A stretch of 64,000 nt of DNA, taken from assembly GCA_964417865.1 (NCBI GenBank), contig CAYQJI010000001.1, forward strand, positions 14,492-78,491, read 5' to 3'. The notes under the pieces are model-generated. The model saw only the letters and a list, made by a program, of their open reading frames with translations. It was not told the origin of the DNA and searched no databases. Source of the stretch: Candidatus Woesearchaeota archaeon (GTDB lineage: Archaea; Nanobdellota; Nanobdellia; Pacearchaeales; GW2011-AR1). How positions within the stretch are numbered: position 1 is the first letter of the stretch; each line of letters begins with the position of its first letter. Made by a program: the position numbers and the translations under genes. Shown here in pieces: positions 1-64,000 of the stretch.

Positions 1-156
1 TACTTTTAATTCACAAAATTCTATGTTTAAATTTCTGTTTTTTAATTCAAAAGGAACAAGACAATTTTTCTCTCTATAATCTATTAAAATTTTTGATTTC
101 TCTTCTTTTTTTATTCTTTCATTTGAAAAAATGTCTAAAATCTTTTTTTCTTCCAT
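1..156 (-). CDS. ERCC4/XPF-type nuclease domain protein, N-terminal fragment (runs off window start)
   Basis: Minus-strand ORF starts at 156 (MEEKKILDIF...ILIDYREKNCLVPFELKNRNLNIEFCELK). The I-x-D-x-RE...L motif is typical of ERCC4 nuclease domains. It lies immediately downstream of the Hef-like helicase gene. Confidence 0.4.
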   Translation of the reverse strand, partial: MEEKKILDIFSNERIKKEEKSKILIDYREKNCLVPFELKNRNLNIEFCELKV

Positions 157-186
157 TTTATTAATTATAAGTATTAGTTGTAAAAA

Positions 187-1746
187 TTACAAAAGTGTTT
201 GTTGTTTTTCTTGTGTTTTTTCTTTATTTAACATTTCCTGTTTTATATCATCAATAATTTTATGCATCTTTTTTTCTTTTGCATTTGAAACATAATAAAA
301 AGTTTCGTCTCTTGTACCCTTTGTGATAAGCACAATTATCTTCCCAGGAGATAATCTTGCTGTTCTTCCTCCTCTTTGAATTTTTCTTATAGCAGAAGGA
401 ACAGGTTCATAAAAAACAACTAAACTTACTTCAGGTATATCTAACCCTTCTTCTCCTATTGAGGTAGCGCACAAAACATTTATTTTTCCTTCTGAAAATT
501 CCTCAATAATTCTTCTTTGTTCTTTCTGATTTAGACCTATTTGTTCTCCTAAAGACTCTTTTTTTGTTTGTCCAATAAAAACTTTTGATTTTATTCCTTC
601 TATCTTATTTAATTCCCTTGAAATTATTGCTGCAGTTGTCCTAAACTGTGAAAAAATAATAACCTTAAAATCTTTTTTATTTTTCTCTTCTTTAATCAGA
701 TTAATTAGCTCTTCTATTTTGGGGTGTTCTATCCCTTTGGAAAGTAATTCATTCGCTTTTATATATGCTAAATTAAACTCTTTTCTTTTTATTAAAGAAT
801 TTAAACTTCTTGTATTTTTTTCTGAAGCTTGTTTAAATAAATCTTTCATAAAATCATTAAATGTTTTTAGTGTTTGGGTTTCAATTAGCTCCAAAGCATG
901 TTGCATCCTGATTGCTTGTGAGCAATCTGCAATTGCTAACAAAATAGAATAATCTTTTTTTTCAAAATTTGCCCTTTTCATTAATCTTTTTTGTAATAGT
1001 ATAAGTTCTGTTTTAGAAGAATTATTAAAAATTAATTTTCTTTTCCTTAAATTTTCTAAATAATCATTAAATATCTCTTTTATTAATTCTCTTATCTCCA
1101 TAAATTCTGGAGGAAAATTTACAATTTTTTTTTCAAAAGTCAATTCTTTTAGATAAGGTTTTATTTCTTTACTTTCTCTTGTTTTTAATTCAACATCTTC
1201 TATAAACAAATTTTTACATATCTCTTTTACTTTTGAATAATCACTTCCAGGAGAAGCAGTTAATCCCAAAATTCTAGAATTTTTTGATTGTTTAATATAA
1301 ATCTGAGCAATATAATTATAATCGTAATTCTTTATGCATCTATGAGCCTCATCTTCAATTAACAAACAAACATCTTCTAAAGAATAAAGCTCTTTTTTTA
1401 AATCGTTTGCAATACATTGAGGTGTTGAAAACACAATATCTGAATCCTGCCAAATCTTTTTTCTTTCATTTGATTTAACTTTTCCGGTAAAAAGATTCAT
1501 CTCTGCAAATAACTCAGGAAGGTGTTTTTTAAAAAAAATTAAATGTTGTTCAACTAAAGGTTTTGTTGGTGCTAAAAAAACAACTTTTTGTCCTGGAACC
1601 TTTTTCATCCTTTCAATACAAACCATTAAAGCTATTAGAGTCTTTCCTAAACCTGTGGGTAAAACAACTAAACAATTTTTTTCTATGCATTTCTTTGCAA
1701 TTTCTATTTGATAATCTCTAGGGTTTATATTTTTAAGAAATTCCAT
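187..1746 (-). CDS. hef: Hef/FANCM-like SF2 helicase (helicase part only)
   Basis: Walker A PTGLGKT, DEAH box (IEDEAH), C-terminal helicase motifs (QRGGRTAR). Archaeal Hef-type N-terminus PRDYQ. Confidence 0.65.
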   Translation of the reverse strand: MEFLKNINPRDYQIEIAKKCIEKNCLVVLPTGLGKTLIALMVCIERMKKVPGQKVVFLAPTKPLVEQHLIFFKKHLPELFAEMNLFTGKVKSNERKKIWQDSDIVFSTPQCIANDLKKELYSLEDVCLLIEDEAHRCIKNYDYNYIAQIYIKQSKNSRILGLTASPGSDYSKVKEICKNLFIEDVELKTRESKEIKPYLKELTFEKKIVNFPPEFMEIRELIKEIFNDYLENLRKRKLIFNNSSKTELILLQKRLMKRANFEKKDYSILLAIADCSQAIRMQHALELIETQTLKTFNDFMKDLFKQASEKNTRSLNSLIKRKEFNLAYIKANELLSKGIEHPKIEELINLIKEEKNKKDFKVIIFSQFRTTAAIISRELNKIEGIKSKVFIGQTKKESLGEQIGLNQKEQRRIIEEFSEGKINVLCATSIGEEGLDIPEVSLVVFYEPVPSAIRKIQRGGRTARLSPGKIIVLITKGTRDETFYYVSNAKEKKMHKIIDDIKQEMLNKEKTQEKQQTLL

Positions 1747-1770
1747 TTTAATTTATTCTTTTTATATCTT

Positions 1771-2433
1771 TTATACTATTAAAACACTAAAAAATAATCC
1801 TATCAAAACTATTAATGAAAGAACAGACCACCATAACATCTTTCCATAAAAGATTTTATTACCATCTAATTCTCCTATAGGCAATAGATTAAAAAAACTA
1901 TAATATAAAGCTAACCTAGCTGAAGTTTCAAAACCGAATAAATAAAAGAGCAATGAAATAAACAAATTCATTAAAATTCCTGAAGAAGCAATTATGGCCA
2001 TATGATATTCGCTCATCTCTGAAAAAGAATAAAGTCCATATCTTTTTGCACTCCTATAAACTCGTGGTTTTACGTCGAAAATTAATGAAGCCATCCAAAT
2101 AAAATTCCCAAAAGCAAAAAATAAAAATCTTGATAAAAATGGGATAATTATTCCTAAAGGGAAAGATACTACCTTTTCTTTCCATTTCTTTCTTAATTTT
2201 ATTTTTTTTGTTTCCCAAATTTTTATTTCCAATTCGCTATCTAACAAATAAGCAGAAAATTTTTTTATTAAGACATTTAGAATAATTATTATTGATAAAG
2301 ATAAAAAAATAGTTAAGTACAAATTAAATTCTTTAAAGATATCTTTAAACAAATTTATTGAAAAAGTTAAAATTAAAATAACACTTAAAATAGTTAAAAT
2401 TTCTCTGAAGTTTATCCTCTTTTTATAAACCAT
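1771..2433 (-). CDS. polytopic membrane protein, site-2-protease (M50)-like
   Basis: Multiple hydrophobic helices. NLLPIGELDG matches the S2P NxxPxxxLDG motif, but no clear HExxH. Confidence 0.3.
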   Translation of the reverse strand: MVYKKRINFREILTILSVILILTFSINLFKDIFKEFNLYLTIFLSLSIIIILNVLIKKFSAYLLDSELEIKIWETKKIKLRKKWKEKVVSFPLGIIIPFLSRFLFFAFGNFIWMASLIFDVKPRVYRSAKRYGLYSFSEMSEYHMAIIASSGILMNLFISLLFYLFGFETSARLALYYSFFNLLPIGELDGNKIFYGKMLWWSVLSLIVLIGLFFSVLIV

Positions 2434-2540
2434 TAATTTATTAATCTTATATTTTTTATAAATTTATCTTATTTTATTTTAAATCTATCATTATATTAAA
2501 CAATGGAAAACTATTTAAATAAAATTAATCATTTTTTATT

Positions 2541-2819
2541 ATGAAAATAGAAAAAATAAGCGAAGTTTTAGGAAGCAAAGTTTACACTGATTCTGGAGAT
2601 TTTTTCGGGGAAGTTGAAGAAGCAAATCTTTTAGATAATAAGATTGATAGCTGGAAAATAAGAGTAGGTGGGACAATTGTTTCTGCACTTGGTGGAGCAA
2701 GAGGTGTTATTATACCCCATCAGTTTGTGAGATCTATAGGGGATGTTTTCATTATAAGTAAATCTGCTCTTCCAAATACAAACGACAGTATAGAAGAGAT
2801 TCCAGAAGATTTAGTTTAA
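2541..2819 (+). CDS. PRC-barrel domain protein
   Basis: 92 aa. Sequence pattern (VYTDSGDFFGEVEEANLLDNKIDSWKI...) is typical of archaeal PRC-barrel proteins. Confidence 0.5.
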   Translation: MKIEKISEVLGSKVYTDSGDFFGEVEEANLLDNKIDSWKIRVGGTIVSALGGARGVIIPHQFVRSIGDVFIISKSALPNTNDSIEEIPEDLV

Positions 2820-2837
2820 ACTTGTTTAAATCCTAAA

Positions 2838-3332
2838 ATGGTAGATATTACAAGCTCACTAAAAACATTTTTATCAGATGCAATATTACCCTTATTACTA
2901 GTTTGGGCTCTAATTTTTGCAGTTTTAGAAAAGGTTAAATTTTTTGGAGAGAATAAAAAACAATTAAATGCAATTATTTCTTTAGTAATAGGTTTAATTT
3001 TTTCTTTCTCTGTTTTTCCTAAATTGATTGTTGGGAATCTTATACTTTTTTTAGCTGTTTCACTTGTTGCTTTATTTGTTATTCTCTTATTATGGGGTTT
3101 TATATTTGGAACTGAAAAAGAAGGATTCAAACCTGAAGATTGGATGAAATGGTCTTTAGCAGTTATATTTGGAATAGCCTTCATAGGAGCAATCTTTTGG
3201 GCTACTGGTTGGAATAAAAAATTAGGGGGTTTGATCTCGATAAATTTATCAAATCCTATTTTTTTGAATATCCTTTTTGTAATAATCATTGCAGTTGTTT
3301 TGGCATTATTTATGAGTTCAGGGAAAAAATAA
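2838..3332 (+). CDS. hypothetical integral membrane protein
   Basis: 164 aa, 4-5 hydrophobic helices. Preferred over the overlapping K-rich antisense ORF. Confidence 0.4.
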   Translation: MVDITSSLKTFLSDAILPLLLVWALIFAVLEKVKFFGENKKQLNAIISLVIGLIFSFSVFPKLIVGNLILFLAVSLVALFVILLLWGFIFGTEKEGFKPEDWMKWSLAVIFGIAFIGAIFWATGWNKKLGGLISINLSNPIFLNILFVIIIAVVLALFMSSGKK

Positions 3333-3392
3333 CTTAATATTTAAAATAAATAAATTAGAAACATATTTAAATAAAAATTTATTAAATACTCT

Positions 3393-3959
3393 ATGTTCGA
3401 TAAACTTATATTTTTAGCAAGCTATGGAGCTTTTTCTGGGGGAGGATTTGGTGATTTATTATCTAAATTAGAGGATGCTGGATTTTTTAGTTATATTGTT
3501 CCTTTTTTGCTCTTATTTGCAATTGTTTTTGGTATCTTAACTAAAACAAAAATATTCCAAGAAAATAAAGCTGTTAATGGAATAATCTCTTTTTCTGTTG
3601 CTTTAATGGCTTTACAATTTGATTTTGTTTCTCAATTTTTTTCTCAACTTTTTCCAAGGCTTGGTATCGGATTAGCTGTAATCCTTGTTATATTGATTCT
3701 TATAGGTTTATTCACTGACCCTGGTAATGAAGCGATAAATTGGGTTTTATTCGGGATAGCTGTTGTTATTATAGGAGCAGTTTTATTAAAAACAAGTAAC
3801 GCTCTTGGTTGGTCCTCTATTGGAGATTGGTTTAGCCAAAATTTAGGTATGATTATCGCAGGTGGTGTTATTATTGCTATTATTGCTATTATCATGAATG
3901 CAGATAAACCTAAAAATCCTAAACAGCAACCATTTAGCCCGATTCTTTGGAAACAATAA
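3393..3959 (+). CDS. hypothetical integral membrane protein
   Basis: 188 aa with multiple TM helices. Confidence 0.4.
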   Translation: MFDKLIFLASYGAFSGGGFGDLLSKLEDAGFFSYIVPFLLLFAIVFGILTKTKIFQENKAVNGIISFSVALMALQFDFVSQFFSQLFPRLGIGLAVILVILILIGLFTDPGNEAINWVLFGIAVVIIGAVLLKTSNALGWSSIGDWFSQNLGMIIAGGVIIAIIAIIMNADKPKNPKQQPFSPILWKQ

Positions 3960-4068
3960 TTATTATTTATTATAAAGATTATAAGCAAAATCTCATAGGA
4001 TCTTTTTTAAACTCAATAAAACTTAATTAATTTTAACAATATACAAATAATACTTTTAATTTACCCCT

Positions 4069-5004
4069 TTACCTTTTAGAAACAAATTTTGAAAAAGAAT
4101 CTTGCATTAAATTTATCTCTTTTTTTACACTTTCTAAATTTTGACCATAACTCCCTATCTTTTCTAAAATTGATAATTGTAATTTTTCAATTATATTTTC
4201 TATTTTTCTTAATCTTTCATCAATCATTCCTAATTTTGATTTTAAAATACTTAATTCATTAGAAAAAGAATTATTTTCATTTTGAATCTTTTTAATTTTT
4301 TCTGAGAATATCTGATTAGCAATTTCTATAATATTATCAGTATTCATAATTTGGGTATCATTACTTGTTGTTGATGAAAAATCGTTTTGATATTGGGGGT
4401 AATCTAGAGAGTCGGATTGATAATCTCCATAGCTGTTACTATAATTATATTGTTCTTCTCTAGGGTAAGGTATACTTGAAGGTATTCCTTCATTAGCCTC
4501 CTCTTGAGAATAAACTTGTTGTTCAATATTCTCTGGATAATTTTCATATTCTGGATTTTGGGGATTTGGTGAATAAAACTTTTGATAAGGTGGATAAGGA
4601 GGATATTGTTCTTCTTGAGTGTATTGCTGTTGTTCTTGATTTATTCCTTGAGAAAATGAAGGTTCTTGACTAAAATAATAATCTGGTTTAATATTAAACT
4701 CTTTTTGAGAGATTTCTAAGGGGTTTATATCCTTGGGCTCTTCAATCTCTTTTTTTACTTCTTTTTTTACTTCTTCTTGATTTGGTATTGGTATATTAGG
4801 CTCTTCTGGTTCTTCTCCGTCCATCATAGAAGGTTGTAACTCTTCATCTTCTCCAAACTCGGATATTGCACTTTTTATTTCTGCTTGTTTCATAGCTTCA
4901 TCTATATCTTTTGGAGTTACACCTGATTCAGACAAAATCTTTTTTATTTCTTCATCAGATTTTCCTTCTTTTTTTAGATTTAATACTTGATCTAGATATC
5001 CCAT
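4069..5004 (-). CDS. hypothetical protein, N-terminal helical domain, Q/Y/P-rich low-complexity linker, C-terminal coiled coil
   Basis: Composition and heptad pattern. Architecture is paralogous to 58135..58785. Confidence 0.35.
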   Translation of the reverse strand: MGYLDQVLNLKKEGKSDEEIKKILSESGVTPKDIDEAMKQAEIKSAISEFGEDEELQPSMMDGEEPEEPNIPIPNQEEVKKEVKKEIEEPKDINPLEISQKEFNIKPDYYFSQEPSFSQGINQEQQQYTQEEQYPPYPPYQKFYSPNPQNPEYENYPENIEQQVYSQEEANEGIPSSIPYPREEQYNYSNSYGDYQSDSLDYPQYQNDFSSTTSNDTQIMNTDNIIEIANQIFSEKIKKIQNENNSFSNELSILKSKLGMIDERLRKIENIIEKLQLSILEKIGSYGQNLESVKKEINLMQDSFSKFVSKR

Positions 5005-5005
5005 A

Positions 5006-5398
5006 TTATTTTTTTATATTTAAATTAGGAGAACCCTCTTTTTTAATTTTTTCTTCTTGAAAATATCTTTCCAATTCTTTTTTTGTAACTAATTCTAATG
5101 GATTAAACATTTTTGCATGCCTATAAAGAATTTCTATATCTTCCTTTTTTGCAAATTTTGAAAATTCTGAAGAGATTATTTCTAAAAATTGAGAAATACT
5201 TTTTACCTCTTCTTTTAATTTTTCCAATTCTTTTTTTAAATCCAAAATTCTTAAAGAAGTTGAATCTTTTAATTCTAACAGGTTTTGATTTAAAAGGAAA
5301 ATTTGATCTTTGATAATTCTTTCTTTTTCTTCAATATTCCTTATTTTAGAATTTAATAAAGAAAAATCTTCTTTAATAAATCCAGGGTTGTTTTCCAT
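5006..5398 (-). CDS. hypothetical coiled-coil protein
   Basis: 130 aa, heptad-rich, 1-bp spacing to neighbouring gene (operon). Paralogous to 57750..58133. Confidence 0.35.
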   Translation of the reverse strand: MENNPGFIKEDFSLLNSKIRNIEEKERIIKDQIFLLNQNLLELKDSTSLRILDLKKELEKLKEEVKSISQFLEIISSEFSKFAKKEDIEILYRHAKMFNPLELVTKKELERYFQEEKIKKEGSPNLNIKK

Positions 5399-5478
5399 AG
5401 AATATATATAAAAAATAAGTTTAAATTTGTTTGCTATTTAATACAAAATATTTTAAACTTCTTTATCTATCCTTTTAA

Positions 5479-7821
5479 ATGGTAGAAAAAAAAGAATTGA
5501 AAAAAGAGGATTCTTCAACAAATAACAAGGAAAATAATATAGAAAACCCTTTATCTGCATTATATTCTTATGAAGTGAGGAAAGAAGGGGGAGAGGATAT
5601 TCTTTATATTAATTATCTTGGTTCTCCTTATATTCCAAGCATAGCAGATTATTCAGAAGTAATGAATAAGGTTATAGATATTTTATTAGAGGCTCCTAAT
5701 GTTTCTAGAATAATCTTAAGTCAGCAAAAAAACTATAACTATGATTTTCAAGAGACAAAAGCTTTGATAGAATTATCTCAATTTTATAATTATTTAGTCA
5801 AACAAGAGAAAATCCTTTCTATAAACAAAATTTCTCCTTTAAACACCAATTTGTTTACAGAGAGGTATAATCAGTTATTCAAATTTTTAGTTTTATTAAA
5901 AAAAGATCCTGTTTCTTCTTTTTTTGAATTAAAAAAAATAATTATAGAGAATAAAATAAAATTAGAAAAAACAGATTTATTTTCAAAACAAGATATTGAA
6001 AATTATCTTTTCCTTTTAAATAAAATTTTATCCCTTATGGAAAATTTATACATAATCCAAAAGTTATCCCCTTATTTTGATTCTTATAAAAATGGGGAAA
6101 GAGAAATTTACAATTTAATTTTTAAACCTGATATTATCCCAAATTTTACCTTAACAAGATTAATTTCCGATATTCCAAAAGATGCTGAAATAATTGATCA
6201 ATATACAATAGGGGAAGATGAAGATACTTCTGTTGTGACAATTTTAAAGAATAAACACGAAACAACACTCTTTTATCATTTAATACCCCCTGAAAATTCA
6301 TTAGAAGAAGAACAAATTTTACTTTTAGAACTTGCTAGAGAAGTTTTAATGGAACATCAGCCAAAAGCAGAAGAATTTACAGATGTTTCGAGAATAAGGC
6401 AAGTTTTTTTCAATATTTCAAAAGATTTATTGCAAGATTTATCCCAAGCTAAAAATATAACATTAGATTATTCTATCTTAAACAAATTAGCTTCTATTCT
6501 TGTTAGACAAACAATTGGTTTTGGTTTAATTGAGGTTTTATTACAAGACAAAAAAATACAAGATATAATGCTAAATTCACCAATCCCAAAAACTAACATT
6601 TTTATAAAACATGAAGATTATAACGAGTGTTTAACTAATATTTTGCCAAGTCAATCAGATGTTGATTCTTGGGCTGCTAAGTTTAGGATGATCTCTGGAA
6701 GACCTTTAGATGAGTCAAACCCTATATTAGATACTCAATTAGAAATAGGGAAAATAAGAGCGAGAATTGCTATAATACAAAATCCCTTATCTCCTGATGG
6801 AATAGCTTATGCAATAAGGAAACATAGAGAAGAACCTTGGACATTGCCTTTATTCATACAAAACAAGATGATTAATTCTTTTACTGCTGGATTATTAAGT
6901 TTCTTAATTGATGGTGGAAGAACTGTTTTAATTGCAGGTACAAGAGGATCTGGCAAATCTTCTCTTTTAGGAAGTTTAATGTTAGAGATACTCCCAAAAA
7001 ATAGAATTATTGTTGTTGAAGACTCTTTGGAATTGCCTGTAGAATCTTTAAGAGAATTAGGCTTTAATATTTTAAGAATGAAAGTGAGATCTGCTTTATT
7101 AACAAACACGACAGAAGTTTCTGCTGACGATGGAATAAGAACAAGTTTAAGATTAGGAGATTCTTGTTTAATTGTTGGAGAAGTTAGAAGTGTTGAAGCT
7201 AAAGCTTTGTATGAAGCAATGAGAGTGGGAGCATTAGCAAATGTTGTTGCAGGTACAATTCATGGTGCTTCTCCTTATGCTGTTTTTGATAGGGTTGTGA
7301 ATGATTTAGAAGTTCCTACAACTAGTTTTAAGGCAACTGATATAATTGTTATTTGTAATCCAATAAAAAGTGCAGACGGTTTACATTCTAAAAAGAGAGT
7401 TGTACAGGTTTCAGAAGTTAGAAAACATTGGGTAAATGATCCTGTTTCTGAAAAAGGTTTTGTTAATCTTCTTAATTATAATATTGAAAAAGATGAATTA
7501 GAGATAACTCCTGATTTAATCAACGGAGATAGTGAAATTATAAAGGAGATCGCTTCAAATGTTCATGATTGGGTTGGTGATTGGGATGCTGTTTATGACA
7601 ATATTCTTTTAAGAGCAAAGATAAAGCAAGAATTAGTAGACTCTGCAGAAAGAATAAAAAATAACAAACTTTTAGAAGCTAAATTTAATGTGCTTGCAAA
7701 TCAAGCATTTCATGAAATTTCTGATAAAGTAAGAGAAGAAGAAGGAAAACTCTCTTCAGAAAAAGTTTTTTCATTATGGAAAAAATGGCTTGATAATCAA
7801 ATTTCTTTGAATAATTTCTAA
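5479..7821 (+). CDS. type II/IV secretion-system ATPase (archaeal FlaI/TadA/PilB family) with long N-terminal extension
   Basis: Walker A GTRGSGKSSL, Walker B IIVVED, Asp/His boxes. Followed by a FlaJ-like membrane gene and a pilin cluster. Confidence 0.8.
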   Translation: MVEKKELKKEDSSTNNKENNIENPLSALYSYEVRKEGGEDILYINYLGSPYIPSIADYSEVMNKVIDILLEAPNVSRIILSQQKNYNYDFQETKALIELSQFYNYLVKQEKILSINKISPLNTNLFTERYNQLFKFLVLLKKDPVSSFFELKKIIIENKIKLEKTDLFSKQDIENYLFLLNKILSLMENLYIIQKLSPYFDSYKNGEREIYNLIFKPDIIPNFTLTRLISDIPKDAEIIDQYTIGEDEDTSVVTILKNKHETTLFYHLIPPENSLEEEQILLLELAREVLMEHQPKAEEFTDVSRIRQVFFNISKDLLQDLSQAKNITLDYSILNKLASILVRQTIGFGLIEVLLQDKKIQDIMLNSPIPKTNIFIKHEDYNECLTNILPSQSDVDSWAAKFRMISGRPLDESNPILDTQLEIGKIRARIAIIQNPLSPDGIAYAIRKHREEPWTLPLFIQNKMINSFTAGLLSFLIDGGRTVLIAGTRGSGKSSLLGSLMLEILPKNRIIVVEDSLELPVESLRELGFNILRMKVRSALLTNTTEVSADDGIRTSLRLGDSCLIVGEVRSVEAKALYEAMRVGALANVVAGTIHGASPYAVFDRVVNDLEVPTTSFKATDIIVICNPIKSADGLHSKKRVVQVSEVRKHWVNDPVSEKGFVNLLNYNIEKDELEITPDLINGDSEIIKEIASNVHDWVGDWDAVYDNILLRAKIKQELVDSAERIKNNKLLEAKFNVLANQAFHEISDKVREEEGKLSSEKVFSLWKKWLDNQISLNNF

Positions 7822-7876
7822 TTTTCTAAACATTTATTAATCTTTTTTCTTTTTTATTCTTATATAAAGAGAGATC

Positions 7877-10051
7877 ATGGAAGACAAAAAAATAGATATT
7901 CATGAGATAATTGAGAAACATTCTCAAAGATTACAAAAAGATTTAGACTCTTTTAATAGTATAAAAAAATCTTCTTATAGCAAATCTTATGAATCTTTTA
8001 AAAAAGAAATAAGTCCAGAACCTTCTAATTATGAAAAATGGTGTATTGCTTTAGGTCAAATCATAAAACTAAAAATCTCAAAAAAAGAGGAAGAAGAAAT
8101 TCAAAAAAAATTAGATATAGCTAATTTAGATATAGAACCTTGGCATACTGTTACATTAGCATTTACTTCTTTTCTATTAATCTTTTTTTTAGGATTAATT
8201 TTCTGTTTTGCTCTCTCATATCTAACTGGTAGTGCTTTTCCTGCTGGTCTTTTTATTATGATATGTATTGTTGGAGTTTTTTCTTATCATTTTTTAAGAA
8301 ATTATCCTGATAGAGTTGCTAATAAATGGAGATTAAAAGCTTCTTCACAGATGGTTCCTGCTATTCTATATGTTGTTATCTATATGAGACATACTTCTAA
8401 TTTAGAAAAAGCTATCTCCTTTGCATCAGAACATTTGGAATATCCTTTAAATTTAAATTTTAAAAAAATTTTTTATGATGTTGAAATAGGAAAATTTTCA
8501 ACTATCAAAGAAAGTTTAGATAATTACCTTTCTAGATGGAGAGACTATTCTCCTCAGTTTATTGAATCATTCAATCTCATTGAGAGCAGTTTGTTTGAAC
8601 CTAATGAAGAAAAAAGAATTGACATATTAGAAAAATCTCTACAATTAGTTTTAGATGGCACTTATGATAAAATGTTAAAATTTACTCATGAAGTTAGGAG
8701 TCCATTGACTAATGTTTATATGTTAGGAGTCATTTTACCAACTCTTGCTATTGCTTTATTGCCTATGGCAAATATACTCTTGCAGAACCAGTTGAAAACC
8801 TCTCATGTTTTTGTTTTATTCAATTTAATAGTTCCTTTCCTTGTTTTTTATCTTACTGATAAAATTTTATTTTTGAGACCTGGTGGTCATGGTGAAGTGT
8901 CTTTATTAGAAAAAAATCCCAAATATTATTTATATAAATCCAAAAAACCAATTATTAAAGCTTTTCTTATCTCTTTCCCATTTATTCTTTTAGGGTTAAT
9001 TCCTTTAATTTTTCAATATACTCCTTTGCCTTTATGGCTTAATCTTCAGAGAGATTATACTTTTTCTCAGTTGGGACTTCCTTTTTTTGGAGAAGATACT
9101 TATTTTTTTGGTATAACTGAAGTTGATGGTGTAATTAAAGGGCCTTATGGTATTGGTTCTATGATTTTAAGTATATTTTTTATTTTTGGAGTAGCTTTAT
9201 TTTTTTATATTTCTTTTAAAGGAAAAACTTCTGAATTAAAAAAAGAGAGGGAAAAAACAAAAGAGTTAGAAATTGAATTTAATAATTCTTTATTCCAATT
9301 AGGAAATAAACTTGGAACTGGAACACCCTTGGAGATAGCATTTGGAAAAGTTGCAGAAGACACAAAAGGGTTAAGGACAGAGGATTTTTTCAAAAAAACT
9401 AATTATAATATAACCCAAATGGGAATGAGTGTGGAACAAGCCCTATTTGATAGTAAAAGAGGGGTTTTAATTTATTATCCTTCAAGTTTGGTTTATACAA
9501 GTATGAAAATTCTTGTAGAATCCTCTAAGAAAGGTTCAACAATTGCTGCTTTAAGTTTAGTTAATCTTTCCCAATATGTAAAGAATTTTTATAAGATAAC
9601 TGACAGACTTAAAGATCTGCTTTCAGAAATTATCTCAGATATGAAGAGTAATATGACTTTTTTAGCTCCTATACTCTCTGGAATAATTGTTGGATTATCT
9701 ATGATGATGAGCTCTATTTTAAGTTATATTTCTACTATCAGTAATAATTTTTCAGATGTTTCTTCTTCGCAATTTGGGAATATAGGTTCAATATTAAAAA
9801 TGTTTGAAGGGACAGAAACAATAGCCCCTTATTTCCTGCAAATAATTGTGGGAATTTATCTTATTGAAATAGTTTTTATTTTAACAAAGACTCTGGTTGC
9901 TATAGATTCTGGAGAAGATAAATTAGATCAGATTTATCTAACAGGGATGAATTTAAGGAGAGCAATATTTCTTTATTCTATAATTGCGATAGGCTCTTCT
10001 ATAGCTTTATCATTCTTAAGTTCTTTTGTTCTTTCTGGTTTGATTCAATAA
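7877..10051 (+). CDS. FlaJ/TadC-like pilus assembly platform membrane protein
   Basis: 724 aa polytopic membrane protein immediately downstream of the ATPase. This is the canonical archaeal type-IV pilus gene order. Confidence 0.55.
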   Translation: MEDKKIDIHEIIEKHSQRLQKDLDSFNSIKKSSYSKSYESFKKEISPEPSNYEKWCIALGQIIKLKISKKEEEEIQKKLDIANLDIEPWHTVTLAFTSFLLIFFLGLIFCFALSYLTGSAFPAGLFIMICIVGVFSYHFLRNYPDRVANKWRLKASSQMVPAILYVVIYMRHTSNLEKAISFASEHLEYPLNLNFKKIFYDVEIGKFSTIKESLDNYLSRWRDYSPQFIESFNLIESSLFEPNEEKRIDILEKSLQLVLDGTYDKMLKFTHEVRSPLTNVYMLGVILPTLAIALLPMANILLQNQLKTSHVFVLFNLIVPFLVFYLTDKILFLRPGGHGEVSLLEKNPKYYLYKSKKPIIKAFLISFPFILLGLIPLIFQYTPLPLWLNLQRDYTFSQLGLPFFGEDTYFFGITEVDGVIKGPYGIGSMILSIFFIFGVALFFYISFKGKTSELKKEREKTKELEIEFNNSLFQLGNKLGTGTPLEIAFGKVAEDTKGLRTEDFFKKTNYNITQMGMSVEQALFDSKRGVLIYYPSSLVYTSMKILVESSKKGSTIAALSLVNLSQYVKNFYKITDRLKDLLSEIISDMKSNMTFLAPILSGIIVGLSMMMSSILSYISTISNNFSDVSSSQFGNIGSILKMFEGTETIAPYFLQIIVGIYLIEIVFILTKTLVAIDSGEDKLDQIYLTGMNLRRAIFLYSIIAIGSSIALSFLSSFVLSGLIQ

Positions 10052-10100
10052 CTTTAGATTAATTAAATAAATTTATTAATTGGTTTTTATTTAATTTTTT

Positions 10101-10253
10101 ATGAAAAAAAGAGCAGTAATGTCTGACTTTATAATTTGGATTTTAATTGCGTTATTAATCTTATCTGTATTATTTATCTTTTATTTCATTTCAAATGGAA
10201 AGTTAAATAATCTTTCAGATTCAATTAAATCCTTATTCTCTTTTGGCAAATAA
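10101..10253 (+). CDS. small pilin-like protein (class III signal peptide-like)
   Basis: 50 aa, MKKRA then a hydrophobic stretch (VMSDFIIWILIALLIL). Not in the ORF track (short). Confidence 0.3.
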   Translation: MKKRAVMSDFIIWILIALLILSVLFIFYFISNGKLNNLSDSIKSLFSFGK

Positions 10254-10254
10254 A

Positions 10255-10380
10255 ATGGAAATAACATTTGAGCAAATTGTTAAGATTATTTTAGGCCTTT
10301 TGATAGTTGCTGCTATAGGTTTTGGAATCTATCTATCAAAAAATTATCTCTCCAGTTTTTTTAATAATCTCCCAACTTAA
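10255..10380 (+). CDS. small single-TM protein
   Basis: 41 aa, hydrophobic core IVKIILGLLIVAAIGFGIY, tightly packed after the previous small ORF. Confidence 0.2.
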   Translation: MEITFEQIVKIILGLLIVAAIGFGIYLSKNYLSSFFNNLPT

Positions 10381-10414
10381 AATAATAATTAAATAAAAGT
10401 AAATTTATCTTAAT

Positions 10415-10906
10415 ATGAAATTAAATAAAAACAAGAAAGCAGATTTTTTAATTAAAAATGTTTTAGAAATAGTTCTTGCAGTTATTGGAGTCATGCTTCT
10501 TATTTTTTTAGGTGTTAAATTAATTCCTTTAATTTTTCCTTCATCTGTTGAGAAAGCAGAATCAAGTTTAAACTTGTTATTTGGTCTAATTAATCAGAAC
10601 CTAAATCAAGAGAGTGTCAATGAAGTTAAGGTATTCATTCCAAACCCCAAAGGTTGGTATTTTTTTGGAACTTTAAAAGGTGATTCTTCTTCTCCTATTA
10701 AAGAATGTAGAGAAAATCCTTGCATCTGTATATGTTCCGAAGGATTTATATGTACTGAAAAAGCTAAAGGTGTTTGTTACCCTTTTGATTTTGATGATTA
10801 TACATTATCCTACAATTTGGGTGCATTAGAAATTTCTTCTAATGGTCTTTTCCTTAAAGTTTCTTTTGATAGAACAAATAAAATAATAAATATAGCTAAA
10901 AAATGA
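10415..10906 (+). CDS. pilin-like protein (class III signal peptide), Cys-rich
   Basis: N-terminus KNKKA/DFLIKNVLEIVLAVIGVMLLIF, 10 cysteines (CICICSEGFIC). Confidence 0.5.
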   Translation: MKLNKNKKADFLIKNVLEIVLAVIGVMLLIFLGVKLIPLIFPSSVEKAESSLNLLFGLINQNLNQESVNEVKVFIPNPKGWYFFGTLKGDSSSPIKECRENPCICICSEGFICTEKAKGVCYPFDFDDYTLSYNLGALEISSNGLFLKVSFDRTNKIINIAKK

Positions 10907-11043
10907 ATTTCAATAATTTTATGGATTATTTTTATTGGATAGTGGTTTTTTTATTAGTTTTAGGAGGACTCTATTTTTTATTTAAATATCTAAATATATT
11001 TTAATATAATAAAAGATAAGTTATTTTAATTATAAAATAAAAA

Positions 11044-12126
11044 ATGAAAAGAAATAAATCAAAAATGAAAAAAGGAGAACTTACAACAGAGAACATTGTT
11101 ACTTTAATTGTTTTAATAATCGGATTTATAATTCTTTTGGCCTTTTTAGTTGGCTTTAATTATGAAGAGGAGGTTAATCAAATTGTTTGTAAAACTTCTG
11201 TTTTATTAAAAGCAACTTCTAAACAAATTTCAGGGTTAGAAAAATTATCTACTTCTTTAAATTGTCATACTAAATACCTTTGTATAAGTTCTGATAATAA
11301 ATGTGATAAGGACCTATCAATAAGTAATGTAAAAAAAGTTTCTTCTAGTGATGAAATATTTAAAATTCTGGCTGATGAACTTGGAAATTGTTGGTCTATG
11401 TTTGGGGAAGGCAAATTGGATTATTTTTCCAAATTTAATATAAAAACAGATCTTTATTGTTCTTTATGTTCTTTAATATATTTTGATAAAGATTTAAATG
11501 AAATTAAAGATGAAAATTCTTATTTTGTGAAAGATGAAAATGGGAAAGTTATTGGATTAAATCAAACAAAATTTTACATTTATTTAGCCAAAACAAAAGT
11601 TGGAAAAAGTAATGAAAATTATTTAACTTACCTTTATGGAATTTCTTCATTCTCTCAATTCAATAATTATCTAACAAATGGATTTATTCCAACAGAAAAT
11701 TCAAATATAGAATCACAAAAAAATTTAGAAGTTGAAAAATTGAATAATATTCCTTCTTTAGCTCCTCTAAACTTTTCAAAAAATTATTTTGTTCTATTAG
11801 GCGCTATGGACAATAGTGATCTCCTTAATATTCTTTCTACTTATGGAGGACCTGCCACTGGGTCTTTATTGGGTTTAGCTGCGGGTTTTATTATCTCACC
11901 ACCGTCTGCCATTATGTGGGGAGCACTTTTTGTAGGAGGAGCATTAATAGGACAAGGCGTGCAATCAACAAGTAATTTTTTAATTAATGATTTACTCTTT
12001 TCAAAAAAAAATCAAGAGACAAATAAAGAAGAGAGTAGTTTAGTTTTCTTTGGGCCTAATTTAGTGGAAGCTAATGCGAAATCATTAAGCAACATTAAAT
12101 GTTCTGAAATTAATACTATCGCTTAA
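11044..12126 (+). CDS. pilin-like protein (class III signal peptide), Cys-rich, with C-terminal hydrophobic anchor
   Basis: KMKKG/ELTTENIVTLIVLIIGFIILLAF, NCW motif, C-terminal TM (LLGLAAGFIISPPSAIMWGALFVGGALIG). Confidence 0.5.
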   Translation: MKRNKSKMKKGELTTENIVTLIVLIIGFIILLAFLVGFNYEEEVNQIVCKTSVLLKATSKQISGLEKLSTSLNCHTKYLCISSDNKCDKDLSISNVKKVSSSDEIFKILADELGNCWSMFGEGKLDYFSKFNIKTDLYCSLCSLIYFDKDLNEIKDENSYFVKDENGKVIGLNQTKFYIYLAKTKVGKSNENYLTYLYGISSFSQFNNYLTNGFIPTENSNIESQKNLEVEKLNNIPSLAPLNFSKNYFVLLGAMDNSDLLNILSTYGGPATGSLLGLAAGFIISPPSAIMWGALFVGGALIGQGVQSTSNFLINDLLFSKKNQETNKEESSLVFFGPNLVEANAKSLSNIKCSEINTIA

Positions 12127-12180
12127 TCTTTTTATCATTTATTAGTTAATTTTATAATATTCTTTTTCCATTTATTTAAT

Positions 12181-12642
12181 ATGATAAAAAATAAAAAAGG
12201 TGAAGGGAATGATTTATTTTTGAATAACTTTGTTGATATAATTTTAGATTTTATTTTTTTTGGAGTTCTTATACTCTTTTTATTAAATCAAAATTATAAA
12301 ATTTCTTTTTTAGAATTAAATTATGCTAAGAATATAGCTTTGTTAATAGATAATGCTAAACCTGGAATGACTATTACTTTTGATTTGTCTGATGCAGTAA
12401 AAATTGCTAAATCCAATGGTGTAGATATTAATGATATGATAAAAATTCAAGATAATAAAGTTTTAGTTACTCTTGCAAGGGGTAAATGGAGTTCTTATTC
12501 TTTTTTTAATAATATCAATATAGTTAGTTACTATCCTCTTTATAATACAAATAAAAAGGGTTATACAGGAGAATTTGTCTTTAAGATAGGAGAGTATATT
12601 GAAAATGAAGAGTTAAATCTTGAAAATGAAAAACTAAATTAA
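12181..12642 (+). CDS. pilin-like protein (class III signal peptide-like)
   Basis: KNKKG then hydrophobic helix FVDIILDFIFFGVLILFLL. Confidence 0.4.
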   Translation: MIKNKKGEGNDLFLNNFVDIILDFIFFGVLILFLLNQNYKISFLELNYAKNIALLIDNAKPGMTITFDLSDAVKIAKSNGVDINDMIKIQDNKVLVTLARGKWSSYSFFNNINIVSYYPLYNTNKKGYTGEFVFKIGEYIENEELNLENEKLN

Positions 12643-12654
12643 ATTAAAATAAAG

Positions 12655-13338
12655 ATGAAAATTTTTTTGATTAATAAAAAAAACAAAAGAGGAAATGTTT
12701 TTTCTATGTGGTGGTTTGTAATGGCAGTAATTGTCGCCGCAGTAATTTATATAATGGTTAATATGTTTTTTCAATCTCCCATAGATATTAGAGATATGGA
12801 GGTTAATAGTCTGATAAATCAGGTTGCAGATTGCATTTATTATGCTGGGCAATTTAACAATAATATTAATTTTATTTCTGAAAGTTCTTTAAGGCAAAAG
12901 GATATAAGTTCAGAAAATAAACTTATTAAAAATGAGCCAGAAATAGATAAAGAGTTCTTAATAAAAAATTGTCATTTAAATTTATTTGATGAAAATTATC
13001 CTAAAGAAAATCAGTATTTTATTCAAGTTAATATTTACAAATTGGACACAGCGTCAAATTCATTAAGTTATAAAGATAATCTTTTAGTAAATTATATTGC
13101 AGGAAATGAAATTTTTAAAGATTTTTGTGATTTACAATTACAAAAAAATTTTTATCCTTCATCTAATGTTTTAGAAGAAATTAAATACGAAGATAATATT
13201 TATAAGACTCTTCCATTCTGTAAAAATAAAAAATTTTATGCATTTACAAGGCAAATTATGGGGGATAATTCAAGAAATGAATATATTATAGAAATTATTG
13301 GAGGTATAAAAAAATTAAATGAGAATATTAAAGTATAA
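12655..13338 (+). CDS. pilin-like protein (class III signal peptide)
   Basis: KNKRG/NVFSMWWFVMAVIVAAVIYIMV. Confidence 0.5.
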   Translation: MKIFLINKKNKRGNVFSMWWFVMAVIVAAVIYIMVNMFFQSPIDIRDMEVNSLINQVADCIYYAGQFNNNINFISESSLRQKDISSENKLIKNEPEIDKEFLIKNCHLNLFDENYPKENQYFIQVNIYKLDTASNSLSYKDNLLVNYIAGNEIFKDFCDLQLQKNFYPSSNVLEEIKYEDNIYKTLPFCKNKKFYAFTRQIMGDNSRNEYIIEIIGGIKKLNENIKV

Positions 13339-13612
13339 AAAAGCTCAGATAGGGTATACTCTTAATTGGGGTGCAGCTTTAATATTAATTTTTATTATAT
13401 TATTAATATTTGTAATTGTTTCACTTTTATTTATTAATCATTCAAATTTAGTAAAATTTTTCGAACCAAAGAATACTCTAATAGAGGTTCAAAATCAACA
13501 TTTAATCTCAAAAAGTGAAATTTCTCTATCAGAAGTTACTTCAATGAATACAAAGGATTTTGATTCATATCATTCAAAAATTATAAATTTAATAAAATTA
13601 GAAAATGATTAA
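13319..13612 (+). CDS. small pilin-like protein
   Basis: KKAQIG then ALILIFIILLIFVIVSLLF. Shares the KKAQ(I/L)G leader with the next gene. Confidence 0.45.
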   Translation: MRILKYKKAQIGYTLNWGAALILIFIILLIFVIVSLLFINHSNLVKFFEPKNTLIEVQNQHLISKSEISLSEVTSMNTKDFDSYHSKIINLIKLEND

Positions 13613-14507
13613 AAATAAAAAAGCTCAATTAGGCATAAATATTTTTGTTTTAGGAACACTTATAGTTTGTGTTCTTGCTTTATTCAGTTTTAGCACTAAT
13701 TCTAATAAAGTTAAATTTAATTTTTATGGAATTTCTGCTTTAGAAGAAGAAAATACAAAAATTGAAAATGAACAATATCAACAATACTTAAAACTAAAAG
13801 AGAACATCCAAGAGTTTAAATGTTCTTATCAAGATTTATGCCAATGCCCTAAAGTAGATTCTCCTTATAATAAGTTAATTATCAACAATATGGATATTAA
13901 CGATTTAATAAGTAATGTTGACTGTTCAAATAAAGAACTTCTTAAAAATAATTTATTTAATTTAATGAAATCTATTTCAGATACTAATGCCGAGTATGTT
14001 GCAAGTCAATGTAAATGTAAAGATAATTGTAAAAATTATGCTGGACTTCTTGTTGATGAAGCTTGCAAAGATGATAATAACAAGATAGATCCTTATTTAT
14101 TATTGTCTATAATGATGCAAGAATCTGATTGTGTGGCCTTAGCTATAAATTCAAATAAAGAGAGTAATGGGAAAGTTTCTTCTTCTGACTGTGGTTTAAT
14201 GCAGATAAATACAAAAAGTCAAGAGGATTGTAAGGACCTTATTCAAAATCCAGCCTCTTCTATAAAAAGAGCAGTATCTCTTCTAAAAGATAAATTTGAT
14301 AAAGAATGCATTTTTACAGGGGGTAAATATAAAGATGGAGGCTTTACATGTGATGCTTCTACATTGATAATGCATTCTGATTGTACAAGAAGTGTTAAAT
14401 ATTCTGGTTGGGCTTCTAAAATAAGAGGTTATAATGGTTGGGGTGCAGGAGGTTCACCTTACTATACAGAACTTGTTTTAGAGAGATATTTAGAATTAAA
14501 AGGATAA
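13605..14507 (+). CDS. pilin-like protein fused to family-1 lytic transglycosylase (SLT/goose-lysozyme-like) domain
   Basis: KKAQLG + hydrophobic helix. SLT motifs: catalytic ES motif (SIMMQESDC...DCGLMQIN), NPASSIKRAVSLL, GYNGWGAG. Confidence 0.65.
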   Translation: MIKNKKAQLGINIFVLGTLIVCVLALFSFSTNSNKVKFNFYGISALEEENTKIENEQYQQYLKLKENIQEFKCSYQDLCQCPKVDSPYNKLIINNMDINDLISNVDCSNKELLKNNLFNLMKSISDTNAEYVASQCKCKDNCKNYAGLLVDEACKDDNNKIDPYLLLSIMMQESDCVALAINSNKESNGKVSSSDCGLMQINTKSQEDCKDLIQNPASSIKRAVSLLKDKFDKECIFTGGKYKDGGFTCDASTLIMHSDCTRSVKYSGWASKIRGYNGWGAGGSPYYTELVLERYLELKG

Positions 14508-14678
14508 AAAAATAAAATGACAGTTGAAGAAATTAAATCTTTTGCAAATAATATAAAAGTTGATTATAATTCTGAGTCAAATATATTATTAACAAATAAT
14601 AATCAAAAATAATTCTAAAAACCTTAAATAACTTCAAATTAACAAAAGCTTTTTAAATACTAAAAGATTATAAAAGAT

Positions 14679-15221
14679 ATGAAGTTAGAAAAAAAAATAA
14701 ACAAAAGAGGAGACCAAACACCTTGGATCTTAATCTCTTTGATTTTAGCACTTGCTGTTGGTGTATTTTTTATATATAACTTTTTTAGCTATAATCAATT
14801 ATTTTCTGCTTCAAATATTAATGATATAACTGATCTTTGTGTTAACACATATACAAAACCAGAAGAATTTGTTTCTAAAGGTTTACCTGCTTTTACAATA
14901 GAACAAGCAGGCAAAAAAATTGTTTATTCTAAAGGATTTACTTGTTATTATTTATCTAAACTAAGCACAAATAATCCAGCCTATAGTGCAGTTAGTGGAA
15001 GGAATAATTTAGATGAGATATGGCTCGCATGGGATGATAAAATTAAAATCATGGAGCCTAATAAAGATGAAACTTTCAGAAAAGAGGAGTGTGAGAAAGA
15101 TCCCAAGTTAATTTATGTTTATTCTGCAAAAGAAGAAAAAAATAAGTATACCTTAGAGGTTACAATATGTAACCCTGGGATAGCTCCTGCTCCTGCTGGA
15201 GGACATAATTCAGAAGAATAA
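14679..15221 (+). CDS. pilin-like Cys-rich protein (class III signal peptide)
   Basis: NKRG/DQTPWILISLILALAVGVFFIY, near-identical leader to 45258. Conserved GFTCYYLSKLSTNNP motif. Confidence 0.5.
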   Translation: MKLEKKINKRGDQTPWILISLILALAVGVFFIYNFFSYNQLFSASNINDITDLCVNTYTKPEEFVSKGLPAFTIEQAGKKIVYSKGFTCYYLSKLSTNNPAYSAVSGRNNLDEIWLAWDDKIKIMEPNKDETFRKEECEKDPKLIYVYSAKEEKNKYTLEVTICNPGIAPAPAGGHNSEE

Positions 15222-15358
15222 TTTTTCTCCATTCATTCTTTTTTAATAATCTTTTAAATTTATTATTTTTCTCTTTTATTATCATTAATTCTTTTTCTTA
15301 AATCTCTCTTTTTTTCTCTTATTTTAACAACTTTTTTAAATAACTAATTCTTTTTTAA

Positions 15359-16741
15359 TTGATGAAATCTTTAATGATAAAAGATAAAAGAGGTATGGAT
15401 ACAATGGCCTTTATTCTTGTTGCATTAATTCTTGCAGCAATAGTTCTTATTGCTTTGTCAGGAGGATTACAAATTGTTATAGGAAAATTAAAATCCGCTT
15501 TAGGAGGGCCTTCAAATGTGGATTTAATCAAAGGATTTTGTCAATTATCATGTAATCTCGGATTTACTAATGATTATTGTTATAAACCTAGAACATTAAC
15601 AGATAATTTAGGAAATAAACTTAATGATGTAACTTGCTATTTCCTTTCTAGATATAAGCCGAGTTATGAGATTGATTCTTGTCCTAAGATAACTTGCTCT
15701 GTTGAATTTAATAATAACATAAATTCCAAAGAGCAATTTAATCAATTACAATGCACAAAAAACAAATTATATTTACAATCTTTTATTCAAAATTCTGAAA
15801 AAGAATATACTTTGTTGTCAAAAGAATGTTCAAATTTCCTTGAAAAACCTCTAATAATTTCTAAAGATGAATTGAACCTTGATCCAACTCTTGAAAAATC
15901 TCTTAACAATTATATTTACTATTCTACAAATGCAGAATGGGTTGATAACTTTAATAAAGATTTACTTATCAATGCAATTAATGTTGCAACAGGAAAAAAA
16001 TCAAGCCAATTTTACCAAGATTTAGACCAGACTAATCCAGAAGCTGTAAAATTTTGTTATGAACCTATTAATTCATTAAATGGATTAACTGGATATGCTT
16101 ATTTAAAATCAAATTCAAAACTAATGAATAATGTTATTGATGCTTATCAAATTAATCAAAATGATTTTGAGCGTTGTGGCGTTTATTACTATTTTGTTGA
16201 TAAAACAAATGTAAGGTATGGAGGTCTATTATCTTATTACAAAACTTATAAATCTGCTGAAAATAGAGGGAGAGATTCCGATTCGTTTAAAGAGAATATA
16301 ATAAAACCTTTTGGTTGTATCAATAATGATTATAATAACTATCTCTCTCTTAGATATAATCAAAATGACCCAACAGGAAAGTATATCCAATTTTTAGATG
16401 AAAACAATAATCTTATTACTTTAGATTTTCCGTGTGAACCAGATATCTCAAGTTTTAAAGTAGACGAGGTCTGTAAAGCCTTTTATGATGAATTAGTTCA
16501 GAAATTTTCATTAGATCCTTATTTAGAGAATATTGAAACCTTTGATTTTTGTTCTAAAAAAATTAACCTTCTGGATTCCTCTGGAAATGAGATTTGTTCA
16601 GGATGTACCTGTTTTTATGTGCTTAATAATCTTAAAGAAGAAGATTTAACAAAAAGAGGTTATTTAAATGTCGCTAACAACGGAGTAACCATCTCAAATT
16701 TAGAGATTATAAAGTCTTGTAACCATGAATCTAAAACATAA
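15359..16741 (+). CDS. pilin-like Cys-rich protein (class III signal peptide), 460 aa
   Basis: KDKRG/MDTMAFILVALILAAIVLIAL, VTCYFLSRYKP motif shared with paralogs, more than 20 Cys. Confidence 0.5.
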   Translation: MMKSLMIKDKRGMDTMAFILVALILAAIVLIALSGGLQIVIGKLKSALGGPSNVDLIKGFCQLSCNLGFTNDYCYKPRTLTDNLGNKLNDVTCYFLSRYKPSYEIDSCPKITCSVEFNNNINSKEQFNQLQCTKNKLYLQSFIQNSEKEYTLLSKECSNFLEKPLIISKDELNLDPTLEKSLNNYIYYSTNAEWVDNFNKDLLINAINVATGKKSSQFYQDLDQTNPEAVKFCYEPINSLNGLTGYAYLKSNSKLMNNVIDAYQINQNDFERCGVYYYFVDKTNVRYGGLLSYYKTYKSAENRGRDSDSFKENIIKPFGCINNDYNNYLSLRYNQNDPTGKYIQFLDENNNLITLDFPCEPDISSFKVDEVCKAFYDELVQKFSLDPYLENIETFDFCSKKINLLDSSGNEICSGCTCFYVLNNLKEEDLTKRGYLNVANNGVTISNLEIIKSCNHESKT

Positions 16742-16743
16742 AA

Positions 16744-16857
16744 ATGTCAGATTACGGATTTCCTGAAAAAAGAAACAAAAGAAAAGAAAAAAGAAAAGAA
16801 AAAAAGAAACACCCTTATAAGCAGGGTGGAGCTCAAAGAACTTTTGAAATAAAATAA
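16744..16857 (+). CDS. small highly basic peptide (37 aa), unknown
   Basis: MSDYGFPEKRNKRKEKRKEKKKHPYKQGGAQRTFEIK. Intergenic position, not in ORF track. Confidence 0.15.
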   Translation: MSDYGFPEKRNKRKEKRKEKKKHPYKQGGAQRTFEIK

Positions 16858-16903
16858 AAGATAAAATAAATTATTTTATAAACTTATTTTTCTTTTTTTT
16901 AAA

Positions 16904-17758
16904 ATGTATGAAATAATATTTTTATTAATCTTAAGTTTTTGTTATCTTATATTTGCAGTTATTCAAGATTTTAAATCAAGAGAGATTGCAGATTGGCTTA
17001 ATTATTCTTTGATAATCTTTGCTTTAGGTTTTAGGTTTTTTTATTCTTTGTTCAATGAAAATAATTTTAATTTTTTTATCCAAGGATTTATTGGATTTCT
17101 TATTTTTTTAGGATTAGCTAACCTGTTTTATTATTCAAGACTTTTTGCAGGAGGAGATGCAAAACTTATGATGGCTTTAGGAGCAATTTTGCCATTAGAT
17201 TATTCTTTTAGTTCAAATCTCCTTTTATTCCTTAATTTTTTATTTTATTTTTTTATAGCTTCTTTAATTTATGTTTTAATTTCAAGCGTTTTTCTTACAT
17301 TAAAAAATTTTAAATCCTTTAAGATTAAATTTATTAAAGAAGTTAAATTTCAAAAAAGATTGATTATATTATCTTGGTTATTCTTTTTCTTATCAACAAT
17401 TTTAAACTTCGTCTTTTTATCTAAATTCAATTTCGTTTTTTTAGGATTTTTTATTTTAGTTTTAACTTATTCTTATATTTATTCAAAATCTTTAGATGAG
17501 TGTTGTATGATTAAAGAAGTTTTAACTAAAAATTTAACAGAAGGAGACTGGCTTTATAAGGATGTGAGATTAAAAAAAGAAACTATCAAATCTAAATGGG
17601 AGGGTTTAACAAAAGAAGAAATAAGAAAAATAAGATTAGAACTAAAAAAAGTAAAGATAAGACAAGGAATTCCTTTTTCCCCTACTTTTTTATTAGGCTT
17701 TTTGCTTTTTGTGATATCTTATTTTTTTAAAATTAATTTATGGAATCCTCTTTGGTAA
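16904..17758 (+). CDS. prepilin/preflagellin peptidase (A24 family, PibD/FlaK-like)
   Basis: Polytopic membrane protein with the catalytic A24 motif LFAGGDAKLMMALGA and an N-terminal Asp (IQDFKS). Confidence 0.7.
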   Translation: MYEIIFLLILSFCYLIFAVIQDFKSREIADWLNYSLIIFALGFRFFYSLFNENNFNFFIQGFIGFLIFLGLANLFYYSRLFAGGDAKLMMALGAILPLDYSFSSNLLLFLNFLFYFFIASLIYVLISSVFLTLKNFKSFKIKFIKEVKFQKRLIILSWLFFFLSTILNFVFLSKFNFVFLGFFILVLTYSYIYSKSLDECCMIKEVLTKNLTEGDWLYKDVRLKKETIKSKWEGLTKEEIRKIRLELKKVKIRQGIPFSPTFLLGFLLFVISYFFKINLWNPLW

Positions 17759-18346
17759 CCAGATGTTCTCTTCTTTAATTTCTTCTTCGTTTTCTTCTTT
17801 TGATTCTTCTTTATCAGAATCTTTTTTATCCTCTTTTAGAATTTTTTCTTTTATCTTTTCAAGCTCTTCAATACTCTTTTTTTCTTTTTTTAATTCTTTA
17901 TCTTTATAGATTGGAATTAAATTTATTAATTCATGATTAAAAATGGATTGTTTTTCAACTTTCACTTCTAAGGGCATTAAATTTTTTTCTATTTTTTCTT
18001 TTATTTTTTGAGCTAATAAAAGAGTGGATTCTTTCACTTTACCATGAGATTTTGGAATTATAAAAGAATTCCCTTCTGAGAGGGGATTTATATCCAAAAC
18101 GCCTAAATTTTCTTCATCTTCCTCTAAAATGCAAGAAGGTATTTTTTTTGAACTTATTAAGCAAAAAATACACTCATTATCTTCAAATAAAATATTATTT
18201 TTTTCTAAAAAACTAGCCAATTCTTCTTTATCCATAGAATCTAATCTACTTAAAGAACTTAATTTTTTATCTTCTGGAAAATTACTATTTATATAAGAGA
18301 TTAGTTTTTCTTTTATTTCTTTAAATTCTTCTTCTGAAATTTCCAT
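17738..18346 (-). CDS. HIT-like protein with KE-rich C-terminal tail
   Basis: CIFCLI...IIPKSHG resembles the HIT fold N-terminus; weak. Confidence 0.3.
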   Translation of the reverse strand: MEISEEEFKEIKEKLISYINSNFPEDKKLSSLSRLDSMDKEELASFLEKNNILFEDNECIFCLISSKKIPSCILEEDEENLGVLDINPLSEGNSFIIPKSHGKVKESTLLLAQKIKEKIEKNLMPLEVKVEKQSIFNHELINLIPIYKDKELKKEKKSIEELEKIKEKILKEDKKDSDKEESKEENEEEIKEENIWLPKRIP

Positions 18347-18364
18347 TTATCAATTATTTTTTAT

Positions 18365-18640
18365 TTAAGAACCAAAAGCTCTTCTCATATCTATAACCTG
18401 TATTGAGCTTACTCCTTCTAGTTCTCTTATCTTTTCTTCAAGTTTCTCTAATTCTACCTCTTCAGACCAGGCAAAAAAAGCAATTATCGCTTTTAATCCA
18501 AAAGCAATAGGTTCTTCTTCAAAATTGCAATTTTTTCCACCAAGACTTTCTACTAACTCTTTTGTTTTTTCTTTTATAGTTTCTAAATCTGTTTCAGGCG
18601 AATTGGGTAAAATCTTTATTTTTACTGCTGCGATTCCCAT
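18365..18640 (-). CDS. ef1b: translation elongation factor aEF-1 beta
   Basis: 91 aa, MGIAAVKIKILP...AFGLKAI...IQVIDMRRAF, typical aEF-1beta. Confidence 0.8.
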   Translation of the reverse strand: MGIAAVKIKILPNSPETDLETIKEKTKELVESLGGKNCNFEEEPIAFGLKAIIAFFAWSEEVELEKLEEKIRELEGVSSIQVIDMRRAFGS

Positions 18641-18690
18641 AAATTCTTTAGATTTTTTTGATTTATAAGTCTTCTGTTATCCTTTATTTA

Positions 18691-18721
18691 TTGCTGAGCT
18701 GTTAAGTTAAAGTCACTTATT
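18691..18721 (-). promoter_or_regulatory. conserved about 30-bp upstream motif, copy 1, 5' of ef1b
   Basis: AATAAGTGACTTTAACTTAACAGCTCAGC on the gene strand. Matches copies at 21655..21682 and 31911..31940. Confidence 0.4.
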
Positions 18722-18763
18722 CTGGACTTCTAAAATTATGAAACAAAACATTTAAATAGTATT

Positions 18764-18779
18764 ATGAATATATATTCAT
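18764..18779. promoter_or_regulatory. perfect 16-bp palindrome ATGAATATATATTCAT, putative operator between TATA and the DUF5320 gene
   Basis: Seen directly. Preceded by tttaaatag (TATA-like). Second copy at 19112. Confidence 0.5.
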
Positions 18780-18810
18780 AACTAAATAAACACAATTTGG
18801 AGGAAACAAA

Positions 18811-19059
18811 ATGCCAAGACAAGACGGAACAGGACCAAATGGGCAAGGGGCTATGACTGGAAGAGGTTTAGGACCTTGTGGAGGAGGTATGCGTAGAGGA
18901 TTTGGCAGAGGAATGGGTTGGAGATTCTGGGGAAGATCCCAATACAGCAAGCCCGTTAATCTGACCAAAACAGAAGAAAAGAAAATCCTTGAAGCAGAAC
19001 TTAAAGAAATTGATTTGGAAAAGCAAGAAATAGAAGAAAGGCTTAAAGAAATTAAATAA
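18811..19059 (+). CDS. DUF5320-like small protein (MPRxDGTGPxG Gly/Arg-rich N-terminus, coiled-coil C-terminus)
   Basis: MPRQDGTGPNGQGAMTGRGLGPCGGG. SD-like GGAGG 10 nt upstream. Confidence 0.45.
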   Translation: MPRQDGTGPNGQGAMTGRGLGPCGGGMRRGFGRGMGWRFWGRSQYSKPVNLTKTEEKKILEAELKEIDLEKQEIEERLKEIK

Positions 19060-19111
19060 GCCTTCTTCTTGTCTTTTTCTTTTTTTATTTTAGTAAAATT
19101 TAAATAGAAAT

Positions 19112-19127
19112 ATGAATAAATATTCAT
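19112..19127. promoter_or_regulatory. near-palindrome ATGAATAAATATTCAT overlapping the start of the DUF134 gene
   Basis: Half-sites ATGAATA/TATTCAT identical to 18764. The same tttaaatag box lies 8 nt upstream. Confidence 0.5.
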
Positions 19128-19128
19128 T

Positions 19129-19419
19129 ATGGTAAGACCAAGATTATGCAGGAGAGTTAGGTTTAATCCAGATGTTACTTATTTTAAACCAAGAGGAATC
19201 CCTTTAAGTGAATTGGAAGAAGTAGTTTTACTTGTAGATGAATATGAAGCAGTTAGATTAAAAGATTTAGAAGGATTAAAACAAGAAGAATGTGCTAAAA
19301 AAATGAATATTTCTCAGCCAACATTTCATAGGTTAGTTTTATCAGCAAGAAAAAAAATATGTGATGCAATAGTTAATGGAAAGGCAATAAAAATAGGAGG
19401 GGGAAATTATAAAATATGA
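19129..19419 (+). CDS. DUF134/UPF0251-family HTH DNA-binding protein (sigma-70 region-4-like)
   Basis: RVRFNPDVTYFKPRGIP...AKKMNISQPTFHRLV. Confidence 0.55.
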   Translation: MVRPRLCRRVRFNPDVTYFKPRGIPLSELEEVVLLVDEYEAVRLKDLEGLKQEECAKKMNISQPTFHRLVLSARKKICDAIVNGKAIKIGGGNYKI

Positions 19420-19444
19420 ACAATTAAAACTTTTATTTTTTGGA

Positions 19445-20527
19445 TTGTTATTAATCTTAATAACTGCTAATTTTGTGAGTGCCCAAAATTCAACTTGTAT
19501 TTATTTTTTTTATGGAGATGGTTGCCAACATTGTGCTAAAGTTGAGTCATTTATAAACAACCTAGAATTATATTCCCAATCTTCTCTTGATATTCATAGA
19601 TTTGAAATTTATAACAATCGTTCAAATATGCTTTTATTGAATCAATATTTTGATGTTTATAATATATCTAATTCCGAAAGAGGAATACCTGCCGTTTTAA
19701 TTGGCGAAAGTTATCTTATAGGAGATAGCCCAATCTCGGAGAATCTTATTGAATTAATAGGACAGAATCATGGAGCAGAATGCCCTGATTTTCAAACAAC
19801 AAATGGGGAAGGCAAGACAGGAAATACTTCCCCCATGGAAAAATTAAATTCATTATCCATCTTAACCGTTGTGGGAGCAGCACTGGTAGATTCAATAAAT
19901 CCATGTGCTATTGCCGTTTTGTTAATTTTAATGAGTGCTTTGTTAGTTGCAGGAGATAAAAAGAAAGCAATTAAAGCAGGTTTTGCTTTTACTATTTCAA
20001 TCTATATCGCTTATTTTTTGTTTGGATTGGGATTATTTTCAGCGATTCAAGTTTCAGGTCTTTCTTATTGGTTCTATAAAATAATTGGAGTTTTGGCAAT
20101 AGTAATAGGATTAGCAAATATCAAAGATTTCTTTTGTTATGGTGGCGGAGGTTTTGTTATGGAAATCCCAAGAGGCTGGAGACCCAAATTAAAAGAAATG
20201 TTAGGGAAAGTTACAACCCCTTTAGGAGCGTTTTTAATGGGTTTTGTAGTTTGCTTATTTGAGTTGCCTTGCACAGGCGGACCTTATATTGTTATCTTGG
20301 GGTTATTAGCAGATAGAATGACTATGTGGGCTTCAATTCCTCTTTTGTTATTGTATAATTTAGTATTTGTATTGCCCTTAATTATAATTACTCTGTTAAT
20401 TTATTTTGGCTTTGCTAATGTAGAAAAAGCAACAAAATGGAAGGACAATAATTTAAGAATTTTACACTTAATTGCAGGAGTAGTTATGTTGGCTTTGGGA
20501 ATCTTGATTACTTTTGGATTTGTTTAG
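19445..20527 (+). CDS. thiol:disulfide oxidoreductase fusion: extracytoplasmic thioredoxin-like domain + CcdA/DsbD transmembrane domain
   Basis: Signal/TM then CxxC (DGCQHCAK). Membrane domain has the two conserved Cys in INPCAIAVLL and ELPCTGGPY. Confidence 0.65.
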   Translation: MLLILITANFVSAQNSTCIYFFYGDGCQHCAKVESFINNLELYSQSSLDIHRFEIYNNRSNMLLLNQYFDVYNISNSERGIPAVLIGESYLIGDSPISENLIELIGQNHGAECPDFQTTNGEGKTGNTSPMEKLNSLSILTVVGAALVDSINPCAIAVLLILMSALLVAGDKKKAIKAGFAFTISIYIAYFLFGLGLFSAIQVSGLSYWFYKIIGVLAIVIGLANIKDFFCYGGGGFVMEIPRGWRPKLKEMLGKVTTPLGAFLMGFVVCLFELPCTGGPYIVILGLLADRMTMWASIPLLLLYNLVFVLPLIIITLLIYFGFANVEKATKWKDNNLRILHLIAGVVMLALGILITFGFV

Positions 20528-20531
20528 TAAT

Positions 20532-21404
20532 TTATGCACTTGCTAATTTAATTAAACCAAGCCACCTATTTTCTCCCAAGTTTAAATCTTGCCCTGCTAA
20601 TTCACAAGGAACACTATTTGTTGAACAATGTTTCTCTATAAAATTATGTTGAATTGTTAATCCAACCATGATGATTGGAGCAGACCAGAGAGCTTTTAAT
20701 CCTCTAAAATCATGCACTCTATCCTTAATTTTCATAAACACCGTTTCAATTTTATAGTTATGTACCTTTGTTCTTCGTACATTTTGTATTTTATGTTCCA
20801 CTACTAAACCTCCAAGCTTATTAGAATAGAATAGTTTTTTAAAAGCACGAGGGTAAAATTGTGCAGAATCTGTTTGTATAAACTTTGGCTTCCCCTTACC
20901 TACTGCTTTATTTATAAAAATTTTGGCTTCTTGGATTGTTGTTTGAGTAGAATAATGCACTCCTGTAATTAATCTAGTATTCCAGTCTACACAAGCCCAG
21001 AAATTATCTTTATGCCCCAATCTATTAATTTCGGTTTCATCTGCATAGAAAGAATCTCCAAGGTTATATCCTAATTTTTCTACAAAATTATGTACTTTCA
21101 AACTATATTTTCGCACCCAATCTAAAATAGAATTATGAGATACTTTGGTTTTGAAATGTCTATTTAATTGATTTCTCATTTTTCTACTTGAAAGATTAGA
21201 TAAATACATATCTATAGATAAGGTAATTGTCTCAGATGAGAATCGCATTCTATAAAACCCTTCATCATTTGTAAAAAATTTGTGACAAGATTTACAATAA
21301 TATTTTTGTATTTTCCCTCGGTGTTCTGTTTTTCTAAATCCTTTCTTTAGAAAACTTGTACTTGAACAATGTTTGCACTTTATCATACCTATATTCAGGT
21401 ACAT
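20532..21404 (-). CDS. IS6-family DDE transposase with N-terminal zinc finger (true start probably Met at 21386: MIKCKHC)
   Basis: CKHCSS...YYCKSCHKFF zinc finger. FYADETEI...WACVDWNTRLITG matches the IS6 DDE core. The first ATG lies inside the promoter repeat. Confidence 0.7.
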   Translation of the reverse strand: MYLNIGMIKCKHCSSTSFLKKGFRKTEHRGKIQKYYCKSCHKFFTNDEGFYRMRFSSETITLSIDMYLSNLSSRKMRNQLNRHFKTKVSHNSILDWVRKYSLKVHNFVEKLGYNLGDSFYADETEINRLGHKDNFWACVDWNTRLITGVHYSTQTTIQEAKIFINKAVGKGKPKFIQTDSAQFYPRAFKKLFYSNKLGGLVVEHKIQNVRRTKVHNYKIETVFMKIKDRVHDFRGLKALWSAPIIMVGLTIQHNFIEKHCSTNSVPCELAGQDLNLGENRWLGLIKLASA

Positions 21405-21437
21405 GAAGTATATAAACCTTTCGGTACATGAAAGAAT
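21393..21437 (-). repeat. about 45-bp TATA-containing direct repeat, copy A, upstream of transposase
   Basis: attcaggtacatgaagtatataaacctttcggtacatgaaagaa. About 80% identical to copy B at 21601..21645. Confidence 0.6.
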
Positions 21438-21595
21438 TATGCTTCTTCTAAAATTATTTTTCCTTTTTCAACTCTTGCTTTTAACTCTTTACCAAGGAGT
21501 TTTGAATCCTTAACTACCTCTTTTGGTAAAGTGGTGATATATCTTGTGTATTCTGTACTCCCCACTTTTTTATCTAAAACCTCTCGTATCTTCAT
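21437..21595 (-). CDS. small AbrB/MazE-like (swapped-hairpin) protein, 52 aa
   Basis: MKIREVLDKKVGSTEYTRYITTLPKEVVKDSKLLGKELKARVEKGKIILEEA. Flanked by the two promoter repeats; not in ORF track. Confidence 0.35.
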   Translation of the reverse strand: MKIREVLDKKVGSTEYTRYITTLPKEVVKDSKLLGKELKARVEKGKIILEEA

Positions 21596-21600
21596 GATTT

Positions 21601-21645
21601 AATTCAGGAACATGAAGTATATAAAGTTGTCTGTACCTGAAAGAA
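21601..21645 (-). repeat. about 45-bp TATA-containing direct repeat, copy B, upstream of small AbrB-like ORF
   Basis: aattcaggaacatgaagtatataaagttgtctgtacctgaaagaa. Confidence 0.6.
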
Positions 21646-21654
21646 ATTTATCTA

Positions 21655-21682
21655 AATTAGGTGTCGCTAACTTAACAGCTCA
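21655..21682 (+). promoter_or_regulatory. conserved upstream motif, copy 2, 5' of RPA-like gene
   Basis: AATTAGGTGTCGCTAACTTAACAGCTCA. Confidence 0.4.
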
Positions 21683-21706
21683 TTTATTGCAAATCCTTAA
21701 AAACCT

Positions 21707-22675
21707 ATGTTTATTTTTTTAATAATGCCTATGACAAATTATGAGAGAATTGTTGAAAAAATATCTAAACTTTCTAATACTGAAAAAACAGAAGTTGAAA
21801 GATTAATTGAAGCTAAAAGAGCAAGACTTTCAGGATTAATAAGCAAAGAGGGTGCTGCTCAAATAGTTGCTGCAGAATTAGGAATAAATTTTGATAATCA
21901 AAAATTAAAGATTGAGGAATTACTTCCTGGGATGAAAAAAGTAAATGTTGTTGGAAAAATAATAAACTTATACCCAATAAGGACATTTAAGACAAAAAAA
22001 GGGGATGAAGGAAAAGTTGCAAATCTTGTGATCGCAGATGAGACTTCTAATATTAAAACAGTATTATGGGATACTAAAGATATTTCATTAATAGAATCAG
22101 GAGAATTAACAGAAGGAAAAACTATTGAGATTATAAATGGGAGCATGAGAGATAATGAGATCCATTTAAGCAGTTTTTCAGAAATTAAACTTTTAGAAAT
22201 TGATATTGAAAATGTTAAAACAGAAAAAAATTTTAAAATTGAAAAAATTGAAAATATAAAGAAAGGCGAAAGTATTAAAATAAGAGCTTTTATTACTCAG
22301 TCTTTTGATGTTAAATTCTTTTATATTTGTCCTAATTGTGGGAAAAAAGTTGTTAAAGAAGGAAATTCTTTTATGTGCAATGAACATGGTAATGTCCCTG
22401 TTGAAAGAAGAGCTTTAATAAGTTTGGTTTTAGATGATGGAACAGGAACAATAAGAGCAGTGGCATTTCAAGAAAATCTCGAAAAATTAGGATTAAACAT
22501 AGAAAATGAATCTAACTTGATAAATCAAAGACAAGAATTATTAGGAAAAGAGTTTATCTTTTCTGGTTCAATAAAAGAGAACAAATTGTTTAATAATCTT
22601 GAAATGAATATAGAAAACATAGAAGAAGTTAATCTTGATAACTTGATATCAGAGTTAGAAAAAAATGAAAACTAA
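21707..22675 (+). CDS. RPA/SSB-like single-stranded DNA-binding protein (OB folds + C4 zinc ribbon)
   Basis: N-terminal RPA-like helical domain, OB-fold segments, CPNCGKKV...CNEHG zinc ribbon. Real start possibly at MPMTNYE. Confidence 0.55.
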   Translation: MFIFLIMPMTNYERIVEKISKLSNTEKTEVERLIEAKRARLSGLISKEGAAQIVAAELGINFDNQKLKIEELLPGMKKVNVVGKIINLYPIRTFKTKKGDEGKVANLVIADETSNIKTVLWDTKDISLIESGELTEGKTIEIINGSMRDNEIHLSSFSEIKLLEIDIENVKTEKNFKIEKIENIKKGESIKIRAFITQSFDVKFFYICPNCGKKVVKEGNSFMCNEHGNVPVERRALISLVLDDGTGTIRAVAFQENLEKLGLNIENESNLINQRQELLGKEFIFSGSIKENKLFNNLEMNIENIEEVNLDNLISELEKNEN

Positions 22676-22702
22676 TTTATAGATCTGTTTTTTTGTTTAT
22701 GG

Positions 22703-23164
22703 ATGTTATTAAAAACTCATATTGTATTTAATTTGTTTTTATTTATACTCTTTTATAACTTTAATACTTCTTTTCTTAGTTTTTTGTCTTTTACCTTTTT
22801 TCTTTTAGGAACTTTTATCCCTGATGTTGATTCAAGGCTATCTAAAATTGGAAAAAAGAAAGTTTTTAGGATTTTGCAATTTTTTGTAAAACATAGAGGT
22901 TTTATGCATAGTTTGTTCTTTATTGTACTTTCATTTTTTATTCTTTCTTTTTTACCTCTTTCTTTAAGAATTTATCTCTGTTTTGGATTATTTTTACACT
23001 TATTTTTAGATTCTTTAACAATTAATGGTGTTTATCCTTTTTATCCTATAAAATTCAAGATTAAGGGGTTTATAAAAACAGGAAAAATTTTTGAAAAAAT
23101 AATTTTTATTAGTTTTATCTTTTTAGATCTTTCTTTATTTTTGTTTAAATTAGTTGTTTTTTAA
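22703..23164 (+). CDS. membrane-bound metal-dependent hydrolase-like (DUF457/YdjM-like)
   Basis: IPDVDSR...HRGFMHS motifs, hydrophobic. Confidence 0.3.
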   Translation: MLLKTHIVFNLFLFILFYNFNTSFLSFLSFTFFLLGTFIPDVDSRLSKIGKKKVFRILQFFVKHRGFMHSLFFIVLSFFILSFLPLSLRIYLCFGLFLHLFLDSLTINGVYPFYPIKFKIKGFIKTGKIFEKIIFISFIFLDLSLFLFKLVVF

Positions 23165-23217
23165 GATATATCTAAAAAAGGAATAATCTTTATAAATGAA
23201 TATTAATTACATTTTTT

Positions 23218-24246
23218 ATGAGTCCTAAAAAAGTTTCAGATGAAGAAGATGAAGATGATTTAGAAAATCTTAAATCAACTTATGATCCTAAAAGTGGAAA
23301 AGAGCCACAATTAACAGACCTTCCTGGAATTGGGCCCGCTGTTGCTGCAAAATTAGAAGCAGCAGGAATTTATGACTTAATGTCTTTAGCAGTTATGGGC
23401 CCTAGTGAATTAGCAGAAATAGCAGGTGTTGGACCAGGTGTTGCTAGAAAAGCTATTCAAGCTTCAAGAAAACTTCTTAATCTTGGTTTTGTTGATGGGA
23501 TAGAATTTGCAGAAAAGAGGGCTAATATTTGTTATATTACAACAGGAAGTAAAGAACTTGATGCTCTCTTAGGGGGGAAAGGGGTTCAAGGTAGAGCAGT
23601 TACAGAAGCATTTGGAGCTTTTGGCAGTGGAAAAACTCAACTTGGATCTATGCTCGCTGTAAATGTTCAATTGCCTATAGAAAAAGGCGGAGCTAATGGT
23701 AAATGTGTATTTATTGATACAGAAGGAACTTTTAGGCCTGCAAGAATAAGGCAGATTGCAGAAGGGATCGGTGCTGACCCTGAAAAAGTTTTAAAAAATA
23801 TATTTGTTGCAAGAGCCTTTAATTCTGACCATCAAATTTTACTCTTAGATAAAGTTACAGAAATGATTAAGAATGGAGAACCTATAAAACTTGTTATTAT
23901 AGATTCTTTAACAGCTCATTTTAGAGCAGAATTTTCAGGAAGAGGTCAATTAGCAGATAGACAACAAAAACTTAATAGATATTTGCACAATCTAATGAAA
24001 TTAGCAGAACAACATAATCTTGCAGTATATGTTACAAATCAGGTAATGTCTAATCCTGCGCAAATGTTTGGAGATCCAACAGTTGCTATTGGTGGAAACA
24101 TTGTTGGGCATGCTTCAACTTACAGAATTTATTTAAGAAGAGGTAAAAAGGATTCAAGAGTTGCAAAATTGATTGATAGTCCTGATCTTCCTGATACAGA
24201 AGCTGTGTTCTTTGTTACAGAGAAAGGAATTGTAGACGAAGCATAA
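23218..24246 (+). CDS. radA: DNA repair and recombination protein RadA
   Basis: HhH ([17 protein letters not shown]), Walker [11 protein letters not shown], Walker B LVIIDS, full-length 342 aa. Confidence 0.9.
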
Positions 24247-24254
24247 AATTAATT

Positions 24255-24704
24255 TTATTCAACAATTTCATTTTTATCAAACCATAATTCTATTTCTCTT
24301 TTTGCATTTTCTGGAGAATCAGAAGCATGAACAACTGTTTCATGGCAATTTGTTTTTGTATTAATTTTCCCATATTTTCCTCTGATTGTCCAAGGTTCAC
24401 ATTCGTCTGGGTTTGTTTTTCCTATAGCTTCTCTTACTTTTTTAACTGCATCTTCTCCCTCATACACAATTGCTATAACTTTCTCATGATTGTGCAATTC
24501 TCCTGTAAGATGCTTTATTAAATCTTCATAAAAAGGTTTTCCTTTATGTTCAGCATAATGCATTTCTGCCAACTCTCTTTTAACATTAGACAATTTTAAA
24601 GCAATCATCTTTAAATTTAAAGCATACAAATCTGTTATAATATTCCCTGCAAGACGTTTTGCCATTGCATCTGGTTTTATTAAAACTAAAGTTCTTTCTT
24701 CCAT
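24255..24704 (-). CDS. ndk: nucleoside diphosphate kinase
   Basis: ERTLVLIKPDA, active-site NxxHASDS. Confidence 0.8.
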   Translation of the reverse strand: MEERTLVLIKPDAMAKRLAGNIITDLYALNLKMIALKLSNVKRELAEMHYAEHKGKPFYEDLIKHLTGELHNHEKVIAIVYEGEDAVKKVREAIGKTNPDECEPWTIRGKYGKINTKTNCHETVVHASDSPENAKREIELWFDKNEIVE

Positions 24705-24795
24705 ATCTCCTAATAAAAAAGGAGGTTTAAAAAGATTTTTATTCTATCTGTAATCCTCTAACAAACTTTATTAATTCAGGATATTCTTTTAATCT

Positions 24796-26022
24796 ATGTT
24801 AATTGATTTTAATAAAGTTACAATTGCGGATTTACATATTCATTCTAAATTTTCAAGAGCATGCAGTTCTAATATAACTTTAGAAAATCTTGCTAAATGG
24901 GCTAAGATTAAAGGGCTTAATCTGTTAGGAACAGGAGATTTTACTCATCCTGTTTGGATTAAAGAGATTAAAGATAAACTTAAAGAAAAAAATGGGTTGT
25001 ATTATTATGAAGATTTTCCTTTTGTGATAACAGGGGAAGTTTGTTTAACTTATACTCAAATTAAAGGAAGAAGAGTTCATCTTGTTATTCTTGTTCCTAA
25101 TTTAGAAATTGCAGAAAAAATAAATTCTTATTTGGATACAAAAGGAAGAAGAGATTATGATGGAAGGCCAATATTTAAAATAAGTTGTGAAGAATTTTCA
25201 AGAGAACTAAGAAAAATTTCTGAGGAAATAGAGATAATACCTGCACATATTTGGACACCTTGGTTTGGTATTTTTGGGAGTGAAAGCGGTTTTGATTCTT
25301 TAAAAGAAGCGTTTGGAAATGAGTTTGAAAATATACATGCTATTGAAACAGGAATGTCTTCTGACCCTGAAATGAATTGGAGAATAAAAGAATTAGAAAG
25401 CAAATCAATTGTTAGTTTTTCAGATGCGCATAGTTTTTGGCCATTTAGATTAGGAAGAGAAGCGACTATATTCAATAAAATTAATTCTTACCAAGATTTA
25501 ATCAGACAAATTAAGGAAAATTCTTTTGTTTCTACAATTGAAACAGATCCTGCTTATGGAAAATATCATTGGGATGGGCATAGATTATGTCGTTTTTCTT
25601 GTTCTCCAGAAGAATCTAAAAAATTGAATAATATCTGCCCAATCTGTAAAAAACCTCTAATAATTGGTGTTGAGAATCGAGTAGAAACCCTTGCAAGTTT
25701 TCCAAAAGGATTTAAATCTAAAAATTCTAAACCTTTTTTTAAACTTTTACCTTTGCACGAGATAATATCTCTTGAATCTGGAAGCACATTAGAAAGCAAG
25801 AAAACTTGGCAAACCTATAATGATTTAATTTCTTTTTTTAATAATGAATTTAATATTTTATTTAATATTTCAAAAGAAGATTTTTTAAATAAAAAAGTTA
25901 GCAATAAACTTATTTTATTAATATTAAAAAATAGGGAAGGAAAAATAAAAGTTAAACCAGGTTATGACGGAGAATATGGTGTTGCATTAGTTGAGGAAAA
26001 ACAATCTTTATTATCTTTTTAA
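24796..26022 (+). CDS. endonuclease Q-like (PHP domain + zinc finger)
   Basis: ADLHIHSKFS...LLGTGDFTHP, RRVHLVIL, PAHIWTPW, SDAHS, RLGRE, GKYHWDGHRLCRFSC...CPICK. Matches my recollection of Pyrococcus EndoQ. Confidence 0.6.
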   Translation: MLIDFNKVTIADLHIHSKFSRACSSNITLENLAKWAKIKGLNLLGTGDFTHPVWIKEIKDKLKEKNGLYYYEDFPFVITGEVCLTYTQIKGRRVHLVILVPNLEIAEKINSYLDTKGRRDYDGRPIFKISCEEFSRELRKISEEIEIIPAHIWTPWFGIFGSESGFDSLKEAFGNEFENIHAIETGMSSDPEMNWRIKELESKSIVSFSDAHSFWPFRLGREATIFNKINSYQDLIRQIKENSFVSTIETDPAYGKYHWDGHRLCRFSCSPEESKKLNNICPICKKPLIIGVENRVETLASFPKGFKSKNSKPFFKLLPLHEIISLESGSTLESKKTWQTYNDLISFFNNEFNILFNISKEDFLNKKVSNKLILLILKNREGKIKVKPGYDGEYGVALVEEKQSLLSF

Positions 26023-26035
26023 AATATTATTAAAA

Positions 26036-26737
26036 CTATTTGACTGAAAATTCTAATCCTTCTTTTTTTGCACTTTTTTCAATCTCTTCTATATAATTAT
26101 TTAATTTTTTTTCAGCTTCTTTCGGATTTTCAGCTTCTAGATTTAAACTATACCTACCTGCTGCAATATACTTTATCTCTATATCCTTAAAAGACAAAAT
26201 TTTTTTTATTAATTCTACTCCATTAGGCTTATTACTAAACAAAACAATCTCTTTTTTTATAATCTTTTTTTTCTTTTTATTATTTTTAATAATTTGTAAT
26301 ATTTTAGATAATTCTTCTTCTGTAAAATATTCTTTTCCTTTTTCTTCATTGTTTTTTATTTCTTCAATAAAATCTAATATTCCTTCTTCTTTGTTTATTC
26401 TTTCAAAAAAATTTTGAAATTTTTCTCCTAAAACCGCCTTTATGATATTAAAATAACTTTTTTTTAATTCTTCTTTTTCAAAAATTTCCTTTTTTTCTTT
26501 TTGAGTTACTCTTCTAAGAGACAACTCAATTGTTCCTGAATCTGAAATTCTTAAAACTTTGCAGACAACCTTTTTTTTAGGGACAACATATTCTCTTAAA
26601 TTTCTTATTCTTCCTGGTGCTACTTCACTTAAGATTATACTTCCTTCTGTTTTATCATCTAATTTTACAAATACAACTGTTCCCACAATTCTATCAACTA
26701 TTCCTATCACTAAATCTCCTGGTTCTAAATTTTCCAT
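26036..26737 (-). CDS. translation initiation factor aIF-2 alpha subunit-like (S1 domain)
   Basis: N-terminal S1/OB (GDLVIGIVDRIVGTVVFVKL...CKVLRISDSGTIELSLRRV) and aIF2alpha-like C-terminal domain. 233 aa, short. Confidence 0.5.
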   Translation of the reverse strand: MENLEPGDLVIGIVDRIVGTVVFVKLDDKTEGSIILSEVAPGRIRNLREYVVPKKKVVCKVLRISDSGTIELSLRRVTQKEKKEIFEKEELKKSYFNIIKAVLGEKFQNFFERINKEEGILDFIEEIKNNEEKGKEYFTEEELSKILQIIKNNKKKKKIIKKEIVLFSNKPNGVELIKKILSFKDIEIKYIAAGRYSLNLEAENPKEAEKKLNNYIEEIEKSAKKEGLEFSVK

Positions 26738-26768
26738 TAAACACTAAAAGAAATTCATATTTTAAAGT

Positions 26769-28106
26769 TTACTTATTTAATTTTATAGTCTCTACTTCTA
26801 AATTTTCTTTTAATAGTCCTATAAATTCTTTTTCATTCTCTTTTTTTATTGTCCCCCCTGCTGCTGATTCATGGCCTCCTGATTCTCCACCAATTTTTTT
26901 TATTACCTCTGATAACAAGACTCTTAAGTTCTTTTTGCTTTTTCCAGTACATCTTGAAGAAATTTTTATCTTATCTTCATAATAAGCCATTGTGGTTATT
27001 ATTGTTCCCTCTTCATATATCTCTGAATTAGATAAAATACTCGCTACTGTTCCGATTATTGTATCTTTTATTTTTTCTTTTGCATTTATTATAACAAAAC
27101 CTTCGCCTTGAACTTTTTCTGTTTCAGATATATAATTTAATGCTGAAACAATATGTTGTCTATATTTTGCATGAATTAATTCTGCTTTCTTTTTTGCATT
27201 AGGTATTTCCATACAAAATTGTATTGCGGTATCAACTTCTTCTAATCTTGAACAGGCATTTATCATTGCACTTATCTCTCTTGCATCTTCTAATTTATTA
27301 TAAAATTTAATTAAAAAAATGTCTCCTAAAATTTCTTTATTTTTAAATCTTGGATTCCTTAACATTATTGAAGTTACTAATCTGGACATTTCTTCGTCAC
27401 TTAAATCTATTAACCCTTTATATTTCCCATTTATAGGAGAGATTCTTGATTCTCTTAATAATTCTTTTACGCCTTCACTATTCCCTGTAACTCCTGGAAT
27501 AAAAGGATTTGAAGAATATTCTAAGGCAATATTTATAGGTCGTGTAGAAGGATAAATTAAGATTCCTCTTTTTCTTTTTATTTCTCCATCATTTAAAATG
27601 GAATGATTCAATTTATCAATCCTTTTTTCCATAGAATCCCCAATCATACCTAAAATAGCAAGTTTTGCAAATTCTTTACTATCTTTTATTAAATTTTTAC
27701 AAAATAGATAAGTTAAGCTTGAACTACTCAATTCTTCATCTGAAGAAAGATGAGGATTTATTATATGAAAACTTTCTGATTCTTCCATTTTTGGGATTTC
27801 ATGATGGTCGATAATAAAAATTTCTTGATTTCTTTTTGCAAATTCTTCTAAAAAACTAGAGCCTAAATCTAAAATTAATAGAACTTTGTCTTTTGGAAAA
27901 TTTAAAACATCTTCTTTCTCAAGTCTTGGAAAAATCTTTAAAGAAAATCTTTTATCAAGTTGTTTTAAGGTTTTTATCATTATTACTGCTGAAGTAATTC
28001 CATCAGTATCAAAATGACTTATTACAAAAACCTCTTGATCTTTAATTTTTTCTAAAAATTCCTTGCTTATTTTTTCAATATTTTCTTCTAAATAGAAATT
28101 TGCCAT
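26769..28106 (-). CDS. DHH/DHHA1 phosphoesterase (RecJ/GAN-like nuclease)
   Basis: HFDTDGITS (motif I), IIDHHEI (DHH), GGHESAAGG (DHHA1). Confidence 0.6.
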   Translation of the reverse strand: MANFYLEENIEKISKEFLEKIKDQEVFVISHFDTDGITSAVIMIKTLKQLDKRFSLKIFPRLEKEDVLNFPKDKVLLILDLGSSFLEEFAKRNQEIFIIDHHEIPKMEESESFHIINPHLSSDEELSSSSLTYLFCKNLIKDSKEFAKLAILGMIGDSMEKRIDKLNHSILNDGEIKRKRGILIYPSTRPINIALEYSSNPFIPGVTGNSEGVKELLRESRISPINGKYKGLIDLSDEEMSRLVTSIMLRNPRFKNKEILGDIFLIKFYNKLEDAREISAMINACSRLEEVDTAIQFCMEIPNAKKKAELIHAKYRQHIVSALNYISETEKVQGEGFVIINAKEKIKDTIIGTVASILSNSEIYEEGTIITTMAYYEDKIKISSRCTGKSKKNLRVLLSEVIKKIGGESGGHESAAGGTIKKENEKEFIGLLKENLEVETIKLNK

Positions 28107-28134
28107 AATCCCAATAAAATTGATTAATGTAAAA

Positions 28135-28503
28135 CTAAGATAGATTCAAATGATTTTTCAATTTTCTTAATCTGGCTATCAAATGATCTTTTGCTCTTAA
28201 TGATTTTTTATCACCTTTATTTTTTTTACAATGAATTTCTAATTTTTCTAATTTTTCTTCTAAATTTTTTTTGTCAGGGTTTATATATTTATTTCCTAAA
28301 ATTTTTGATATTTTAAGATTAAATTCTTTACTATGATACCCTTCTTTTCTTAATTTTTCTCCTATTTTTTCTGCAGTTAATCCTTTTTCGGCCAATTCTA
28401 AAACTTTCTTTTTAAATTCTTCAGGAGTTTTTTTATTCTCTTTAACTTTTTTTTTTTTTGTTGTTTTTTCTTCCTTTTTTTCTTCTGCCATTTTATTAAA
28501 CAT
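28135..28503 (-). CDS. ribosomal protein uS15 (S15P/S13e)-like
   Basis: LELAEKGLTAEKIGEKLRKEGY and C-terminal KDHLIARLRKL resemble archaeal S15. Confidence 0.45.
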   Translation of the reverse strand: MFNKMAEEKKEEKTTKKKKVKENKKTPEEFKKKVLELAEKGLTAEKIGEKLRKEGYHSKEFNLKISKILGNKYINPDKKNLEEKLEKLEIHCKKNKGDKKSLRAKDHLIARLRKLKNHLNLS

Positions 28504-28618
28504 TAATCTACTCTTTTAAATCTTACTATATTAATAAATCGCTTTAAAAAATATCAAAACTCTTATAAATTTAATATTTTTATAATCTTTGTAATAAATG
28601 TAAAATAAAAATAAATAT

Positions 28619-28691
28619 AGCCCTGTAGTACAGCGGTCAAGTATATAGCCCTTTGGAGGCTGTGACCCAGGTTCGAATCCTGGCAGGGCTA
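28619..28691 (+). tRNA. tRNA-Gln (UUG)
   Basis: Cloverleaf: acceptor AGCCCUG/CAGGGCU, anticodon loop CUUUGGA, T-loop UUCGAAU, A73. Confidence 0.85.
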
Positions 28692-28703
28692 TTTATAACT
28701 AAA

Positions 28704-29330
28704 TCACCCACCTTTATACCTTCCACGCTTCTCTAAAATCTTAAGCCTTTGAAGAATTTTATCAAAGTCCTTACTTTCTTTTTTATAACCTTCAAGAAAC
28801 TCTTCAAAAAACATTTTATAATTAGAAGAATGTTTTGTTTCTAAAGCTTGTTTAAGCAAATGTAAATCAACTGCTTTGTCCTCTATTTTTTGACTTATAA
28901 AACCTAAACCAAAATCTATTATATAAGTCTTATTCTCTTTTCCGTTAAAAATAAAATTGCTTGTTGTTAAATCTCCATGAATTATATTAGTATTATGAAG
29001 TTTTGCAATTTGATTCCCTATCTCTCTCATAATCTCTTTTTGTTTTTTCATCTCAAAATTTTCTAAACTTTCAGAAATCTTTTTTCCATCTATGTAAGGA
29101 ATCATAATTTTGTAATCTTCATTATTCTCTATTGGAGTTGGGCTATTAATTATTTCAGAAGCTTTTTTTAGGATTTTCTTTTCTGCTTTAGTTCTTTGTT
29201 TCCTAATTTTATGGTCTATCTCTTCTATCCTATAACCCTTTTTTATTCTTTCCTTAATAATTAAATTTTTATCTTTGTCTAAAAAAATTTTTGCTTCTGC
29301 TCCTTGCTGTATTAACTCTTTTTTTGGCAT
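28704..29330 (-). CDS. bud32: Bud32/Kae1-associated serine/threonine kinase (standalone)
   Basis: AEAKIFLDK...HGDLTTSNFIF...IIDFGLGF RIO/Bud32 motifs, 208 aa. Confidence 0.7.
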   Translation of the reverse strand: MPKKELIQQGAEAKIFLDKDKNLIIKERIKKGYRIEEIDHKIRKQRTKAEKKILKKASEIINSPTPIENNEDYKIMIPYIDGKKISESLENFEMKKQKEIMREIGNQIAKLHNTNIIHGDLTTSNFIFNGKENKTYIIDFGLGFISQKIEDKAVDLHLLKQALETKHSSNYKMFFEEFLEGYKKESKDFDKILQRLKILEKRGRYKGG

Positions 29331-29331
29331 T

Positions 29332-30702
29332 TTAGAATTTTAATTTTTTTCCAAACTTTTTTGCAAATTTCATCATTTGTTTTTGACTCATCATTCCAGA
29401 AAAATTATTAGAATTAACCCCCGATTTTATAACCTCATTTAAAAGTTTGTATTGCTTTAATAAAGATCTAACTTCACTTGTTGTTGTGCCTGAACCTTTT
29501 GCTATTCTTTGTAACCTGGAATTTTGTTTTTCTATTATTTCTGGATTATCTTTTTCTTCTTCTGTCATAGACTTAATTATATGTTCCCATCCCTTTATTT
29601 TTTCTTGCTGATTTTCGATTAAATCATTAGATATTTTTTTGTTTATATCTGAAAATCCTGGAATTAAAGATTTAATTTTAGATAGTCCTCCTATTTCATT
29701 CATAGACTTAACTTGTTCTACAACGTCTTCTAATCTTAATTTTCCCTCTTCTATACTTTTTTGAATCTTTTTTTGTTTTTGTTCGTCTGTTATCAAATTT
29801 ATTTTTTGAATTAAAGAATTTAAATCTCCTAATCCTAAAAGTCTTGAAAGAAAAGAAGAAGGGTTAAATTCTTCTATATCATTTATTTTTTCACCATTCG
29901 TTATAAAGTAAATTGGAGATTTTGTTTCTGCACAAGCTGTCAAAGCTCCTCCTGCTTTTGCTGTTGAATCCATTCTTGTTACTATGACTCCAGAAATATT
30001 AACTGCTTCTTTAAATTGTTTTGATTGATTTTTTGCAGCTTGCCCGATATCTGCAGGAATTACAAGAATAGATTCTGTTGGTTTTGCTTCTTTTTCTATA
30101 TCTTTTATTTCTTTGATTAAATCTTCATCTAATGTATGTCTTCCAGCCGTGTCTATTAAAACCAAATTATAATCTCTTAATTTCTTTTCATACTCTTTTA
30201 ATATTTTTACAGGATTTTTTTCTTTTGTATCAATAAAATAGTTTAATTTGTTTTTTTCAGCTAATTGTTTCAATTGTTCTGAAGCTGCTGGTCTATAAAC
30301 ATCTAAACCTACTAAAGCAACCTTAAATCCTCTTTTTGCATAATAATTTCCTAATTTTGCGATTGTTGTTGTTTTTCCACTTCCATATAAACCTAAGAGA
30401 ATTATTACATTCCTCTTTGAATTTAATTTTAATGGAGAATATTCTCCTAAAATAGAAGTTAATTCATCATGTAATAATTTGATAAGATGTTCTTTTTTTT
30501 CAATTCCTTTGATTCTTTCATCTAACCCCTCTTTTCTTATTTTTTCGCTTAATTCTTTAACCAATAAAATATTTACATCAGCTTCTATTAATGCTCTTTG
30601 TAATTCTCTTACTATTTCATCTAATTCTTCTTTATCTAAGAATATTGCATTAGCAATTTTATCTGTTGCTTTTTTTATAGCATTTCCTAATTTTTCTAAC
30701 AT
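29332..30702 (-). CDS. srp54: signal recognition particle protein Srp54
   Basis: N, G (GLYGSGKTTT, DTAGR) and M domains. Confidence 0.9.
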   Translation of the reverse strand: MLEKLGNAIKKATDKIANAIFLDKEELDEIVRELQRALIEADVNILLVKELSEKIRKEGLDERIKGIEKKEHLIKLLHDELTSILGEYSPLKLNSKRNVIILLGLYGSGKTTTIAKLGNYYAKRGFKVALVGLDVYRPAASEQLKQLAEKNKLNYFIDTKEKNPVKILKEYEKKLRDYNLVLIDTAGRHTLDEDLIKEIKDIEKEAKPTESILVIPADIGQAAKNQSKQFKEAVNISGVIVTRMDSTAKAGGALTACAETKSPIYFITNGEKINDIEEFNPSSFLSRLLGLGDLNSLIQKINLITDEQKQKKIQKSIEEGKLRLEDVVEQVKSMNEIGGLSKIKSLIPGFSDINKKISNDLIENQQEKIKGWEHIIKSMTEEEKDNPEIIEKQNSRLQRIAKGSGTTTSEVRSLLKQYKLLNEVIKSGVNSNNFSGMMSQKQMMKFAKKFGKKLKF

Positions 30703-30743
30703 CTTCTTAAAAGTATTTTAAAGGTTATTAAATTTTGGGTATT

Positions 30744-31871
30744 TCAATTTTTGTAATCTTTTTCAAATTTTTCCTTAAATTCTTTAAATTTATTCTTTTT
30801 TATTTGTTTTTTTGCTTTTTCTATCAATTTGGTTAAGAAATAAACATTATGATACATTGCTAATCTTTGGCCTAAGGGTTCTTCATTTATAAGTTGATAC
30901 CTTAAAAAAGCTTTAGTATAATTTTTACAAACAAAGCAATCACATTCTTTATCAAGAGGAGTATAATCAAATTTATATTTTTCATTTAAAATTTTAATTT
31001 TTCCATTCCAAGTAAATAATGTCCCTCTTCTAGCACTTTGTGTAGGCATTCTTGAATCAAATATATCAACCCCTAATTCTATCCCTTTAAGAATTTCTAT
31101 TGGTGTACCTATACCCATAAGATAAACTGGTTTTTCTTTTGGCAAAATTTCTTTTACTACTTTCACTGCATTAAACTCTTCTTCAATTGTTTCGCCTAAA
31201 CCAAACCCACCTATTGAATAACCATCAAAATCTAATTTCATTAAAGTTTTTGTTTGATCTTCTCTTAAATCTTTATAGATACCGCCTTGGATTATCCCAA
31301 ATAATAATTGTCTCTTATTTTTTGGAATTTCTTTTTGTAATTCTTCATGATGTATTTTACATCTCTTTGCCCATGCTTTTGTTTTTTCTCCGGCTTCTTC
31401 AATTTGTTTTTTTGTATGGTTATACAGGGGCATAGAGTCTAAGGACATAGCAACATCACTTCCAATATCTAATTGAATTTCTATATCTTTTTCAGGAGTT
31501 ATAAAAATTTTTTCTCCATTTATTGGATTTCTAAATAAAACTCCTTTGTCTGAAGAGGATAAATAAATGTTTTTAGAATACATTTGAAAACCCCCACAAT
31601 CAGTAAAGTTTAACCCTTTCCAATTCATGAATTTTTTTATTCCTCCTGCTTTCTTTATTATTTCAGAACCTTGCCTTAAATATAAAATAAAAGCATTGGA
31701 AATTGTTGTTTGAACACCCATCTTATGAAGTTCTTCTACAGTTATACCCTTTGTGGCTGCTCTTGTTGCAACAGGCATAAAAAAAGGAGTTTCAGCTGTT
31801 CCACTTTTAGTTTTTAATTTTCCTATACGTGCCTTTGTCTTTTTATCTTCGTAAATTATCTTAAAAGTCAT
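30744..31871 (-). CDS. tgt: tRNA-guanine transglycosylase, catalytic domain only (no C-terminal PUA domain)
   Basis: GGFQ, MGIGTP, LGVDIFD, zinc site CDCFVC. 375 aa. Confidence 0.8.
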   Translation of the reverse strand: MTFKIIYEDKKTKARIGKLKTKSGTAETPFFMPVATRAATKGITVEELHKMGVQTTISNAFILYLRQGSEIIKKAGGIKKFMNWKGLNFTDCGGFQMYSKNIYLSSSDKGVLFRNPINGEKIFITPEKDIEIQLDIGSDVAMSLDSMPLYNHTKKQIEEAGEKTKAWAKRCKIHHEELQKEIPKNKRQLLFGIIQGGIYKDLREDQTKTLMKLDFDGYSIGGFGLGETIEEEFNAVKVVKEILPKEKPVYLMGIGTPIEILKGIELGVDIFDSRMPTQSARRGTLFTWNGKIKILNEKYKFDYTPLDKECDCFVCKNYTKAFLRYQLINEEPLGQRLAMYHNVYFLTKLIEKAKKQIKKNKFKEFKEKFEKDYKN

Positions 31872-31910
31872 GAAAATAGGATTAATTCAAGGTATTTAAA
31901 ATTTGAGAAT

Positions 31911-31940
31911 TTGTGAGCTGTAAAGTTAGCGACACTTATT
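31911..31940 (-). promoter_or_regulatory. conserved upstream motif, copy 3, 5' of tgt
   Basis: AATAAGTGTCGCTAACTTTACAGCTCACAA on the gene strand. Confidence 0.4.
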
Positions 31941-32052
31941 TTGGTGCAAAAGATAAATCAGCCCAGACCAATTTAAAAACTTCTGGTTCTTAATTCTTCT
32001 ATAACGATTATGAAAACCTTTGCTGAACTCAAAATTTCTTTAAGAAATTTTG

Positions 32053-32252
32053 CCACGCCTTGCAGGCTCTCGCTTACGCTCGGGACGCCTAACAGTGATT
32101 AAGAGGGAAAATCTTCGGCTCAGATTTTCCCCAAATTTTTGCTTCGCAAAAACTTCTCTTAATCGCATACGTTATAAGCAATTCAGAATTTGGTAGTTAC
32201 CGGCCACTCACCATTAATTTGAAAGGATCACAAAACTGAAAAATCCTTTTCT
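32053..32252. ncRNA. GC-enriched structured non-coding region (unidentified structured RNA; SRP RNA or other candidate)
   Basis: A 440-bp non-coding gap with locally about 50% GC. Contains an 11-bp helix GUGAUUAAGAG/CUCUUAAUCGC enclosing two perfect hairpins (GGAAAAUCU-UCGGCUC-AGAUUUUCC, UUUUUGC-UUC-GCAAAAA) and a 3' 7-bp hairpin (32222-32249) followed by a U-run. No 5S rRNA, RNase P RNA or tRNA motifs match. Confidence 0.3.
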
Positions 32253-32313
32253 TAACCCTTACATTAGGTAAATTTTTATTTATAGCTCAAGAATTTGTTT
32301 TAAATTTATTTTT

Positions 32314-33453
32314 TTATAAACCTAATTTTTCAATAAACTTTTTTTTATCAAAGGGTTCTATATCTTTATACTCTTGACCTGTCCCTAAGTATAAGATAGG
32401 TTTTTTTGTGATATAACCAAGAGAAAGAGCTGTACCACCTTTCTCGTCAATGTCTGCCTTTGTTAGCACAATTCCATCAATCCCTATTGTTTCATCAAAA
32501 CTTTTTATTTGTTCAACAGAATCATTTCCGGTTATACTTTCACCAACAAATATTTTTTTATCTGGTTTACATACATTTACTATTTTTTCCATCTCTCTTA
32601 ATAGATTTTTTTGAGTGTGCATTCTTCCTGCTGTATCTATTAAAACGCAATCAATATTATTCTTTTCTGCATATTTTATTGCATCAAAACCTACTGCAGC
32701 AGGATCTGCACCATACTCATGACTTATCATTTTTATATTTAGTCTTTCAGCATGTTTTTCTAATTGTTCAATTGATGCTGCTCGAAATGTATCTCCTGCA
32801 GCTATCACGCAAGAAATTTTATTCTCTTTTAAATAATTAGTGATTTTTCCAATTGTTGTTGTTTTTCCACTCCCATTTATACCACAGAATAAAACGACAT
32901 AAGGTCTTTTTTCTTTATTTTTTATCTCTTTTAAGAGGTCTTGTCCTTGAATTAAAATTTCTTCTATTATCTCTTTTAAAGAGTTTTTAATTTCCTTTTC
33001 AATCTCTTTAATTGTTATCTCTTTATTGGATATTTTATCTTCAAGCTCTTTAAGTATTTTATCTACAACTTCTAAAGCTACATTATTCTCTAAAAGAATA
33101 AATTCTAATTCTTCTTTATATTTTTCAAACTCTTTTTCAGAGATTTTTACTTTTCTATTAACTAATCCTATCTTTTCAAAAAAACCTTTTTTCTTAGAAT
33201 TTTCTTCTTTAATCTCTTCTTGACTACTTTCTTTAATCCCTTTTTCAATTTCTTCTTGCTTTGTTTGTCCCTCTTTTTCTAATGTTTTTTCCTTATTTTT
33301 TATTTTTTGTTCTTTTTTCTTAAATTTCTCTTTCTTATCTTTCTCATTTTCCTTAATTATTTTATTCTCTTCTTGAAATTCTTCAGATTTCTCTTTATCT
33401 TTTGCAAAACTTTTTGCCCAATTTCCTAGTTTTTCCTTTAAAAATTTGAACAT
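32314..33453 (-). CDS. ftsY: signal recognition particle receptor FtsY (KE-rich N-terminal region)
   Basis: GINGSGKTTT, DTAGR, TKADID motifs. Confidence 0.9.
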   Translation of the reverse strand: MFKFLKEKLGNWAKSFAKDKEKSEEFQEENKIIKENEKDKKEKFKKKEQKIKNKEKTLEKEGQTKQEEIEKGIKESSQEEIKEENSKKKGFFEKIGLVNRKVKISEKEFEKYKEELEFILLENNVALEVVDKILKELEDKISNKEITIKEIEKEIKNSLKEIIEEILIQGQDLLKEIKNKEKRPYVVLFCGINGSGKTTTIGKITNYLKENKISCVIAAGDTFRAASIEQLEKHAERLNIKMISHEYGADPAAVGFDAIKYAEKNNIDCVLIDTAGRMHTQKNLLREMEKIVNVCKPDKKIFVGESITGNDSVEQIKSFDETIGIDGIVLTKADIDEKGGTALSLGYITKKPILYLGTGQEYKDIEPFDKKKFIEKLGL

Positions 33454-33545
33454 TTCAATTATCTATAACTTGTTAGTCTTTTATTCTTTTCTAATATTTT
33501 TATAGTTCTTGAGGGAATATAAATTTTTATAAAGAATTAAGTTCT

Positions 33546-34811
33546 TTGATTTTTATGAAAGGTATACTTATAATCTTAGATGGTGCTGCAGATTTACCTA
33601 ATGAAAAGTTAAACAATAAAACTCCTTTAGAAATAGCTAAAACTCCTAATCTGAATTTCCTTGCTTCAAGAAGTGAATTGGGATATATGTACTCTGTAAG
33701 ACCAGGATTTATACCGGAGTCAGATGAAGCTATTGTTTCTATATTTGGAAATGACTTAATCTCAAGTACTAGGGGTCAATTGGAAGCCAGAGGCTTGGGC
33801 TTTAAACCAATGAGGGGGGATTTAGTCTTAAGGGCTAATTTTGCAACAATCGACTCAATTGAATCAGGAAATATTATAGATAGAAGAGCAGGAAGAACTT
33901 TATCAACTTCTGAAGCAGAAATTTTAGAAAAAGCAATAAATAAACAAGTTAAACTTCCTTGTAATTTTATATTTAAGATAAGTGTTGGGCATAGAGCTAG
34001 TCTGATTTTTAAAGGAGGCTTTTCTGATAATATCTCTGGAAATGATACAAGTATTTATTCTCAGGGTAAAACTTTTTCATCTGACAAAATATCAAGATGT
34101 AAACCTCTTGATGATGAAGAGAATTCTCAGTACTCTGCAAATGTTGTTAATGAATTTTTAGAAAAAGCTTATAATGTTTTAAAAGATCACCCTATCAATC
34201 TTGAAAGAATAAGAAAAGGGCTTTTGCCTGCTAATTTCATTCTTGTGAGGGGTGCAGGAATAGAACCCCCAAAATTAAAATTTTATAGGAAATGGGTTTC
34301 AGCAGCGTATATGCCTCTTGAAATAGGTTTTTCAAAAGTTTCAGGAATGAAAACTTATAATTTTAAATATCCTGAACTAAAAGGTATTGATGTTTATGCT
34401 AACCTTTATGAAGGTTTAAGAAAAGCTTGTAAATTTTCTAATTGGATATTGAAAAAAAATCTGAGAAAAGCAGATTTTCTTTATATTCACATTAAAGAAA
34501 CAGATATACCTGGGCATGACAATAAACCTTTTGAAAAAATTCAGATGATAGAACTTATTGATAAAATGCTTTTTTCTTATATAAACAGAATAGTATTTCC
34601 AAATCATATTAAAGTTTTAGTTACTTGTGACCATTCTACACCATGCAAAAATAAAGCGCATTCTGCTGATCCTGTTCCTGTCTTATTTTACAAAGGGGAT
34701 TATTCTGAAATAAAAGAAAAAAGATTTAATGAAAAAGATTCAAAAAAAGGAGAATTGGGAAGAATAGAAACAGGAAAAGAATTATTTCAAAAAACTAATT
34801 TTTTAAAATAG
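33546..34811 (+). CDS. apgM: 2,3-bisphosphoglycerate-independent phosphoglycerate mutase, archaeal type
   Basis: ILDGAADLP, ETDIPGHD, VTCDHSTP motifs. Confidence 0.75.
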   Translation: MIFMKGILIILDGAADLPNEKLNNKTPLEIAKTPNLNFLASRSELGYMYSVRPGFIPESDEAIVSIFGNDLISSTRGQLEARGLGFKPMRGDLVLRANFATIDSIESGNIIDRRAGRTLSTSEAEILEKAINKQVKLPCNFIFKISVGHRASLIFKGGFSDNISGNDTSIYSQGKTFSSDKISRCKPLDDEENSQYSANVVNEFLEKAYNVLKDHPINLERIRKGLLPANFILVRGAGIEPPKLKFYRKWVSAAYMPLEIGFSKVSGMKTYNFKYPELKGIDVYANLYEGLRKACKFSNWILKKNLRKADFLYIHIKETDIPGHDNKPFEKIQMIELIDKMLFSYINRIVFPNHIKVLVTCDHSTPCKNKAHSADPVPVLFYKGDYSEIKEKRFNEKDSKKGELGRIETGKELFQKTNFLK

Positions 34812-34859
34812 TAAAATAATAATAGTAACTATTAAAAATTACTAATTCTTCCTTACTTT

Positions 34860-35408
34860 ATGATTACTTATAATGAAATTTATGAAGCCTCAAAAAAGGA
34901 AAGATATTCTGAACAATTGCAGCCTCTTCCAAAAAACTTTGTTAATGAAGTTGCTTCTTATTTAAAAGAAAAAGAGAATTATTTAGAGAGGGAAGAGTCT
35001 CTTTCAGATAGCTCTATCAAAACAAAAAAACAATTAGAAAATGCTATAACTTTATTTAAAGAATTAATTTTGAGAAGAAAGAAAAAAATTCTTAATCTTG
35101 TTTTAATCGCTTCTGAAACAGGGATATCTAAACAAGATTTTGAAAATATGCTAAATTTTGAAAAAAATTTATTTGATGAATTAATGAAATCTTTAGAAGA
35201 ATCTGATAAATATATTAATGATCTATTGAATGGAAGTTCTTCTGACCCAAAAAATAAATTAATTCTCTTTAAAGATAATGTCGGAGAATTTATGGGGCTT
35301 GAAGGAGAAAAAATGGGACCTTATGAAAAAGGGCAGATAGCTAATCTCCCAAAAGAGATTGCCAAAATTCTTATAGATGACAATAAAGCAGAAGAAATTG
35401 AAGAGTAA
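34860..35408 (+). CDS. GINS subunit Gins51-like (putative)
   Basis: N-terminus YEASKKERYSEQLQPLPKNFVNEVASYL resembles the archaeal Gins51 LxPLPxDFY signature. Helical. Confidence 0.4.
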   Translation: MITYNEIYEASKKERYSEQLQPLPKNFVNEVASYLKEKENYLEREESLSDSSIKTKKQLENAITLFKELILRRKKKILNLVLIASETGISKQDFENMLNFEKNLFDELMKSLEESDKYINDLLNGSSSDPKNKLILFKDNVGEFMGLEGEKMGPYEKGQIANLPKEIAKILIDDNKAEEIEE

Positions 35409-35478
35409 AGCCTGTAGAGGGATTTGAACCCCCGACCCTCTGCTTACAAGGCAGATGCTCTGCCACTGAGCTATACAG
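35407..35478 (-). tRNA. tRNA-Thr (UGU)
   Basis: Acceptor GCCUGUA/UACAGGC, D GCUC/GAGC, anticodon loop CUUGUAA, T-loop UUCAAAU, U73. Confidence 0.85.
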
Positions 35479-35515
35479 GCATAATATTCTTTAGAAAAGT
35501 TAGTTCTTTAAAAAT

Positions 35516-36052
35516 TTAATCTTTATTTTTCATTTCTAAAATTCTTATATCACAGAAAGATAATGGGTAAATTTTCTTTAATTTTTGACTTAAATTTCTT
35601 TGAATTTGTCCCTTTAATAAATCTTCAAATAAACTTTCAGAATTCTTATCTTTAACATAACTCAATAATTCTTCTTTACATTTGTTTCTTAAACTTTTCC
35701 TTATATTCCTTGAAACTTTTCTTCTTGTGACTAAAAAGGGTTTGATAATAACCTCGTTGTCTTTTGTTTTTGCTACAAATGAATCCTCAACATAGTTTGT
35801 TCCTTTTTTAACAACTCTCCTTATAAAATAAGGTAATATAATCATTTTTTTAGGATAAGAAACAAGTTTTCCATCTTTCAATTTAACTTTTAAAGTTAAT
35901 AATAATCCTTTTCCTCTCATCATTCTTGTTAAATCATATTTTATGTATCTATTCTCTAATTCTTTTTGATCATAAGCATATAATTCTGTTTTTTTGTTGA
36001 TGATCGGAATTTCAACTTCAAAAAATTTCTTTTTCTTTTTTTCTTGTGCCAT
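35516..36052 (-). CDS. rps3ae: ribosomal protein S3Ae (eS1)
   Basis: KKKKFFEVEIPII... pattern and size (178 aa) fit eS1. Confidence 0.55.
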   Translation of the reverse strand: MAQEKKKKKFFEVEIPIINKKTELYAYDQKELENRYIKYDLTRMMRGKGLLLTLKVKLKDGKLVSYPKKMIILPYFIRRVVKKGTNYVEDSFVAKTKDNEVIIKPFLVTRRKVSRNIRKSLRNKCKEELLSYVKDKNSESLFEDLLKGQIQRNLSQKLKKIYPLSFCDIRILEMKNKD

Positions 36053-36053
36053 T

Positions 36054-36365
36054 TTATTCTTGAATTACTTTACTTGTTCTGTGTCCTTTTTTTTGATATT
36101 TAGATTTTCCACAGACTGTACAAGTATACATAATATTTCTTTTTTTATTTGTTTTTGTTTTTCTTTTGAATTTTGAAACAGCAGGTTTTGAACCCCATTT
36201 ACCCTTATTTCCTATACCTCTACCTAAACCCCTTAGTTTAGCTCTGCTGATGCTACCTCTAGTGAGAGTTCCTCTTTTTGCTCCTGTTGATATTACTTTA
36301 ATCTTTTGCTCAGTTTTCTTTTTACAGTAAGGGCAATATCTTTTTGTTGTTTTTGGTATTTTCAT
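36054..36365 (-). CDS. rpl44e: ribosomal protein L44e (eL42)
   Basis: YCPYCKKKTEQK...GKWGSKP...YTCTVCGK zinc ribbon, 103 aa. Confidence 0.8.
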   Translation of the reverse strand: MKIPKTTKRYCPYCKKKTEQKIKVISTGAKRGTLTRGSISRAKLRGLGRGIGNKGKWGSKPAVSKFKRKTKTNKKRNIMYTCTVCGKSKYQKKGHRTSKVIQE

Positions 36366-36401
36366 AAAGATGAAAAAAGAAAAAGCTTTTTAAATATTAC
36401 T

Positions 36402-36719
36402 CTATCTGCTTAAATTTAAGAATTTCATATTTAAGCTTTTATTTTTGCTTAAATTTTGAAAAATTGTGAGATTTGAAGAATTTAATTTTGGAAATAAACT
36501 TTGTAAAATTTCAGGAATTATAGGTTTATTTGTTATTAGTCTTACAAAAACCCACATTACAAAAAGGACTAAAATAATTAGTAATATCTGTTTTAATTTT
36601 AATTTTTTCTTTTGGTTTTCATAAAAATCATAACCGCACTTTATACAATATCTATTCTTTATATCATTTGGGGTGCCACATCTAGGACAGTATTTAATAT
36701 TTTTATCCACCTTTTTCAT
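36402..36719 (-). CDS. zinc-ribbon (CPRCG...CIKCG) single-pass membrane protein
   Basis: N-terminal C4 ribbon followed by one TM helix. Confidence 0.4.
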   Translation of the reverse strand: MKKVDKNIKYCPRCGTPNDIKNRYCIKCGYDFYENQKKKLKLKQILLIILVLFVMWVFVRLITNKPIIPEILQSLFPKLNSSNLTIFQNLSKNKSLNMKFLNLSR

Positions 36720-36779
36720 AACTCTTATTACCTCTTTTTATTTATAAATTAATCTAAATTATTAAATTAAATCTTGTAA

Positions 36780-36850
36780 TGGCCTCACCAAGGATCGAAC
36801 TTGGGCATTGTCCACGTCAAGGACATAGTCTACCATTAGCTTATGAGGCC
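36780..36850 (-). tRNA. tRNA-Val (GAC)
   Basis: Acceptor GGCCUCA/UGAGGCC, anticodon loop UUGACGU, T-loop UUCGAUC, A73. One C12-A23 mismatch in the D stem. Confidence 0.75.
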
Positions 36851-36950
36851 TTTCTTTATTTTAAAGTAATATTTTATTTAAATTTTCTTATTTCTTTTTT
36901 GAAATTTATTAAATTCTAATAAGATTTATATATCTCTTTCTCGTTATTTC

Positions 36951-38840
36951 TTGATGATGTTTAAAGAGGGAAAAATTCATTTTTATTCAAGTAAAAAATT
37001 TTTTAAAAAAGGCCAATTAACAATCTTTATTATAGTTGCTTTATTAATTGTTTCTGGGGTTATTGTTTTCTTTTTATTTAGAAATAACATTATAAAAGAG
37101 AGTGTTCCTATAACAATTCAACCTGTTTATAACACTTTTGATTCTTGTATCCAGGATATTGGGAAAAAGGGGATATATCTATTAGAATCTCAAGGGGGTT
37201 ATATTTATCTTCCAGAATATCAAAAAGGTTCTTATAATTTCCCTTCTTCATCTTATCTAAACTTTATGGGCAATAATATCCCTTTTTGGGATTATTTTTC
37301 TTCTACTTCATTAGAAAAAAAGCAAATTCCTTCTAAAACCGATATGGAGGATCAATTAAAAAGGTTTATAGAATCCAATGTAAAAAATTGTGATTTTTCT
37401 ACAAATTATGCTCAAGGATTTGAGATTACACTTAAAGATTTTAGTGTTTCTCCTAAAATTTTAGATAATAAAATAACAATTGATTCTTCATTTAATATGA
37501 ATATTAGCTTAAATAACGAATCTTTTTCTATTAATCATTATAAAACAGATTTAACTTCTAATTTAGGAGTGTTATATGAAGATGCTCTAAAAGTTTATAG
37601 TCAAGAAGAGGAAACTCTTTTATTAGAGAATTATACGATTGATGTTTTAAGGCTTTATGCTCCTGTTGATGGTTTTGAGATATCATGCTCTCCAAAGGTT
37701 TGGAATATCAATAAAATCTATTATGATTTAAAAAACTCTCTTGAGCCAAATATACAATCAATAACCTCAGAAAAAAATAAAAATCCTAAACCTGAAAATA
37801 ATAAATACTTCTATAGAGATTTTAAAACACAAGGAAGTGTTAAATTTTTAACTTTTATGGATTGGCCAATGTTTTTAGAAGTTAACCCTTCTCAAGGAGA
37901 TTTACTCATTGCTAATCCTGTTGGAAATACCCCTGAACTAAGTATTTTAGGTTTTTGTTTTATTCCTTACCACTTTGTTTATTCTTTAAATTACCCTGTA
38001 CTTGTTCAAATTTCAAAGAATGATGAAACATTTCAATTCCCTCTTGTTGTCTATATAGATAAAAACAAACCAAAATCTGCTTTAACAAAAAAAACAGATT
38101 CTTCCTCTATTGATATTTGTTCTAACAAAGTTACCCCTATAACCCTAAATGTTCATGATACTTCAAATAATTTAATTCCTTTTAGTGTTAATTTTGAATG
38201 TATAAATGAGGATTGTTATATTGGAAATTCTTCTACAGGTAATTCTACATTTTTATTCCCAGAATGTGTGAATGGTGTTGTAAAAATAAATTCAAATAAT
38301 TTTCTTGAATCAAAAGTAGTATTAGACAATACTCTCCAAGAATCAGAACTAAATATCTATTTAACAAAAACTTATCCTATCGGTGTTCAAATTAATTTAG
38401 ATAACATGCCTTCTAATGAAGAAGCTTTAATCTCTTTTAATTTTAATGATTATTCAAAAACCCTTTTTTACCCTAAAGAAAAAATAATAAACCTTTCTGA
38501 AGGTGTTTATAATATTTCAGTAAAAGTTTATAAAAATTCTTCTTTAACTATCCCAGAAACAGAGACAGAGATATGTGTGCCTATAAAATCAGGAATAAAA
38601 GGTTTATTAGGAATATCTGAAAATAGTTGTTCAAAGATTAAAATTCCTAGTCAAATTATGTCCAATGTTCCTGTTGGGGGAGGGATAATCCGAGATTATG
38701 AGATTTCAGAATCACAATTAAAAAATTCAAGAATTATACAATTAAATGTTCAATCTTTAAAAACTCCAACTGACTTTTTAAGTATACAAAAAAATGTTTT
38801 GTTAACAGATGAAAATGAAATAGAGGTAAATTTAATATGA
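36951..38840 (+). CDS. pilin-like large extracellular protein (class III signal peptide KKGQ/LTIFIIVALLIV), 629 aa
   Basis: N-terminal positively charged stretch then hydrophobic helix. Overlaps the next gene by 4 bp (ATGA). Confidence 0.45.
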   Translation: MMMFKEGKIHFYSSKKFFKKGQLTIFIIVALLIVSGVIVFFLFRNNIIKESVPITIQPVYNTFDSCIQDIGKKGIYLLESQGGYIYLPEYQKGSYNFPSSSYLNFMGNNIPFWDYFSSTSLEKKQIPSKTDMEDQLKRFIESNVKNCDFSTNYAQGFEITLKDFSVSPKILDNKITIDSSFNMNISLNNESFSINHYKTDLTSNLGVLYEDALKVYSQEEETLLLENYTIDVLRLYAPVDGFEISCSPKVWNINKIYYDLKNSLEPNIQSITSEKNKNPKPENNKYFYRDFKTQGSVKFLTFMDWPMFLEVNPSQGDLLIANPVGNTPELSILGFCFIPYHFVYSLNYPVLVQISKNDETFQFPLVVYIDKNKPKSALTKKTDSSSIDICSNKVTPITLNVHDTSNNLIPFSVNFECINEDCYIGNSSTGNSTFLFPECVNGVVKINSNNFLESKVVLDNTLQESELNIYLTKTYPIGVQINLDNMPSNEEALISFNFNDYSKTLFYPKEKIINLSEGVYNISVKVYKNSSLTIPETETEICVPIKSGIKGLLGISENSCSKIKIPSQIMSNVPVGGGIIRDYEISESQLKNSRIIQLNVQSLKTPTDFLSIQKNVLLTDENEIEVNLI

Positions 38841-41800
38841 TAAAAAAAATAAACTATCTATTTTTGGTATTTTTCATTATTTTATTTTCTAATTTAGTCT
38901 TTTCAGCAACAATTTCAGATTTTTTTAAAACTCAAACAAAAGATAATTTGAACACAGAAAACTCTCCAATTTATCAATGTAATCAAGGAGAAGATTTTAT
39001 CGCATTTATTTCTCCTTTACAATGCTCCCCAGAAATTGTTAGAGATGATTTGCTTGAAGAAAATGATGTGCCGATTTATTGTAAAATTAATCTTTATAAA
39101 ATTAATCCTTTCGTTGATGTTTCTGGAATAAAAAGTGTATCTTTCTTAGGGAATCATTCTAAAGAAATAAGCAGTGTTTCTTATTACCCTGCATATTCTG
39201 CTTTAACAGGAGTTCAATCTAATTTAAAAAATCCAGGTTATATAAAAATTCTATTAAAAAAAGAACCAAATACCTCTAAGATTCCTGATTTTGTAGAGGG
39301 AAATCTTAGCGCAAAAATCTCTTATACCCTAAAAGATGAGGTGGGAATTCATGATTATTCTATTAATTTAAAAGAAATCTCCAACGATTATGAATGGGAT
39401 AATGTAAAGAATAAATATAGTTTTTGGAATAATAAGGGATATATAAGATTAGCAAATTTAGAAAACAATAAAGCAACTCTCTGGGTTTATGATTCAAAAG
39501 ATAGAAAAATATCCTCTTTGACTTTATCTAAAGGAGAAAATTCTAAAATAATATACTCTAATGATTTTGGATGCACTGGTTTACAAGTTAAACTACAAGA
39601 TTTAGAAAACCCTGAAACTAAAGCTCAAATTTCTATTAACTCTAATATTGTAGATTTAAAACAAAACGATAAGTTTCTTGATAACAAGTGTTCTATAATC
39701 TCTATTGATAAATACTCTGAAGTTGTTAAAATAAGATGCAACGAAGATAATGGTATAAAAGATTATTCTTTATTTAATTCTTATAAAGTTAATCTTTCTA
39801 TTGATGGAACAGAATACATCAAAGATATTGGAGATTTCCTTTTTTCAGCTGATAATAAGGATATTTATCTTGTTGGGATTAGTTCTGTATTATTAGATAA
39901 TAGCCCTCAAAATATTGTTTGGATTGGGGAGATACCTAAAGAAATTTCCAATTCTGCACAAAGTCTAAACAGTTATCAAATAACTGGTTTTTCTTCATTA
40001 ATCAGCCAAATAATCTCAGCTAATAATATTAAAAATGAAAATTCTTTCTCTTTAGAGAGTCTAACAAAAAGTTTTGGTGCTTTTTTATATGAAAGCTTTT
40101 TTTACAAGATAGGTTCTGGTCAACAAATTCATTTTTTAAAACAAAGAAAAGATTACACTATTTCAGGAAAAAAAATTGTATTTAATGGATTTGATACCCC
40201 CAAAGATGAAGAGCTTTTAGGAGAAATTAAAAATAATTATGAATTAGCAAAAGAAAATTACGAATCTGTAATAAAGGACTTTTCTTCTGAATCTCTTATT
40301 ACTAATAAAAATGAAAATGTTTATACAGGAGAAAGAGCCTTGTATCAAGAAATTATCTTATCTTATAATGTAAATCAAAAATTTACTGCATCCCAATTAT
40401 GCGAGAAGTTTTTCTCTAATTACCCTAATTCATTGTATATTCCTGAATTAAAAGAAAAATATTGTAATGAACTAAAATTATCTTCTTCTACAAATAGCGC
40501 ATTTGTTTCAATAAATCAAAACTTGTATAAAATCTCTTTAAATTATATTTCTGAACCTTCTTTTGAAGAGTATGGTGCAAGTTTCTTTGTAAATGATGGT
40601 TCTAATAGAGCTTCTTTTTCATTAAACAGAAATGGAATTTATGATTTAAACTCTTATAAAATTCCTTTATCAATAAGATTAAGTTCAATAGATAGTGACC
40701 CAAAGGGAAATTATGTTAATATTCAGATTAGTTCTTCAGATGAAAACCTTAAAAAACAGATTAGTCAAACAACTTACAAAATTTATAAGAATGATCAATT
40801 AAAAATAGGAAATTATTTTATTGTTGTTTCTAATATTAATTTAAAAAAAGAGGCTTTTGTTTCATTGGTTCCTTCAATTAGTTCTTCTTCGTCACAAGCA
40901 AATTTCAGTTTTAAGATAGGAATTGAAAAAAGGGCAATTAAATTAACTCCTGAACAAACTAAATCTCTTATAAAAAATGTAAATGAAAAAATTTCTCTAT
41001 TATCAGATATTTCTAATGGCTTAGAATCAGTTATTGAACCTTTAAAAGGAGCATGTTATCTTTCTACTGCAACTCTTTTAATAAAAAATTTCATTTCAGG
41101 TTCAACAAGCCAAGGTATGGCTAGACTTCTTGTTATGAAGGGTGTTGAAGGAAATTCTGGATGGTATACTAAATGTGAAAAAGAGATGAAAGAAAATCCT
41201 TCTAAATTTAGTTCATTAAATAGTTGTCTTTCTAATCATTCTTCAGAGATAGAAGAAGATGTTCAAAAGACCTCTAGTGTTATAGATAAGCTTAATAAAG
41301 AAATAAAAGACGAACAATCTCAAGATTCTTATCAATTATCAACAAAATCATCTCTGGGAATTCTAACAACTACAATAGACAAAGGAAAATTGAAAGATAA
41401 TTTCTTATTAAACAAAGATAAACTAAACAGAATTATTAATAATACAAGAGAAATAACTGATAATACAAAAGAAAATCTTAACAAATTATTAGAAAATCAA
41501 GAAGGTTTAAAAAAATCAATGAGCTTTGAACAAGCAAGAGATTTGAATTTATATTTAATGATTTTGAGTGAAACAGGTATTTCTGATAATTTAAAAGAAA
41601 TAGCAAATACAAAATTAGAATCTTTGATTAATGAAGTTTCTTTAACATCTGTATCTAATGAGCAAATTTTAAGTTTATCCTCTTATCTTGGAATTGATTA
41701 TAAAAAAATTGGAATTTTAAGTTCTGATTCTAAAGGAAATATCCCCTACTTAGGATTAGTATTAAAAGATTTAAGCAAATTGGATAGTAAGTTTTCATTA

Positions 41801-44800
41801 AATGAATTTTCTAATTCTCCTGTTTATTTATTTGAATATCTCAACAAAGAAAATAATAAAGATACCCTTTTCTACCTACTATTATTGGAAAAAAAGGGTA
41901 ATCTTTATACCCCTAAGAATAATAAAATTTTTAAAATAGATAAGACAAATAATGGGTTCAATGTTGTTGATACAGAGAGCTCACCTTTCCCTTTTAATAA
42001 CATTCAATTTATAAGTTCAAGTTTCTCCAATAAATATCAAAATCCTGAATTAAAATATTATGATTCTAGTAATTCTGATAAATTACCTTCAGTTGTTCCT
42101 ATTGATACAGCAAATGGATGGTATGCTGGAATAGAACCTCTTGTTTATGGAAATAAAGATGCGATTTTAGATTCTGGAAGAATTAATATTTTTTATTTAT
42201 GTAATGTTGGAATAGATGGAAAAGAAGAATTTTCTCTTAGGAACTCTCAATCAACTGATGATCTCTGTCAAATGATTGATTTGGGAATTTCTGAAAGTTA
42301 TAAATACATTATGGGTTTGTCAGAAACAGAATCAGTAAGATTAACTACAAAAGCAATTAGTGCAATACAACAAGCACAAAAAGCATCTAACCAAGCAGAG
42401 GGTTCTAGCGTTAAAATACTAGATCAAGTATTTAAAGTAGGAAAATCCCAAGTAGATACCAATTCATTTAGATGTGAAGACTTTATGCCTCATCAAGATT
42501 GTTTAACAATATTTAATCTTTGTGACCCTGTAATATGTCCTTCAAGTAGATGTGATTTTGGAGGAAAATATAAAGTGGATAATGTTGTGCAATCTGGAAT
42601 TTTAGGTAGTATAATGCTTTGTTTACCTAACGCTAAAGAAGGAATTCTCTTCCCTATTTGTTTAACCGGAATTAAAGCAGGAGTTGATTCATTAAATTCT
42701 GTATTAAAATCTTATAGTGATTGTTTAAATATAAGCTTACAAAATGGACAAACAGTAGGTGTTTGTGATGAAATTAATAGTTTTTATATATGTGACTTTG
42801 TTTGGAGACAAGTTTCTCCTATCTTGAACTTAGGAATTCCTACAATAGTTGAATCTTTATTAAACAAAGGGAGAGGTGGTGGAGAATATATTAATGTTCA
42901 AGCTTCATGGGAACTTACTAAATCTGCTGCAGATTATTTTGTTAATTCTTATGGGCAAAATTCTAAAAAAGCTTTTCTTTTGAGAAGTTCTGAAAATATT
43001 GGAGGAGAAGTTTGTAAACTTTATACTTCTTTTACTACTCAAGATCTTTCTGGTGTTGTAAAAAGTTTATTAAAATCAGATTCTCCTGCACAATTCACAG
43101 GAAGATTTGATGAAATACCTTTAACAACAGTCACAGAACATCCAACATCCCATTATAAAGTATATTATCATATTTATGCAGGAACAGATAGTGGTGCAAA
43201 TTATAAAGTTTATCTTAGAAACAAAGAAACTTATTATCAAGATACTTCAACAGCATTAGTTGTTGATAGTGGTTATGTGCCTAATGGAAATTACTATTCT
43301 CAAACTAAAGATATAATTGGGAATTCAGGATATAATGAGCTGTGTATATCAGTTAATAATCAAGAAGTATGTGGTTTTAAAGAAGCTTCTACTTCTATGA
43401 CAATTAATCTTTTGTCTGATGAATATGTTAAATCTATTTCTACAAAAAATGATATAAAAACAGAGGCACAATGTGCAGGAGGAATAAATCAAGGAATAGT
43501 AAGAATCTGTTCTTCTAAAAGTCCTGGAGAAGGTATTGATGCTTATTATAATACTGAAAATGCTAGATGGAAACAAGTAGGGGTTTGTGGTAATGAAAAT
43601 ATGAAATGTTGGCTTGATACAAATAGTGTTAAAGATGCTATTGTGTCTAAGAGTGTTGAAGAATCAACTGTTCAATCTTTAGAAGATTCTTATAAATCCC
43701 TTATTAATACTGAAGGAGAATTAACTGAAGATCAATTGAATGAATTTTTTGAAGAATTAAGTCAAGAAAAAGATATTAATTCAAAAATAAATAGAATTTC
43801 AAACATCTTAGACAAGGTTTATAATAGCAAATATAAAGCAAATTTAATAATATTAAGAGGAGATCTTTATAATGAGCTTTTAATTTCATTAATAAGATCT
43901 AATCAAAATATTGGTAACATTAATTTAAAAACAAAAGATAGTTCAATTTCTCAAACCGATTTAAATTCTCAAAATTCAAATTCTCCTTCTTTAACTCCAA
44001 CAGAGGTGGATTCTTCTGAAGATTATAGATCTCCTGTTTTTTCCTTAAATGCTTTAATTGTTAGTGGCGAAGAGAAAGTTAATAACTCTTTATCTTTTTT
44101 TAAGGATAAATCTAGTTCATCTTTTTCTAATGCAAAAGAAGCTGTTTTAGAAATTTATGAAGATGAAAAAGTTTCACCTTACTGTTATTATACTGAACCA
44201 GATAAGAAAAATTATAAAAATATTAATAATGAATTTCAAAAATCTTTTTCTGTATATACATCAGATGCTAAAACAGCGCTTTTTTATGTTGATAAAGAAA
44301 ATTGTCTTTTAAACCCAGACGATATTAATGTTCTTTCAGATCAAAATAAGAAATTAAACTTATTACAAAAAGGAGATATAATTTCTTATGTTAAAGATGG
44401 TTCTTCTTCAAATAGTGTCATTTTTATAGAATGGATTAATCAAAAGAACTATATTGCAAAAGTATTGGATTGGAATGGTGGGAATATATTAACAGGAAGA
44501 AAATATCAAGAAATTGAAGTTAATCTTTCTGATAATTCTCATCCTGTTTATATGATAATAAAACCTATTCCAAAAGATGACTTTTCAAATCTACCTCCTG
44601 TTGATTCTTTAAGAGATTATTTTAAAAACGAAATTTATGCAATAAAACTTTCAAGTGAAGGTGAAGGACCTATTACCTCTTTTGATATAACATATACAGA
44701 AGCTAGTTCTTTATCTTCCGCTAGAAGTGAGTTAATAAATAAAATATCTTCTTGGATTGGAAAACAAGCTCCTAGTGATGTAACAAACTGTTGGAAAGCT

Positions 44801-45217
44801 GTACAAAAAATATATTCTTCTGCAGGATTTAATTATGAATGTATTTATTCTGATCCAGTAGGAAAAACTTATGAAAAAGTTACTAAACTTGTTACAGGAA
44901 CAACAAACAAAGATATTCTTCAAGTAAATCCTACTAGATGTTGCAAGAATAATAAATGTGATGAAGAACAAAAGTTAAATCTCTTAAATCCTGGAGATAT
45001 AATCTCTTATGTATATAATGAAAAAATAGGGCATAATGCCATTTTTATAGAGTGGTTTGATAAAGAAAAGGGAATAGCTAAATTATTTGATTGGAATGAT
45101 GTTAGGGATAACACCCATTATTACAGGTATTATAAATTGGTTACATTGAAAGATGATTCTCATCCTGTTTATATGATTTGGAAACCTGTTAAATCTTGGT
45201 CTTCTTCTTCAACTTAA
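38837..45217 (+). CDS. giant secreted Cys-rich surface protein (2126 aa) with two C-terminal papain/NlpC-P60-like modules
   Basis: Sec signal peptide. Cys clusters. C-terminal repeats with TNCWKAVQKIY...GDIISYV...GHNAIFIEW...DWN (Cys/His/Asn-Asp order). The first repeat lacks the Cys and His. Confidence 0.6.
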   Translation: MIKKINYLFLVFFIILFSNLVFSATISDFFKTQTKDNLNTENSPIYQCNQGEDFIAFISPLQCSPEIVRDDLLEENDVPIYCKINLYKINPFVDVSGIKSVSFLGNHSKEISSVSYYPAYSALTGVQSNLKNPGYIKILLKKEPNTSKIPDFVEGNLSAKISYTLKDEVGIHDYSINLKEISNDYEWDNVKNKYSFWNNKGYIRLANLENNKATLWVYDSKDRKISSLTLSKGENSKIIYSNDFGCTGLQVKLQDLENPETKAQISINSNIVDLKQNDKFLDNKCSIISIDKYSEVVKIRCNEDNGIKDYSLFNSYKVNLSIDGTEYIKDIGDFLFSADNKDIYLVGISSVLLDNSPQNIVWIGEIPKEISNSAQSLNSYQITGFSSLISQIISANNIKNENSFSLESLTKSFGAFLYESFFYKIGSGQQIHFLKQRKDYTISGKKIVFNGFDTPKDEELLGEIKNNYELAKENYESVIKDFSSESLITNKNENVYTGERALYQEIILSYNVNQKFTASQLCEKFFSNYPNSLYIPELKEKYCNELKLSSSTNSAFVSINQNLYKISLNYISEPSFEEYGASFFVNDGSNRASFSLNRNGIYDLNSYKIPLSIRLSSIDSDPKGNYVNIQISSSDENLKKQISQTTYKIYKNDQLKIGNYFIVVSNINLKKEAFVSLVPSISSSSSQANFSFKIGIEKRAIKLTPEQTKSLIKNVNEKISLLSDISNGLESVIEPLKGACYLSTATLLIKNFISGSTSQGMARLLVMKGVEGNSGWYTKCEKEMKENPSKFSSLNSCLSNHSSEIEEDVQKTSSVIDKLNKEIKDEQSQDSYQLSTKSSLGILTTTIDKGKLKDNFLLNKDKLNRIINNTREITDNTKENLNKLLENQEGLKKSMSFEQARDLNLYLMILSETGISDNLKEIANTKLESLINEVSLTSVSNEQILSLSSYLGIDYKKIGILSSDSKGNIPYLGLVLKDLSKLDSKFSLNEFSNSPVYLFEYLNKENNKDTLFYLLLLEKKGNLYTPKNNKIFKIDKTNNGFNVVDTESSPFPFNNIQFISSSFSNKYQNPELKYYDSSNSDKLPSVVPIDTANGWYAGIEPLVYGNKDAILDSGRINIFYLCNVGIDGKEEFSLRNSQSTDDLCQMIDLGISESYKYIMGLSETESVRLTTKAISAIQQAQKASNQAEGSSVKILDQVFKVGKSQVDTNSFRCEDFMPHQDCLTIFNLCDPVICPSSRCDFGGKYKVDNVVQSGILGSIMLCLPNAKEGILFPICLTGIKAGVDSLNSVLKSYSDCLNISLQNGQTVGVCDEINSFYICDFVWRQVSPILNLGIPTIVESLLNKGRGGGEYINVQASWELTKSAADYFVNSYGQNSKKAFLLRSSENIGGEVCKLYTSFTTQDLSGVVKSLLKSDSPAQFTGRFDEIPLTTVTEHPTSHYKVYYHIYAGTDSGANYKVYLRNKETYYQDTSTALVVDSGYVPNGNYYSQTKDIIGNSGYNELCISVNNQEVCGFKEASTSMTINLLSDEYVKSISTKNDIKTEAQCAGGINQGIVRICSSKSPGEGIDAYYNTENARWKQVGVCGNENMKCWLDTNSVKDAIVSKSVEESTVQSLEDSYKSLINTEGELTEDQLNEFFEELSQEKDINSKINRISNILDKVYNSKYKANLIILRGDLYNELLISLIRSNQNIGNINLKTKDSSISQTDLNSQNSNSPSLTPTEVDSSEDYRSPVFSLNALIVSGEEKVNNSLSFFKDKSSSSFSNAKEAVLEIYEDEKVSPYCYYTEPDKKNYKNINNEFQKSFSVYTSDAKTALFYVDKENCLLNPDDINVLSDQNKKLNLLQKGDIISYVKDGSSSNSVIFIEWINQKNYIAKVLDWNGGNILTGRKYQEIEVNLSDNSHPVYMIIKPIPKDDFSNLPPVDSLRDYFKNEIYAIKLSSEGEGPITSFDITYTEASSLSSARSELINKISSWIGKQAPSDVTNCWKAVQKIYSSAGFNYECIYSDPVGKTYEKVTKLVTGTTNKDILQVNPTRCCKNNKCDEEQKLNLLNPGDIISYVYNEKIGHNAIFIEWFDKEKGIAKLFDWNDVRDNTHYYRYYKLVTLKDDSHPVYMIWKPVKSWSSSST

Positions 45218-45257
45218 TCATGAATAATCTTTTAAACTCTTTTTTATTTCTTTTTAT

Positions 45258-46280
45258 ATGATGGGGTTTTTTATAAATAGAAGAGGTGAACAATCTTCTT
45301 GGATTTTGATCTCTTTAATCTTAGCTTTAATTGTTGGAGGATTTTTTACTTATAGATATTTTGAAACAAATGGAACTTTTTTAGAGAACATTCAAGGCGT
45401 ATGGGATGTAAAATCTTCTTGTCAGAATTATTGTTATTCTATGCAAACAGACAATTACTGTCATTCTACATTTAATTTAAAATATGAATTTAATAATAAA
45501 AAAATTCTTTTAAAAGATATCACCTGTAATTTTTTATCAAGTATAAATAAAAATAATCCGTTGAATATAGAAAAATGTAATTTTATACAATGTAATGATC
45601 TAATTTTAGAGAATAATCAAAATGAACATAAAAGACAAGAAATTTGTTATGACAATGTAAACATAAATAGAGTTTATTCTTTAAATAATAACTCTCTCCC
45701 GCAAACTTTAGAATCAACTAACTGTTTAGGAGACAAAAATTTAGAATGTTCTTCAAAACCAAATTTTGAAGGAATAAAAACTTCAATAAACTCTTTGAAT
45801 GATGAAGCAAGAAAAAATGTTTTTAATACATTAGCTTTATGTGTTAATTCTAAATCTGTTGGTGATGATTGTTGGCAAGCAGTTAATGCTATTTATAAAA
45901 AGTCAAATGTTGTTTTTTCTTGTGTTTATTCTGATTTTCCTGGAAAAAAATATGTAGTTAGTTCAACTAAAACTTCTTTAAACCTTCCTTTTCTTGTAGC
46001 TTCTGATAAAGATTCTTGTTTGAAATATGGATTAAATGAAAATGAAAAATTAGATTTATTAAAAACAGGGGATATAATCTCTTACATTTGGGATAAAAGC
46101 ACAGGGCATAATGCAATATTTATAGAGTGGGTTGATAAAAATGGAAAAATTGCAAAACTTTTTGATTGGAATGGTCAAAATAAAAATTATAGATATTATG
46201 AGGAAAATCTTTCTGATCTTAAACATCCTGTTTATATGATTTGGATGCCTAAACAAAAATTTTCTAGTTCTTCTGCATAA
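45258..46280 (+). CDS. pilin-signal protein fused to papain/NlpC-P60-like putative peptidase domain
   Basis: RRG/EQSSWILISLILALIVGGFF leader, paralogous to 14679. ITCNFLSS motif. DDCWQAVNAIY...GDIISYIWDKSTGHNAIFIEWVD...DWNG. Confidence 0.55.
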   Translation: MMGFFINRRGEQSSWILISLILALIVGGFFTYRYFETNGTFLENIQGVWDVKSSCQNYCYSMQTDNYCHSTFNLKYEFNNKKILLKDITCNFLSSINKNNPLNIEKCNFIQCNDLILENNQNEHKRQEICYDNVNINRVYSLNNNSLPQTLESTNCLGDKNLECSSKPNFEGIKTSINSLNDEARKNVFNTLALCVNSKSVGDDCWQAVNAIYKKSNVVFSCVYSDFPGKKYVVSSTKTSLNLPFLVASDKDSCLKYGLNENEKLDLLKTGDIISYIWDKSTGHNAIFIEWVDKNGKIAKLFDWNGQNKNYRYYEENLSDLKHPVYMIWMPKQKFSSSSA

Positions 46281-46299
46281 TTTTTTTCTAATATCTTAA

Positions 46300-46383
46300 T
46301 GCGGGTGAAAGGATTTGAACCTTTGCAGGCACTAAGCCACGAGAGCCTTAATCTCGCCCATTTGACCACTCTGGCACACCCGC
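46300..46383 (-). tRNA. tRNA-Leu, anticodon reads AAG (unusual), long variable arm
   Basis: Acceptor GCGGGUG/CACCCGC, anticodon stem CGAGA/UCUCG with loop UUAAGGC, variable stem-loop GGCUUAGUGCC, T-loop UUCAAAU, A73. Confidence 0.75.
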
Positions 46384-46419
46384 ATAATCTATAATTATAT
46401 TAAAGAAATGTTTTAATAT

Positions 46420-47334
46420 TTATTCTTTTGGTTCTTTATCTTTTAGCTTATCTTGCAAATTTAACCTTTCAATCAATTCTTTATACCTATTCCTAATTGT
46501 GACTTCTGTTATTCCTGCTATATCTGCAACCTCTCTTTGTGTTTTCTTTTCATCATTCATTAAAGCTGCCACATATAATGCTGCTGCAGCAATTCCTGCA
46601 GGCCCTCTTCCTGATGTTAATTCTATTTTTTCTGCATTTTTTAAAACATTTAAAGCATCATTTTGAGTTTTAGGAGACAACTTTAACACAGAAGAAAATC
46701 TTGAGATATAATCTTTTGGAGAGCTTTGTTTTACTTTTATTTGTAATTTTCTTATTATGAATCTGTATGTTCTTCCTATCTCTTTTCTTTCTACATCAGA
46801 AGCTGTTGCCATTTCATCTAATGTTCTAGGGATGTTATAACTTCTACATGCTGCATATAAACAGGCCGCTATTACTGATTCCATACTTCTGCCTCTAACC
46901 ATCCCTCTTTGTAAGACAAAATTATAAATTCTTGCAGCTTCATCTCTCACAACATTAGGAAGATTTAAATAAGAAGCTATAACCCTTAATTCTGCCATAG
47001 CTAATCTTAAATTTCTTTCAATAGAAGTTGAAACTCTCTCTTGCCATTTCTTTAATCTTAAAAATTTCCTTGTTTGTCCAGGATCTAATTTGTAAATATC
47101 AGAAATCTCTCCAACATTAGTTGTTAATCCTTTATCGAATTTTTGCATACTTATAGGAGCACCACCTCTTCCCTTTTTTTCGTCTTTGTCAAATTTTCCT
47201 TGAAGGTCTGTTCCTTCATCAGTCATCTTTTCTTCTATAACAAGACCACAATCATTACATATAATTTCCCCTAAATGGGCATCATAGGTTAAATTAACAC
47301 TTCCGCATTCAGGGCATCTTTTAACAAAATCCAT
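46420..47334 (-). CDS. tfb: transcription initiation factor TFB
   Basis: Zn ribbon CPECGS...CNDCG, B-reader, two cyclin repeats. Confidence 0.9.
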   Translation of the reverse strand: MDFVKRCPECGSVNLTYDAHLGEIICNDCGLVIEEKMTDEGTDLQGKFDKDEKKGRGGAPISMQKFDKGLTTNVGEISDIYKLDPGQTRKFLRLKKWQERVSTSIERNLRLAMAELRVIASYLNLPNVVRDEAARIYNFVLQRGMVRGRSMESVIAACLYAACRSYNIPRTLDEMATASDVERKEIGRTYRFIIRKLQIKVKQSSPKDYISRFSSVLKLSPKTQNDALNVLKNAEKIELTSGRGPAGIAAAALYVAALMNDEKKTQREVADIAGITEVTIRNRYKELIERLNLQDKLKDKEPKE

Positions 47335-47449
47335 TTTTTACTCCTTCAGTAAGATTTATAAACCTTTTCCTTTTTTAAACCTTTCTATTTTTATATCTAT
47401 GCGTAAGAAGTAAAAATTTAGAATAAATCTTTTGTTAACCTAAACTTTT

Positions 47450-47812
47450 TTATTCTTTTACTAATATCCCATTAATTATACCTGTTTGAGAAGGCCTGTT
47501 TGTTACTTTTACTTTTCCTAATTCTGTTAAAAGAATTGTTCCTTTTGTAATAATATTTTGTCTTGCTAAGAATTTATTAGAAGGCGTTTCTATAACATTC
47601 TTTATTTCAACCTTTTTTGATTTTCCTTTTTCTTGAACATTCACATATTTACCTGAATACATCATTACTTTTAAATTTCCACCATTAACTTTTTTTACTT
47701 TTCTTTTTTCTTCACCTAACTTTACTTTTCTTTTTTGTCCGACTTTTTCTCTTAATTTTTTCTTTCTTGCTTTTATGTATTTTCCGCCTGTGATTTTTCT
47801 TCCTTTCTTCAT
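47450..47812 (-). CDS. rps8e: ribosomal protein S8e
   Basis: ITGGKYIKARKKK...NIITKGTILLTELGKVKVTNRPSQTGIINGILV. Confidence 0.85.
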   Translation of the reverse strand: MKKGRKITGGKYIKARKKKLREKVGQKRKVKLGEEKRKVKKVNGGNLKVMMYSGKYVNVQEKGKSKKVEIKNVIETPSNKFLARQNIITKGTILLTELGKVKVTNRPSQTGIINGILVKE

Positions 47813-47913
47813 AATATGAGTTTTGATTTTTTGTTTAAATATCTTTCTGTTTCTTTATTTTTTTAAAGATAAAATTGCGAAACTTTTATAAATGGAAATC
47901 ATTAACTTAAAAT

Positions 47914-48159
47914 ATGGTTAGTAGTATTGACAGACCTTTGGACTTATTGAATCTTTCAAAAGGCCAAGAAGTTTTGGTTTATCTTAAGGGAGATAAGCAA
48001 TTTGTTGGTACCCTTTTAGCCTTTGATATACATATCAATTTGGTTATTGATAATGTCAAAGAGATACAGAATGGTGAAATCAAGAGAAATCTTGGTTTAA
48101 CTTTTTTAAGAGGGGATACTATAATTTGTATTTCTCCAGCATCAACTGCTCTTAAATGA
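47914..48159 (+). CDS. Sm-like (LSm) archaeal protein
   Basis: Sm1/Sm2 motifs (VLVYLKGDKQFVGTLLAFDIHINLVI...RGDTII). Confidence 0.8.
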   Translation: MVSSIDRPLDLLNLSKGQEVLVYLKGDKQFVGTLLAFDIHINLVIDNVKEIQNGEIKRNLGLTFLRGDTIICISPASTALK

Positions 48160-48269
48160 TAAATTAATTCTTCTTGTTAAAAATAAATAATATCATTCGT
48201 ATTTGTAAATTTATTTTTGTAAAAATTTAAAACAAGAAGTTATATAAATTATTTCTTATTTCAAAATAA

Positions 48270-49163
48270 ATGATAAAAATAATTTTTCTTGGAACTTCTA
48301 GTCAAATTCCAACAAAGAATAGAAACCATACCTCTATACTTGTAGAAACAAACCACGATTCTTTTTTAATTGATTGTGGGGAAGGAACACAAAGACAACT
48401 AAAAAAAATAAATTTTAATGCAAATAGAATCTCTAAAATATTGATAACTCATTGGCATGGGGATCATACTTTAGGATTAGTGGGATTATTAGAAACCTTA
48501 AACTTTAATGAAAGAAAAAAAGATTTGATTATTTATGGCCCAAAAGGAATAAAAGATTTCATTTTATCTTTTTTAAAAACTTTTTATTTTAAACCTGAAT
48601 TTAATTTAAAAATAGAAGAAGTTAAAGGCAAATTTTTTGAAAATGAAGAATATTTTTTAAGTGCAGAAACTATGGTTCATTCTGTCCTTTGTAATTCTTA
48701 TTTTATACAAGAAAAAGATCAATTTAAAATTGATAAAACAAAAATAAAAAACCTCCCATTCAAAGAAGAGCTTTTGAAAAATTTTAAAGAAGGCAAAAAT
48801 ATTAAATTCCAAAATAAAATATATTCATATAAAGATTATACCTCATTAGAAAAAGGAAAAAAAATATCTTTTATTTTAGATACTTTTTTTAATAAAAAAA
48901 TCATCCCTTTCGTTAAAAACAGTGATATCTTAATCTGTGAATCTACTTTTGATAATTCTTTGAAAGAAAAAGCAAAAGATTATTTACATTTAACTATAGA
49001 TGATGCTTTAAATATTGCAAAGAAATCAAAATCAAAAAAATTATATTTAACACATATCAGTCAGAGGTATGAAAAAGATTTTGAGATTTTAGAGAATTAT
49101 GCTAAAAAAAATTTTAAAGAAACTTTTTTAGCTAAAGATTTTGATGAAATTTTATTAAAATAA
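48270..49163 (+). CDS. rnz: ribonuclease Z (tRNA 3' endonuclease), short form
   Basis: Metallo-beta-lactamase HxHxDH (ITHWHGDH), 297 aa. Confidence 0.75.
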   Translation: MIKIIFLGTSSQIPTKNRNHTSILVETNHDSFLIDCGEGTQRQLKKINFNANRISKILITHWHGDHTLGLVGLLETLNFNERKKDLIIYGPKGIKDFILSFLKTFYFKPEFNLKIEEVKGKFFENEEYFLSAETMVHSVLCNSYFIQEKDQFKIDKTKIKNLPFKEELLKNFKEGKNIKFQNKIYSYKDYTSLEKGKKISFILDTFFNKKIIPFVKNSDILICESTFDNSLKEKAKDYLHLTIDDALNIAKKSKSKKLYLTHISQRYEKDFEILENYAKKNFKETFLAKDFDEILLK

Positions 49164-49254
49164 AATAATCCTTCTTAAATTAATAATAAAATTAAGAATA
49201 AATAAAAAACAAAAATAGAAAGATTTTAAAGATAATTTCCTCTTGTTTTTATAT

Positions 49255-49329
49255 GCCTCGGTAGCTCAGCCTGGATAGAGCATTAGCCTTCTAAGCTAAG
49301 GGTCGCAGGTTCAAATCCTGTCCGGGGCG
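49255..49329 (+). tRNA. tRNA-Arg (UCU)
   Basis: Acceptor GCCUCGG/CCGGGGC, anticodon loop CUUCUAA, T-loop UUCAAAU, G73. Confidence 0.85.
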
Positions 49330-49336
49330 TTTTATT

Positions 49337-50218
49337 ATGGATAAAAAAAGAAATAACAATCTGAAATTCCCCTTAAAAGGAAAATATATAGCCCTTGTTG
49401 CTCCGAGTTTTATTGTTGATTTTCCTTATCCTAAAATATTATTTCAATTGAAAGAACTCGGTTTTGATAAAGCTGTTGAATTAACATTTGGAGCAAAACT
49501 TGTTAATAGAGAGTATTATAAGGAGATTAAAAATTCAAAAAAATTGATGATTTCAAGTGTTTGTGCAGGTATTGTTGAAACAATAAAAAATTCTTTTCCT
49601 GAATATAAAAATAATCTTTTACTTGTAGATAGTCCAATGATAGCAACTGCTAAAATCTGTAAAAAAATATACCCTTATCATAAAAGAGTTTTTATTTCTC
49701 CTTGTAATTTTAAAAAATTAGAAGCTGAAAGAACAGGGCTTATTGATTATGTTATTAACTATAAAGAGTTAAAAAATCTTATTTTTGAATATTATTCTAA
49801 ACATACAAAAAGTAAAAAAAATAAATTCTATAAAAAGGAGATATTCTTTGACAAATTTTATAATGATTATACTAAAATATATCCCATACCTGGAGGATTA
49901 TCTAAAACATTAAAAGTAAAAAAACTTTTACAAAAAAATGAAATAAAAGAAATTGATGGGATAAAAAAAATTATTAAATTCCTTAAAAATCCTAATCCAA
50001 AAATAAAATTTTTAGATATAACTTTTTGTAAAGGCGGGTGTATTGGTGGTCCATTTATTAATTCCAAAATTCCAATATCTTTTAGAAAAAGAAAAGTTTT
50101 AAAATATTTAAGAAAAGCAGATAAAGAAAAAATTCCTGAAAATAGAAAAGGGATATTTAAAAAAGCAGAAGGTTTATCATTTAAATCAAATTACTCAATT
50201 AATATTTATAACCCCTAA
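49337..50218 (+). CDS. [FeFe]-hydrogenase H-cluster-domain-like protein (Fe_hyd_lg_C family; minimal, Nar1/HydA-like)
   Basis: GFDKAVELTFGAKL. L1-like SSVCAGI...YPE...SPMIATAKI, L2-like ISPCNFKKLEA (MPCxxKxxEA), L3-like FCKGGCIGGP (MACPGGCxxGG). Confidence 0.5.
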   Translation: MDKKRNNNLKFPLKGKYIALVAPSFIVDFPYPKILFQLKELGFDKAVELTFGAKLVNREYYKEIKNSKKLMISSVCAGIVETIKNSFPEYKNNLLLVDSPMIATAKICKKIYPYHKRVFISPCNFKKLEAERTGLIDYVINYKELKNLIFEYYSKHTKSKKNKFYKKEIFFDKFYNDYTKIYPIPGGLSKTLKVKKLLQKNEIKEIDGIKKIIKFLKNPNPKIKFLDITFCKGGCIGGPFINSKIPISFRKRKVLKYLRKADKEKIPENRKGIFKKAEGLSFKSNYSINIYNP

Positions 50219-50323
50219 TTTTTTATCCTATAATCTCTTTGAGATTTTTGAATTTTATCCCCTTGTTTTTTGTTTCATTTTTTATCAATAATTTTATATA
50301 TACTCTTAATTTAATTCCTTTAT

Positions 50324-50395
50324 GCGGAGGTGGCACAACGGCACTGCGTTCGCCTGCAGAGCGAATTTGTGTGGGTTCGACTCCCACCCTCCGCT
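50324..50395 (+). tRNA. tRNA-Cys (GCA)
   Basis: Acceptor GCGGAGG/CCUCCGC, anticodon loop CUGCAGA, T-loop UUCGACU, U73. Confidence 0.85.
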
Positions 50396-50403
50396 TGAGT
50401 GTT

Positions 50404-52059
50404 ATGGCATTTATTATAACAAAGACAATAAATGGTAAAAAATACTATTATCTAAATAAAAGTGAGAGAGTGGGAGATAAGATCAAAACAAAATATCTTG
50501 CTTACCTTGGAAAAAATAAAGAACAAGCAGAATTAAAAGCTAAAATCTTCTTCCAAAAAATAGAAGAATTAAAAAACAAAGAAGATAATCATAAAAGTAT
50601 GGATTCAGAGAAAAAAATATCTATTGAAGAACTTTCAAACTTTTGTAAATCTAAAGGGTTTGTTTTTAAAAGTTCTGAAATCTATGGTGGAATTTCTGGT
50701 TTTTGGGATTTCGGTCCACTCGGTGTAGAGTTATTTAACAATATAAAACAAAATTGGTGGAATTTTTTTGTAAAACAAAAAGAAAATATTGTGGGTTTGG
50801 ATGCAAGTATTATCTCTCATCCTCAAACTTGGAAAGCTTCTGGTCATTTGACTAATTTTAATGATATAGCAGTTATATGTAAAAAATGTAAAAAATCAAC
50901 TAAAATAGACAAATCTGAAATTGGAAAAGTTAAATGTTCATGTGGTGGAGAGTATGAAGTTTTAGGTGAATTTAATTTAATGTTTAAAACAAAGATAGGA
51001 GCTTTAAATGCAGAAGAAGCTTATCTTAGAGGAGAAACTGCTCAAGGAATGTTTTTAGATTTTAAACTTATTCAACAAACGTCAAGAATGCAATTGCCTT
51101 TTGGTATAGCTCAGATAGGAACTTGTTTTAGAAATGAAATTGCTCCAAGAGACTTTTTATTTAGAAGTAGAGAATTTCATATAGGAGAATTTGAATTCTT
51201 TATAAACCCTGAAGAAAAAAAATGTGATTTATTAGATAATCCTCATTTAAATACAGAATTTAATTTTCTTGATGAAGAAACTCAAAAAGAAGGAAAAACA
51301 AATTTAAAAAAAGTTAAAATAAAAAACCTTTTAGAAGAGGGGAAATTAGAAGAATGGCATGCTTATTGGTTAGCTGAACAAATAATATGGTTAAACTCTT
51401 TAGGTCTTTATGAAATAAAGGTAAGAGAACATACAAAAGAAGAATTAAGTCATTATAGCTCTGCAACATTTGATATAGATTATGAATACCCGTTTGGATC
51501 AAAAGAATTGGGAGGAATTGCAAATAGGGGACAATACGATTTAACAAATCATCAAAAAGAGAGTAAACAAAATTTAGAAATCTTTGATGAGAAATATAAA
51601 AATAAAGTTATTCCTAAGGTCATAGAACCTACCTTTGGAATGGAAAGGATTTTTCTTGCAATTTTAACTAAGGCTTATACTTATGACAAAAAAAGAGAGA
51701 ATGTTATCTTAAAAATTCCTCCTTTTTTATCCCCTATAAAAGCGGCTATATTCCCTATTGTAAAAAAAGAAGAATTTGAAAATTTGAGTAGGGAGATTTT
51801 TAATGATCTAAAAAAAGAATGGTTTGTTAGTTATGATGTTTCTGGAAGCATTGGTAGAAGATATTCCAGAAATGATGAAATTGGAACACCTTATTGTATT
51901 ACTGTTGATGGGGATTCTATAAAAAATAAAGATGTTACTATAAGAGATAGGGACACTACTAAACAGATTAGGGTTAAGATTAAAGATTTAAAAGATACAT
52001 TAAAAAAACTTATTAATCAGGAGATTGATTTTGAGAAAGTAGGTAAATTAGTAGATTAA
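50404..52059 (+). CDS. glyS: glycyl-tRNA synthetase, archaeal/eukaryotic type, with about 90-aa N-terminal extension
   Basis: FVFKSSEIYGGISGFWDFGPLG, class II motifs. Start moved to Met-56 of the tracked ORF because the first 55 codons overlap tRNA-Cys. Confidence 0.85.
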   Translation: MAFIITKTINGKKYYYLNKSERVGDKIKTKYLAYLGKNKEQAELKAKIFFQKIEELKNKEDNHKSMDSEKKISIEELSNFCKSKGFVFKSSEIYGGISGFWDFGPLGVELFNNIKQNWWNFFVKQKENIVGLDASIISHPQTWKASGHLTNFNDIAVICKKCKKSTKIDKSEIGKVKCSCGGEYEVLGEFNLMFKTKIGALNAEEAYLRGETAQGMFLDFKLIQQTSRMQLPFGIAQIGTCFRNEIAPRDFLFRSREFHIGEFEFFINPEEKKCDLLDNPHLNTEFNFLDEETQKEGKTNLKKVKIKNLLEEGKLEEWHAYWLAEQIIWLNSLGLYEIKVREHTKEELSHYSSATFDIDYEYPFGSKELGGIANRGQYDLTNHQKESKQNLEIFDEKYKNKVIPKVIEPTFGMERIFLAILTKAYTYDKKRENVILKIPPFLSPIKAAIFPIVKKEEFENLSREIFNDLKKEWFVSYDVSGSIGRRYSRNDEIGTPYCITVDGDSIKNKDVTIRDRDTTKQIRVKIKDLKDTLKKLINQEIDFEKVGKLVD

Positions 52060-52078
52060 GATAAAATAATCAATATTT

Positions 52079-52960
52079 TTATTTATTTTTTATTAGTTTT
52101 TTTATATTTTCAAAATCTTTTTTTATTAATTCGCAAACTTTATTTAAATAAATATCTTCTTTTGCATAATCTTTGTCTAAAACAATATAGGCGCAATATT
52201 CAGCATATGCTTCACAATTATTTGAAAGTTCTCCTGAATTCCCAAAATATGCTCTTTGAGAAGGAAATCCTTCTGGTCTTTTTTCTTCCCATTTATGATT
52301 TTGATAACCTAAAGGGGCACAATATTTTTTAATTTCTTTCATTAAATCTGAAAAATAAGAAACAAATGAATCTTTTTTATAAGAATATCCATTCTTTAAA
52401 TCGTTTATATAACCTAACTTTATTGATAATGCATGGGCAATTTCATGAGATAAAATCCATTTGAAGTCATGTATTTTTCCTTCTTCTCCTTTTGGAATTT
52501 TATTATTCATTTTTTCCCATTCATAAGTTTTATCAATTATCTTTTTTGAGAGGATTTTTATTTTTCCATTTTTTAAATCAGTTAGGGCATTAAAACTATA
52601 ATCTAATTGTTCTATAGGAGAATATTCACTTTTTAAGTCTAAAACCTTTTCAGAATCTTTTTTGTTTTCAACTTTTTCAATCTCTAAATTAAACTTGGAA
52701 ATATCTCCAATATAATTTTCATATTTATCTAAAACATATTCTATGTCTTTTTTTTCTTCTTCATCATAATTGCCTATTAATTTTACTTTTTCAATCAATT
52801 TTTTAGTTTTAAAGTTATCTTGATAACTTACAATTTTTTCTAATCCTCTTACATAATCTAAGTTTTGTGGATTCTTTTTGTTTATAAAGTCTAGACTAGT
52901 AGAATTAGATAAGGCAAATCCTAACATTGCTAAAGCTATCAAATTTCTTAATTTTTTCAT
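52079..52960 (-). CDS. secreted putative zinc metalloprotease (HExxH)
   Basis: Signal peptide MKKLRNLIALAMLGFALS, motif ILSHEIAHAL. Confidence 0.4.
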   Translation of the reverse strand: MKKLRNLIALAMLGFALSNSTSLDFINKKNPQNLDYVRGLEKIVSYQDNFKTKKLIEKVKLIGNYDEEEKKDIEYVLDKYENYIGDISKFNLEIEKVENKKDSEKVLDLKSEYSPIEQLDYSFNALTDLKNGKIKILSKKIIDKTYEWEKMNNKIPKGEEGKIHDFKWILSHEIAHALSIKLGYINDLKNGYSYKKDSFVSYFSDLMKEIKKYCAPLGYQNHKWEEKRPEGFPSQRAYFGNSGELSNNCEAYAEYCAYIVLDKDYAKEDIYLNKVCELIKKDFENIKKLIKNK

Positions 52961-53026
52961 AAAATATTAAAAAAACTGTTATTTATAAAACTATCCTTTT
53001 GTTACTACCAACAAGTAAAAATAATA

Positions 53027-53116
53027 TGGCTCTGAGGAGGATTTAACTCCCGACCTCTGCCTTTCTCAATATTAATCATTCATGAGAGCAGCGCTCTAAC
53101 ACTGAGCTACAGAGCC
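53027..53116 (-). tRNA. tRNA-Met/Ile2 (CAU) with about 18-nt intron 3' of the anticodon (elongator type)
   Basis: Acceptor GGCUCUG/CAGAGCC, D GCUC/GAGC, anticodon stem CUGCU with loop CUCAUG. Intron AAUGAUUAAUAUUGAGAA. 3' stem GGCAG, T-stem GGGAG/CUCCU, A73. Confidence 0.7.
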
Positions 53117-53167
53117 ATTTACATTTGTAAAAATCTTTAGTTTAAAATCTTTTTTATCTTAGAAATC

Positions 53168-53368
53168 TTAATTGTTTTTTTCTTGATTTTTTAAATCTTG
53201 TTTTTTCATTCTTGTCATAAGACCTGCAAGTTGATTTCTTAACTTTTTTGTCAAATTTAATCCTTCTAATATTTTCTTATTTTTTTCAAATTCCACGCTT
53301 AATTCAACTTTATTTTTTTTCAACTCTTGAGAAATTCTCCTTAATGACTTTGATTTTGTTTTTCCCAT
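53168..53368 (-). CDS. rps17e: ribosomal protein S17e
   Basis: MGKTKSKSLRRISQELKK...EFEKNKKILE...LRNQLAGLMTRM matches the eS17 pattern. Confidence 0.8.
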   Translation of the reverse strand: MGKTKSKSLRRISQELKKNKVELSVEFEKNKKILEGLNLTKKLRNQLAGLMTRMKKQDLKNQEKNN

Positions 53369-53406
53369 ATTTCTTTTTTGTATTCCCCTTATTTAAAGGT
53401 TTCTTT

Positions 53407-54336
53407 TTATTCTATCCTTCCTATCTTTTCTACTTTTTTTATAGAATAAATTAATTCTTGAGTTTTTTTTGTTAACTCTCCAAAAAAATAAACTTCATAA
53501 TTTCCTTCTTTTATCCCTATCTTTTCTGCTTTTTTATTGATCTCAATTAGCTCTTTTTCACTAATCTTTTTTGAATTTAAGAAAATAGCTATAAATTCTT
53601 TATTATCCTTCTTCAATTTTAAAAAAGCTTCGTCAGTTTTGAAATTTATTATGTCTAAAAGTTCAATCTCTTCTTTTTTTAAGAATTCTTTTATTTTATC
53701 AAAAAAATTTTCATTTTTCTTATTATCTTTATTTTCATTTTTCTTTACTCTGCTTACTTTTTTTTGCTTTAATTTCTTTTTTTCTTGCTTTTCTTCATCT
53801 TTATTAATTATTGAATAATCTTTATCTTCTTGCCTTTCTTCTTCTTGTAAGCTTTTTGTAAGTTCTGGTTGTTCTTTTATTGTTTTTTCCTCTAACTGTT
53901 CTTTTACTTGTTCTTTTTTTTGATTAAATTCAGATTCATCTATAAGGAAATATCTCCAAACAATAAATTCATCATGCTTAAAAGGATAAGCAAAATCCTT
54001 TATCTGCCTTAATGCTACTCTTATTGCAGGTTCTTGTTCTGAGTCAATTAAAAATTTATTTTCTTTTAATCTGAGAAAAGCTTCTTTTTCTTTACCTTTT
54101 AAATATGAAGAAAAATTCTCTAATAAAGGCTCTTGTCCACTAACAAAATATAATGGAGAACTGCCTATCCTCATATTGCTCATCTTTATTTCTTTTTCTG
54201 ATAACAATTCGGATAAAAAAGCAGAAGTAAATAATAAACTTAAATGTATTTCATTAGAAATTTTTACAGGTAGAAGTGGTCCTCTTTCTTTAATTATTGA
54301 AACAATTTTCTCTTTTATTTTTAAAGCATCATCCAT
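53407..54336 (-). CDS. hypothetical protein with N-terminal winged-helix-like domain and KE-rich linker
   Basis: Composition only. Confidence 0.3.
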   Translation of the reverse strand: MDDALKIKEKIVSIIKERGPLLPVKISNEIHLSLLFTSAFLSELLSEKEIKMSNMRIGSSPLYFVSGQEPLLENFSSYLKGKEKEAFLRLKENKFLIDSEQEPAIRVALRQIKDFAYPFKHDEFIVWRYFLIDESEFNQKKEQVKEQLEEKTIKEQPELTKSLQEEERQEDKDYSIINKDEEKQEKKKLKQKKVSRVKKNENKDNKKNENFFDKIKEFLKKEEIELLDIINFKTDEAFLKLKKDNKEFIAIFLNSKKISEKELIEINKKAEKIGIKEGNYEVYFFGELTKKTQELIYSIKKVEKIGRIE

Positions 54337-54374
54337 TTATCTCAAAACTTACCTCTATTAATAAAATTTTTTGT

Positions 54375-54893
54375 TTAAGGTTTAATCCACCTTATCTCAT
54401 AATAGCTGATGTCTCCTTCTTCATCTATAATTGCAAGAAGAAGATTTTTCTTTATTGAATGTGCTACCCTACTTTTAGCTGTTAGTTCAATTAGTTTTAA
54501 ACTATCTGTTTCATGATCAACAAATACAAGCCATTTTGCATGAGTTTCATTTATTTTAAATCCTTTCTCATAAACTCTAAAATCAGCCCCAAATTTTAAT
54601 CCTGTTTTTAAAATATACCCCTTATCTCTTAAATCCTTAAAAACAGAGTATTTTAAATTAAATCTTTTATCAATTTTTAAAAATTTTTTAATTAATTCTT
54701 CTCTCTTTAATTTTAATTTTTTAGAGTATACTTCTATCTTATCCTTATCCATTAAATAAATTGTTTCAAAAGAGGAATATCTTATCTTTTTTTCTATCGC
54801 TTCACCAAAATTGCTTTTTTCTAATAAAGAATAAGCTTCTGATTGATTTGTTATTAAAATATCTCCTTCCAAATAAACTTTTATTTTTTCCAT
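54375..54893 (-). CDS. endA: tRNA-splicing endonuclease (homotetrameric alpha4 type)
   Basis: GLKFGADFRVY, catalytic H (ETHAKWL), KSRVAHSIKKNLLLAI motifs. 172 aa. Confidence 0.85.
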   Translation of the reverse strand: MEKIKVYLEGDILITNQSEAYSLLEKSNFGEAIEKKIRYSSFETIYLMDKDKIEVYSKKLKLKREELIKKFLKIDKRFNLKYSVFKDLRDKGYILKTGLKFGADFRVYEKGFKINETHAKWLVFVDHETDSLKLIELTAKSRVAHSIKKNLLLAIIDEEGDISYYEIRWIKP

Positions 54894-54964
54894 ACTTATT
54901 CTAATTAATAAGAATATTTAAACTTAATAGTTAATTTTTTATAATCTTCTTTTCTTTTTTTATA

Positions 54965-55996
54965 ATGGATGAAAAACAAACAAAACATTTCTTAATTGCT
55001 TCTTGCTTTCTTTTATTTGTATTTATCCTCCTTTTTTTTATAATCTTTTTTTTAAAAAGTAATAAATGTAATGATGGTACTTTAAACAATAAATGTTCAG
55101 AAATTCAACCTTATTTTTGTGATAATGGAAAAATAGTTGAAAAAGCTTCTATTTGTGGATGCTTAAAAGATTATTATGGGCTAAGTTATAACATAAAAGG
55201 GGATAAATGTGCATTTTCTTCTTCTAATCCTAAGATTATATCTTTAAACTATATTCTAAGAGGAAAAAAAGGTAATATTCAATTTGAGGCGTATCCCGAA
55301 ATTCTTAACCTTTCTCTAAATTATAAATACCCTTCTGAATCTAGTTCTGACTCTTCAAATTTTAAATTACAAATAATCAATAATCCAATACAAAGAGAAG
55401 CTTTACTTCCTTTAATAATGAAAATTCAAAATCTTACCCCTAATAAATATGATCAAGCAAGAATAGCAATAAGTTTGGTTCAAAATATCCCTTATAAAGA
55501 ATCTAATAAATCTGTTTTTGTTGCAGGTTCTTTAGTGGGATATAGAAGAATCCCTTATGAAGTTCTTTATGAAAATCAAGGAGTTTGTGGAGAAAAATCA
55601 TTGTTATTATCTTTTTTACTTAAGGAATTGGGATTCAGTTCTTCAATATTTTATTTTTCAAAAGAAAATCATGAAGCAGTAGGCATAAGTTGTCCGAAAG
55701 ATATGGGTTTTTATAATACAAATCTTTGTTTTATTGAAACAACAGGGCCTTCAATAATTACAGACAGTGAAAATGATTACCTTTTAGGTATAAAGCTCTC
55801 TTCAAATCCGCAAATTATTCCAATCTCTGAAGGAATTTCTTTTGAAAAAAATTTATATGAATTTAAAGATGCTAGATTATTCATAAAACTAAGAGATAAG
55901 TTAAAAAAATCTTCTTCACTTAATATTTTTAATTCTTTAATTTTGAAAAATCTTATTAAAAAGTATGGAATACCAAATATTTATCTTTCTATTTAA
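54965..55996 (+). CDS. secreted Cys-rich protein with transglutaminase-like cysteine-protease core
   Basis: N-terminal TM/signal. Core motif QGVCGEKSLLLSFLLKELGF...ENHEAVGI (Cys...His) typical of the transglutaminase-like superfamily. Confidence 0.45.
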   Translation: MDEKQTKHFLIASCFLLFVFILLFFIIFFLKSNKCNDGTLNNKCSEIQPYFCDNGKIVEKASICGCLKDYYGLSYNIKGDKCAFSSSNPKIISLNYILRGKKGNIQFEAYPEILNLSLNYKYPSESSSDSSNFKLQIINNPIQREALLPLIMKIQNLTPNKYDQARIAISLVQNIPYKESNKSVFVAGSLVGYRRIPYEVLYENQGVCGEKSLLLSFLLKELGFSSSIFYFSKENHEAVGISCPKDMGFYNTNLCFIETTGPSIITDSENDYLLGIKLSSNPQIIPISEGISFEKNLYEFKDARLFIKLRDKLKKSSSLNIFNSLILKNLIKKYGIPNIYLSI

Positions 55997-56010
55997 ATTA
56001 GGAAATTATC

Positions 56011-57711
56011 CTAAGTTATGATTGCTTTAATTCTTCTTACCCCTGCTGAAGAAGATTCTTCTTTAATGATTTTAAATTTACCTTTAATATCTCCTAATCT
56101 TTTAACATGAGGGCCAGCACAAATCTCCTTAGAAAAATTTCCTATTGTGTAAACCGAAACTCTTTCACCATATTTATCTTCGAAATTACCTCTCGCACCC
56201 TCTTTTCTTGCATCATTTAAACTCATTTCTTTTCTTGTTACTTCTAAATCTCTCTCTATTTGGTTATTTACCAATAATTCAACTTCTTTTAATTCTTCAT
56301 CTGTTAGTTTTCTATCAAAATTAAAATCGAGTCTTAATCTTTCAGGAGTTATGTTACTTCCTTTTTGAATTATAGAATTATCATTTAAAACTTTTCTTAA
56401 TGCTTCTAATAATAAATGAGAACAGGTATGTAATCTAGTTGTTTTTTCAGAATTATCAGCTAGTCCTGATTTAAATTTTCCTTGTGTTGAAGTTCTTGAA
56501 AGTTCTTTGTGAATATTGCATTCTTCTTCAAATTTTTCTTTAGAAAAAATTATCCTTCTTTTTTTACACTCCTCCTCTATTAATTCTATAGGGAAACCAT
56601 AACTTTGATATAATAAAAAAGAATCTTTACAATCTATCTCTTTTTTATTTTCTGTTAATTTTTTAAACAGATTCATTCCTTTTTCTAAAGTTTTTAAAAA
56701 TTTTTCTTCTTCTTTTTTTATTTCGTAAATTATTTTTTCTTTATTTTTTGAGATAATTTCATATTCAGGATAAATTTGAGAAACTCCTTCAACTAATTCA
56801 GATAATGAAAAATTATTCCCTAACTCTCTTGAGTATTTTACTGCTCTTCTTATTAGCCTTCTTAAAATGTAACCTTGTTCTTTATTTCCAGGAGTTATTC
56901 CATCAGCGATTATAAATGAAGCCGCTTTAATATGATCTGCTATAATCCTCATGGTTCTTGTATCTTTCTCATTTTTTCCATAACTCTTTCCCGATTTTTT
57001 TTCTATTAATAATATAATTGGTTGGAAACATTCTGTGAGATAATCATCTTTTAAATTGTTTACTATTGAAATAACTCTTTCAACACCCATGCCTGTATCT
57101 ACATTTTTTTGTGTTAAGGGTATATACTTCCCATTTTCATTTTTGTTATACTGCATGAAAACATTATTCCAAATTTCTACTTCGTTAATAAAAATCTCTG
57201 TGTCTGGGCCACATGGGCCTGTTTTTCCTGCAGGGCCCCACCAATTGTTCTCTTTTGGCAAGAATTTTATATTTTTTATGTTTAAACTTTTCCATACATT
57301 CGCAGATTCCTCATCTTTATCGCAGTCTTTATCTCCTTTAAAACAAGTTACAGAAATTTTTTCCGGGGGTATTTTCAATTCTTTTGTTAAAAATTCAAAA
57401 CTAAAGTTTATGGATTCTTTTTTGAAATAATCTCCTAAACTCCAATTCCCAAGCATTTCAAAGAAAGTATGGTGAAAAGAATCGCCGACCTCTTCAATAT
57501 CCCCTGTTCTTATACATCTTTGAACATTACAGAGTCTTTTTCCAAGAGGGTGTGGTTGACCAAGAAGATAAGGAACTAATGGGTGCATACCTGCTGTAGT
57601 AAATAACACTGTTGGGTCATTTTCAGGAATTAGACTAGAATTTTTTATTTCTTTATGCCCTTTTGAAATAAAAAATTGAATATATTTCTTTATTAATTCT
57701 TCCCTTCTCAT
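56011..57711 (-). CDS. alaS: alanyl-tRNA synthetase, catalytic + editing domains only (no C-Ala domain), bacterial-like N-terminus
   Basis: FFISKGH...SLIPENDPTVLFTTAGM...HHTFFEMLGNWSLGDYFK. Editing motifs HTCSHLL...CAGPHV. 566 aa. Confidence 0.85.
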   Translation of the reverse strand: MRREELIKKYIQFFISKGHKEIKNSSLIPENDPTVLFTTAGMHPLVPYLLGQPHPLGKRLCNVQRCIRTGDIEEVGDSFHHTFFEMLGNWSLGDYFKKESINFSFEFLTKELKIPPEKISVTCFKGDKDCDKDEESANVWKSLNIKNIKFLPKENNWWGPAGKTGPCGPDTEIFINEVEIWNNVFMQYNKNENGKYIPLTQKNVDTGMGVERVISIVNNLKDDYLTECFQPIILLIEKKSGKSYGKNEKDTRTMRIIADHIKAASFIIADGITPGNKEQGYILRRLIRRAVKYSRELGNNFSLSELVEGVSQIYPEYEIISKNKEKIIYEIKKEEEKFLKTLEKGMNLFKKLTENKKEIDCKDSFLLYQSYGFPIELIEEECKKRRIIFSKEKFEEECNIHKELSRTSTQGKFKSGLADNSEKTTRLHTCSHLLLEALRKVLNDNSIIQKGSNITPERLRLDFNFDRKLTDEELKEVELLVNNQIERDLEVTRKEMSLNDARKEGARGNFEDKYGERVSVYTIGNFSKEICAGPHVKRLGDIKGKFKIIKEESSSAGVRRIKAIIT

Positions 57712-57749
57712 AAAATAATAAGAATAAAATATTTTAAAAATGTTTATCT

Positions 57750-58133
57750 TTAATCTCTTAACATATTTAATTTTTCTTCTAAATTATTTAGCTTATTTTG
57801 AATTTCTCTTAATTGTATATCCAATCCTTTATTATAAGAAATCTTTTCTTCTTTAATTTGTTCTTCTATTCTTATTTTTCTCTTTCTTTGAATATCTTTT
57901 GGTATTTTAAATTCTGGGAGATAATTTGAAATTTTTTCTAAATCTTTTTTAATTTGATTTATACTTTTTTGTAATTTTTCTTTTATTTCCAAATCTTTTA
58001 ATCTTAAAATATGATATTTTCTCCTTATTTGATTCATCTTTAAGAATAACAATTCTAAAGTTAAAATTTCTTTTTTAGCAATCAATGCATTTTTATAATC
58101 AATCTTAAGATATAAGGGATCTTCTTTTCCCAT
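57750..58133 (-). CDS. hypothetical coiled-coil protein
   Basis: 127 aa, heptad-rich, 1-bp gap to upstream gene. Confidence 0.35.
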   Translation of the reverse strand: MGKEDPLYLKIDYKNALIAKKEILTLELLFLKMNQIRRKYHILRLKDLEIKEKLQKSINQIKKDLEKISNYLPEFKIPKDIQRKRKIRIEEQIKEEKISYNKGLDIQLREIQNKLNNLEEKLNMLRD

Positions 58134-58134
58134 C

Positions 58135-58785
58135 TTAAACTCCAGAAAACATATCTTTATCTATTAAATCTAGTCTCTCTTTAATCTCTTTAATCTCTTG
58201 TTCAAAATTTTGAACTTCTTCATCTTCTTGTTCCTTAATCTCTTTTAAATCTAAGGTCATTTTTTCTATTTCTAATATCTGCTTTTTTATGTTTTCAAAA
58301 TTTTGTGCACTCTCTTCGAACTTGTCAATTCTTATGAATAATGGCTCTTTCTTCTCTTCTCTTTCAATCATAAGAGAGCTTGCCTTCATTCTTTCTTTAG
58401 AAGGAATTTCTTTAGTAAATCTTTTTTTATTCTCTGAAGAGATTTCAAATGGGCTAGGCCTTCTTTGATCTTCATCAAGTTCTTCTGCTTCTTGTTCATC
58501 TTCATCCTCTTTTTCCCCAGAAATAGCATCTTTTAGACTATATTGTGAAAATTTTTCTCCAGTTTTTCCTTTTGGGAAACTTGGCAATTCTGAAATTTCC
58601 TCATTTTCCTCTTTATTCTCCTCAAGGTTTTGTTCTGGTCTATCAGGTCTAGGAGGTAATTCAGGTAAACTTGGTATTGCCTCTTTAACCTCTTTTTTAT
58701 CTTCTTCAGGAATCTCTGGAAGTTTTGGTAATTCAGGTAAACTTGGTATTGCCTCTTTAACCTCTTTTTTCTTAAATAATCCCAT
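58135..58785 (-). CDS. hypothetical protein with tandem 24-aa repeat (KEVKEAIPSLPELP...) and C-terminal coiled coil
   Basis: 72-bp tandem DNA repeat. Acidic low-complexity region. Confidence 0.35.
   Translation of the reverse strand: MGLFKKKEVKEAIPSLPELPKLPEIPEEDKKEVKEAIPSLPELPPRPDRPEQNLEENKEENEEISELPSFPKGKTGEKFSQYSLKDAISGEKEDEDEQEAEELDEDQRRPSPFEISSENKKRFTKEIPSKERMKASSLMIEREEKKEPLFIRIDKFEESAQNFENIKKQILEIEKMTLDLKEIKEQEDEEVQNFEQEIKEIKERLDLIDKDMFSGV
58655..58770. repeat. two copies of a 72-bp tandem repeat inside CDS 58135..58785
   Basis: ggtaattcaggtaaacttggtattgcctctttaacctctttttt occurs at 58655-58698 and 58727-58770. Confidence 0.7.
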
Positions 58786-58905
58786 TTTATTATTATTTTT
58801 TAATGTATATATTAAAAGGAATATTAGTTTAAAAATCTTTTTTTTTAGCTTTTTCTTTTTATTATAAACCGAAAGATATTTATTCTAATATTTTTTAATC
58901 TTTTT

Positions 58906-59643
58906 ATGGTCAACGATTTTTTAAAAGAGGCATTCATCTCAATTGCAGGAAAATCTTCTGAAAAATTAGTAGATTTATTAGATGAAAAAAAATACATAAA
59001 CGAATTTTTGATTGCAAAAAAATTAGACATAACAGTAAACCAGACTAGAAATCTTTTATACAAAATTTCAGAATATGGCTTAGTCTCTTCCATAAGAAAA
59101 AAAGATAAAAGAAAAGGATGGTATACTTACTTTTGGAAACTTGAAAAATTAAAATCTTTAGAATTTTTAAAAAATAATCTTCTAAATAAAATAGACCAAT
59201 TAAATCATCAAATAAAAAGTAGAGAAACAAAAGTATTTTATATATGCCCAAATTGCAAAATAGAATTTAATGAAGAAAAAGCTTTGATTAATAATTTTAC
59301 TTGTAATGAATGTGGAAATGTTTTATCATTAAAAGATACGTCTAATGATATTAAAGATTATAATAAAGAACTTACAAAGGTCAAAAATGAACTTTCATTT
59401 ATTGAAGAAAAATTTAAAACTGAGAAAGAAAAAATTGAAAAACAAAAATTAAAAGAATCAATAAAAGAAAAAAATAAAAAAGAACTTTTAAAGAAAAAAT
59501 TGAAAAATGAAAAAAAACAAAATAAAAAAGTTTCTAAAATGATTACAAAAAAAAATAAACTTCTTGCTATAAAAAAGATTAAATCTTCTAACAAAAATAA
59601 GAAAATAACCAAAAAAATTAAAGTGAAAAAATCTAAAAAATAA
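58906..59643 (+). CDS. tfe: transcription factor E alpha (TFE/TFIIE-alpha homolog) with K-rich tail
   Basis: Winged helix followed by Zn ribbon CPNC...CNECG. Confidence 0.7.
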   Translation: MVNDFLKEAFISIAGKSSEKLVDLLDEKKYINEFLIAKKLDITVNQTRNLLYKISEYGLVSSIRKKDKRKGWYTYFWKLEKLKSLEFLKNNLLNKIDQLNHQIKSRETKVFYICPNCKIEFNEEKALINNFTCNECGNVLSLKDTSNDIKDYNKELTKVKNELSFIEEKFKTEKEKIEKQKLKESIKEKNKKELLKKKLKNEKKQNKKVSKMITKKNKLLAIKKIKSSNKNKKITKKIKVKKSKK

Positions 59644-59647
59644 AATT

Positions 59648-60292
59648 ATGTTAAATATTAAAAATTTTTTTAGATTAAATTCCTTATACAAATTAATAAT
59701 TTTAAATATAATATTTTTTATTGTTTCTTTTATTCTGATTCTTATAAAAATTGAAACAAAAGATTATTTAGCTCTTAATCCTTCTAATATTTTTCACAAA
59801 TATTATTTTTGGACTTTAATCACAAGCATGTTTATGCATAGTAATCTTTTTCACCTTCTTCTCAATATGCTTTCTTTATTCTTTGTTGGGAACATTTTAA
59901 TTAAAATTTTAGGTGAAAAAAGATTTGTTTCTCTTTATTTACTTTCAGGTATTTTTTCTGGAGTCTTTTTTATATTGAGCAGTCTTATTTTCCCAAGTGA
60001 ATTTAATGTGTATGCTGTTGGTGCTTCTGGAGCAATTTTTGGCTTAATTGGTGTTTTAATATGTTTAACTCCCGATCTCCCAGTTTATATAATGTTTGTG
60101 CCTGTTCCTATAAAAATGAAATATGCTGCTCCATTAATGCTTATAATTTTATGGGTTATCTCTTTATTGGGGAATATTCCTATAGGGAATGCTGCACATC
60201 TTGGAGGTCTTTTATACGGTTTAGGTTATGGTTTATATTTAACAAAAAAATTCAAGAAAAAATCCTTATTCATAAAAAATTATTTTAGATAA
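59648..60292 (+). CDS. rhomboid-family intramembrane serine protease
   Basis: 6 TM, catalytic GASGAIFG and AHLGG. Confidence 0.75.
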   Translation: MLNIKNFFRLNSLYKLIILNIIFFIVSFILILIKIETKDYLALNPSNIFHKYYFWTLITSMFMHSNLFHLLLNMLSLFFVGNILIKILGEKRFVSLYLLSGIFSGVFFILSSLIFPSEFNVYAVGASGAIFGLIGVLICLTPDLPVYIMFVPVPIKMKYAAPLMLIILWVISLLGNIPIGNAAHLGGLLYGLGYGLYLTKKFKKKSLFIKNYFR

Positions 60293-60368
60293 ATTTCCTT
60301 GTGTAATAAAAGTAAAATAAACAAAACTGCAAAAATAAAATATATTTAAAAATTTTAACAAGCAAAAA

Positions 60369-61028
60369 ATGAAAAAATTAAGAGAAGAACAAAAAACAAT
60401 TCAAGAAAAAATGAAAAAAAATAATTTTAAATCTTTTAATAAACTCAGTCTATCCAAATCTTATTTTATTAGAGAATTAAATAATTCTATTAAATTTATT
60501 AGAGAATCAAAAAAATTTATTTATGTTATCTCTTTGATATTTTTTGCATCTTTTTTGATAGGTCTTTTAATAAGATTTCCCTTAAGTATACAAGAACAAT
60601 TAATAAACCTCATAAAAAAAATAGTTGAACAGACCAAAGGGGTTTCAACTATAGAATTAATTTTTTTTATTATTTTTAATAATCTTAAAAGTACATTTTT
60701 GGGAATTTTATTTGGAGTTCTCTTTGGAATTCTTCCTATTCTTATTGCAGTTTTAAATGGGATACTCTTAGGATTTGTTTCCTATTTATCTATCAACAAA
60801 GAAGGCTTATTCAGCTTATGGAAAATTTTTCCTCATGGTATTTTTGAAATACCTGCAATTTTTATCTCTTTAGGTTTGGGTTTAAGATTAGGTATATCCC
60901 TCTTAAAAAAAGATAAAGATATCAAAAAGATTTTTATTAATTCTTTTAAGACCTATTTTTTTATTATTCTTTTTTTAATTATTATTGCTGGAATAATTGA
61001 AGGAATACTAATCTCTGTTCTTAAATAA
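60369..61028 (+). CDS. SpoIIM/DUF95-like membrane protein
   Basis: Hydrophobicity and the IFPHGIFEIPAIFIS motif. Confidence 0.3.
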   Translation: MKKLREEQKTIQEKMKKNNFKSFNKLSLSKSYFIRELNNSIKFIRESKKFIYVISLIFFASFLIGLLIRFPLSIQEQLINLIKKIVEQTKGVSTIELIFFIIFNNLKSTFLGILFGVLFGILPILIAVLNGILLGFVSYLSINKEGLFSLWKIFPHGIFEIPAIFISLGLGLRLGISLLKKDKDIKKIFINSFKTYFFIILFLIIIAGIIEGILISVLK

Positions 61029-61172
61029 ATTAATTCTTAATTATTAATCATCAAAAACTTTAAAAATGAAAACAATTAACTAAAGATGTGAAAAACGACT
61101 ATACTATTTTAACATTAGCGATTCCTATTCAATAAAGATAGTCTTAACTTTATTTCACATAATTCTTTTAAA

Positions 61173-62108
61173 ATGAAAAAAGTCAAAGATTTTTTATGGC
61201 ATAAAAATTTGAGTGTTGAAGAACTCGTGGATAGTTTTAACTCTTTAGGATTTCAAGCAGTTGAGCTTGCAGAAGCAGCAAAAATTATTCTCAGCATGAA
61301 AAAAAATAATGCTAAAATATTCTTAACTTTTACATCAAATATGGTTAGTTCAGGACTAAGAGGTTTTTTTGCACAATTATGTAAGCTAAAAATTCCTAAC
61401 ATTTTAGTCACAACTTCTGGTTCAATAGAAGAAGATATAATAAAATCTTTTGGCGGAGAATTTGAAATTTCTAACTTTAATGTGGATGATAATATTCTAT
61501 ATGAAAGAGGAGAAAATAGGATTGGTAATCTGATTATTCATACAACAGAGTATATGAAATTTGAAGATGAGATTGTTAAAATATTATCCCAAATTTATGA
61601 AAAAAAACAAAGATTATCTTCTTCTGAATTAATTTATAAAATTGGTTTAATTTTAAAAGATGAAAACTCTATATTGTATCAAGCAGCAAAAAATAAGATT
61701 CCTATTTATTGTCCTGGAATAGTTGATTCTTCTTTCGGATTCCAATTGTATATGTTTCAACAAAAACATAAAGATTTCATTATCGATACAATAAAAGATA
61801 TGGAAAGAATCACTACGGACTTAAGTTTTGATGAAAAAAAAGGACTTATCTCTTTAGGAGGGAGTATCTCGAAACATTATGCAATTTTTGCAGCTTTATT
61901 ATCTGGTGGTTTTGATTATGCTGTTTATATGACAACTTCTCATGCTTCTTCTGGTTCTATGTCAGGAGCAACTACTCAAGAAGCAAAATCTTGGGGAAAA
62001 ATTAAAGATGATGCTCAAGCTTCTACAGTTATAGGAGATGTTTCTATAACTTTCCCTTTGGTTATGACAAGTGTTTTAGAAAAGATGGAAAAAGAAAACC
62101 TTTTATAA
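61173..62108 (+). CDS. dys: deoxyhypusine synthase
   Basis: GFQA..L..AA.I, FLTFTSNMVSSGLR, conserved C-terminal region. Confidence 0.8.
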   Translation: MKKVKDFLWHKNLSVEELVDSFNSLGFQAVELAEAAKIILSMKKNNAKIFLTFTSNMVSSGLRGFFAQLCKLKIPNILVTTSGSIEEDIIKSFGGEFEISNFNVDDNILYERGENRIGNLIIHTTEYMKFEDEIVKILSQIYEKKQRLSSSELIYKIGLILKDENSILYQAAKNKIPIYCPGIVDSSFGFQLYMFQQKHKDFIIDTIKDMERITTDLSFDEKKGLISLGGSISKHYAIFAALLSGGFDYAVYMTTSHASSGSMSGATTQEAKSWGKIKDDAQASTVIGDVSITFPLVMTSVLEKMEKENLL

Positions 62109-62119
62109 TATTAATTAAA

Positions 62120-63175
62120 ATGGAACAAGCAAAATTTATTTTATCAAAAAAAATTTTAAGAGAACAAATAAAAATTTTAGAAGATTTAAAATTTAAAATT
62201 TCTTATTCCTATAAAACAAATAAAACTGTAGGGAAAGTTATACAAAGCCTTAAAGAATTTGATAATATTGATTTTTCTATTCATGCAGAACGAGAAATTA
62301 AAGATATTAATGATAAAAATAGAATTTGGTTTTTTCTTCAGGCCCAATCAAAAAAGAAAATAGAACACTTTCTCAAAAAAGGAATAAAAAAATATGTTGT
62401 TGATAATGAAATAGATTTGTATAATCTATTAGAAGCTGTAAAGAATAAAAAATATAAAATTGAACTTTTATTAAGAATGAAATTTGAAGAACATAGAATT
62501 GGAACAGGGAAATATTTTGTATATGGGTTTTCTAGTAATAAAATTTTAGAAATTATTAAAAAAATAATCAAGAATGAGTATATAAAAAAATTAGGAATCC
62601 ATATCCATAGGAAATCTCAAAATCTTACAGAATGGGAAATTTTAGAAGAAATAAAAGATTCATTACCCGAAGAAATTTTAAAAGAGATAAAAATGATTAA
62701 TCTTGGAGGGGGTTTACCTTCCAAATATATAAGTATGAATAAAAATGTATTTGGGTATATTTTTTCAAAGCTTAAAGAAATAAAAGAATGGCTTGATAAA
62801 AAAGGAATAGATACAATTATTGAACCAGGTAGATTCATAGCTGCTCCTTGTATAAAACTTGAGACAAGCATAATTCAGATACAAGATAATAATATAATTA
62901 TAAACACTAGTTTGTATAACTGTGCTTTGGATAACTTATTGACAGGAACAAAAATGCTTGTTGAACAGGAATTAAAAGAAGAGGAAGATGGAAAAATTTT
63001 TTTAATTAAAGGAAATTCTCCGACTAGAGATGATATTTTTAGATATAGAGTTAAACTGAAAAAAAATATAAAAGTTGGGGATAAAATTACTTTTTTAAAT
63101 GCAGGGGCTTATAATTATACCACTGATTTTTTTGGATATAAAAAATTAAAAACTGAAATAAAAGAGGATTTTTAA
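62120..63175 (+). CDS. PLP-dependent group IV decarboxylase (Orn/Arg/DAP decarboxylase fold), short
   Basis: SYSYKTN (PLP-Lys region) and NLGGGLPSKY (Gly-rich loop). Adjacent to dys. Confidence 0.5.
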   Translation: MEQAKFILSKKILREQIKILEDLKFKISYSYKTNKTVGKVIQSLKEFDNIDFSIHAEREIKDINDKNRIWFFLQAQSKKKIEHFLKKGIKKYVVDNEIDLYNLLEAVKNKKYKIELLLRMKFEEHRIGTGKYFVYGFSSNKILEIIKKIIKNEYIKKLGIHIHRKSQNLTEWEILEEIKDSLPEEILKEIKMINLGGGLPSKYISMNKNVFGYIFSKLKEIKEWLDKKGIDTIIEPGRFIAAPCIKLETSIIQIQDNNIIINTSLYNCALDNLLTGTKMLVEQELKEEEDGKIFLIKGNSPTRDDIFRYRVKLKKNIKVGDKITFLNAGAYNYTTDFFGYKKLKTEIKEDF

Positions 63176-63198
63176 ATTATGACAATCTCCTTTCTACA

Positions 63199-64000
63199 TG
63201 TTATCTAAAGAAGAATTAAAGAAAATTAAAGAACATTTATTAAAAGCACAAAATCCTATATTTTTCTTTGATAATGATCCTGACGGTTTATGCTCTTTTT
63301 TAATTTTGCAAAGATACATAAATAAGGGAGTAGGAATACCTATAAGATCTTTTCCTGAGATGAATGTAGATTATTTTAGAAGAATACAAGAATTTAAATC
63401 TGACTGTATTTTTATCTTGGATAAACCCCTAGTTTCTAAATCTTTTTTTGAAGAAGTAAAAAAAATAAATCTTCCTGTTGTTTGGATTGATCATCATAAA
63501 ATGGATAATCTTTTTGTTCCAGAAGGCATAGATTATTTTAACCCCTGTTTAAATAAAGAAAAAACTAATGAACCAACAACTTACCTTTGTTATAAAGCAA
63601 CTGAAAAAAAAGAAGATTTATGGATTGCTCTAATTGGTTGTATTTCTGACAGATTTACTCCTGATTTTTATGAAGAATTCATAAGACAATATCCAGATTT
63701 ATCATTTAATTCAAAAGATGCCTTTAAAATTTTTTATAATTCTCCTATAGGAACCATATCAAACCTTATATCTTATGGTTTAAAAGATAGCACAACTAAT
63801 GTAAACAAAATGTTAAAATTCTTAATTTCTGTAAAATCCCCTTATGAAATATTAGAAGAATCCAATAAGAATATTGAAATGCACTTAAAATTCAAACAAA
63901 TCTCAAAGAAAATAAACAAACTCGTTGAAAAAGCTATATCTTTAAATGATCAGAATAAAATTCTTTTTTTTCAATATGGAGGGGATATAAGTATAAGTTC
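63199..64000 (+). CDS. DHH-family phosphoesterase (second copy), truncated by window end
   Basis: FFFDNDPDGLCS (motif I), WIDHHK (DHH motif). ORF continues past 64000. Confidence 0.5.

Follow-up and report, generated by a model that had tools for sequence, protein, structure and literature searches.

The gene row at positions 5479-17758 on the + strand of the window, by which we mean the whole 64-kb stretch of DNA analysed, holds a type IV filament gene set that is conserved in related genomes and whose pilin-like proteins, here and in several of those genomes, carry grafted peptidoglycan hydrolase domains. Taking the two parts as one explanation, we consider it fairly probable that Pacearchaeota have, as a conserved and near-core trait, a T4P-like type IV filament machine, and that its filament displays these hydrolases, probably to make contact with the cell walls of bacteria. 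The genes lie as the initial annotation described, and its reading of a complete set in a DPANN archaeon stands: the row comprises a FlaI/TadA-type ATPase, a 724-aa polytopic membrane protein in the platform position, nine proteins with class-III-like leaders, one or two tiny helical proteins without leader, and a dedicated A24 prepilin peptidase (Table 1; genes are named by their first position). Rad51/RadA, TFIIB (TFB) and RPA, found in the window, mark the source organism as an archaeon, and homologs of the locus proteins carry the names Pacearchaeota/Nanoarchaeia, the group to which it belongs.

Table 1. Features of the filament locus and of the satellite cluster in the window.
Position	Strand	Feature	Evidence or remark
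5479..7821	+	Assembly ATPase, 780 aa, FlaI/TadA/afGspE-type secretion ATPase, long conserved N-terminal extension	Pfam T2SSE 1.4e-14
7877..10051	+	Putative platform, 724 aa, ~9 TM helices, two cytoplasmic helical domains; extremely divergent PilC/FlaJ/TadBC analogue	
10101..10253	+	Pilin-like, 50 aa, no globular domain, leader MKKRA and hydrophobic helix; candidate Flp/EpdE-like filament subunit	orthologs in 68/83 loci
10255..10380	+	Leaderless helical protein, 41 aa (ATG; 45 aa from TTG at 10243), MEITFEQIVKIILG..., resembles mature pilin N-terminus	
10415..10906	+	Pilin-like, 163 aa, Cys-rich (3.7%), class-III-like leader	orthologs in 62 loci
11044..12126	+	Pilin-like, 360 aa (family median 296), leader KKG|ELTT(E/Q), conserved Cys pattern	orthologs in 67 loci
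12181..12642	+	Pilin-like, 153 aa, no Cys, consensus K.G.IL.EN.IFIILN	orthologs in 62 loci
12655..13338	+	Pilin-like, 227 aa, leader KRG|N/DK..S.YWF	orthologs in 59 loci
13319..13612	+	Pilin-like, 97 aa, no Cys, leader KKA|QIG(E)T..W	orthologs in 38 loci
13605..14507	+	Modular pilin, 300 aa: class-III leader and helix, Cys-rich linker, SLT/GH23 lytic-transglycosylase domain	Pfam SLT
14517..14612	+	Orphaned C-terminal tail of SLT pilin	split by single-base TAA/TTA difference at 14505-14507
14679..15221	+	180-aa paralog, KRG(Q/D/E) Cys-knot pilin family, rare extra copy	homologous to 45258 (7e-12)
15359..16741	+	KRGQ-family pilin, 460 aa (family median 143 aa, six conserved Cys)	family alignment
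16904..17758	+	Class III signal (prepilin) peptidase, 284 aa	Pfam Peptidase_A24 (PF01478) 4.9e-13
36951..46280	+	Satellite cluster	three proteins
36951-38840	+	629-aa protein, class-III-like leader	satellite cluster
38837-45217	+	2126-aa giant protein, Sec-like leader	satellite cluster
45258-46280	+	340-aa KRGE-family pilin paralog	satellite cluster

The gene order is shared with 80 related genomes (83 loci compared), and each pilin family, the rare 14679 copy apart, is present in 38-68 of the 83 loci. Families are missing mostly at contig ends, and unlabelled class-III ORFs often occupy the place of 13319 (38 loci) and 15359 (43 loci). Median identity is 68% for the ATPase (66 orthologs), 59% for the platform protein, 49% for the peptidase and 27-37% for the pilins; judged by identity, the machine proteins are far better conserved than the pilins, with variation concentrated in the grafted modules and at the operon 3' end. 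The upstream divergent genes 4069-5004 and 5006-5398, which encode coiled-coil proteins, and a downstream DsbD-like gene are also syntenic in ~60 loci, and were left out of the system because synteny is just as strong for housekeeping genes, aEF-1beta among them.

Placement of the 5479 protein in the FlaI/TadA family, as first proposed, is borne out by a PF00437 (T2SSE) score above the gathering threshold and by its solved relatives (afGspE 2oap 5e-28, CpaF 9e-25, FlaI 1e-15, VirB11 1e-6, PilT 5e-5). Against NCBIfam it matches FlaI (1.2e-37; 129.8 bits, cut-off 550) and TadA (6.7e-36), both far under their equivalog cut-offs, and weakly BasE (4e-18; 65 bits, cut-off 1000). It carries a Walker A motif (G487TRGSGKS), a Walker-B-like motif (L564IVGEVR) and a His box (G592TIHG). 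The locus closes, as had been noted, with an A24 peptidase containing the GGD motif; its two catalytic aspartates, D22 and D85 (in A82-G-G-D85), show 95% conservation or more across 47 orthologs, and its NCBIfam match to FlaK (6e-11) lies under the cut-off (42 vs 330 bits).

The FlaJ/TadC-like label given to the 7877 protein is not borne out by its sequence. Even with the threshold relaxed to E <= 10, PF00482 (T2SSF) matches neither the protein nor its orthologs (24 scanned), and all Pfam and NCBIfam matches in this set are noise, e.g. VIT1 and DUF2207_C. No solved structure was matched by the sequence or by a profile built from the platform alignment, and hhalign of the N-half against the C-half, in which the T2SSF duplication was sought, gave a probability of 0.3%. 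The sole likeness is in predicted fold, which resembles PilC, EpsF and SpoIIIAB (PilC/GspF cytoplasmic domains). The gene invariably adjoins the ATPase gene across loci, and we treat its product as a putative, extremely divergent platform analogue.

Class-III leaders were called by a custom pattern (K/R-G/A, then a hydrophobic stretch), which is found in 7 of 8 non-overlapping ORFs of at least 90 aa within 10052-16800 and in 3 of 54 elsewhere (Fisher p = 1.9e-6). In the eighth ORF, 12181, the pattern is visible in the ortholog consensus, and the 50-aa ORF at 10101 also fits it. The predicted cleavage site is conserved in each ortholog family; with the clustering, this supports the class-III architecture originally suggested for these genes. 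Orthologs of 10101 keep the N-terminus KKG|(I/V)(I/V)S(E/D)YLPWLLIA, a counterpart of 10255 (~54 aa, MELTIEQLIKIILG...) sits in the same position in ~60 loci, and the 10415 family has a conserved KPNSC..NC.CIC...C..G.C pattern. Gene 12655 overlaps 13319 by 20 nt, and 13319 overlaps 13605 by 8 nt.

The initial annotation described about 10 paralogous, very cysteine-rich pilins sharing a (G/V/I)TC(Y/N)(Y/F)LS motif, and most of this had to be revised. All-vs-all BLASTP links only 14679 with 45258, weakly 15359 with 45258, and N-termini; most genes form separate ortholog families, and together with orthology across the 83 loci this rules out recent paralog expansion as the source of the ten genes. 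High cysteine content is confined to 13605 (5.0%), 15359 (3.9%), 45258 (3.8%) and 10415 (3.7%), against a background of 1.0%, while four other pilin-like proteins have no cysteine. The motif occurs in 14679, 15359 and 45258, which are the sole paralogs in the set, and is absent from the other pilin-like proteins; the near-identity reported for the leaders of 14679 and 45258 is real, and the two proteins are homologous over ~160 aa. The pilin-like genes belong to distinct orthologous families of minor-pilin-like type, kept in a fixed order across the lineage, and resemble the minor-pilin or pseudopilin sets of other type IV filament machines. None of the pilin folds was modelled at high confidence.

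Within the KRGQ family, 14679 aligns with the 15359 family and is present in only 3 of 83 loci, and 15359 is always the last pilin gene ahead of the peptidase. The window copy of 15359 bears a 330-aa Cys-rich extension that is almost lineage-specific: a phmmer search of 1.84e9 representatives returned 169 matches, and all but 2 (besides its own cluster) cover only residues ~8-125. Pfam recognised no pilin or archaellin family in 27 members, only noise. The short form of this family is a candidate major pilin.

The initial annotation overlooked what tells most about the locus, an SLT domain in 13605, and also its Amidase_2 and VanY counterparts in sister loci. Pfam SLT (PF01464) matches residues 157-232 (1.3e-8), and E173-S174, G197LMQ200, R274GYNGWG280 and Y287 are invariant in 10 homologs. 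The AF2 model has a core pLDDT of 70-95 (53-74 in the N-terminal helix) and a lysozyme-like fold (probability 0.99); this predicted fold, with the E-S, GLMQ and YN-G motifs, is that of family 1 lytic transglycosylases, and the domain is intact and apparently active. The sole NCBIfam match of the domain is T3SS-associated IagB (2.4e-4). Short orthologs show the domain to be a loop insertion in a minimal pilin of ~95 aa, and with module bounds taken from orthologs with and without SLT the protein, by its sequence, fits a modular pilin sensu Raynaud et al. [quoted passage not shown] The window copy lacks the last 35 aa because of the stop codon at 14505-14507, where DNA alignment with the otherwise identical contig L001 reveals the TAA/TTA difference; full-length forms in P0121 and L001 have 342 and 335 aa. 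This loss may impair incorporation of the SLT pilin.

Across the compared loci, SLT occurs in 16 on at least three scaffolds, Amidase_2 (E 2e-26 to 9e-20) in 6 on two scaffolds, and VanY (5.5e-7) on a KRGQ-type pilin; five different pilin scaffolds carry a graft. The 12181 scaffold bears SLT in L032, L050 and L070; 12655 bears Amidase_2 in L021, L023, L043, L065 and L067 and SLT in P0127 and P0129; and 13319 bears Amidase_2 in L042. In 13605 and 12655 the graft is inserted cleanly into the scaffold, leaving the C-terminal strands of the pilin in place, and the amidase on 12655 likewise appears to fit the modular pilin definition. Full-length amidase-pilins form at least 70 database clusters from Nanoarchaeia. 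A graft of one of these kinds is present in 15 of 48 complete loci; the other 33 have no recognisable peptidoglycan hydrolase, and hydrolysis is thus ruled out as the machine's core function. SLT, Amidase_2 and VanY enzymes act on MurNAc-GlcNAc, MurNAc-L-Ala and D-Ala-D-Ala bonds, respectively, which fit murein and not pseudomurein. The match of three enzyme classes to murein bonds points to bacterial peptidoglycan as the target, and their repeated grafting on pilins suggests bacteria as partners.

From these data we infer the following mode of action. The 16904 peptidase would cut the short basic leaders off the pilin-like proteins, and the hexameric 5479 ATPase, docked on the 7877 platform, would pull the processed subunits from the membrane and polymerise them. 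The bulk subunits are likeliest to be small ones, namely the Flp/EpdE-like 10101 protein and/or the short KRGQ family (here 14679 and 15359), while 10415, 11044, 12181, 12655, 13319 and 13605 may form a fixed minor-pilin priming or tip complex. As minor pilins carry grafted effector modules (SLT on 13605 here; SLT, Amidase_2 or VanY in sister genomes), the filament would present peptidoglycan-cleaving enzymes at or near its tip, with which the cell could bind the murein of a bacterial partner, of prey or of dead cells, or could thin or pierce it. A surface role towards another organism is plausible, and may extend to the host attachment envisaged in the initial annotation. PMC8204110 and PMC9723730 already propose that large extracellular SLT proteins of these lineages target bacteria, and archaeal peptidoglycan hydrolases kill bacteria (PMC12352652). 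Against a bacterial target, every DPANN host cultivated to date is an archaeon (PMC11291902). We put forward only tentatively, as the less probable case, that the pilus is lineage-wide in Pacearchaeota, uses minor pilins as interchangeable murein-hydrolase carriers and drills the cell wall of bacterial partners; if so, Pacearchaeota would be cross-domain episymbionts or predators of bacteria, with the pilus as their contact organelle.

The same genes might instead build a short, envelope-embedded bindosome or T2SS-like pseudopilus, or merely anchor or export class-III-leader proteins, with the hydrolases scavenging peptidoglycan fragments, amino sugars and amino acids of dead bacteria and no attachment to a living host. 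We regard this as unlikely. The many distinct conserved 'minor' subunits and the lack of an obvious abundant major pilin recall a pseudopilus, but small Flp/EpdE-like and KRGQ-type subunits suited to a filament are conserved. Sulfolobus sugar-binding proteins with class-III leaders are assembled by BasEF, and the class-III-leader enzymes here are comparable by analogy: the bindosome (Bas) also combines functional non-structural proteins with an ATPase/platform pair. Its cargo differs, however, Pfam finds no solute-binding domains in the locus proteins, and the weak BasE match of the ATPase is far under the cut-off. Scavenging would suit Pacearchaeota, which have no amino-acid biosynthesis and for which dead-cell peptidoglycan has been proposed as a nutrient (PMC11537232), yet the operon encodes no uptake transporter. 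A DNA-uptake (competence-type) or generic adhesion pilus with incidental, lineage-specific hydrolase modules would account for the core operon being kept in hydrolase-free loci; Com pili consist of ~5 pilins and a minimal machine (PMC10790768), and DNA uptake would benefit organisms poor in nucleotide synthesis, scavenged nucleotides being reported in PMC8204110. We give this little credence, as Pfam and NCBIfam show no ComEA/ComEC-like or DNA-binding module in the locus, and the repeated, independent grafting of three hydrolase classes onto five scaffolds speaks for selection rather than accident.

Hydrolases that belong to such machines are common among bacteria, whose T4P, T3SS and T4SS use specialised lytic transglycosylases. 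By that analogy, and given the IagB match, the hydrolases might open a murein-like wall of the producer itself for filament passage. This is very improbable: most loci have no hydrolase, no Mur-pathway gene was found among the scanned window ORFs (part of the 64 kb), and peptidoglycan-type walls in archaea are reported only from Methanobacteria and Methanopyri (PMC12352652). An archaellum (motility) locus, to which the best NCBIfam matches of the ATPase (FlaI) and peptidase (FlaK) could point, is effectively refuted, since both scores are far below their cut-offs and no FlaH, FlaF/G, FlaC/D/E/X or archaellin domain occurs in any locus protein.

Among known systems, the filament machine favoured here shares with archaeal T4P 'clade/system 2' (Makarova et al. 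2016, PMC4858521; TFF survey bioRxiv 10.64898/2026.04.22.720090) an ATPase with extended N-terminus, a single-gene platform, several pilins (pilin-like proteins that lack a class-III motif among them) and large adhesin-like proteins in the neighbourhood; a further likeness is that A. fulgidus GspE is the best solved relative of the ATPase. It differs in that no Pfam or NCBIfam model recognises the platform or any of the pilin families; hydrolase-bearing pilins are described in neither study. The Epd pilus of Methanococcus maripaludis (system 1) is likewise encoded in one operon, an 11-gene cluster with many pilin-like genes and its own prepilin peptidase, and its major pilin has no globular domain, just as 10101 is short and without head domain. 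Its platform, however, is split in two genes, and no sequence similarity between its pilins and those here was detected. A bacterial Tad/Flp pilus was rejected: the 10101 family has KKG|IISEY with 3, not 4, residues before EY (Flp motif G/XXXXEY), no TadZ or RcpA secretin was matched in Pfam or NCBIfam, and the platform is a single gene instead of separate TadB and TadC. The ultrasmall, host-dependent Saccharibacteria/CPR episymbionts also have a conserved T4P thought to mediate partner contact (PMC11623550); its function is demonstrated experimentally, whereas ours is deduced from genes, and it uses bacterial T4aP machinery (PilB/PilT/PilC) and no hydrolase pilins. Small pilin modules with grafted functional modules are known from Streptococcus sanguinis PilB (vWA) and PilC (lectin) (PMC8179133), and in bacteria, as here, a graft can be a loop insertion (as in GspK) or a C-terminal fusion. 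The present cases are archaeal, their modules are peptidoglycan hydrolases (GH23 SLT, Amidase_2, VanY), and one operon swaps modules among five scaffolds; the 'modular pilin' concept thereby comes to include archaea and cargo that degrades cell walls. The hydrolases proposed earlier in these lineages have the same inferred target (bacterial murein) and ecological reading, but are giant or Sec/Tat-secreted, unlike the small class-III-leader proteins inside a conserved pilus operon.

Few archaea are as widespread or have as small a genome as Pacearchaeota, whose partners and lifestyle have been called enigmatic (PMC11537232); murein hydrolases grafted on pilins offer a testable hypothesis of bacterial partners. 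In one cryo-EM study, ultrasmall cells bearing pili were attributed to CPR bacteria, T4P components being 'missing in DPANN genomes' (bioRxiv 10.1101/2020.05.14.094862), and for nanoarchaea Makarova et al. 2016 (PMC4858521) were unable to identify cognate pilins. That Pacearchaeota possess a complete and highly conserved filament machine conflicts with both statements; standard domain models fail to detect its platform and pilins.

Farther downstream, the products of the satellite cluster (36951, 38837 and 45258) gave no Pfam or PDB matches other than sub-threshold ones to Gasdermin-B, taken as chance. The C-terminal domain of 45258 matches repeats of the 2126-aa giant protein (3.5e-33, 1.2e-21).

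The genes between window positions 5479 and 17758 form an unbroken row on the forward strand (coordinates are collected in the table; individual genes are named by their start positions), and on sequence grounds we are highly confident that they encode a type IV filament system. A pattern scan with one genome per species identified 345 relatives of the platform-position protein, and 80 loci with 10-kb flanks were analysed. Gene content and order are strikingly conserved among them: the ATPase, often one variable ORF, the platform, a 50-aa pilin and a leaderless protein of ~54 aa are followed by orthologs of the pilin-like genes 10415, 11044, 12181, 12655, 13319, 13605 and 15359, and then by the prepilin peptidase. 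Each pilin-like gene has a separate orthologous family, present in 38-68 of 83 loci; contig ends explain part of the shortfall, and the 13319 or 15359 slot of some complete loci is filled by an unlabelled class-III ORF. Gene 14679 is a rare additional copy (3 loci). Median identity between window proteins and their orthologs is 68% for the ATPase, 59% for the platform, 49% for the peptidase and 27-37% for the pilin families. The conserved order, with one orthologous family per pilin-like gene, indicates a machine that is shared across the lineage and has a fixed complement of minor-pilin-like components. The MAGs that supplied the homologs carry the labels Candidatus Pacearchaeota, Nanoarchaeia or "Woesearchaeota". 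An identical contig is contained in both GCA_030154545.1 and JGI 3300033757, whose source communities are samples of the anaerobic-digester type.

Features of the window discussed in the text (window positions)
Feature	Position	Strand	Size	Match
Coiled-coil or low-complexity pair	4069-5398	-	311 and 130 aa	
Assembly ATPase	5479-7821	+	780 aa	Pfam T2SSE, passed (1.4e-14)
Putative platform protein	7877-10051		724 aa	
Stop codon of 13605	14505-14507			
Orphan ORF	14517-14612		31 aa	
Prepilin peptidase	16904-17758	+		Pfam Peptidase_A24, passed (4.9e-13)
aEF-1beta	18365-18640			
DsbD/SfLAP-like membrane protein	19445-20527			
Transposase	20532-21404	-		DDE_Tnp_IS240-type (8.8e-13)
Rad51/RadA	23218-24246			
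Satellite cluster	36951-46280		three genes	
TFIIB	46420-47334			
Hydrogenase-type ORF	49337-50218			Iron-only hydrogenase large subunit, C-terminal domain (1.1e-36)
tRNA	53027-53116	-	90 nt	Rfam

The initial annotation had assigned the ATPase to the FlaI/TadA family, and the protein indeed passes PF00437 (T2SSE) and carries Walker A, GEVR Walker-B-like and His box motifs. Its nearest solved relatives are Archaeoglobus fulgidus GspE (5e-28), CpaF (9e-25) and FlaI (1e-15), with VirB11 and PilT far weaker, and its NCBIfam matches to FlaI (1e-37) and TadA (7e-36) both lie well under the equivalog cut-offs. These relatives and scores place it, as judged from sequence, in the archaeal/Tad branch of assembly ATPases and not with archaellum FlaI. 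The A24 peptidase with a GGD motif was likewise recovered, D22 and the AGGD85 motif being at least 95% conserved across 47 orthologs. Past the A24 domain, residues ~195-284 form a further conserved region with E199, G214-D215, Y218, W232 and G234.

The proposed FlaJ/TadC-like platform stands in part. The protein has no sequence match in Pfam, NCBIfam or PDB, and its family stays without one with a 25-sequence profile or in scans of all orthologs at E <= 10. About 9 hydrophobic helices and, on the cytoplasmic side, two helical regions make up the protein. Its AF2 model is of middling quality (pLDDT 65.5), and in Foldseek it resembles the EpsF and OutF cytoplasmic domains (probability 0.97-0.98, TM(target) 0.66, E-values ~2). 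Whenever its gene shares a contig with the ATPase gene, the two are adjacent or separated by at most a few variable ORFs. Given the predicted-fold similarity and this adjacency, we accept it as a putative platform, while a T2SSF-family sequence match is absent. Many sister loci (L004-L082) have at least one extra variable ORF between the two genes, usually encoding ~150-340 aa and sometimes much more; the window has none.

The count of about ten pilin-like genes proved right. A simple leader pattern, in which K/R and then G/A precede a hydrophobic run close to the N-terminus, occurs in all but one of the 8 non-overlapping ORFs at 10052-16800 that reach 90 aa, against 3 of 54 elsewhere (p = 1.9e-6); satellite genes 36951 and 45258 account for two of those three. 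The remaining ORF of the region, 12181, shows the architecture in its family consensus, and to these are added 10101, a head-less pilin-like ORF of 50 aa, and 10255, whose 41 aa resemble a mature pilin helix without leader. ORF 10903 likewise has no leader. These genes had been described as paralogous, which is not borne out for most of them: all-versus-all BLASTP links only 14679 with 45258 (7e-12) and, weakly, 15359 with 45258, remaining matches being confined to N-termini. A paralog swarm as their origin is thus rejected, since each gene represents its own orthologous family across loci. Alignment with orthologs unites 14679, 15359 and 45258 in one family with a KRG(Q/D/E) leader, a helix G-LSTNAIILIILG and a small head in which six cysteines are conserved. 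The TC(Y/N)(Y/F)LS motif encloses one of these cysteines; this motif, thought to be shared by the whole set, is absent from the other pilin-like genes. Similarly, cysteine richness holds for 10415, 13605, 15359 and 45258 (3.7-5.0% versus 1.0% elsewhere in the window), but four pilin-like genes have no cysteine. The 15359 family is typically ~143 aa long, and the window member bears a 330-aa extension for which a set of 1.84 billion representative proteins yields only two relatives.

The strongest clue to function is the repeated grafting of hydrolases onto pilins. The 13605 protein matches Pfam SLT (1.3e-8), its modelled core is confident and lysozyme-like, and E-S, GLMQ and RGYNGWG motifs plus a Tyr are invariant in ten homologs. 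Most of its orthologs are just ~95 aa long, and when short and long members are aligned, the SLT domain stands out as a clean insertion, with the helix region before it and the conserved C-terminal strands after it. Of the 83 loci, 16 carry SLT, on 13605-, 12181- and 12655-type scaffolds. Unusually long pilin orthologs from SLT-free loci were also scanned, revealing Amidase_2 inserted in 12655-type pilins (L021, L023, L043, L065 and L067; 2e-26 to 9e-20) or fused to a 13319-type pilin (L042), and VanY fused to a KRGQ-type pilin (L071; 5.5e-7). In total, five pilin scaffolds of one conserved operon have repeatedly received grafts from three murein hydrolase classes, and 15 of the 48 loci complete from platform to peptidase carry a pilin-hydrolase. 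The protein database holds ~70 clusters of full-length amidase-pilins, annotated merely as Nanoarchaeia amidases. In the window, 13605 stops at a TAA where metagenome contig L001, identical in all other respects, has TTA. This stop, which could reflect either true polymorphism or an error in sequencing, removes 35 aa, the pilin-module strands, which are left as an orphan ORF.

The SLT, Amidase_2 and VanY classes cut, respectively, the MurNAc-GlcNAc bond (with 1,6-anhydro formation), MurNAc-L-Ala and D-Ala-D-Ala, all of which are found in bacterial murein and not in pseudomurein. The grafted enzymes would thus fit the former. The most economical reading, we infer, is engagement of bacterial cell walls, whether to attach to them, to thin or penetrate them locally, or to harvest their material. 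The fibre would be built from small subunits, and the conserved minor pilins would make up a priming or tip complex and also carry effector modules, in this genome the predicted lytic transglycosylase 13605.

Two thirds of the loci have no recognisable hydrolase, so the core function must be more general (adhesion, contact or uptake). Less probable rivals to wall engagement are a bindosome/pseudopilus-type display system for scavenging, a DNA-uptake or generic adhesion pilus and, least of these, remodelling of the cell's own wall. An archaellum is refuted, because its components are missing from the locus.

The diversity of archaeal type IV pili is already well charted (PMC4858521; bioRxiv 10.64898/2026.04.22.720090). 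By architecture the locus resembles "system/clade 2": the ATPase has a long N-terminus, one gene encodes the platform, some of the several pilins are leaderless, and giant proteins lie nearby. Makarova et al. could not identify pilins of nanoarchaea (PMC4858521), and He et al. described DPANN as having no type IV pilus components (bioRxiv 10.1101/2020.05.14.094862). Earlier reports cover large extracellular SLT proteins of Pacearchaeota and Woesearchaeota as well as peptidoglycan hydrolases of archaea (PMC8204110, PMC9723730, PMC12352652), and the proteins in them are giant or Sec/Tat-secreted; modular pilins have been described in bacteria (PMC8179133). A full-text literature search returned nothing relevant on class-III or pilin-linked transglycosylases in archaea.

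The satellite cluster encodes three proteins that match nothing in Pfam or PDB: one of 629 aa whose leader is class-III-like, a giant of 2126 aa whose leader is Sec-like, and the 340-aa KRGE-family pilin paralog 45258. The C-terminal domain of 45258 shares homology with two repeats in the C-terminal part of the giant (3.5e-33 and 1.2e-21). Directly upstream of the ATPase, the two divergent proteins without a family match are conserved in ~62 related loci and may be cytoplasmic accessories or merely generic synteny. The DsbD/SfLAP-like gene lies a few genes 3' of the peptidase in most related loci, and its product could serve the pilins' disulfide-rich heads; aEF-1beta and other housekeeping genes are equally syntenic. 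A transposase gene lies ~3 kb downstream of the locus. The genome is archaeal, as Rad51/RadA, TFIIB and an RPA-like OB protein in the window indicate, and has a GC content of ~26%. The tRNA, called by Rfam and not by ARAGORN, probably contains an intron, and the iron-only hydrogenase-type ORF is unusual for so reduced an archaeon.

Follow-up and report, generated by a model that had tools for sequence, protein, structure and literature searches.

A gene from an archaeon of the DPANN group joins the leader of a pilin to the catalytic domain of a lytic transglycosylase (LT). We give an even chance to the reading that its product, SLT-pilin for short, is a modular type-IV-pilin-like protein with a wall-cutting LT head. 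The gene is part of a type-IV-pilus-like operon of archaeal character, conserved among DPANN of the Woesearchaeota/Pacearchaeota type. The SLT/GH23 domain is genuine and its predicted active site intact, and the same domain has been grafted repeatedly onto different pilins of this one operon. These enzyme grafts suggest a pilus used for opening bacterial walls. The window, by which we mean the whole 64,000-nucleotide stretch of DNA analyzed (Table 1), is archaeal, as a preliminary description had supposed, and its nearest relative is a Woesearchaeota MAG; the source archaeon is probably tiny and symbiotic.

Table 1. Coordinates of the features discussed, in window positions
Feature	Position	Strand	Basis or remark
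Pilus assembly ATPase (PilB/FlaI/TadA class), 780 aa	5479..7821	+	Pfam T2SSE 54 bits
Polytopic membrane protein in PilC/TadC/FlaJ (platform) position, 724 aa	7877..10051	+	About 9-10 hydrophobic segments
Pilin-like gene 1, 163 aa, leader KNKKA/D, single N-terminal hydrophobic helix	10415..10906	+	Conserved operon position
Pilin-like gene 2, 360 aa, leader KMKKG/E	11044..12126	+	
Pilin-like gene 3, 153 aa, leader KNKKG/E	12181..12642	+	
Pilin-like gene 4, 227 aa, leader KNKRG/N	12655..13338	+	
Pilin-like gene 5, 97 aa, leader YKKA/QI	13319..13612	+	Overlaps SLT gene by 8 nt
Modular pilin-like protein with SLT (GH23, family-1 lytic transglycosylase) head, 300 aa	13605..14507	+	
Class-III leader MIKNKKA and hydrophobic alpha1-N helix (aa 8-31)	13605..13697	+	Sequence, hydrophobic window, model helix
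SLT catalytic domain, aa 131-300, with Cys-rich lead-in C136-x-C138-x3-C142-x2-Y145	13995..14504	+	
Codon of predicted catalytic Glu173, E-S motif ending helix 163-174	14121..14123	+	Conservation, MltC alignment, model
In-frame TAA stop, then leftover of ancestral C-terminal tail (KNKMTVEEIKSFANNIKVDYNSESNILLTNNNQK, then stop)	14505..14612	+	Alignment to L007
Pilin-like gene 7, 180 aa, leader INKRG/D	14679..15221	+	
Pilin-like gene 8, 460 aa, 18 Cys, leader KDKRG/M	15359..16741	+	
A24 prepilin peptidase (FlaK/PibD-like), 284 aa	16904..17758	+	Pfam Peptidase_A24 49.9 bits
Large prepilin-like protein, 629 aa, leader KKG/QLTIFII	36951..38840	+	Overlaps giant ORF by 4 nt
Giant surface protein, 2126 aa, Sec-type signal, without SLT	38837..45217	+	Homologue of SLT-bearing DPANN giants
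Prepilin-like protein, 340 aa, leader NRRG/E	45258..46280	+	Downstream of giant ORF

The enzyme head and its leader

The preliminary description had seen an SLT or goose-lysozyme-like domain with its catalytic glutamate in place, and had named a profile search and a fold comparison as the checks. Both came out in its favor. The Pfam SLT model (PF01464) scores SLT-pilin at 34.8 bits, over a gathering cut-off of 21.3 (E 1.3e-8), and the lysozyme-like, alpha-rich fold is present in the structure model. The family profile matches MltC at 1.2e-10, MltE at 1e-7 and Slt70 at 9e-6, with the family motif aligning on the catalytic Glu motif of MltC. A single-sequence search of the PDB gave no match at E<=1; the PDB relatives of the head emerged only by family profile and fold search. 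The NCBIfam equivalog IagB scores 20.7 bits, below its cut-off of 208. Fold and catalytic motif are common to the DPANN head and to MltC, MltE, MltF, Slt70 and goose-type lysozyme. The DPANN clade differs from family-1 LTs and GH23 lysozymes in its extra conserved cysteines (C136, C138, C142, C176 and others; 15 Cys in all), and the sub-clade of SLT-pilin has a low-confidence insertion at about aa 236-262, unlike family-1 LTs.

Glu173 and Ser174 stand unchanged in all 44 family members, across which mean column identity is only 17%. G197, R274, Y276 and G278 are likewise invariant across the 44 sequences, M199 and Q200 are at least 90% conserved there, and G197-L-M-Q200 and R274-G-Y-N-G-W-G280 are invariant throughout a 10-sequence alignment. 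Could the fold simply be an adhesin, attaching to glycan strands and cutting none? Most modular pilins are adhesins (PMC8179133), and attachment to bacterial walls has been proposed for giant DPANN relatives of SLT-pilin by Castelle et al. (PMC8204110). A pure binding module, however, has no need of a glutamate and adjacent serine that all of these divergent members keep, and we regard this explanation as very improbable.

The head might instead have been retargeted away from murein, to chitin-like GlcNAc polymers, say, or to a glycan in the cell envelope of an archaeal host (a methanogen, for example), the pilus then serving a symbiosis of archaeon on archaeon. We think this improbable. Every family-1 LT motif has been retained, and the nearest relatives in sequence are true murein transglycosylases (MltC, MltE, EtgA and an IncI PilT-type LT). 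Pseudomurein, which the preliminary description had entertained as an alternative target, is chemically unlikely: it contains beta-1,3-linked N-acetyltalosaminuronic acid, is insensitive to lysozyme and resists lysozyme-type enzymes.

At the other end of the protein, the N-terminus reads MIKNKKA and then QLGINIFVLGTLIVCVLALFSF, a charged leader ending in K or R followed by G or A, with about 20 hydrophobic residues behind it and predicted cleavage between Ala7 and Gln8. The class-III signal first noticed here is borne out by its K-A/Q-L site, which is of the same type as the characterized sites of Methanococcus Epd pilins, RAQI and KGQL (PMC4371748). The structure model runs from a helix at residues 6-31 (pLDDT 92-95) through a second helix at 40-67 and a low-confidence linker to the SLT domain; confidence is low at residues 68-100 and 240-257. 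What joins the assembly helix to the head is partly helical and rich in cysteine. There is no beta-sandwich in the model, and no beta-rich globular pilin head packed on alpha1-C, so we speak of a modular or pilin-like protein and not of a classical pilin.

The window copy of the gene is somewhat shortened. A premature stop, GGA TAA where the aligned locus L007 has GGG TTA, cuts off a conserved tail, and a protein with 97% identity to SLT-pilin (P0001) retains the full 342 aa. Against the closest relatives, dN/dS is about 0.5 in the SLT part and 0.13 in the pilin part, on small counts, and the higher value may reflect relaxed or diversifying selection. GC3 of the gene is 0.153, equal to that of its neighbors (0.11-0.18), and the gene keeps its syntenic place in over 20 independent MAGs; together these rule out a chimeric assembly or a recent bacterial import. 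A phage or viral origin was also considered and set aside: there was no tblastn match among 50,697 phage records and no relative in IMG/VR.

One operon, several carriers

The SLT gene is the sixth in a run of eight consecutive genes with prepilin-type leaders. The run is flanked by an archaeal-type pilus ATPase and a polytopic membrane protein, and by an A24 prepilin peptidase. Leaders of the class-III type occur in only 10 of the window's 69 ORFs, and eight of these lie contiguously in the interval from the ATPase and platform genes to the peptidase. The order of the operon is kept in more than 20 DPANN loci or genomes. Three loci carry labels from outside DPANN: two of them, L018 ('Patescibacteria') and L062 ('bacterium'), are contigs of archaea that share synteny with the window, and the third, L071, is labeled 'Methanosarcinales'.

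Among solved structures, the best relatives of the ATPase are the GspE-type ATPase of A. fulgidus (2OAP, E 5e-28), CpaF and FlaI; its top NCBIfam matches are FlaI, TadA and the bindosome protein BasE, all under their equivalog cut-offs. The membrane protein next to it is conserved beside the ATPase in related loci (E down to 1e-302). It matches nothing in Pfam, NCBIfam or the PDB sequences and has no detectable homology to PilC or TadC; its position and topology are what lead us to infer a platform protein. The peptidase gene is conserved at the operon's end and gives a weak match to FlaK_Arch in NCBIfam (42 bits). The product of pilin-like gene 1 is a candidate major pilin, gene 5 shares its +1 Gln site type with the SLT protein, and gene 7 is paralogous to the ORF at 45258-46280 (34% identity, E 2e-19).

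It was the comparison of loci that brought out the most telling feature of the system. In different lineages the SLT domain is found, in situ, on no fewer than four of the operon's pilin genes: it sits on N-modules homologous to the 13605-type in 17 clusters, to the 12655-type in nine (with L019 and L026 among the loci), to the 12181-type in eight (L030 and L044) and, in yet other lineages, to the 10415-type in six (L051 among them). The fusions occupy the operon positions that correspond to their pilin type, and where the SLT domain sits on another pilin, the 13605 orthologue persists as a pilin of 114-168 aa without it. In a nearest-neighbor analysis, too crude for counting fusion events, the SLT domains of the 13605-type and 12655-type group with their own kind, and those of the giants lie intermixed with the remaining types. 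Pilus genes stand beside small SLT proteins at 20 of 28 loci (the remaining eight being truncated or on short contigs) and beside the giant SLT proteins at none of 23 (Fisher p = 4e-8). A link to a pilus had been proposed in the preliminary description, and the conserved operon with SLT on several of its pilins makes that link firmer than could be seen there. Recurrence of the domain on several pilin types, at matching positions, implies that being carried on a pilin was itself selected for.

The same evidence bears on a different explanation, in which the class-III leader serves only for secretion and anchoring and the SLT domain, displayed at the archaeon's own surface, scavenges amino sugars and peptides from free or dead-cell peptidoglycan. 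Class-III signals and pilus-like assembly systems have been co-opted by proteins that are not pilins, as by the sugar-binding proteins of the Sulfolobus bindosome (PMC4371748), the window's ATPase resembles bindosome BasE too, the modeled SLT protein has no canonical pilin head, and peptidoglycan scavenging has already been proposed for Pacearchaeota (PMC11537232). Yet the domain has been grafted repeatedly within one conserved set of eight pilin-like genes and not onto any secreted protein, and a plain Sec route was available, which the giant SLT proteins use. We consider such surface display unlikely, if the strongest of the competing explanations.

The layout of the operon invites one more comparison. 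A small SLT protein lies inside the operon of an envelope-spanning machine, as do PilT of R64, BfpH, VirB1 and EtgA/IagB, and the IncI/K T4b pilus operons share the logic of the window's operon (ATPase, platform, pilin, LT and A24 peptidase). The best plasmid match of the SLT domain is in fact an IncI PilT-type LT from a T4b pilus operon (37% identity, E 2e-14), and EtgA and IagB of type III secretion systems (T3SS) are among the relatives of the head. By analogy, SLT-pilin might be an autolysin that makes space for its pilus in a murein-like layer of the producer's own. Archaea, however, are not known to contain or make murein, and mur-type genes are absent from the 64-kb window, a small part of the genome. 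Bacterial specialized LTs carry Sec or lipoprotein signals, not pilin leaders, and the same SLT domain ends extracellular proteins of 2000-3000 aa, which fits outward action. We judge an autolysin to be decidedly improbable.

Giant relatives and a second prepilin-like cluster

The DPANN transglycosylases and the idea that they act on bacterial walls were in the literature before this analysis. Giant 'murein-like lytic transglycosylase' proteins of Woesearchaeota and Pacearchaeota were described as fam00969 by Castelle et al. in 2021 (PMC8204110), who proposed that they attach to bacterial cell walls, and GH23 proteins of the same groups by Vigneron et al. in 2022 (PMC9723730); both papers hold the idea of action against bacterial walls. 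In the literature on DPANN transglycosylases we found neither the pilin-borne SLT form nor the hopping of the domain among pilins; the second is the main new result.

Giants and SLT-pilin come from the same phyla, have the same proposed target (bacterial peptidoglycan) and share the SLT variant, Cys-rich lead-in included (profile E 1e-30 to 1e-68); for giants such as P0020, P0024 and P0030, the values against the family profile across the SLT region lie between 1e-59 and 1e-68. The giants have 1700-3000 aa, begin with a Sec-type signal, carry the SLT domain at the C-terminus and never stand beside the pilus operon. SLT-pilin, unlike them, has 300 aa and a prepilin leader and lies inside that operon.

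The window has a giant of its own, with 32% identity to P0020 over more than 1800 aa. We suspected an SLT domain in it; Pfam, BLAST and the family HMM gave none. Its C-terminal repeats (NCW...PGDIISY...GHNAIFIEW) looked as if they might be an NlpC/P60- or CHAP-like peptidase, a notion left unsupported by Pfam (no match) and by a word search (no homologues); a single-sequence AlphaFold model was unusable (pLDDT 37). The large prepilin-like gene in front of this giant belongs to a second, related cluster. All 26 related loci whose 5' flank is intact have a homologue of it, an approximately 620-aa KGQ-type prepilin-like gene, directly 5' of the giant. The giants themselves had been published; their genetic coupling to a prepilin-like protein is new.

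A possible wall-breaching pilus and its known counterparts

How might such a device work? SLT-pilin would enter the membrane, where the operon's A24 peptidase would remove MIKNKKA before Gln8. The ATPase and platform proteins would polymerize the eight pilin-like proteins into a filament, in which the bulky SLT-pilin would be present in few copies, most likely at the tip. On contact with a bacterium, the head would cut MurNAc-beta-1,4-GlcNAc bonds by way of Glu173, and the sacculus, locally opened, might allow close attachment, access to the bacterium or release of muropeptides. Incorporation into the pilus, a peptidoglycan target and the role of host-penetration effector suggested in the preliminary description are all things we infer from the genes. 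We know of no bacterial host for the SLT-pilin clade. Among cultivated DPANN every host is an archaeon (PMC11291902). Our broadest proposal is accordingly a tentative one, and we think it more doubtful than the reading of the protein itself: that the pilus of Woesearchaeota/Pacearchaeota-type DPANN is a contact-dependent tool for breaching bacterial walls, that its SLT head has moved between carrier pilins and that the giants may use the KGQ-type prepilin-like protein as an adaptor.

Woesearchaeota and Pacearchaeota are very abundant, and their possible exploitation of bacteria has so far been argued only from the presence of large transglycosylase genes. This locus ties a transglycosylase physically to a pilus apparatus. 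The presence of the same enzyme head on at least four pilins of one operon argues that the enzyme has to act from a pilin that carries it, a requirement that offers a concrete, testable mechanism of cross-domain contact. A wall-breaching pilus, if real, would be the first molecular device to explain episymbiosis or predation of an archaeon on bacteria, and a genetic marker predicting which DPANN lineages have bacterial and which archaeal partners.

Several known systems help to place SLT-pilin. PilT of the IncI1/R64-type thin pili and the T3SS/T4SS enzymes EtgA, IagB and VirB1 are separate periplasmic proteins, each opening the sacculus of the cell that makes it; SLT-pilin is made by an archaeon, and its enzyme is joined to a pilin module. 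The assembly genes, too, are of archaeal type (FlaI/TadA-like ATPase, FlaK-like peptidase), unlike those of bacterial T4b pilus operons. The Sulfolobus bindosome is built of non-pilin functional proteins that, like SLT-pilin, bear prepilin-type leaders. Its proteins depend on PilB/PilC-like assembly proteins and a prepilin peptidase (PMC4371748), as SLT-pilin would. Bindosome subunits, however, bind solutes for uptake and are not enzymes directed against another cell's wall, as SLT-pilin is predicted to be.

There is a parallel in design with the modular type IV pilins of Streptococcus sanguinis, PilB with its vWA module and PilC with its lectin module, in which modules are grafted at pilus tips (Raynaud et al. 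2021, PMC8179133). That catalogue covers bacterial pilins with the IPR012902 motif, and in its main text and the supplementary text consulted we found no lysozyme or transglycosylase module. In both cases a pilin module is joined to a grafted functional module that is expected to be tip-exposed and to give the filament a further function. SLT-pilin differs in being archaeal, in carrying a predicted glycan-cleaving enzyme and in having a module that moved among the pilins of one operon; it extends the modular pilin principle to the archaea and to a wall-degrading enzyme.

The SLT protein and its archaeal setting

The preliminary description had proposed a pilin-like protein fused to a family-1 lytic transglycosylase (SLT, GH23) domain, and every motif it quoted is there: KKAQLG at aa 5-10, MQESDC at 171-176, GLMQIN at 197-202, NPASSIKRAVSLL at 215-227 and GYNGWGAG at 275-282. 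The HMM search it called for (PF01464, SLT) matched aa 157-232 (E 1.3e-8) with 34.8 bits, where the gathering cut-off is 21.3. NCBIfam gave a weak match to the T3SS transglycosylase IagB, far under its cut-off, and a single-sequence search of the PDB gave no match. A profile built from 44 family members matched MltC (1.2e-10), MltE, EtgA, Slt70 and g-type lysozymes in the PDB, the family's Q-E-S aligning with the catalytic Glu motif of MltC. Mean column identity across the same 44 small members is only 17%; Gln172, Glu173, Ser174, Gly197, Tyr266, Arg274, Tyr276 and Gly278 are invariant. The active site is intact at the level of sequence. Set beside the MltC alignment, a glycanase retargeted to non-murein glycans of archaeal hosts seems distinctly unlikely, and beside residues invariant at so low a column identity a non-catalytic adhesin is very unlikely.

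The ORF ends at an in-frame TAA where the closest relative has TTA, and the stop cuts off a tail of 35-42 aa. P0001, a related protein of 97% identity, retains this C-terminal tail, and past the TAA some 35 codons in the same frame (14505-14612; KNKMTVEEIKSFANNIKVDYNSESNILLTNNNQK, then a stop) are still homologous to the tail of the relatives. The TAA may have arisen recently through a nonsense mutation, or it may be a sequencing error or undergo readthrough. The SLT domain is complete despite the early stop. On small counts, dN/dS against the closest relatives comes to 0.13 in the pilin part, compared with about 0.5 in the SLT part.

The window (GC about 26%) carries archaeal genes for RadA, RPA, TFIIB, TFIIE, GINS, ribosomal protein S3Ae, eIF2-alpha, deoxyhypusine synthase and tRNA-intron endonuclease. 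Taken together, the leader, the PF01464 match and these genes bear out a pilin-like and SLT fusion in an archaeon, a setting in which we would regard a self-directed, space-making autolysin as very unlikely. Among the genomes scanned, one per species, the closest was the Candidatus Woesearchaeota MAG AS27yjCOA_155 (85-86% identity). MAGs of Woesearchaeota, Pacearchaeota, Nanoarchaeota or Aenigmatarchaeota supply nearly all of the 66 related loci; one locus, L071, is labelled Methanosarcinales. Two syntenic loci of about 30% GC were deposited as bacterial: L018 (JAHYJW010000004.1, 'Patescibacteria group bacterium') and L062 (DAITPU010000001.1, 'bacterium'). One of these contigs encodes RadA, RPA and Cdc45 and the other TFIIB; they are DPANN archaeal contigs, mislabelled or misbinned. 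Relatives of the SLT protein sought in phage records and IMG/VR were absent.

Some other features deserve mention. A Cys-containing insertion (FTGGKYKDGGFTCDASTLIMHSDCT, window 14310-14390, aa ~236-262) occurs only in the window's sub-clade (P0001 and a second related protein, P0002), with pLDDT below 50 in the model; the residues that differ from P0001 map to the loop and close to the C-terminus. Cysteine is unusually abundant in the secreted operon proteins (window 13605-16741), with 15 residues in the SLT protein, 18 in ORF 15359, 8 in ORF 11044 and 6 in ORF 10415, and their CxCxxxC and CxCxC motifs are invariant. Elsewhere, a 90-nt tRNA match from Rfam (54.5 bits, 53027-53116, minus strand) is absent from the ARAGORN output and may represent an archaeal tRNA with an intron; the tRNA-intron endonuclease gene lies at 54375-54893. 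A tRNA-Cys gene (50324-50395) falls inside the 5' end of a TTG-start ORF (50239-52059, mechanically called as a class-II aminoacyl-tRNA synthetase), so the true synthetase start must be further downstream. The C-terminal domain of an Fe-only hydrogenase large subunit (Pfam Fe_hyd_lg_C, E 1e-36) is encoded by ORF 49337-50218, the genome's metabolism being otherwise minimal.

A pilus operon and a second prepilin-linked cluster

The SLT gene sits in a one-strand cluster that runs from the ATPase through a platform-position protein and eight leader-bearing genes to an A24 (prepilin) peptidase.

Features of the pilus operon and of the cluster around the giant surface protein
Feature	Position in window	Strand	Remarks
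T2SSE-family ATPase	5479-7821	same as SLT gene	best solved relatives: archaeal GspE-type 2OAP, CpaF, FlaI
Platform-position protein, after ATPase		same as SLT gene	724 aa; about 9-10 membrane segments
Eight consecutive leader genes	starts 10415, 11044, 12181, 12655, 13319, 13605, 14679, 15359	same as SLT gene	
SLT ORF	13605-14507	+	ATG start; 300 aa
A24 prepilin peptidase	16904-17758	same as SLT gene	
Prepilin-like ORF	36951-38840		629 aa; leader KKG/QLTIFII; overlaps giant by 4 nt
Giant without SLT	38837-45217		2126 aa; 32% identity over more than 1800 aa to SLT-bearing giant P0020
Prepilin-like ORF	45258-46280		340 aa; paralogue of operon gene 14679

The ATPase has FlaI, TadA and BasE as best NCBIfam matches; homology searches with the platform-position protein found none. 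Each of the eight genes encodes a short leader rich in Lys/Arg that ends in [KR][GA] and leads into a single hydrophobic helix; by a simple rule, such a leader is present in just 10 of the window's 69 ORFs of at least 90 aa. The SLT gene and the pilin-like gene before it overlap by 8 nt. The leader site of the SLT protein (K-A/Q-L) and that of this neighbour (K-A/Q-I) share their type with the sites characterised in the Epd pilins of Methanococcus maripaludis, RAQI, KGQV, KGQL and KGQI, with Gln at +1 (PMC4371748).

Downstream of the A24 gene by 2.7 kb lies a DsbD_TM/SfLAP-type membrane protein (19445-20527), possibly a thiol-disulfide transporter. An IS240-family DDE transposase (20532-21404, minus strand) separates the pilus operon side from the RPA-RadA block; loci L001 and L004 are without it at the corresponding position.

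A word-indexed search returned only nine relatives, each with leader and SLT core, and an exhaustive profile search 2086 proteins at E<1e-3, with 147 cluster representatives at E<1e-30. Two architectures are represented: small proteins (about 200-510 aa) with a prepilin-type leader, and giants, 1700-3000 aa long, that combine a Sec-type signal with an SLT domain near the C-terminus. Pilus genes lie near small SLT ORFs in 20 of 28 genome loci, the remaining eight being truncated or on short contigs (19/22 for complete ORFs only), versus 0/23 for giants (Fisher p = 4e-8). The window's own giant, in which an SLT domain was sought and is absent, lies between the window's other two leader-bearing ORFs (cluster 36951-46280), and a 36951 homologue with a [KR]GQ-type leader directly precedes the giant in all 26 related loci with intact 5' flank. 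Through pilus genes in the one case and a 36951-type gene in the other, the two SLT architectures are thus both linked genetically to prepilin-like proteins.

The C-terminus of the window giant (44234-45214, aa ~1800-2126) is made up of two repeats whose Cys...His pattern (TNCW...PGDIISYVYNEKIGHNAIFIEW) recalls NlpC/P60 or CHAP peptidases; Pfam gave no match to them and a word search no homologue.

SLT domains on different pilins

In more than 20 loci the order ATPase, platform, 10415, 11044, 12181, 12655, 13319, 13605, (14679), 15359, A24 is kept, and despite this the gene that bears the SLT domain varies. Classified by homologous pilin gene, the N-modules of SLT proteins, which come from different lineages, are 13605-type in 17 clusters, 12655-type in 9, 12181-type in 8 and 10415-type in 6; 11044 (weak) and 15359 have one case each. 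The alignments span 60-130 residues, well past the hydrophobic helix. In-place fusions affect the 12655-type gene in L019 and L026, the 12181-type in L030 and L044, and the 10415-type in L051. In L018, L026, L030 and L072 the 13605 orthologue is a pilin-like protein of 114-168 aa without SLT, and the gene next after the platform gene is a small SLT gene in L020, L037, L050 and L053. The N-part is therefore a free-standing pilin-like module, with the SLT domain as an accessory one that has been repeatedly grafted onto different pilins. Such repeated grafting is hard to explain unless selection favours carriage on a pilin.

Proposed action and known systems

We favour a lytic transglycosylase presented on a pilus and directed at another cell's murein. 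The leader would be removed by the A24 peptidase with a cut before Gln8; the SLT protein would enter the filament as a minor subunit, probably at the tip; and on contact its head would cut MurNAc-GlcNAc bonds. The interpretation in the preliminary description is thus supported in part, with host-penetration effector as a candidate role. Pseudomurein, its alternative target, is unlikely on chemical grounds. Bindosome-like surface display for scavenging is an alternative that is unlikely, if worth bearing in mind.

Large DPANN proteins with lytic transglycosylase domains have been proposed to bind or degrade bacterial walls (PMC8204110, citing Rinke 2013 and Castelle 2015; PMC9723730); the portions of these accounts and of the literature searched contain no pilin-leader form and no pilus operon. 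Neither transglycosylases nor DPANN figure in the archaeal T4P census of Makarova et al. In bacteria, 'modular pilins' bearing grafted functional modules are an established class (PMC8179133), and neither a lysozyme nor a transglycosylase module turned up in the portions of that paper's main and supplementary text that were searched. Bacterial T4b pilus operons do include a transglycosylase, the PilT-type enzyme of IncI1-type pil operons, and such an enzyme is the best plasmid match of the DPANN SLT domain, in an operon of ATPase, GspF, pilin, transglycosylase, A24 peptidase and PilV. There it is a separate protein, whereas in the DPANN protein it is fused to the pilin module. The DPANN SLT domain was known; its pilin-borne architecture and its repeated grafting onto different pilins are new.

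Follow-up and report, generated by a model that had tools for sequence, protein, structure and literature searches.

A DUF134 protein as the predicted autoregulated repressor at palindromic operators shared by archaeal and bacterial DUF5320-DUF134 loci

Two promoters with a common palindrome

An archaeal locus encoding two small proteins, DUF5320 and DUF134, carries nearly the same inverted repeat in front of each gene, which raises the question of what binds these palindromes and with what effect. The most probable answer, to which we assign a probability of about 80%, is that they are operators of the DUF134 protein encoded beside them, predicted to be a dimeric, promoter-occluding repressor of DUF5320 and of itself. 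The features of the locus, numbered within the window (the whole 64-kb stretch of DNA that was analysed), are as follows.

18751-18758, plus strand: TATA box TTTAAATA of promoter P1, assigned by sequence reading, with an A-rich BRE-like stretch upstream
18762-18781, no strand: putative operator O1, between the TATA box and the predicted transcription start (~18781)
18799-18803, plus strand: Shine-Dalgarno sequence GGAGG for DUF5320, 7 nt before the ATG, recurring at DUF5320 starts in related loci
18811-19059, plus strand: DUF5320 gene, 82 aa, Pfam PF17253, 54.5 bits
19074-19093, plus strand: T-rich tract TTTTTCTTTTTTTATTTTAG after the DUF5320 stop codon, assigned by sequence reading
19099-19106, plus strand: TATA box TTTAAATA of promoter P2, assigned by sequence reading and by conservation in archaeal DUF134 promoters
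19110-19129, no strand: putative operator O2, ATATGAATAAATATTCATTA, with core ATGAATAAATATTCAT at 19112-19127
19129-19419, plus strand: DUF134 (UPF0251) gene, 96 aa, predicted repressor, Pfam PF02001, 97.5 bits
19445-20527, plus strand: gene for a Trx-like (CxxC)-DsbD/CcdA-type fusion, Pfam SfLAP, DsbD_TM and DsbD_2

The preliminary description of this DNA had pointed to a perfect 16-bp palindrome and a near-identical copy, each behind the same TATA-like box, and the sequence is as it described. The core of O1 is ATGAATATATATTCAT (18764-18779), perfectly symmetric by itself and extended by its flanks to the perfect 20-mer palindrome TTATGAATATATATTCATAA (18762-18781); the near-copy ATGAATAAATATTCAT forms the core of O2, in which both arms are intact and symmetry is lost at the central dinucleotide only. 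The palindrome centre varies among other loci (AA, AG, CT, AT). The 9-mer TTTAAATAG is found at 18751-18759 and again at 19099-19107, and the block common to both promoters extends from the TATA box through the palindrome; the gap between the two elements, previously given as 6-8 bp, is actually 4 nt after the 9-mer and 5 nt after the 8-bp TATA box TTTAAATA. Exact matches to ATGAATANNTATTCAT number two in the window, just O1 and O2, against none expected (0 in 100 dinucleotide-preserving shuffles), and the objection raised beforehand, that the motif might be frequent at random, thus fails for the exact motif. With up to two mismatches the motif is at chance level in the window (3 found, 2.48 expected), and the 9-mer TTTAAATAG shows no enrichment there (4 found, 6.9 expected). 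No further operators were found in the 64-kb window, the weaker matches at 7888 and 13965 both lying within coding sequence, and no regulon members were seen in it beyond the two operator-bearing genes, nor any iron or Fe-S target behind an operator. The gene pair itself had been correctly named: DUF5320 (PF17253) is matched over its full length and DUF134 (PF02001, COG1342) over residues 2-96, both scoring well above a cut-off of 27 bits.

Promoter architecture and transcription units

The TATA boxes of P1 and P2 are putative assignments from consensus and conservation; to our knowledge, promoters of DPANN archaea still await experimental characterisation. The TATA consensus of 76 archaeal-type DUF5320 promoters is aAAnnTTTAAATAnTATT, with a modal gap to the palindrome of 5 nt (55/76), a gap that is also present in 18 of 37 archaeal DUF134 promoters; in 30 of these 37, the start codon follows the palindrome at a distance of 0-4 nt. 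At the locus studied here a single nucleotide, T19128, lies between the O2 core and the DUF134 ATG, much as had been reported, and because the core stops at this point the DUF134 mRNA is probably leaderless, with a predicted start at A19129. This A is the 23rd nucleotide past the P2 TATA box, in keeping with the spacing of TATA box and start that is usual in archaea, and a Shine-Dalgarno sequence would not fit in. The T-rich tract TTTTTCTTTTTTTATTTTAG is likely to be an archaeal oligo-T terminator parting the two transcription units, and T-rich positions upstream of P2 are also found in the consensus of the 37 archaeal DUF134 promoters. A scan for sigma70 promoters and intrinsic terminators gave nothing beyond shuffle level, as expected for an archaeon.

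The third gene, which starts 25 nt past the DUF134 stop codon, encodes a secreted thioredoxin-like domain together with a membrane domain. Its homologues adjoin DUF134 in 22-23 of the 80 genome loci compared below, mostly 25-50 nt downstream, and in Micrarchaeota the homologue is divergent from DUF134 across the operator. The Trx/DsbD-like gene is probably co-transcribed with DUF134, since other loci too have a gap of ~25 nt between the genes. An oligo-T run, CTTTTATTTTTT, is situated between the two genes (19430-19441) and could be a terminator or attenuator of transcription. Other genes nearby encode aEF-1beta, an RPA-like OB-fold protein and a prepilin peptidase, pointing to an archaeal host; the G+C content of the genome is 26%, and an IS240-type transposase is encoded 1.4 kb downstream.

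Conservation of the operator in archaea and bacteria

In 80 genome loci (433 kb) retrieved by DUF134 protein homology alone, 97 of 111 operator-like sites are located directly upstream of DUF5320 or DUF134 (89 assigned automatically to the starts of these genes and 8 listed directly upstream of DUF134). Sites at most 150 nt upstream accompany 43 of 76 DUF5320-like ORFs and 36 of 72 DUF134 ORFs, compared with 3.3% of other ORFs, and a 16-mer identical to the O1 core precedes DUF5320 in most of the 80 loci. The two-operator layout recurs in loci of DPANN and other archaea, with the palindrome 5 nt behind a TATA box in both promoters and, for DUF134, an ATG 0-4 nt further on; the same operator is present in Thermococci, Methanocellales and Bathyarchaeia. 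According to locus coordinates, the spacing of the two operators is 303-368 bp across loci with no helical phasing, which gives no support to looping between O1 and O2.

An unbiased metagenome scan for TTATGAATATATATTCATAA recovered the exact 20-mer in at least 120 contigs, mainly before DUF5320 or DUF134: in 120 such contigs the gene immediately downstream is DUF5320 in 63 and DUF134 in 29, as counted by regular expression, several further cases being clear on inspection. A TATA box precedes 57 of the metagenome sites and a TTGAC -35 element precedes 24. In bacteria the palindrome follows the -35 element at a fixed distance, either 10 nt (n=15) or 21 nt (n=8), and because of this spacing it is predicted to span the start site as well as the -10 element. 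Hundreds of unrelated contigs, which range from 26% to 62% G+C and belong to two domains of life, have the 16-20-mer in the same place within the promoter. Judging from these sequences, the consensus operator of DUF134 is most likely TTATGA(A/G)(T/C)ATAT(A/G)(T/C)TCATAA. The preliminary description had spoken of a two-gene module; both genes do stand behind an operator, but the scope of the system was understated, as it extends over archaea and bacteria and probably takes in the Trx/DsbD-like gene.

The DUF134 protein and its recognition helix

DUF134 is a member of a large family (2688 homologues at E<=1e-5; 4200 clusters of 50% identity at E<=1e-3). The protein also matches Sigma70_r4_2 of Pfam (28.4 bits), and its best structural matches are region 4 of ECF sigma factors and the DNA-binding domain of DeoR; no PDB relatives were found outside the HTH. 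In the AF2 model, residues 36-83 form a three-helix HTH (pLDDT 87-93 over most of it) that contains the recognition helix ISQPTFHRLV (residues 61-70) and is followed by a beta-strand at residues 86-89; the model makes a beta-hairpin of an additional conserved segment at the N-terminus, MxRPRxCRRV...YFKPxG.

Two types of recognition helix, SQ and SR, are each found in both archaea and bacteria. In a covariation that is partly confounded by phylogeny, few independent switches being countable, SQxT goes with T at position 6 in all 50 of its half-sites (TGAAT) and SRxT with C at this position in 36 of 38 (TGA(G/A)C), and within the R-type helices FGR is paired with G at position 5 (23/24) and FHR or FQR with A (11/14). 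In the metagenomes, SQ is carried by all 23 DUF134 proteins encoded behind a class-A operator. That the helix covaries with operator bases argues for DUF134 itself as the binder, with Q or R at helix position 2 as its predicted specificity determinant, and together with the recurrent layout it lends support to the earlier suggestion of a module autoregulated through DUF134.

An unlikely alternative is that DUF5320 occupies the palindromes, either by itself or in an obligate complex with DUF134, and is then the DNA-binding or specificity subunit. Among the genome loci, DUF5320 is the commonest gene behind the perfect operator, as it is in the metagenomes, and occurs together with DUF134 in 61 of the 80, so a complex could be the real DNA-binding species; moreover, its Arg/Gly-rich N-terminus, which has the motif MPxxDGTGPxGxGxxTGRGLGPCG with one invariant Cys, and its long C-terminal helix are loosely similar to a basic region and coiled coil. 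However, the operator bases covary with the helix of DUF134, at a position that is contacted in the homologous DeoR complex, and in 7 of 21 class B/C loci DUF134 and the operator are present while DUF5320 is missing from the locus. Nor does DUF5320 have a recognisable DNA-binding fold: no PDB relatives were found for it, and its AF2 model, in which the N-terminal half is of low confidence and without secondary structure and residues 53-81 form a helix, is uninformative.

Comparison with characterised regulators

Among characterised regulators, the closest match of DUF134 in both sequence and structure is the DNA-binding domain of Bacillus subtilis DeoR (PDB 7bhy and 8r7y), with 38% identity over 40 residues and an rmsd of 0.6-0.8 Å by Foldseek (E=0.078 by phmmer). 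A compact HTH followed by a beta-strand is common to DeoR and, according to its model, DUF134; this strand is the dimer interface in DeoR (PMC11229326), and by analogy the modelled strand of DUF134 is a possible dimerisation element. The DeoR operator ATTGAACAAAATTTCAAT is a 16-bp palindrome, TGAA-N6-TTCA (PMC11229326), an architecture that it shares with ATGAATAAATATTCAT of DUF134, and the helix motif ISRPTVSRLL of DeoR corresponds to ISQPTFHRLV of DUF134. In the DeoR-OL18 structure, the contacts of which were determined at 3.7 Å and with limited confidence flagged by its authors, R34 contacts T12 and R39 contacts G4 (PMC11229326). DeoR R34 aligns with Q63 of DUF134, and T12 is the mate of the covarying operator position; R39 aligns with the invariant R68, and G4 matches the invariant G of TGAA. 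DeoR acts at promoters as a repressor, and the DUF134 sites are likewise in promoters; whereas a DeoR tetramer occupies a 39-bp operator from -60 to -21 (PMC11229326), the DUF134 sites are single palindromes of 16-20 bp over the predicted start site. DUF134 further differs from DeoR in its extra N-terminal segment, in its occurrence in archaea as well as bacteria, and in lacking the sugar-phosphate effector domain of ~250 aa that defines the SorC family. The SorC-type succession of HTH and beta-linker is present in DUF134 as judged from the 7bhy/8r7y match and the modelled strand. Membership in the SorC family (DeoR/CggR-type) was rejected for this protein of 96 aa, which matches only DUF134 and sigma-4-like families; DUF134 is related to the SorC family in its DNA-binding domain only.

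The best Foldseek matches of DUF134 are to ECF sigma region 4 (for example E. coli SigmaE, PDB 2h27), with TM scores of 0.65-0.72 (target-normalised) and rmsd of 0.5-0.9 Å over 45-48 residues; NCBIfam sigma70-ECF matches are far under their cut-offs. Identity as an ECF sigma factor was also rejected, only a region-4-like segment (residues 34-80) being present, without sigma region 2. DUF134 occurs in archaea, which have no sigma factors, whereas ECF region 4 works within the RNA polymerase holoenzyme, and the DUF134 site is a palindrome, presumably bound by a dimer, whereas that of ECF region 4 is a single -35 element. ECF sigma/anti-sigma pairs resemble the DUF134-DUF5320 pair by analogy only, in that a sigma-4-like DNA-binding protein is encoded beside a small Cys-containing partner and both genes are, or for DUF134 and DUF5320 would be, controlled through the DNA-binding protein's own site; DUF5320 lacks the ZAS motif (HxxxCxxC) of anti-sigma factors, having one invariant Cys only.

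MDR1 of Archaeoglobus, LrpA and Phr of Pyrococcus, and NrpR of Methanococcus are examples of archaeal repressors that keep RNA polymerase from being recruited by occupying the DNA between TATA box and start. As in the model for DUF134, their palindromic operators are just downstream of the TATA box and over the start, and MDR1 and LrpA autoregulate their own operons, as is proposed for DUF134. These repressors belong to other families (DtxR, Lrp/AsnC, wHTH), and their operators, unlike that of DUF134, are not known to be conserved from archaea to bacteria.

Predicted mechanism of repression

DUF134, which homology suggests is a small HTH protein of the sigma-region-4/DeoR-DBD type, would bind the operator as a dimer, each recognition helix reading one TGAAT half-site of TGAAT-N4-ATTCA. 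From its position, the operator would fill the space between TATA box and start, and bound DUF134 would leave TBP and TFB on the promoter while blocking the recruitment of RNA polymerase or the formation of the open complex; repression is the predicted effect because the operator sits between the TATA box and the transcription start. O1, the perfect 20-bp palindrome, would control a monocistronic DUF5320 transcript, and O2, with its symmetry-breaking centre and its position at the ATG, would control the leaderless DUF134 transcript, probably reading on into the Trx/DsbD-like gene. As the transcript under O2 would be that of DUF134 itself, the protein is predicted to be negatively autoregulated, and an inverted-repeat site over the core promoter of the regulator's own gene is indeed present, with the TATA box (19099-19106) on one side of O2 and the ATG (19129) on the other.

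The resemblance of the DUF134 HTH to sigma region 4, which recruits polymerase in bacteria, might be taken to mean that DUF134 binds the palindromes as an activator or dual regulator and not as a simple repressor. This is quite improbable: the established places of activators are upstream of BRE/TATA in archaea and, for class I/II activators of bacteria, at the -35 element or upstream of it, whereas the DUF134 site follows the TATA box and overlaps the predicted start in archaea and lies over the -10 element and start in bacteria; furthermore DeoR, which has the closest characterised HTH, is a repressor. There is very little likelihood that the palindromes act as RNA, through a 5' transcript hairpin affecting stability, termination or translation. 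The O1 region does fold at -5.7 kcal/mol (z = -2.7), but the O2 fold is just -2.3 kcal/mol, no better than shuffles (35 of 200 fold as well), and both operators are upstream of the predicted start sites; the element is in a fixed register with the TATA box or -35 element, and its sequence is conserved, with near-invariant arms whose differences track the recognition helix, whereas an RNA stem would tolerate arbitrary compensatory pairs. An origin by chance in AT-rich sequence, or as remnants of mobile-element inverted repeats with no regulatory role, for which the 26% G+C genome, the chance frequency of the two-mismatch motif and the nearby transposase might speak, is refuted by the shuffles (two exact copies, none expected) and by the recurrence of the same 16-20-mer at the same promoter position across hundreds of unrelated contigs.

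Significance of the predicted repressor

The system formed by DUF134 and its operator is most likely an autoregulated HTH repressor with its operator, which is a known type, as far as its sequences indicate; no description of this instance, and no described function of DUF134 (UPF0251, COG1342), of DUF5320 or of the operator, was found in the literature searched. Two families of unknown function thereby gain a first testable role, with DUF134 as a predicted sequence-specific repressor and a predicted core regulon of DUF5320, DUF134, Trx/DsbD-like, EncFtn-like, Mrp/NUBPL and NifX-like genes. DPANN archaea have tiny genomes with very few recognisable regulators, and we know of none that is experimentally tractable; the presence of the operator in Thermococci, Methanocellales and Bathyarchaeia makes orthologues from cultivable relatives usable. 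Conservation of repressor and operator, nearly base for base, across the archaeal-bacterial divide would constitute a natural experiment in which one operator serves two core-promoter architectures.

Possible signals and the role of DUF5320

Signal input may lie outside DUF134, because this protein of 96 aa has no ligand domain. In other genomes, the operator is also found upstream of genes encoding an EncFtn-like ferritin, an Mrp/NUBPL Fe-S carrier ATPase, NifX-like (Nitro_FeMo-Co) proteins, ZIP and DsbD-like proteins, and the regulon or neighbourhood in the 80 genome loci includes Nitro_FeMo-Co (32), Mrp/NUBPL (14), MinD with Fer4 (13), EncFtn-like (10), ZIP (6) and FeoB (3). From such neighbours it may be guessed, speculatively, that the system probably senses iron, Fe-S, metal or thiol-redox status. 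The signal may enter, again speculatively, via DUF5320, with its invariant Cys and coiled-coil-like helix, or elsewhere via fused Cys4 zinc-ribbon or NifX-like domains.

A tentative and rather doubtful extension is that DUF134, as repressor, and DUF5320, as the sensing or anti-repressor subunit, make up a portable switch that responds to iron, Fe-S, metal or thiol-redox status and was passed between archaea and bacteria, its 20-bp operator staying nearly unchanged. Such a switch would function equally inside TBP/TFB-dependent and sigma70-dependent core promoters, DUF5320 would play the part of an anti-sigma factor towards a sigma-4-like domain, and in other lineages the Cys4 zinc ribbon or NifX-like domain fused to DUF134 would replace DUF5320.

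Fusions of Cys4 zinc-ribbon or NifX-like domains to DUF134 are observed in other lineages. Similarity between DUF5320 and the G/R-rich tail of long DUF134 forms is not significant; the only common element is a Cys4 zinc ribbon, which these long forms have together with a protein that bears the DUF5320 N-terminal motif (E=2e-13).

Two palindromes in predicted core promoters of the window

The window has a G+C content of 26% and encodes archaeal proteins around the module (aEF-1beta, an RPA-like OB-fold protein and a prepilin peptidase), and the closest relatives of its DUF134 protein are annotated as Pacearchaeota or Nanoarchaeota, which makes the host a DPANN archaeon. The module and the gene behind it comprise the following features, of which the two boxes, O1 and O2 were read in the sequence:

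18751-18759, TATA-like box TTTAAATAG of P1, the promoter before DUF5320
18762-18781, O1 with its flanks, a perfect 20-bp palindrome TTATGAATATATATTCATAA
18764-18779, O1, the 16-bp palindrome ATGAATATATATTCAT
18799-18803, GGAGG before DUF5320
18811-19059, DUF5320 gene
19074-19093, T-rich tract after the DUF5320 stop codon
19099-19107, TATA-like box TTTAAATAG of P2, the promoter before DUF134
19112-19127, O2, the palindrome ATGAATAAATATTCAT
19129-19419, DUF134 gene, with a sigma-70 region-4-like helix-turn-helix (HTH)
19445-20527, gene for a secreted thioredoxin-like domain plus a DsbD/CcdA-type membrane domain, 25 nt downstream of DUF134

The paired palindromes noticed in the preliminary description are confirmed, the sequence reading as described behind both identical boxes, and the gene names are borne out by scores of 54.5 bits (DUF5320) and 97.5 bits (DUF134). 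The distance from box to palindrome, put at 6-8 bp, is actually 4 nt when counted from the end of the 9-mer and 5 nt from that of the 8-bp TATA. The block common to both promoters begins with the TATA box and ends with the palindrome. Only O1 and O2 match ATGAATANNTATTCAT exactly in the 64 kb, against 0 in 100 shuffles, so exact copies are not frequent at random; once 2 mismatches are allowed, the motif is at chance level in the window. The extra weak matches lie within genes.

Conservation of the proposed operator

Among 80 genome loci collected by DUF134 homology alone, a palindrome lies directly upstream of DUF134 in most of those where DUF134 opens the transcription unit: TTATGAATAnnTATTCATAA in DPANN, Methanocellales, Bathyarchaeia, Thermococci and Micrarchaeota, ATG(G/A)ACATATGTTCAT in several uncultured archaea, and ATGAGCATATGCTCAT in Ignavibacteria, Zixibacteria and other bacteria. 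Most DPANN loci have a second, perfect ATGAATATATATTCAT 300-400 bp upstream, before DUF5320, so that the window shows the module in its standard two-operator arrangement. The 433 kb of these loci contain 111 operator-like sites; automatic assignment gave 89 of them to the start of a DUF5320 or DUF134 gene, and 8 more lie directly upstream of DUF134 (97/111 in total). A site no more than 150 nt upstream is found for DUF5320-like ORFs in 57% of cases and for DUF134 ORFs in 50%, versus 3.3% for all other ORFs. The exact 20-mer occurs in at least 120 contigs of a metagenome collection; among the matches listed, a regular expression placed DUF5320 immediately downstream in 63 contigs and DUF134 in 29, and several of the remaining listed contigs have DUF5320 on inspection or are cut by the contig end.

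Fourteen loci with GC-containing operator variants (L043, L050, L053-L056, L058, L059, L063, L065, L068, L072, L077 and L080) have the reversed order: DUF134 comes before one to three DUF5320 paralogues, and the only operator is located upstream of DUF134. In two others (L016 1814 and L021 1813), the ATG of a membrane-anchored protein of 385-388 aa has an operator 3-4 nt upstream; the protein shows a weak, below cut-off match to polysaccharide deacetylases and is encoded between DUF5320 and DUF134. A protein of 2316 aa from the representative library (P0246) has nine separate stretches matching the DUF134 HTH (residues 43-88).

Promoter architecture

Archaeal-type promoters have the consensus aAAnnTTTAAATAnTATT followed by the palindrome, with a gap of 5 nt after the TATA box in 55 of 76 DUF5320 promoters and 18 of 37 DUF134 promoters. 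In 30 of the 37, the DUF134 start codon comes 0-4 nt after the palindrome; the DUF5320 ATG is 13-44 nt downstream, preceded by GGAGG. The A of the DUF134 ATG in the window is the 23rd nt after the TATA box. Archaeal TATA boxes are centred near -26/-27, and this spacing is the usual TATA-to-start distance; since there is also no room for a Shine-Dalgarno sequence, a leaderless DUF134 mRNA would be the natural reading.

Bacterial-type promoters form two discrete classes by the distance from TTGACA to the 16-mer: 10 nt (n=15), with the operator centre TATATT in the place of the -10 hexamer, and 21 nt (n=8), with a TAttAT -10 element overlapping the left edge of the operator. The classes are approximately one helical turn apart, and their members include L057 and L078 as well as the metagenome loci L088, L100, L114, L115, L127, L148, L150-L153, L166, L171, L174, L180-L182, L189, L192 and L198.

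In both domains the predicted operator would thus sit in a repressor position, as it covers the start-site region needed by RNA polymerase. The mechanism so predicted is an ordinary one, an autoregulated HTH repressor occluding its own promoter.

Probable recognition of the palindrome by DUF134

The recognition helix of the window DUF134 protein is ISQPTFHRLV, and across loci this helix covaries with the half-site. SQxT helices accompany ATGAAT in 50/50 half-sites of the genome loci and SRxT helices accompany ATGA(G/A)C in 36/38; among the latter, FGR pairs with GAGC (23/24) and FHR or FQR with GAAC (11/14). In the metagenome set, SQ is present in 23/23 DUF134 proteins behind class-A operators (TGAAT-type half-sites). 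Archaeal and bacterial records each include both helix types, so that the correlation does not merely follow one split. Glutamine with an A:T pair and arginine with a G:C pair are classical pairings.

The AF2 model of DUF134 (pLDDT 79.5 overall, with values of 87-93 for the greater part of the helical core) shows residues 36-83 as a three-helix HTH, flanked by an N-terminal beta-hairpin and a post-HTH strand. Its best PDB matches are ECF sigma factor region 4 and the DNA-binding domain of Bacillus subtilis DeoR (38% identity), which is also matched by sequence. The left half-operator of DeoR, 5'-ATTGAACAAAATTTCAAT-3' (PMC11229326), has the same TGAA-N6-TTCA architecture as the DUF134 operator, and the DeoR dimer interface is the strand following the HTH (PMC11229326). 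DeoR contacts G4 and T14 through R39, and T12 through R34, although the authors themselves warn that, at 3.7 Å, these contacts can be trusted only to a limited degree (PMC11229326). When residues are numbered by the chain offsets of 7bhy_A and 8r7y_A, R34 aligns with DUF134 Q63 and R39 with the invariant R68; half-site position 6, whose base pair covaries with Q or R, has T12 as its symmetry mate, and G4 is the counterpart of the invariant G in TGAA. The covariation thus maps onto a contact of a homologous complex. There is strong indirect evidence, all of it comparative, that DUF134 itself would read the palindrome as a dimer, and the probability that it binds these sites and represses is put at roughly 0.8. 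The comparison supports the autoregulation by the HTH protein proposed in the preliminary description.

It is conceivable that DUF5320 binds the palindromes as a co-factor, but this would leave the helix-base covariation unexplained, and DUF5320 is absent from 7 of 21 class B/C loci. Where the site lies makes a role of DUF134 as an activator less likely. An RNA hairpin at the palindromes is unlikely: the folds are weak (-5.7 kcal/mol for O1 and -2.3 kcal/mol for O2, the latter no better than shuffled sequence), and what is conserved is the sequence together with its placement relative to the TATA or -35 element. Chance origin and mobile-element origin are refuted by the comparative data.

DUF134 as predicted repressor shares only the DNA-binding domain with the SorC and sigma families: it is no SorC member, as it lacks the effector domain, and no sigma factor, as it lacks region 2 and its host is archaeal. 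A search of papers accessible without a subscription found nothing relevant on DUF134, DUF5320 or the operator sequences. What appears new is that the DUF134 and DUF5320 families can be given an operator and core regulon, that the specificity-determining residue of DUF134 is predictable, that one operator is kept almost unchanged across archaea and bacteria, and that core promoters of both kinds contain it.

Predicted wider regulon and candidate signal

Operators also precede genes for EncFtn-like ferritin (L004, L018), Mrp/NUBPL Fe-S carrier ATPases (L028, L160), Nitro_FeMo-Co or NifX-like proteins, here with a ZIP transporter gene in divergent orientation (L079, L130), a DsbD_2 permease accompanied by a Cys-rich mini-protein (L133, L136) and Cys4 zinc-ribbon proteins (L155, L159). 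The dominant neighbours by loci are Nitro_FeMo-Co (32), Mrp/NUBPL (14), MinD with a 4Fe-4S insert (13), EncFtn-like (10), ZIP (6) and FeoB (3). Long forms of DUF134 carry a C-terminal Cys4 zinc ribbon or NifX-like domain, and in L015 a DUF5320-type N-terminus is fused to the same zinc ribbon (E=2e-13). DUF5320 has a single invariant Cys, within MPxxDGTGPxGxGxxTGRGLGPCG; its AF2 model consists of a C-terminal helix only, and no relatives were found in the PDB. From the operator targets, gene neighbours and fusions, it may be speculated that the signal is iron, Fe-S, metal or thiol-redox status, and that the sensor is DUF5320 or the domains fused to DUF134.

At L133 1156 and L136 6272 the operator lies between a Cys-rich, metallothionein-like ORF of 35-43 aa and the divergent DsbD_2-type permease, suggesting a metal-handling branch of the regulon. 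The pyruvoyl-dependent arginine decarboxylase PdaD (PF01862) is found behind an operator or adjoining DUF134 (L086 1006 and L132 4559; as a neighbour in L002 and four other genome loci). A highly conserved mini-ORF of 43-48 aa behind a perfect operator, MPNKDGTGPRSGSxGPRDGRGQGKGRAxGKGIGKKKGGKKGxC, has the DUF5320 N-terminal motif and a terminal Cys, lacks the coiled-coil helix and has no match in Pfam (L004 371, L018 1919, L023 2478, L025 2553, L082, L092, L106, L107, L113, L122 and L194).

Surroundings of the module

Upstream of the module are a 202-aa acidic, Lys/Glu-rich ORF (17738-18346, minus strand) with no Pfam match, for which tblastn gave no match in related loci, and a 37-aa highly basic ORF, MSDYGFPEKRNKRKEKRKEKKKHPYKQGGAQRTFEIK (16744-16857, plus strand); these two ORFs are not conserved beside DUF134. 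An IS240-type DDE transposase gene (PF13610; 20532-21404, minus strand) is convergent with the end of the thioredoxin/DsbD-like gene, and near it there is only a weak 20-nt inverted repeat of 80% complementarity (20839-20858 and 21465-21484).

The T-rich tract at 19074-19093 probably terminates the DUF5320 transcript. Thioredoxin/DsbD-like homologues adjoin DUF134 in 23 of the 80 genome loci, usually 25-50 nt downstream and, in Micrarchaeota, divergently across the operator; the gene in the window is presumably co-transcribed with DUF134. The 25-nt gap between the two contains an oligo-T run, CTTTTATTTTTT (19430-19441), which could be a partial terminator or attenuator within the presumed operon.
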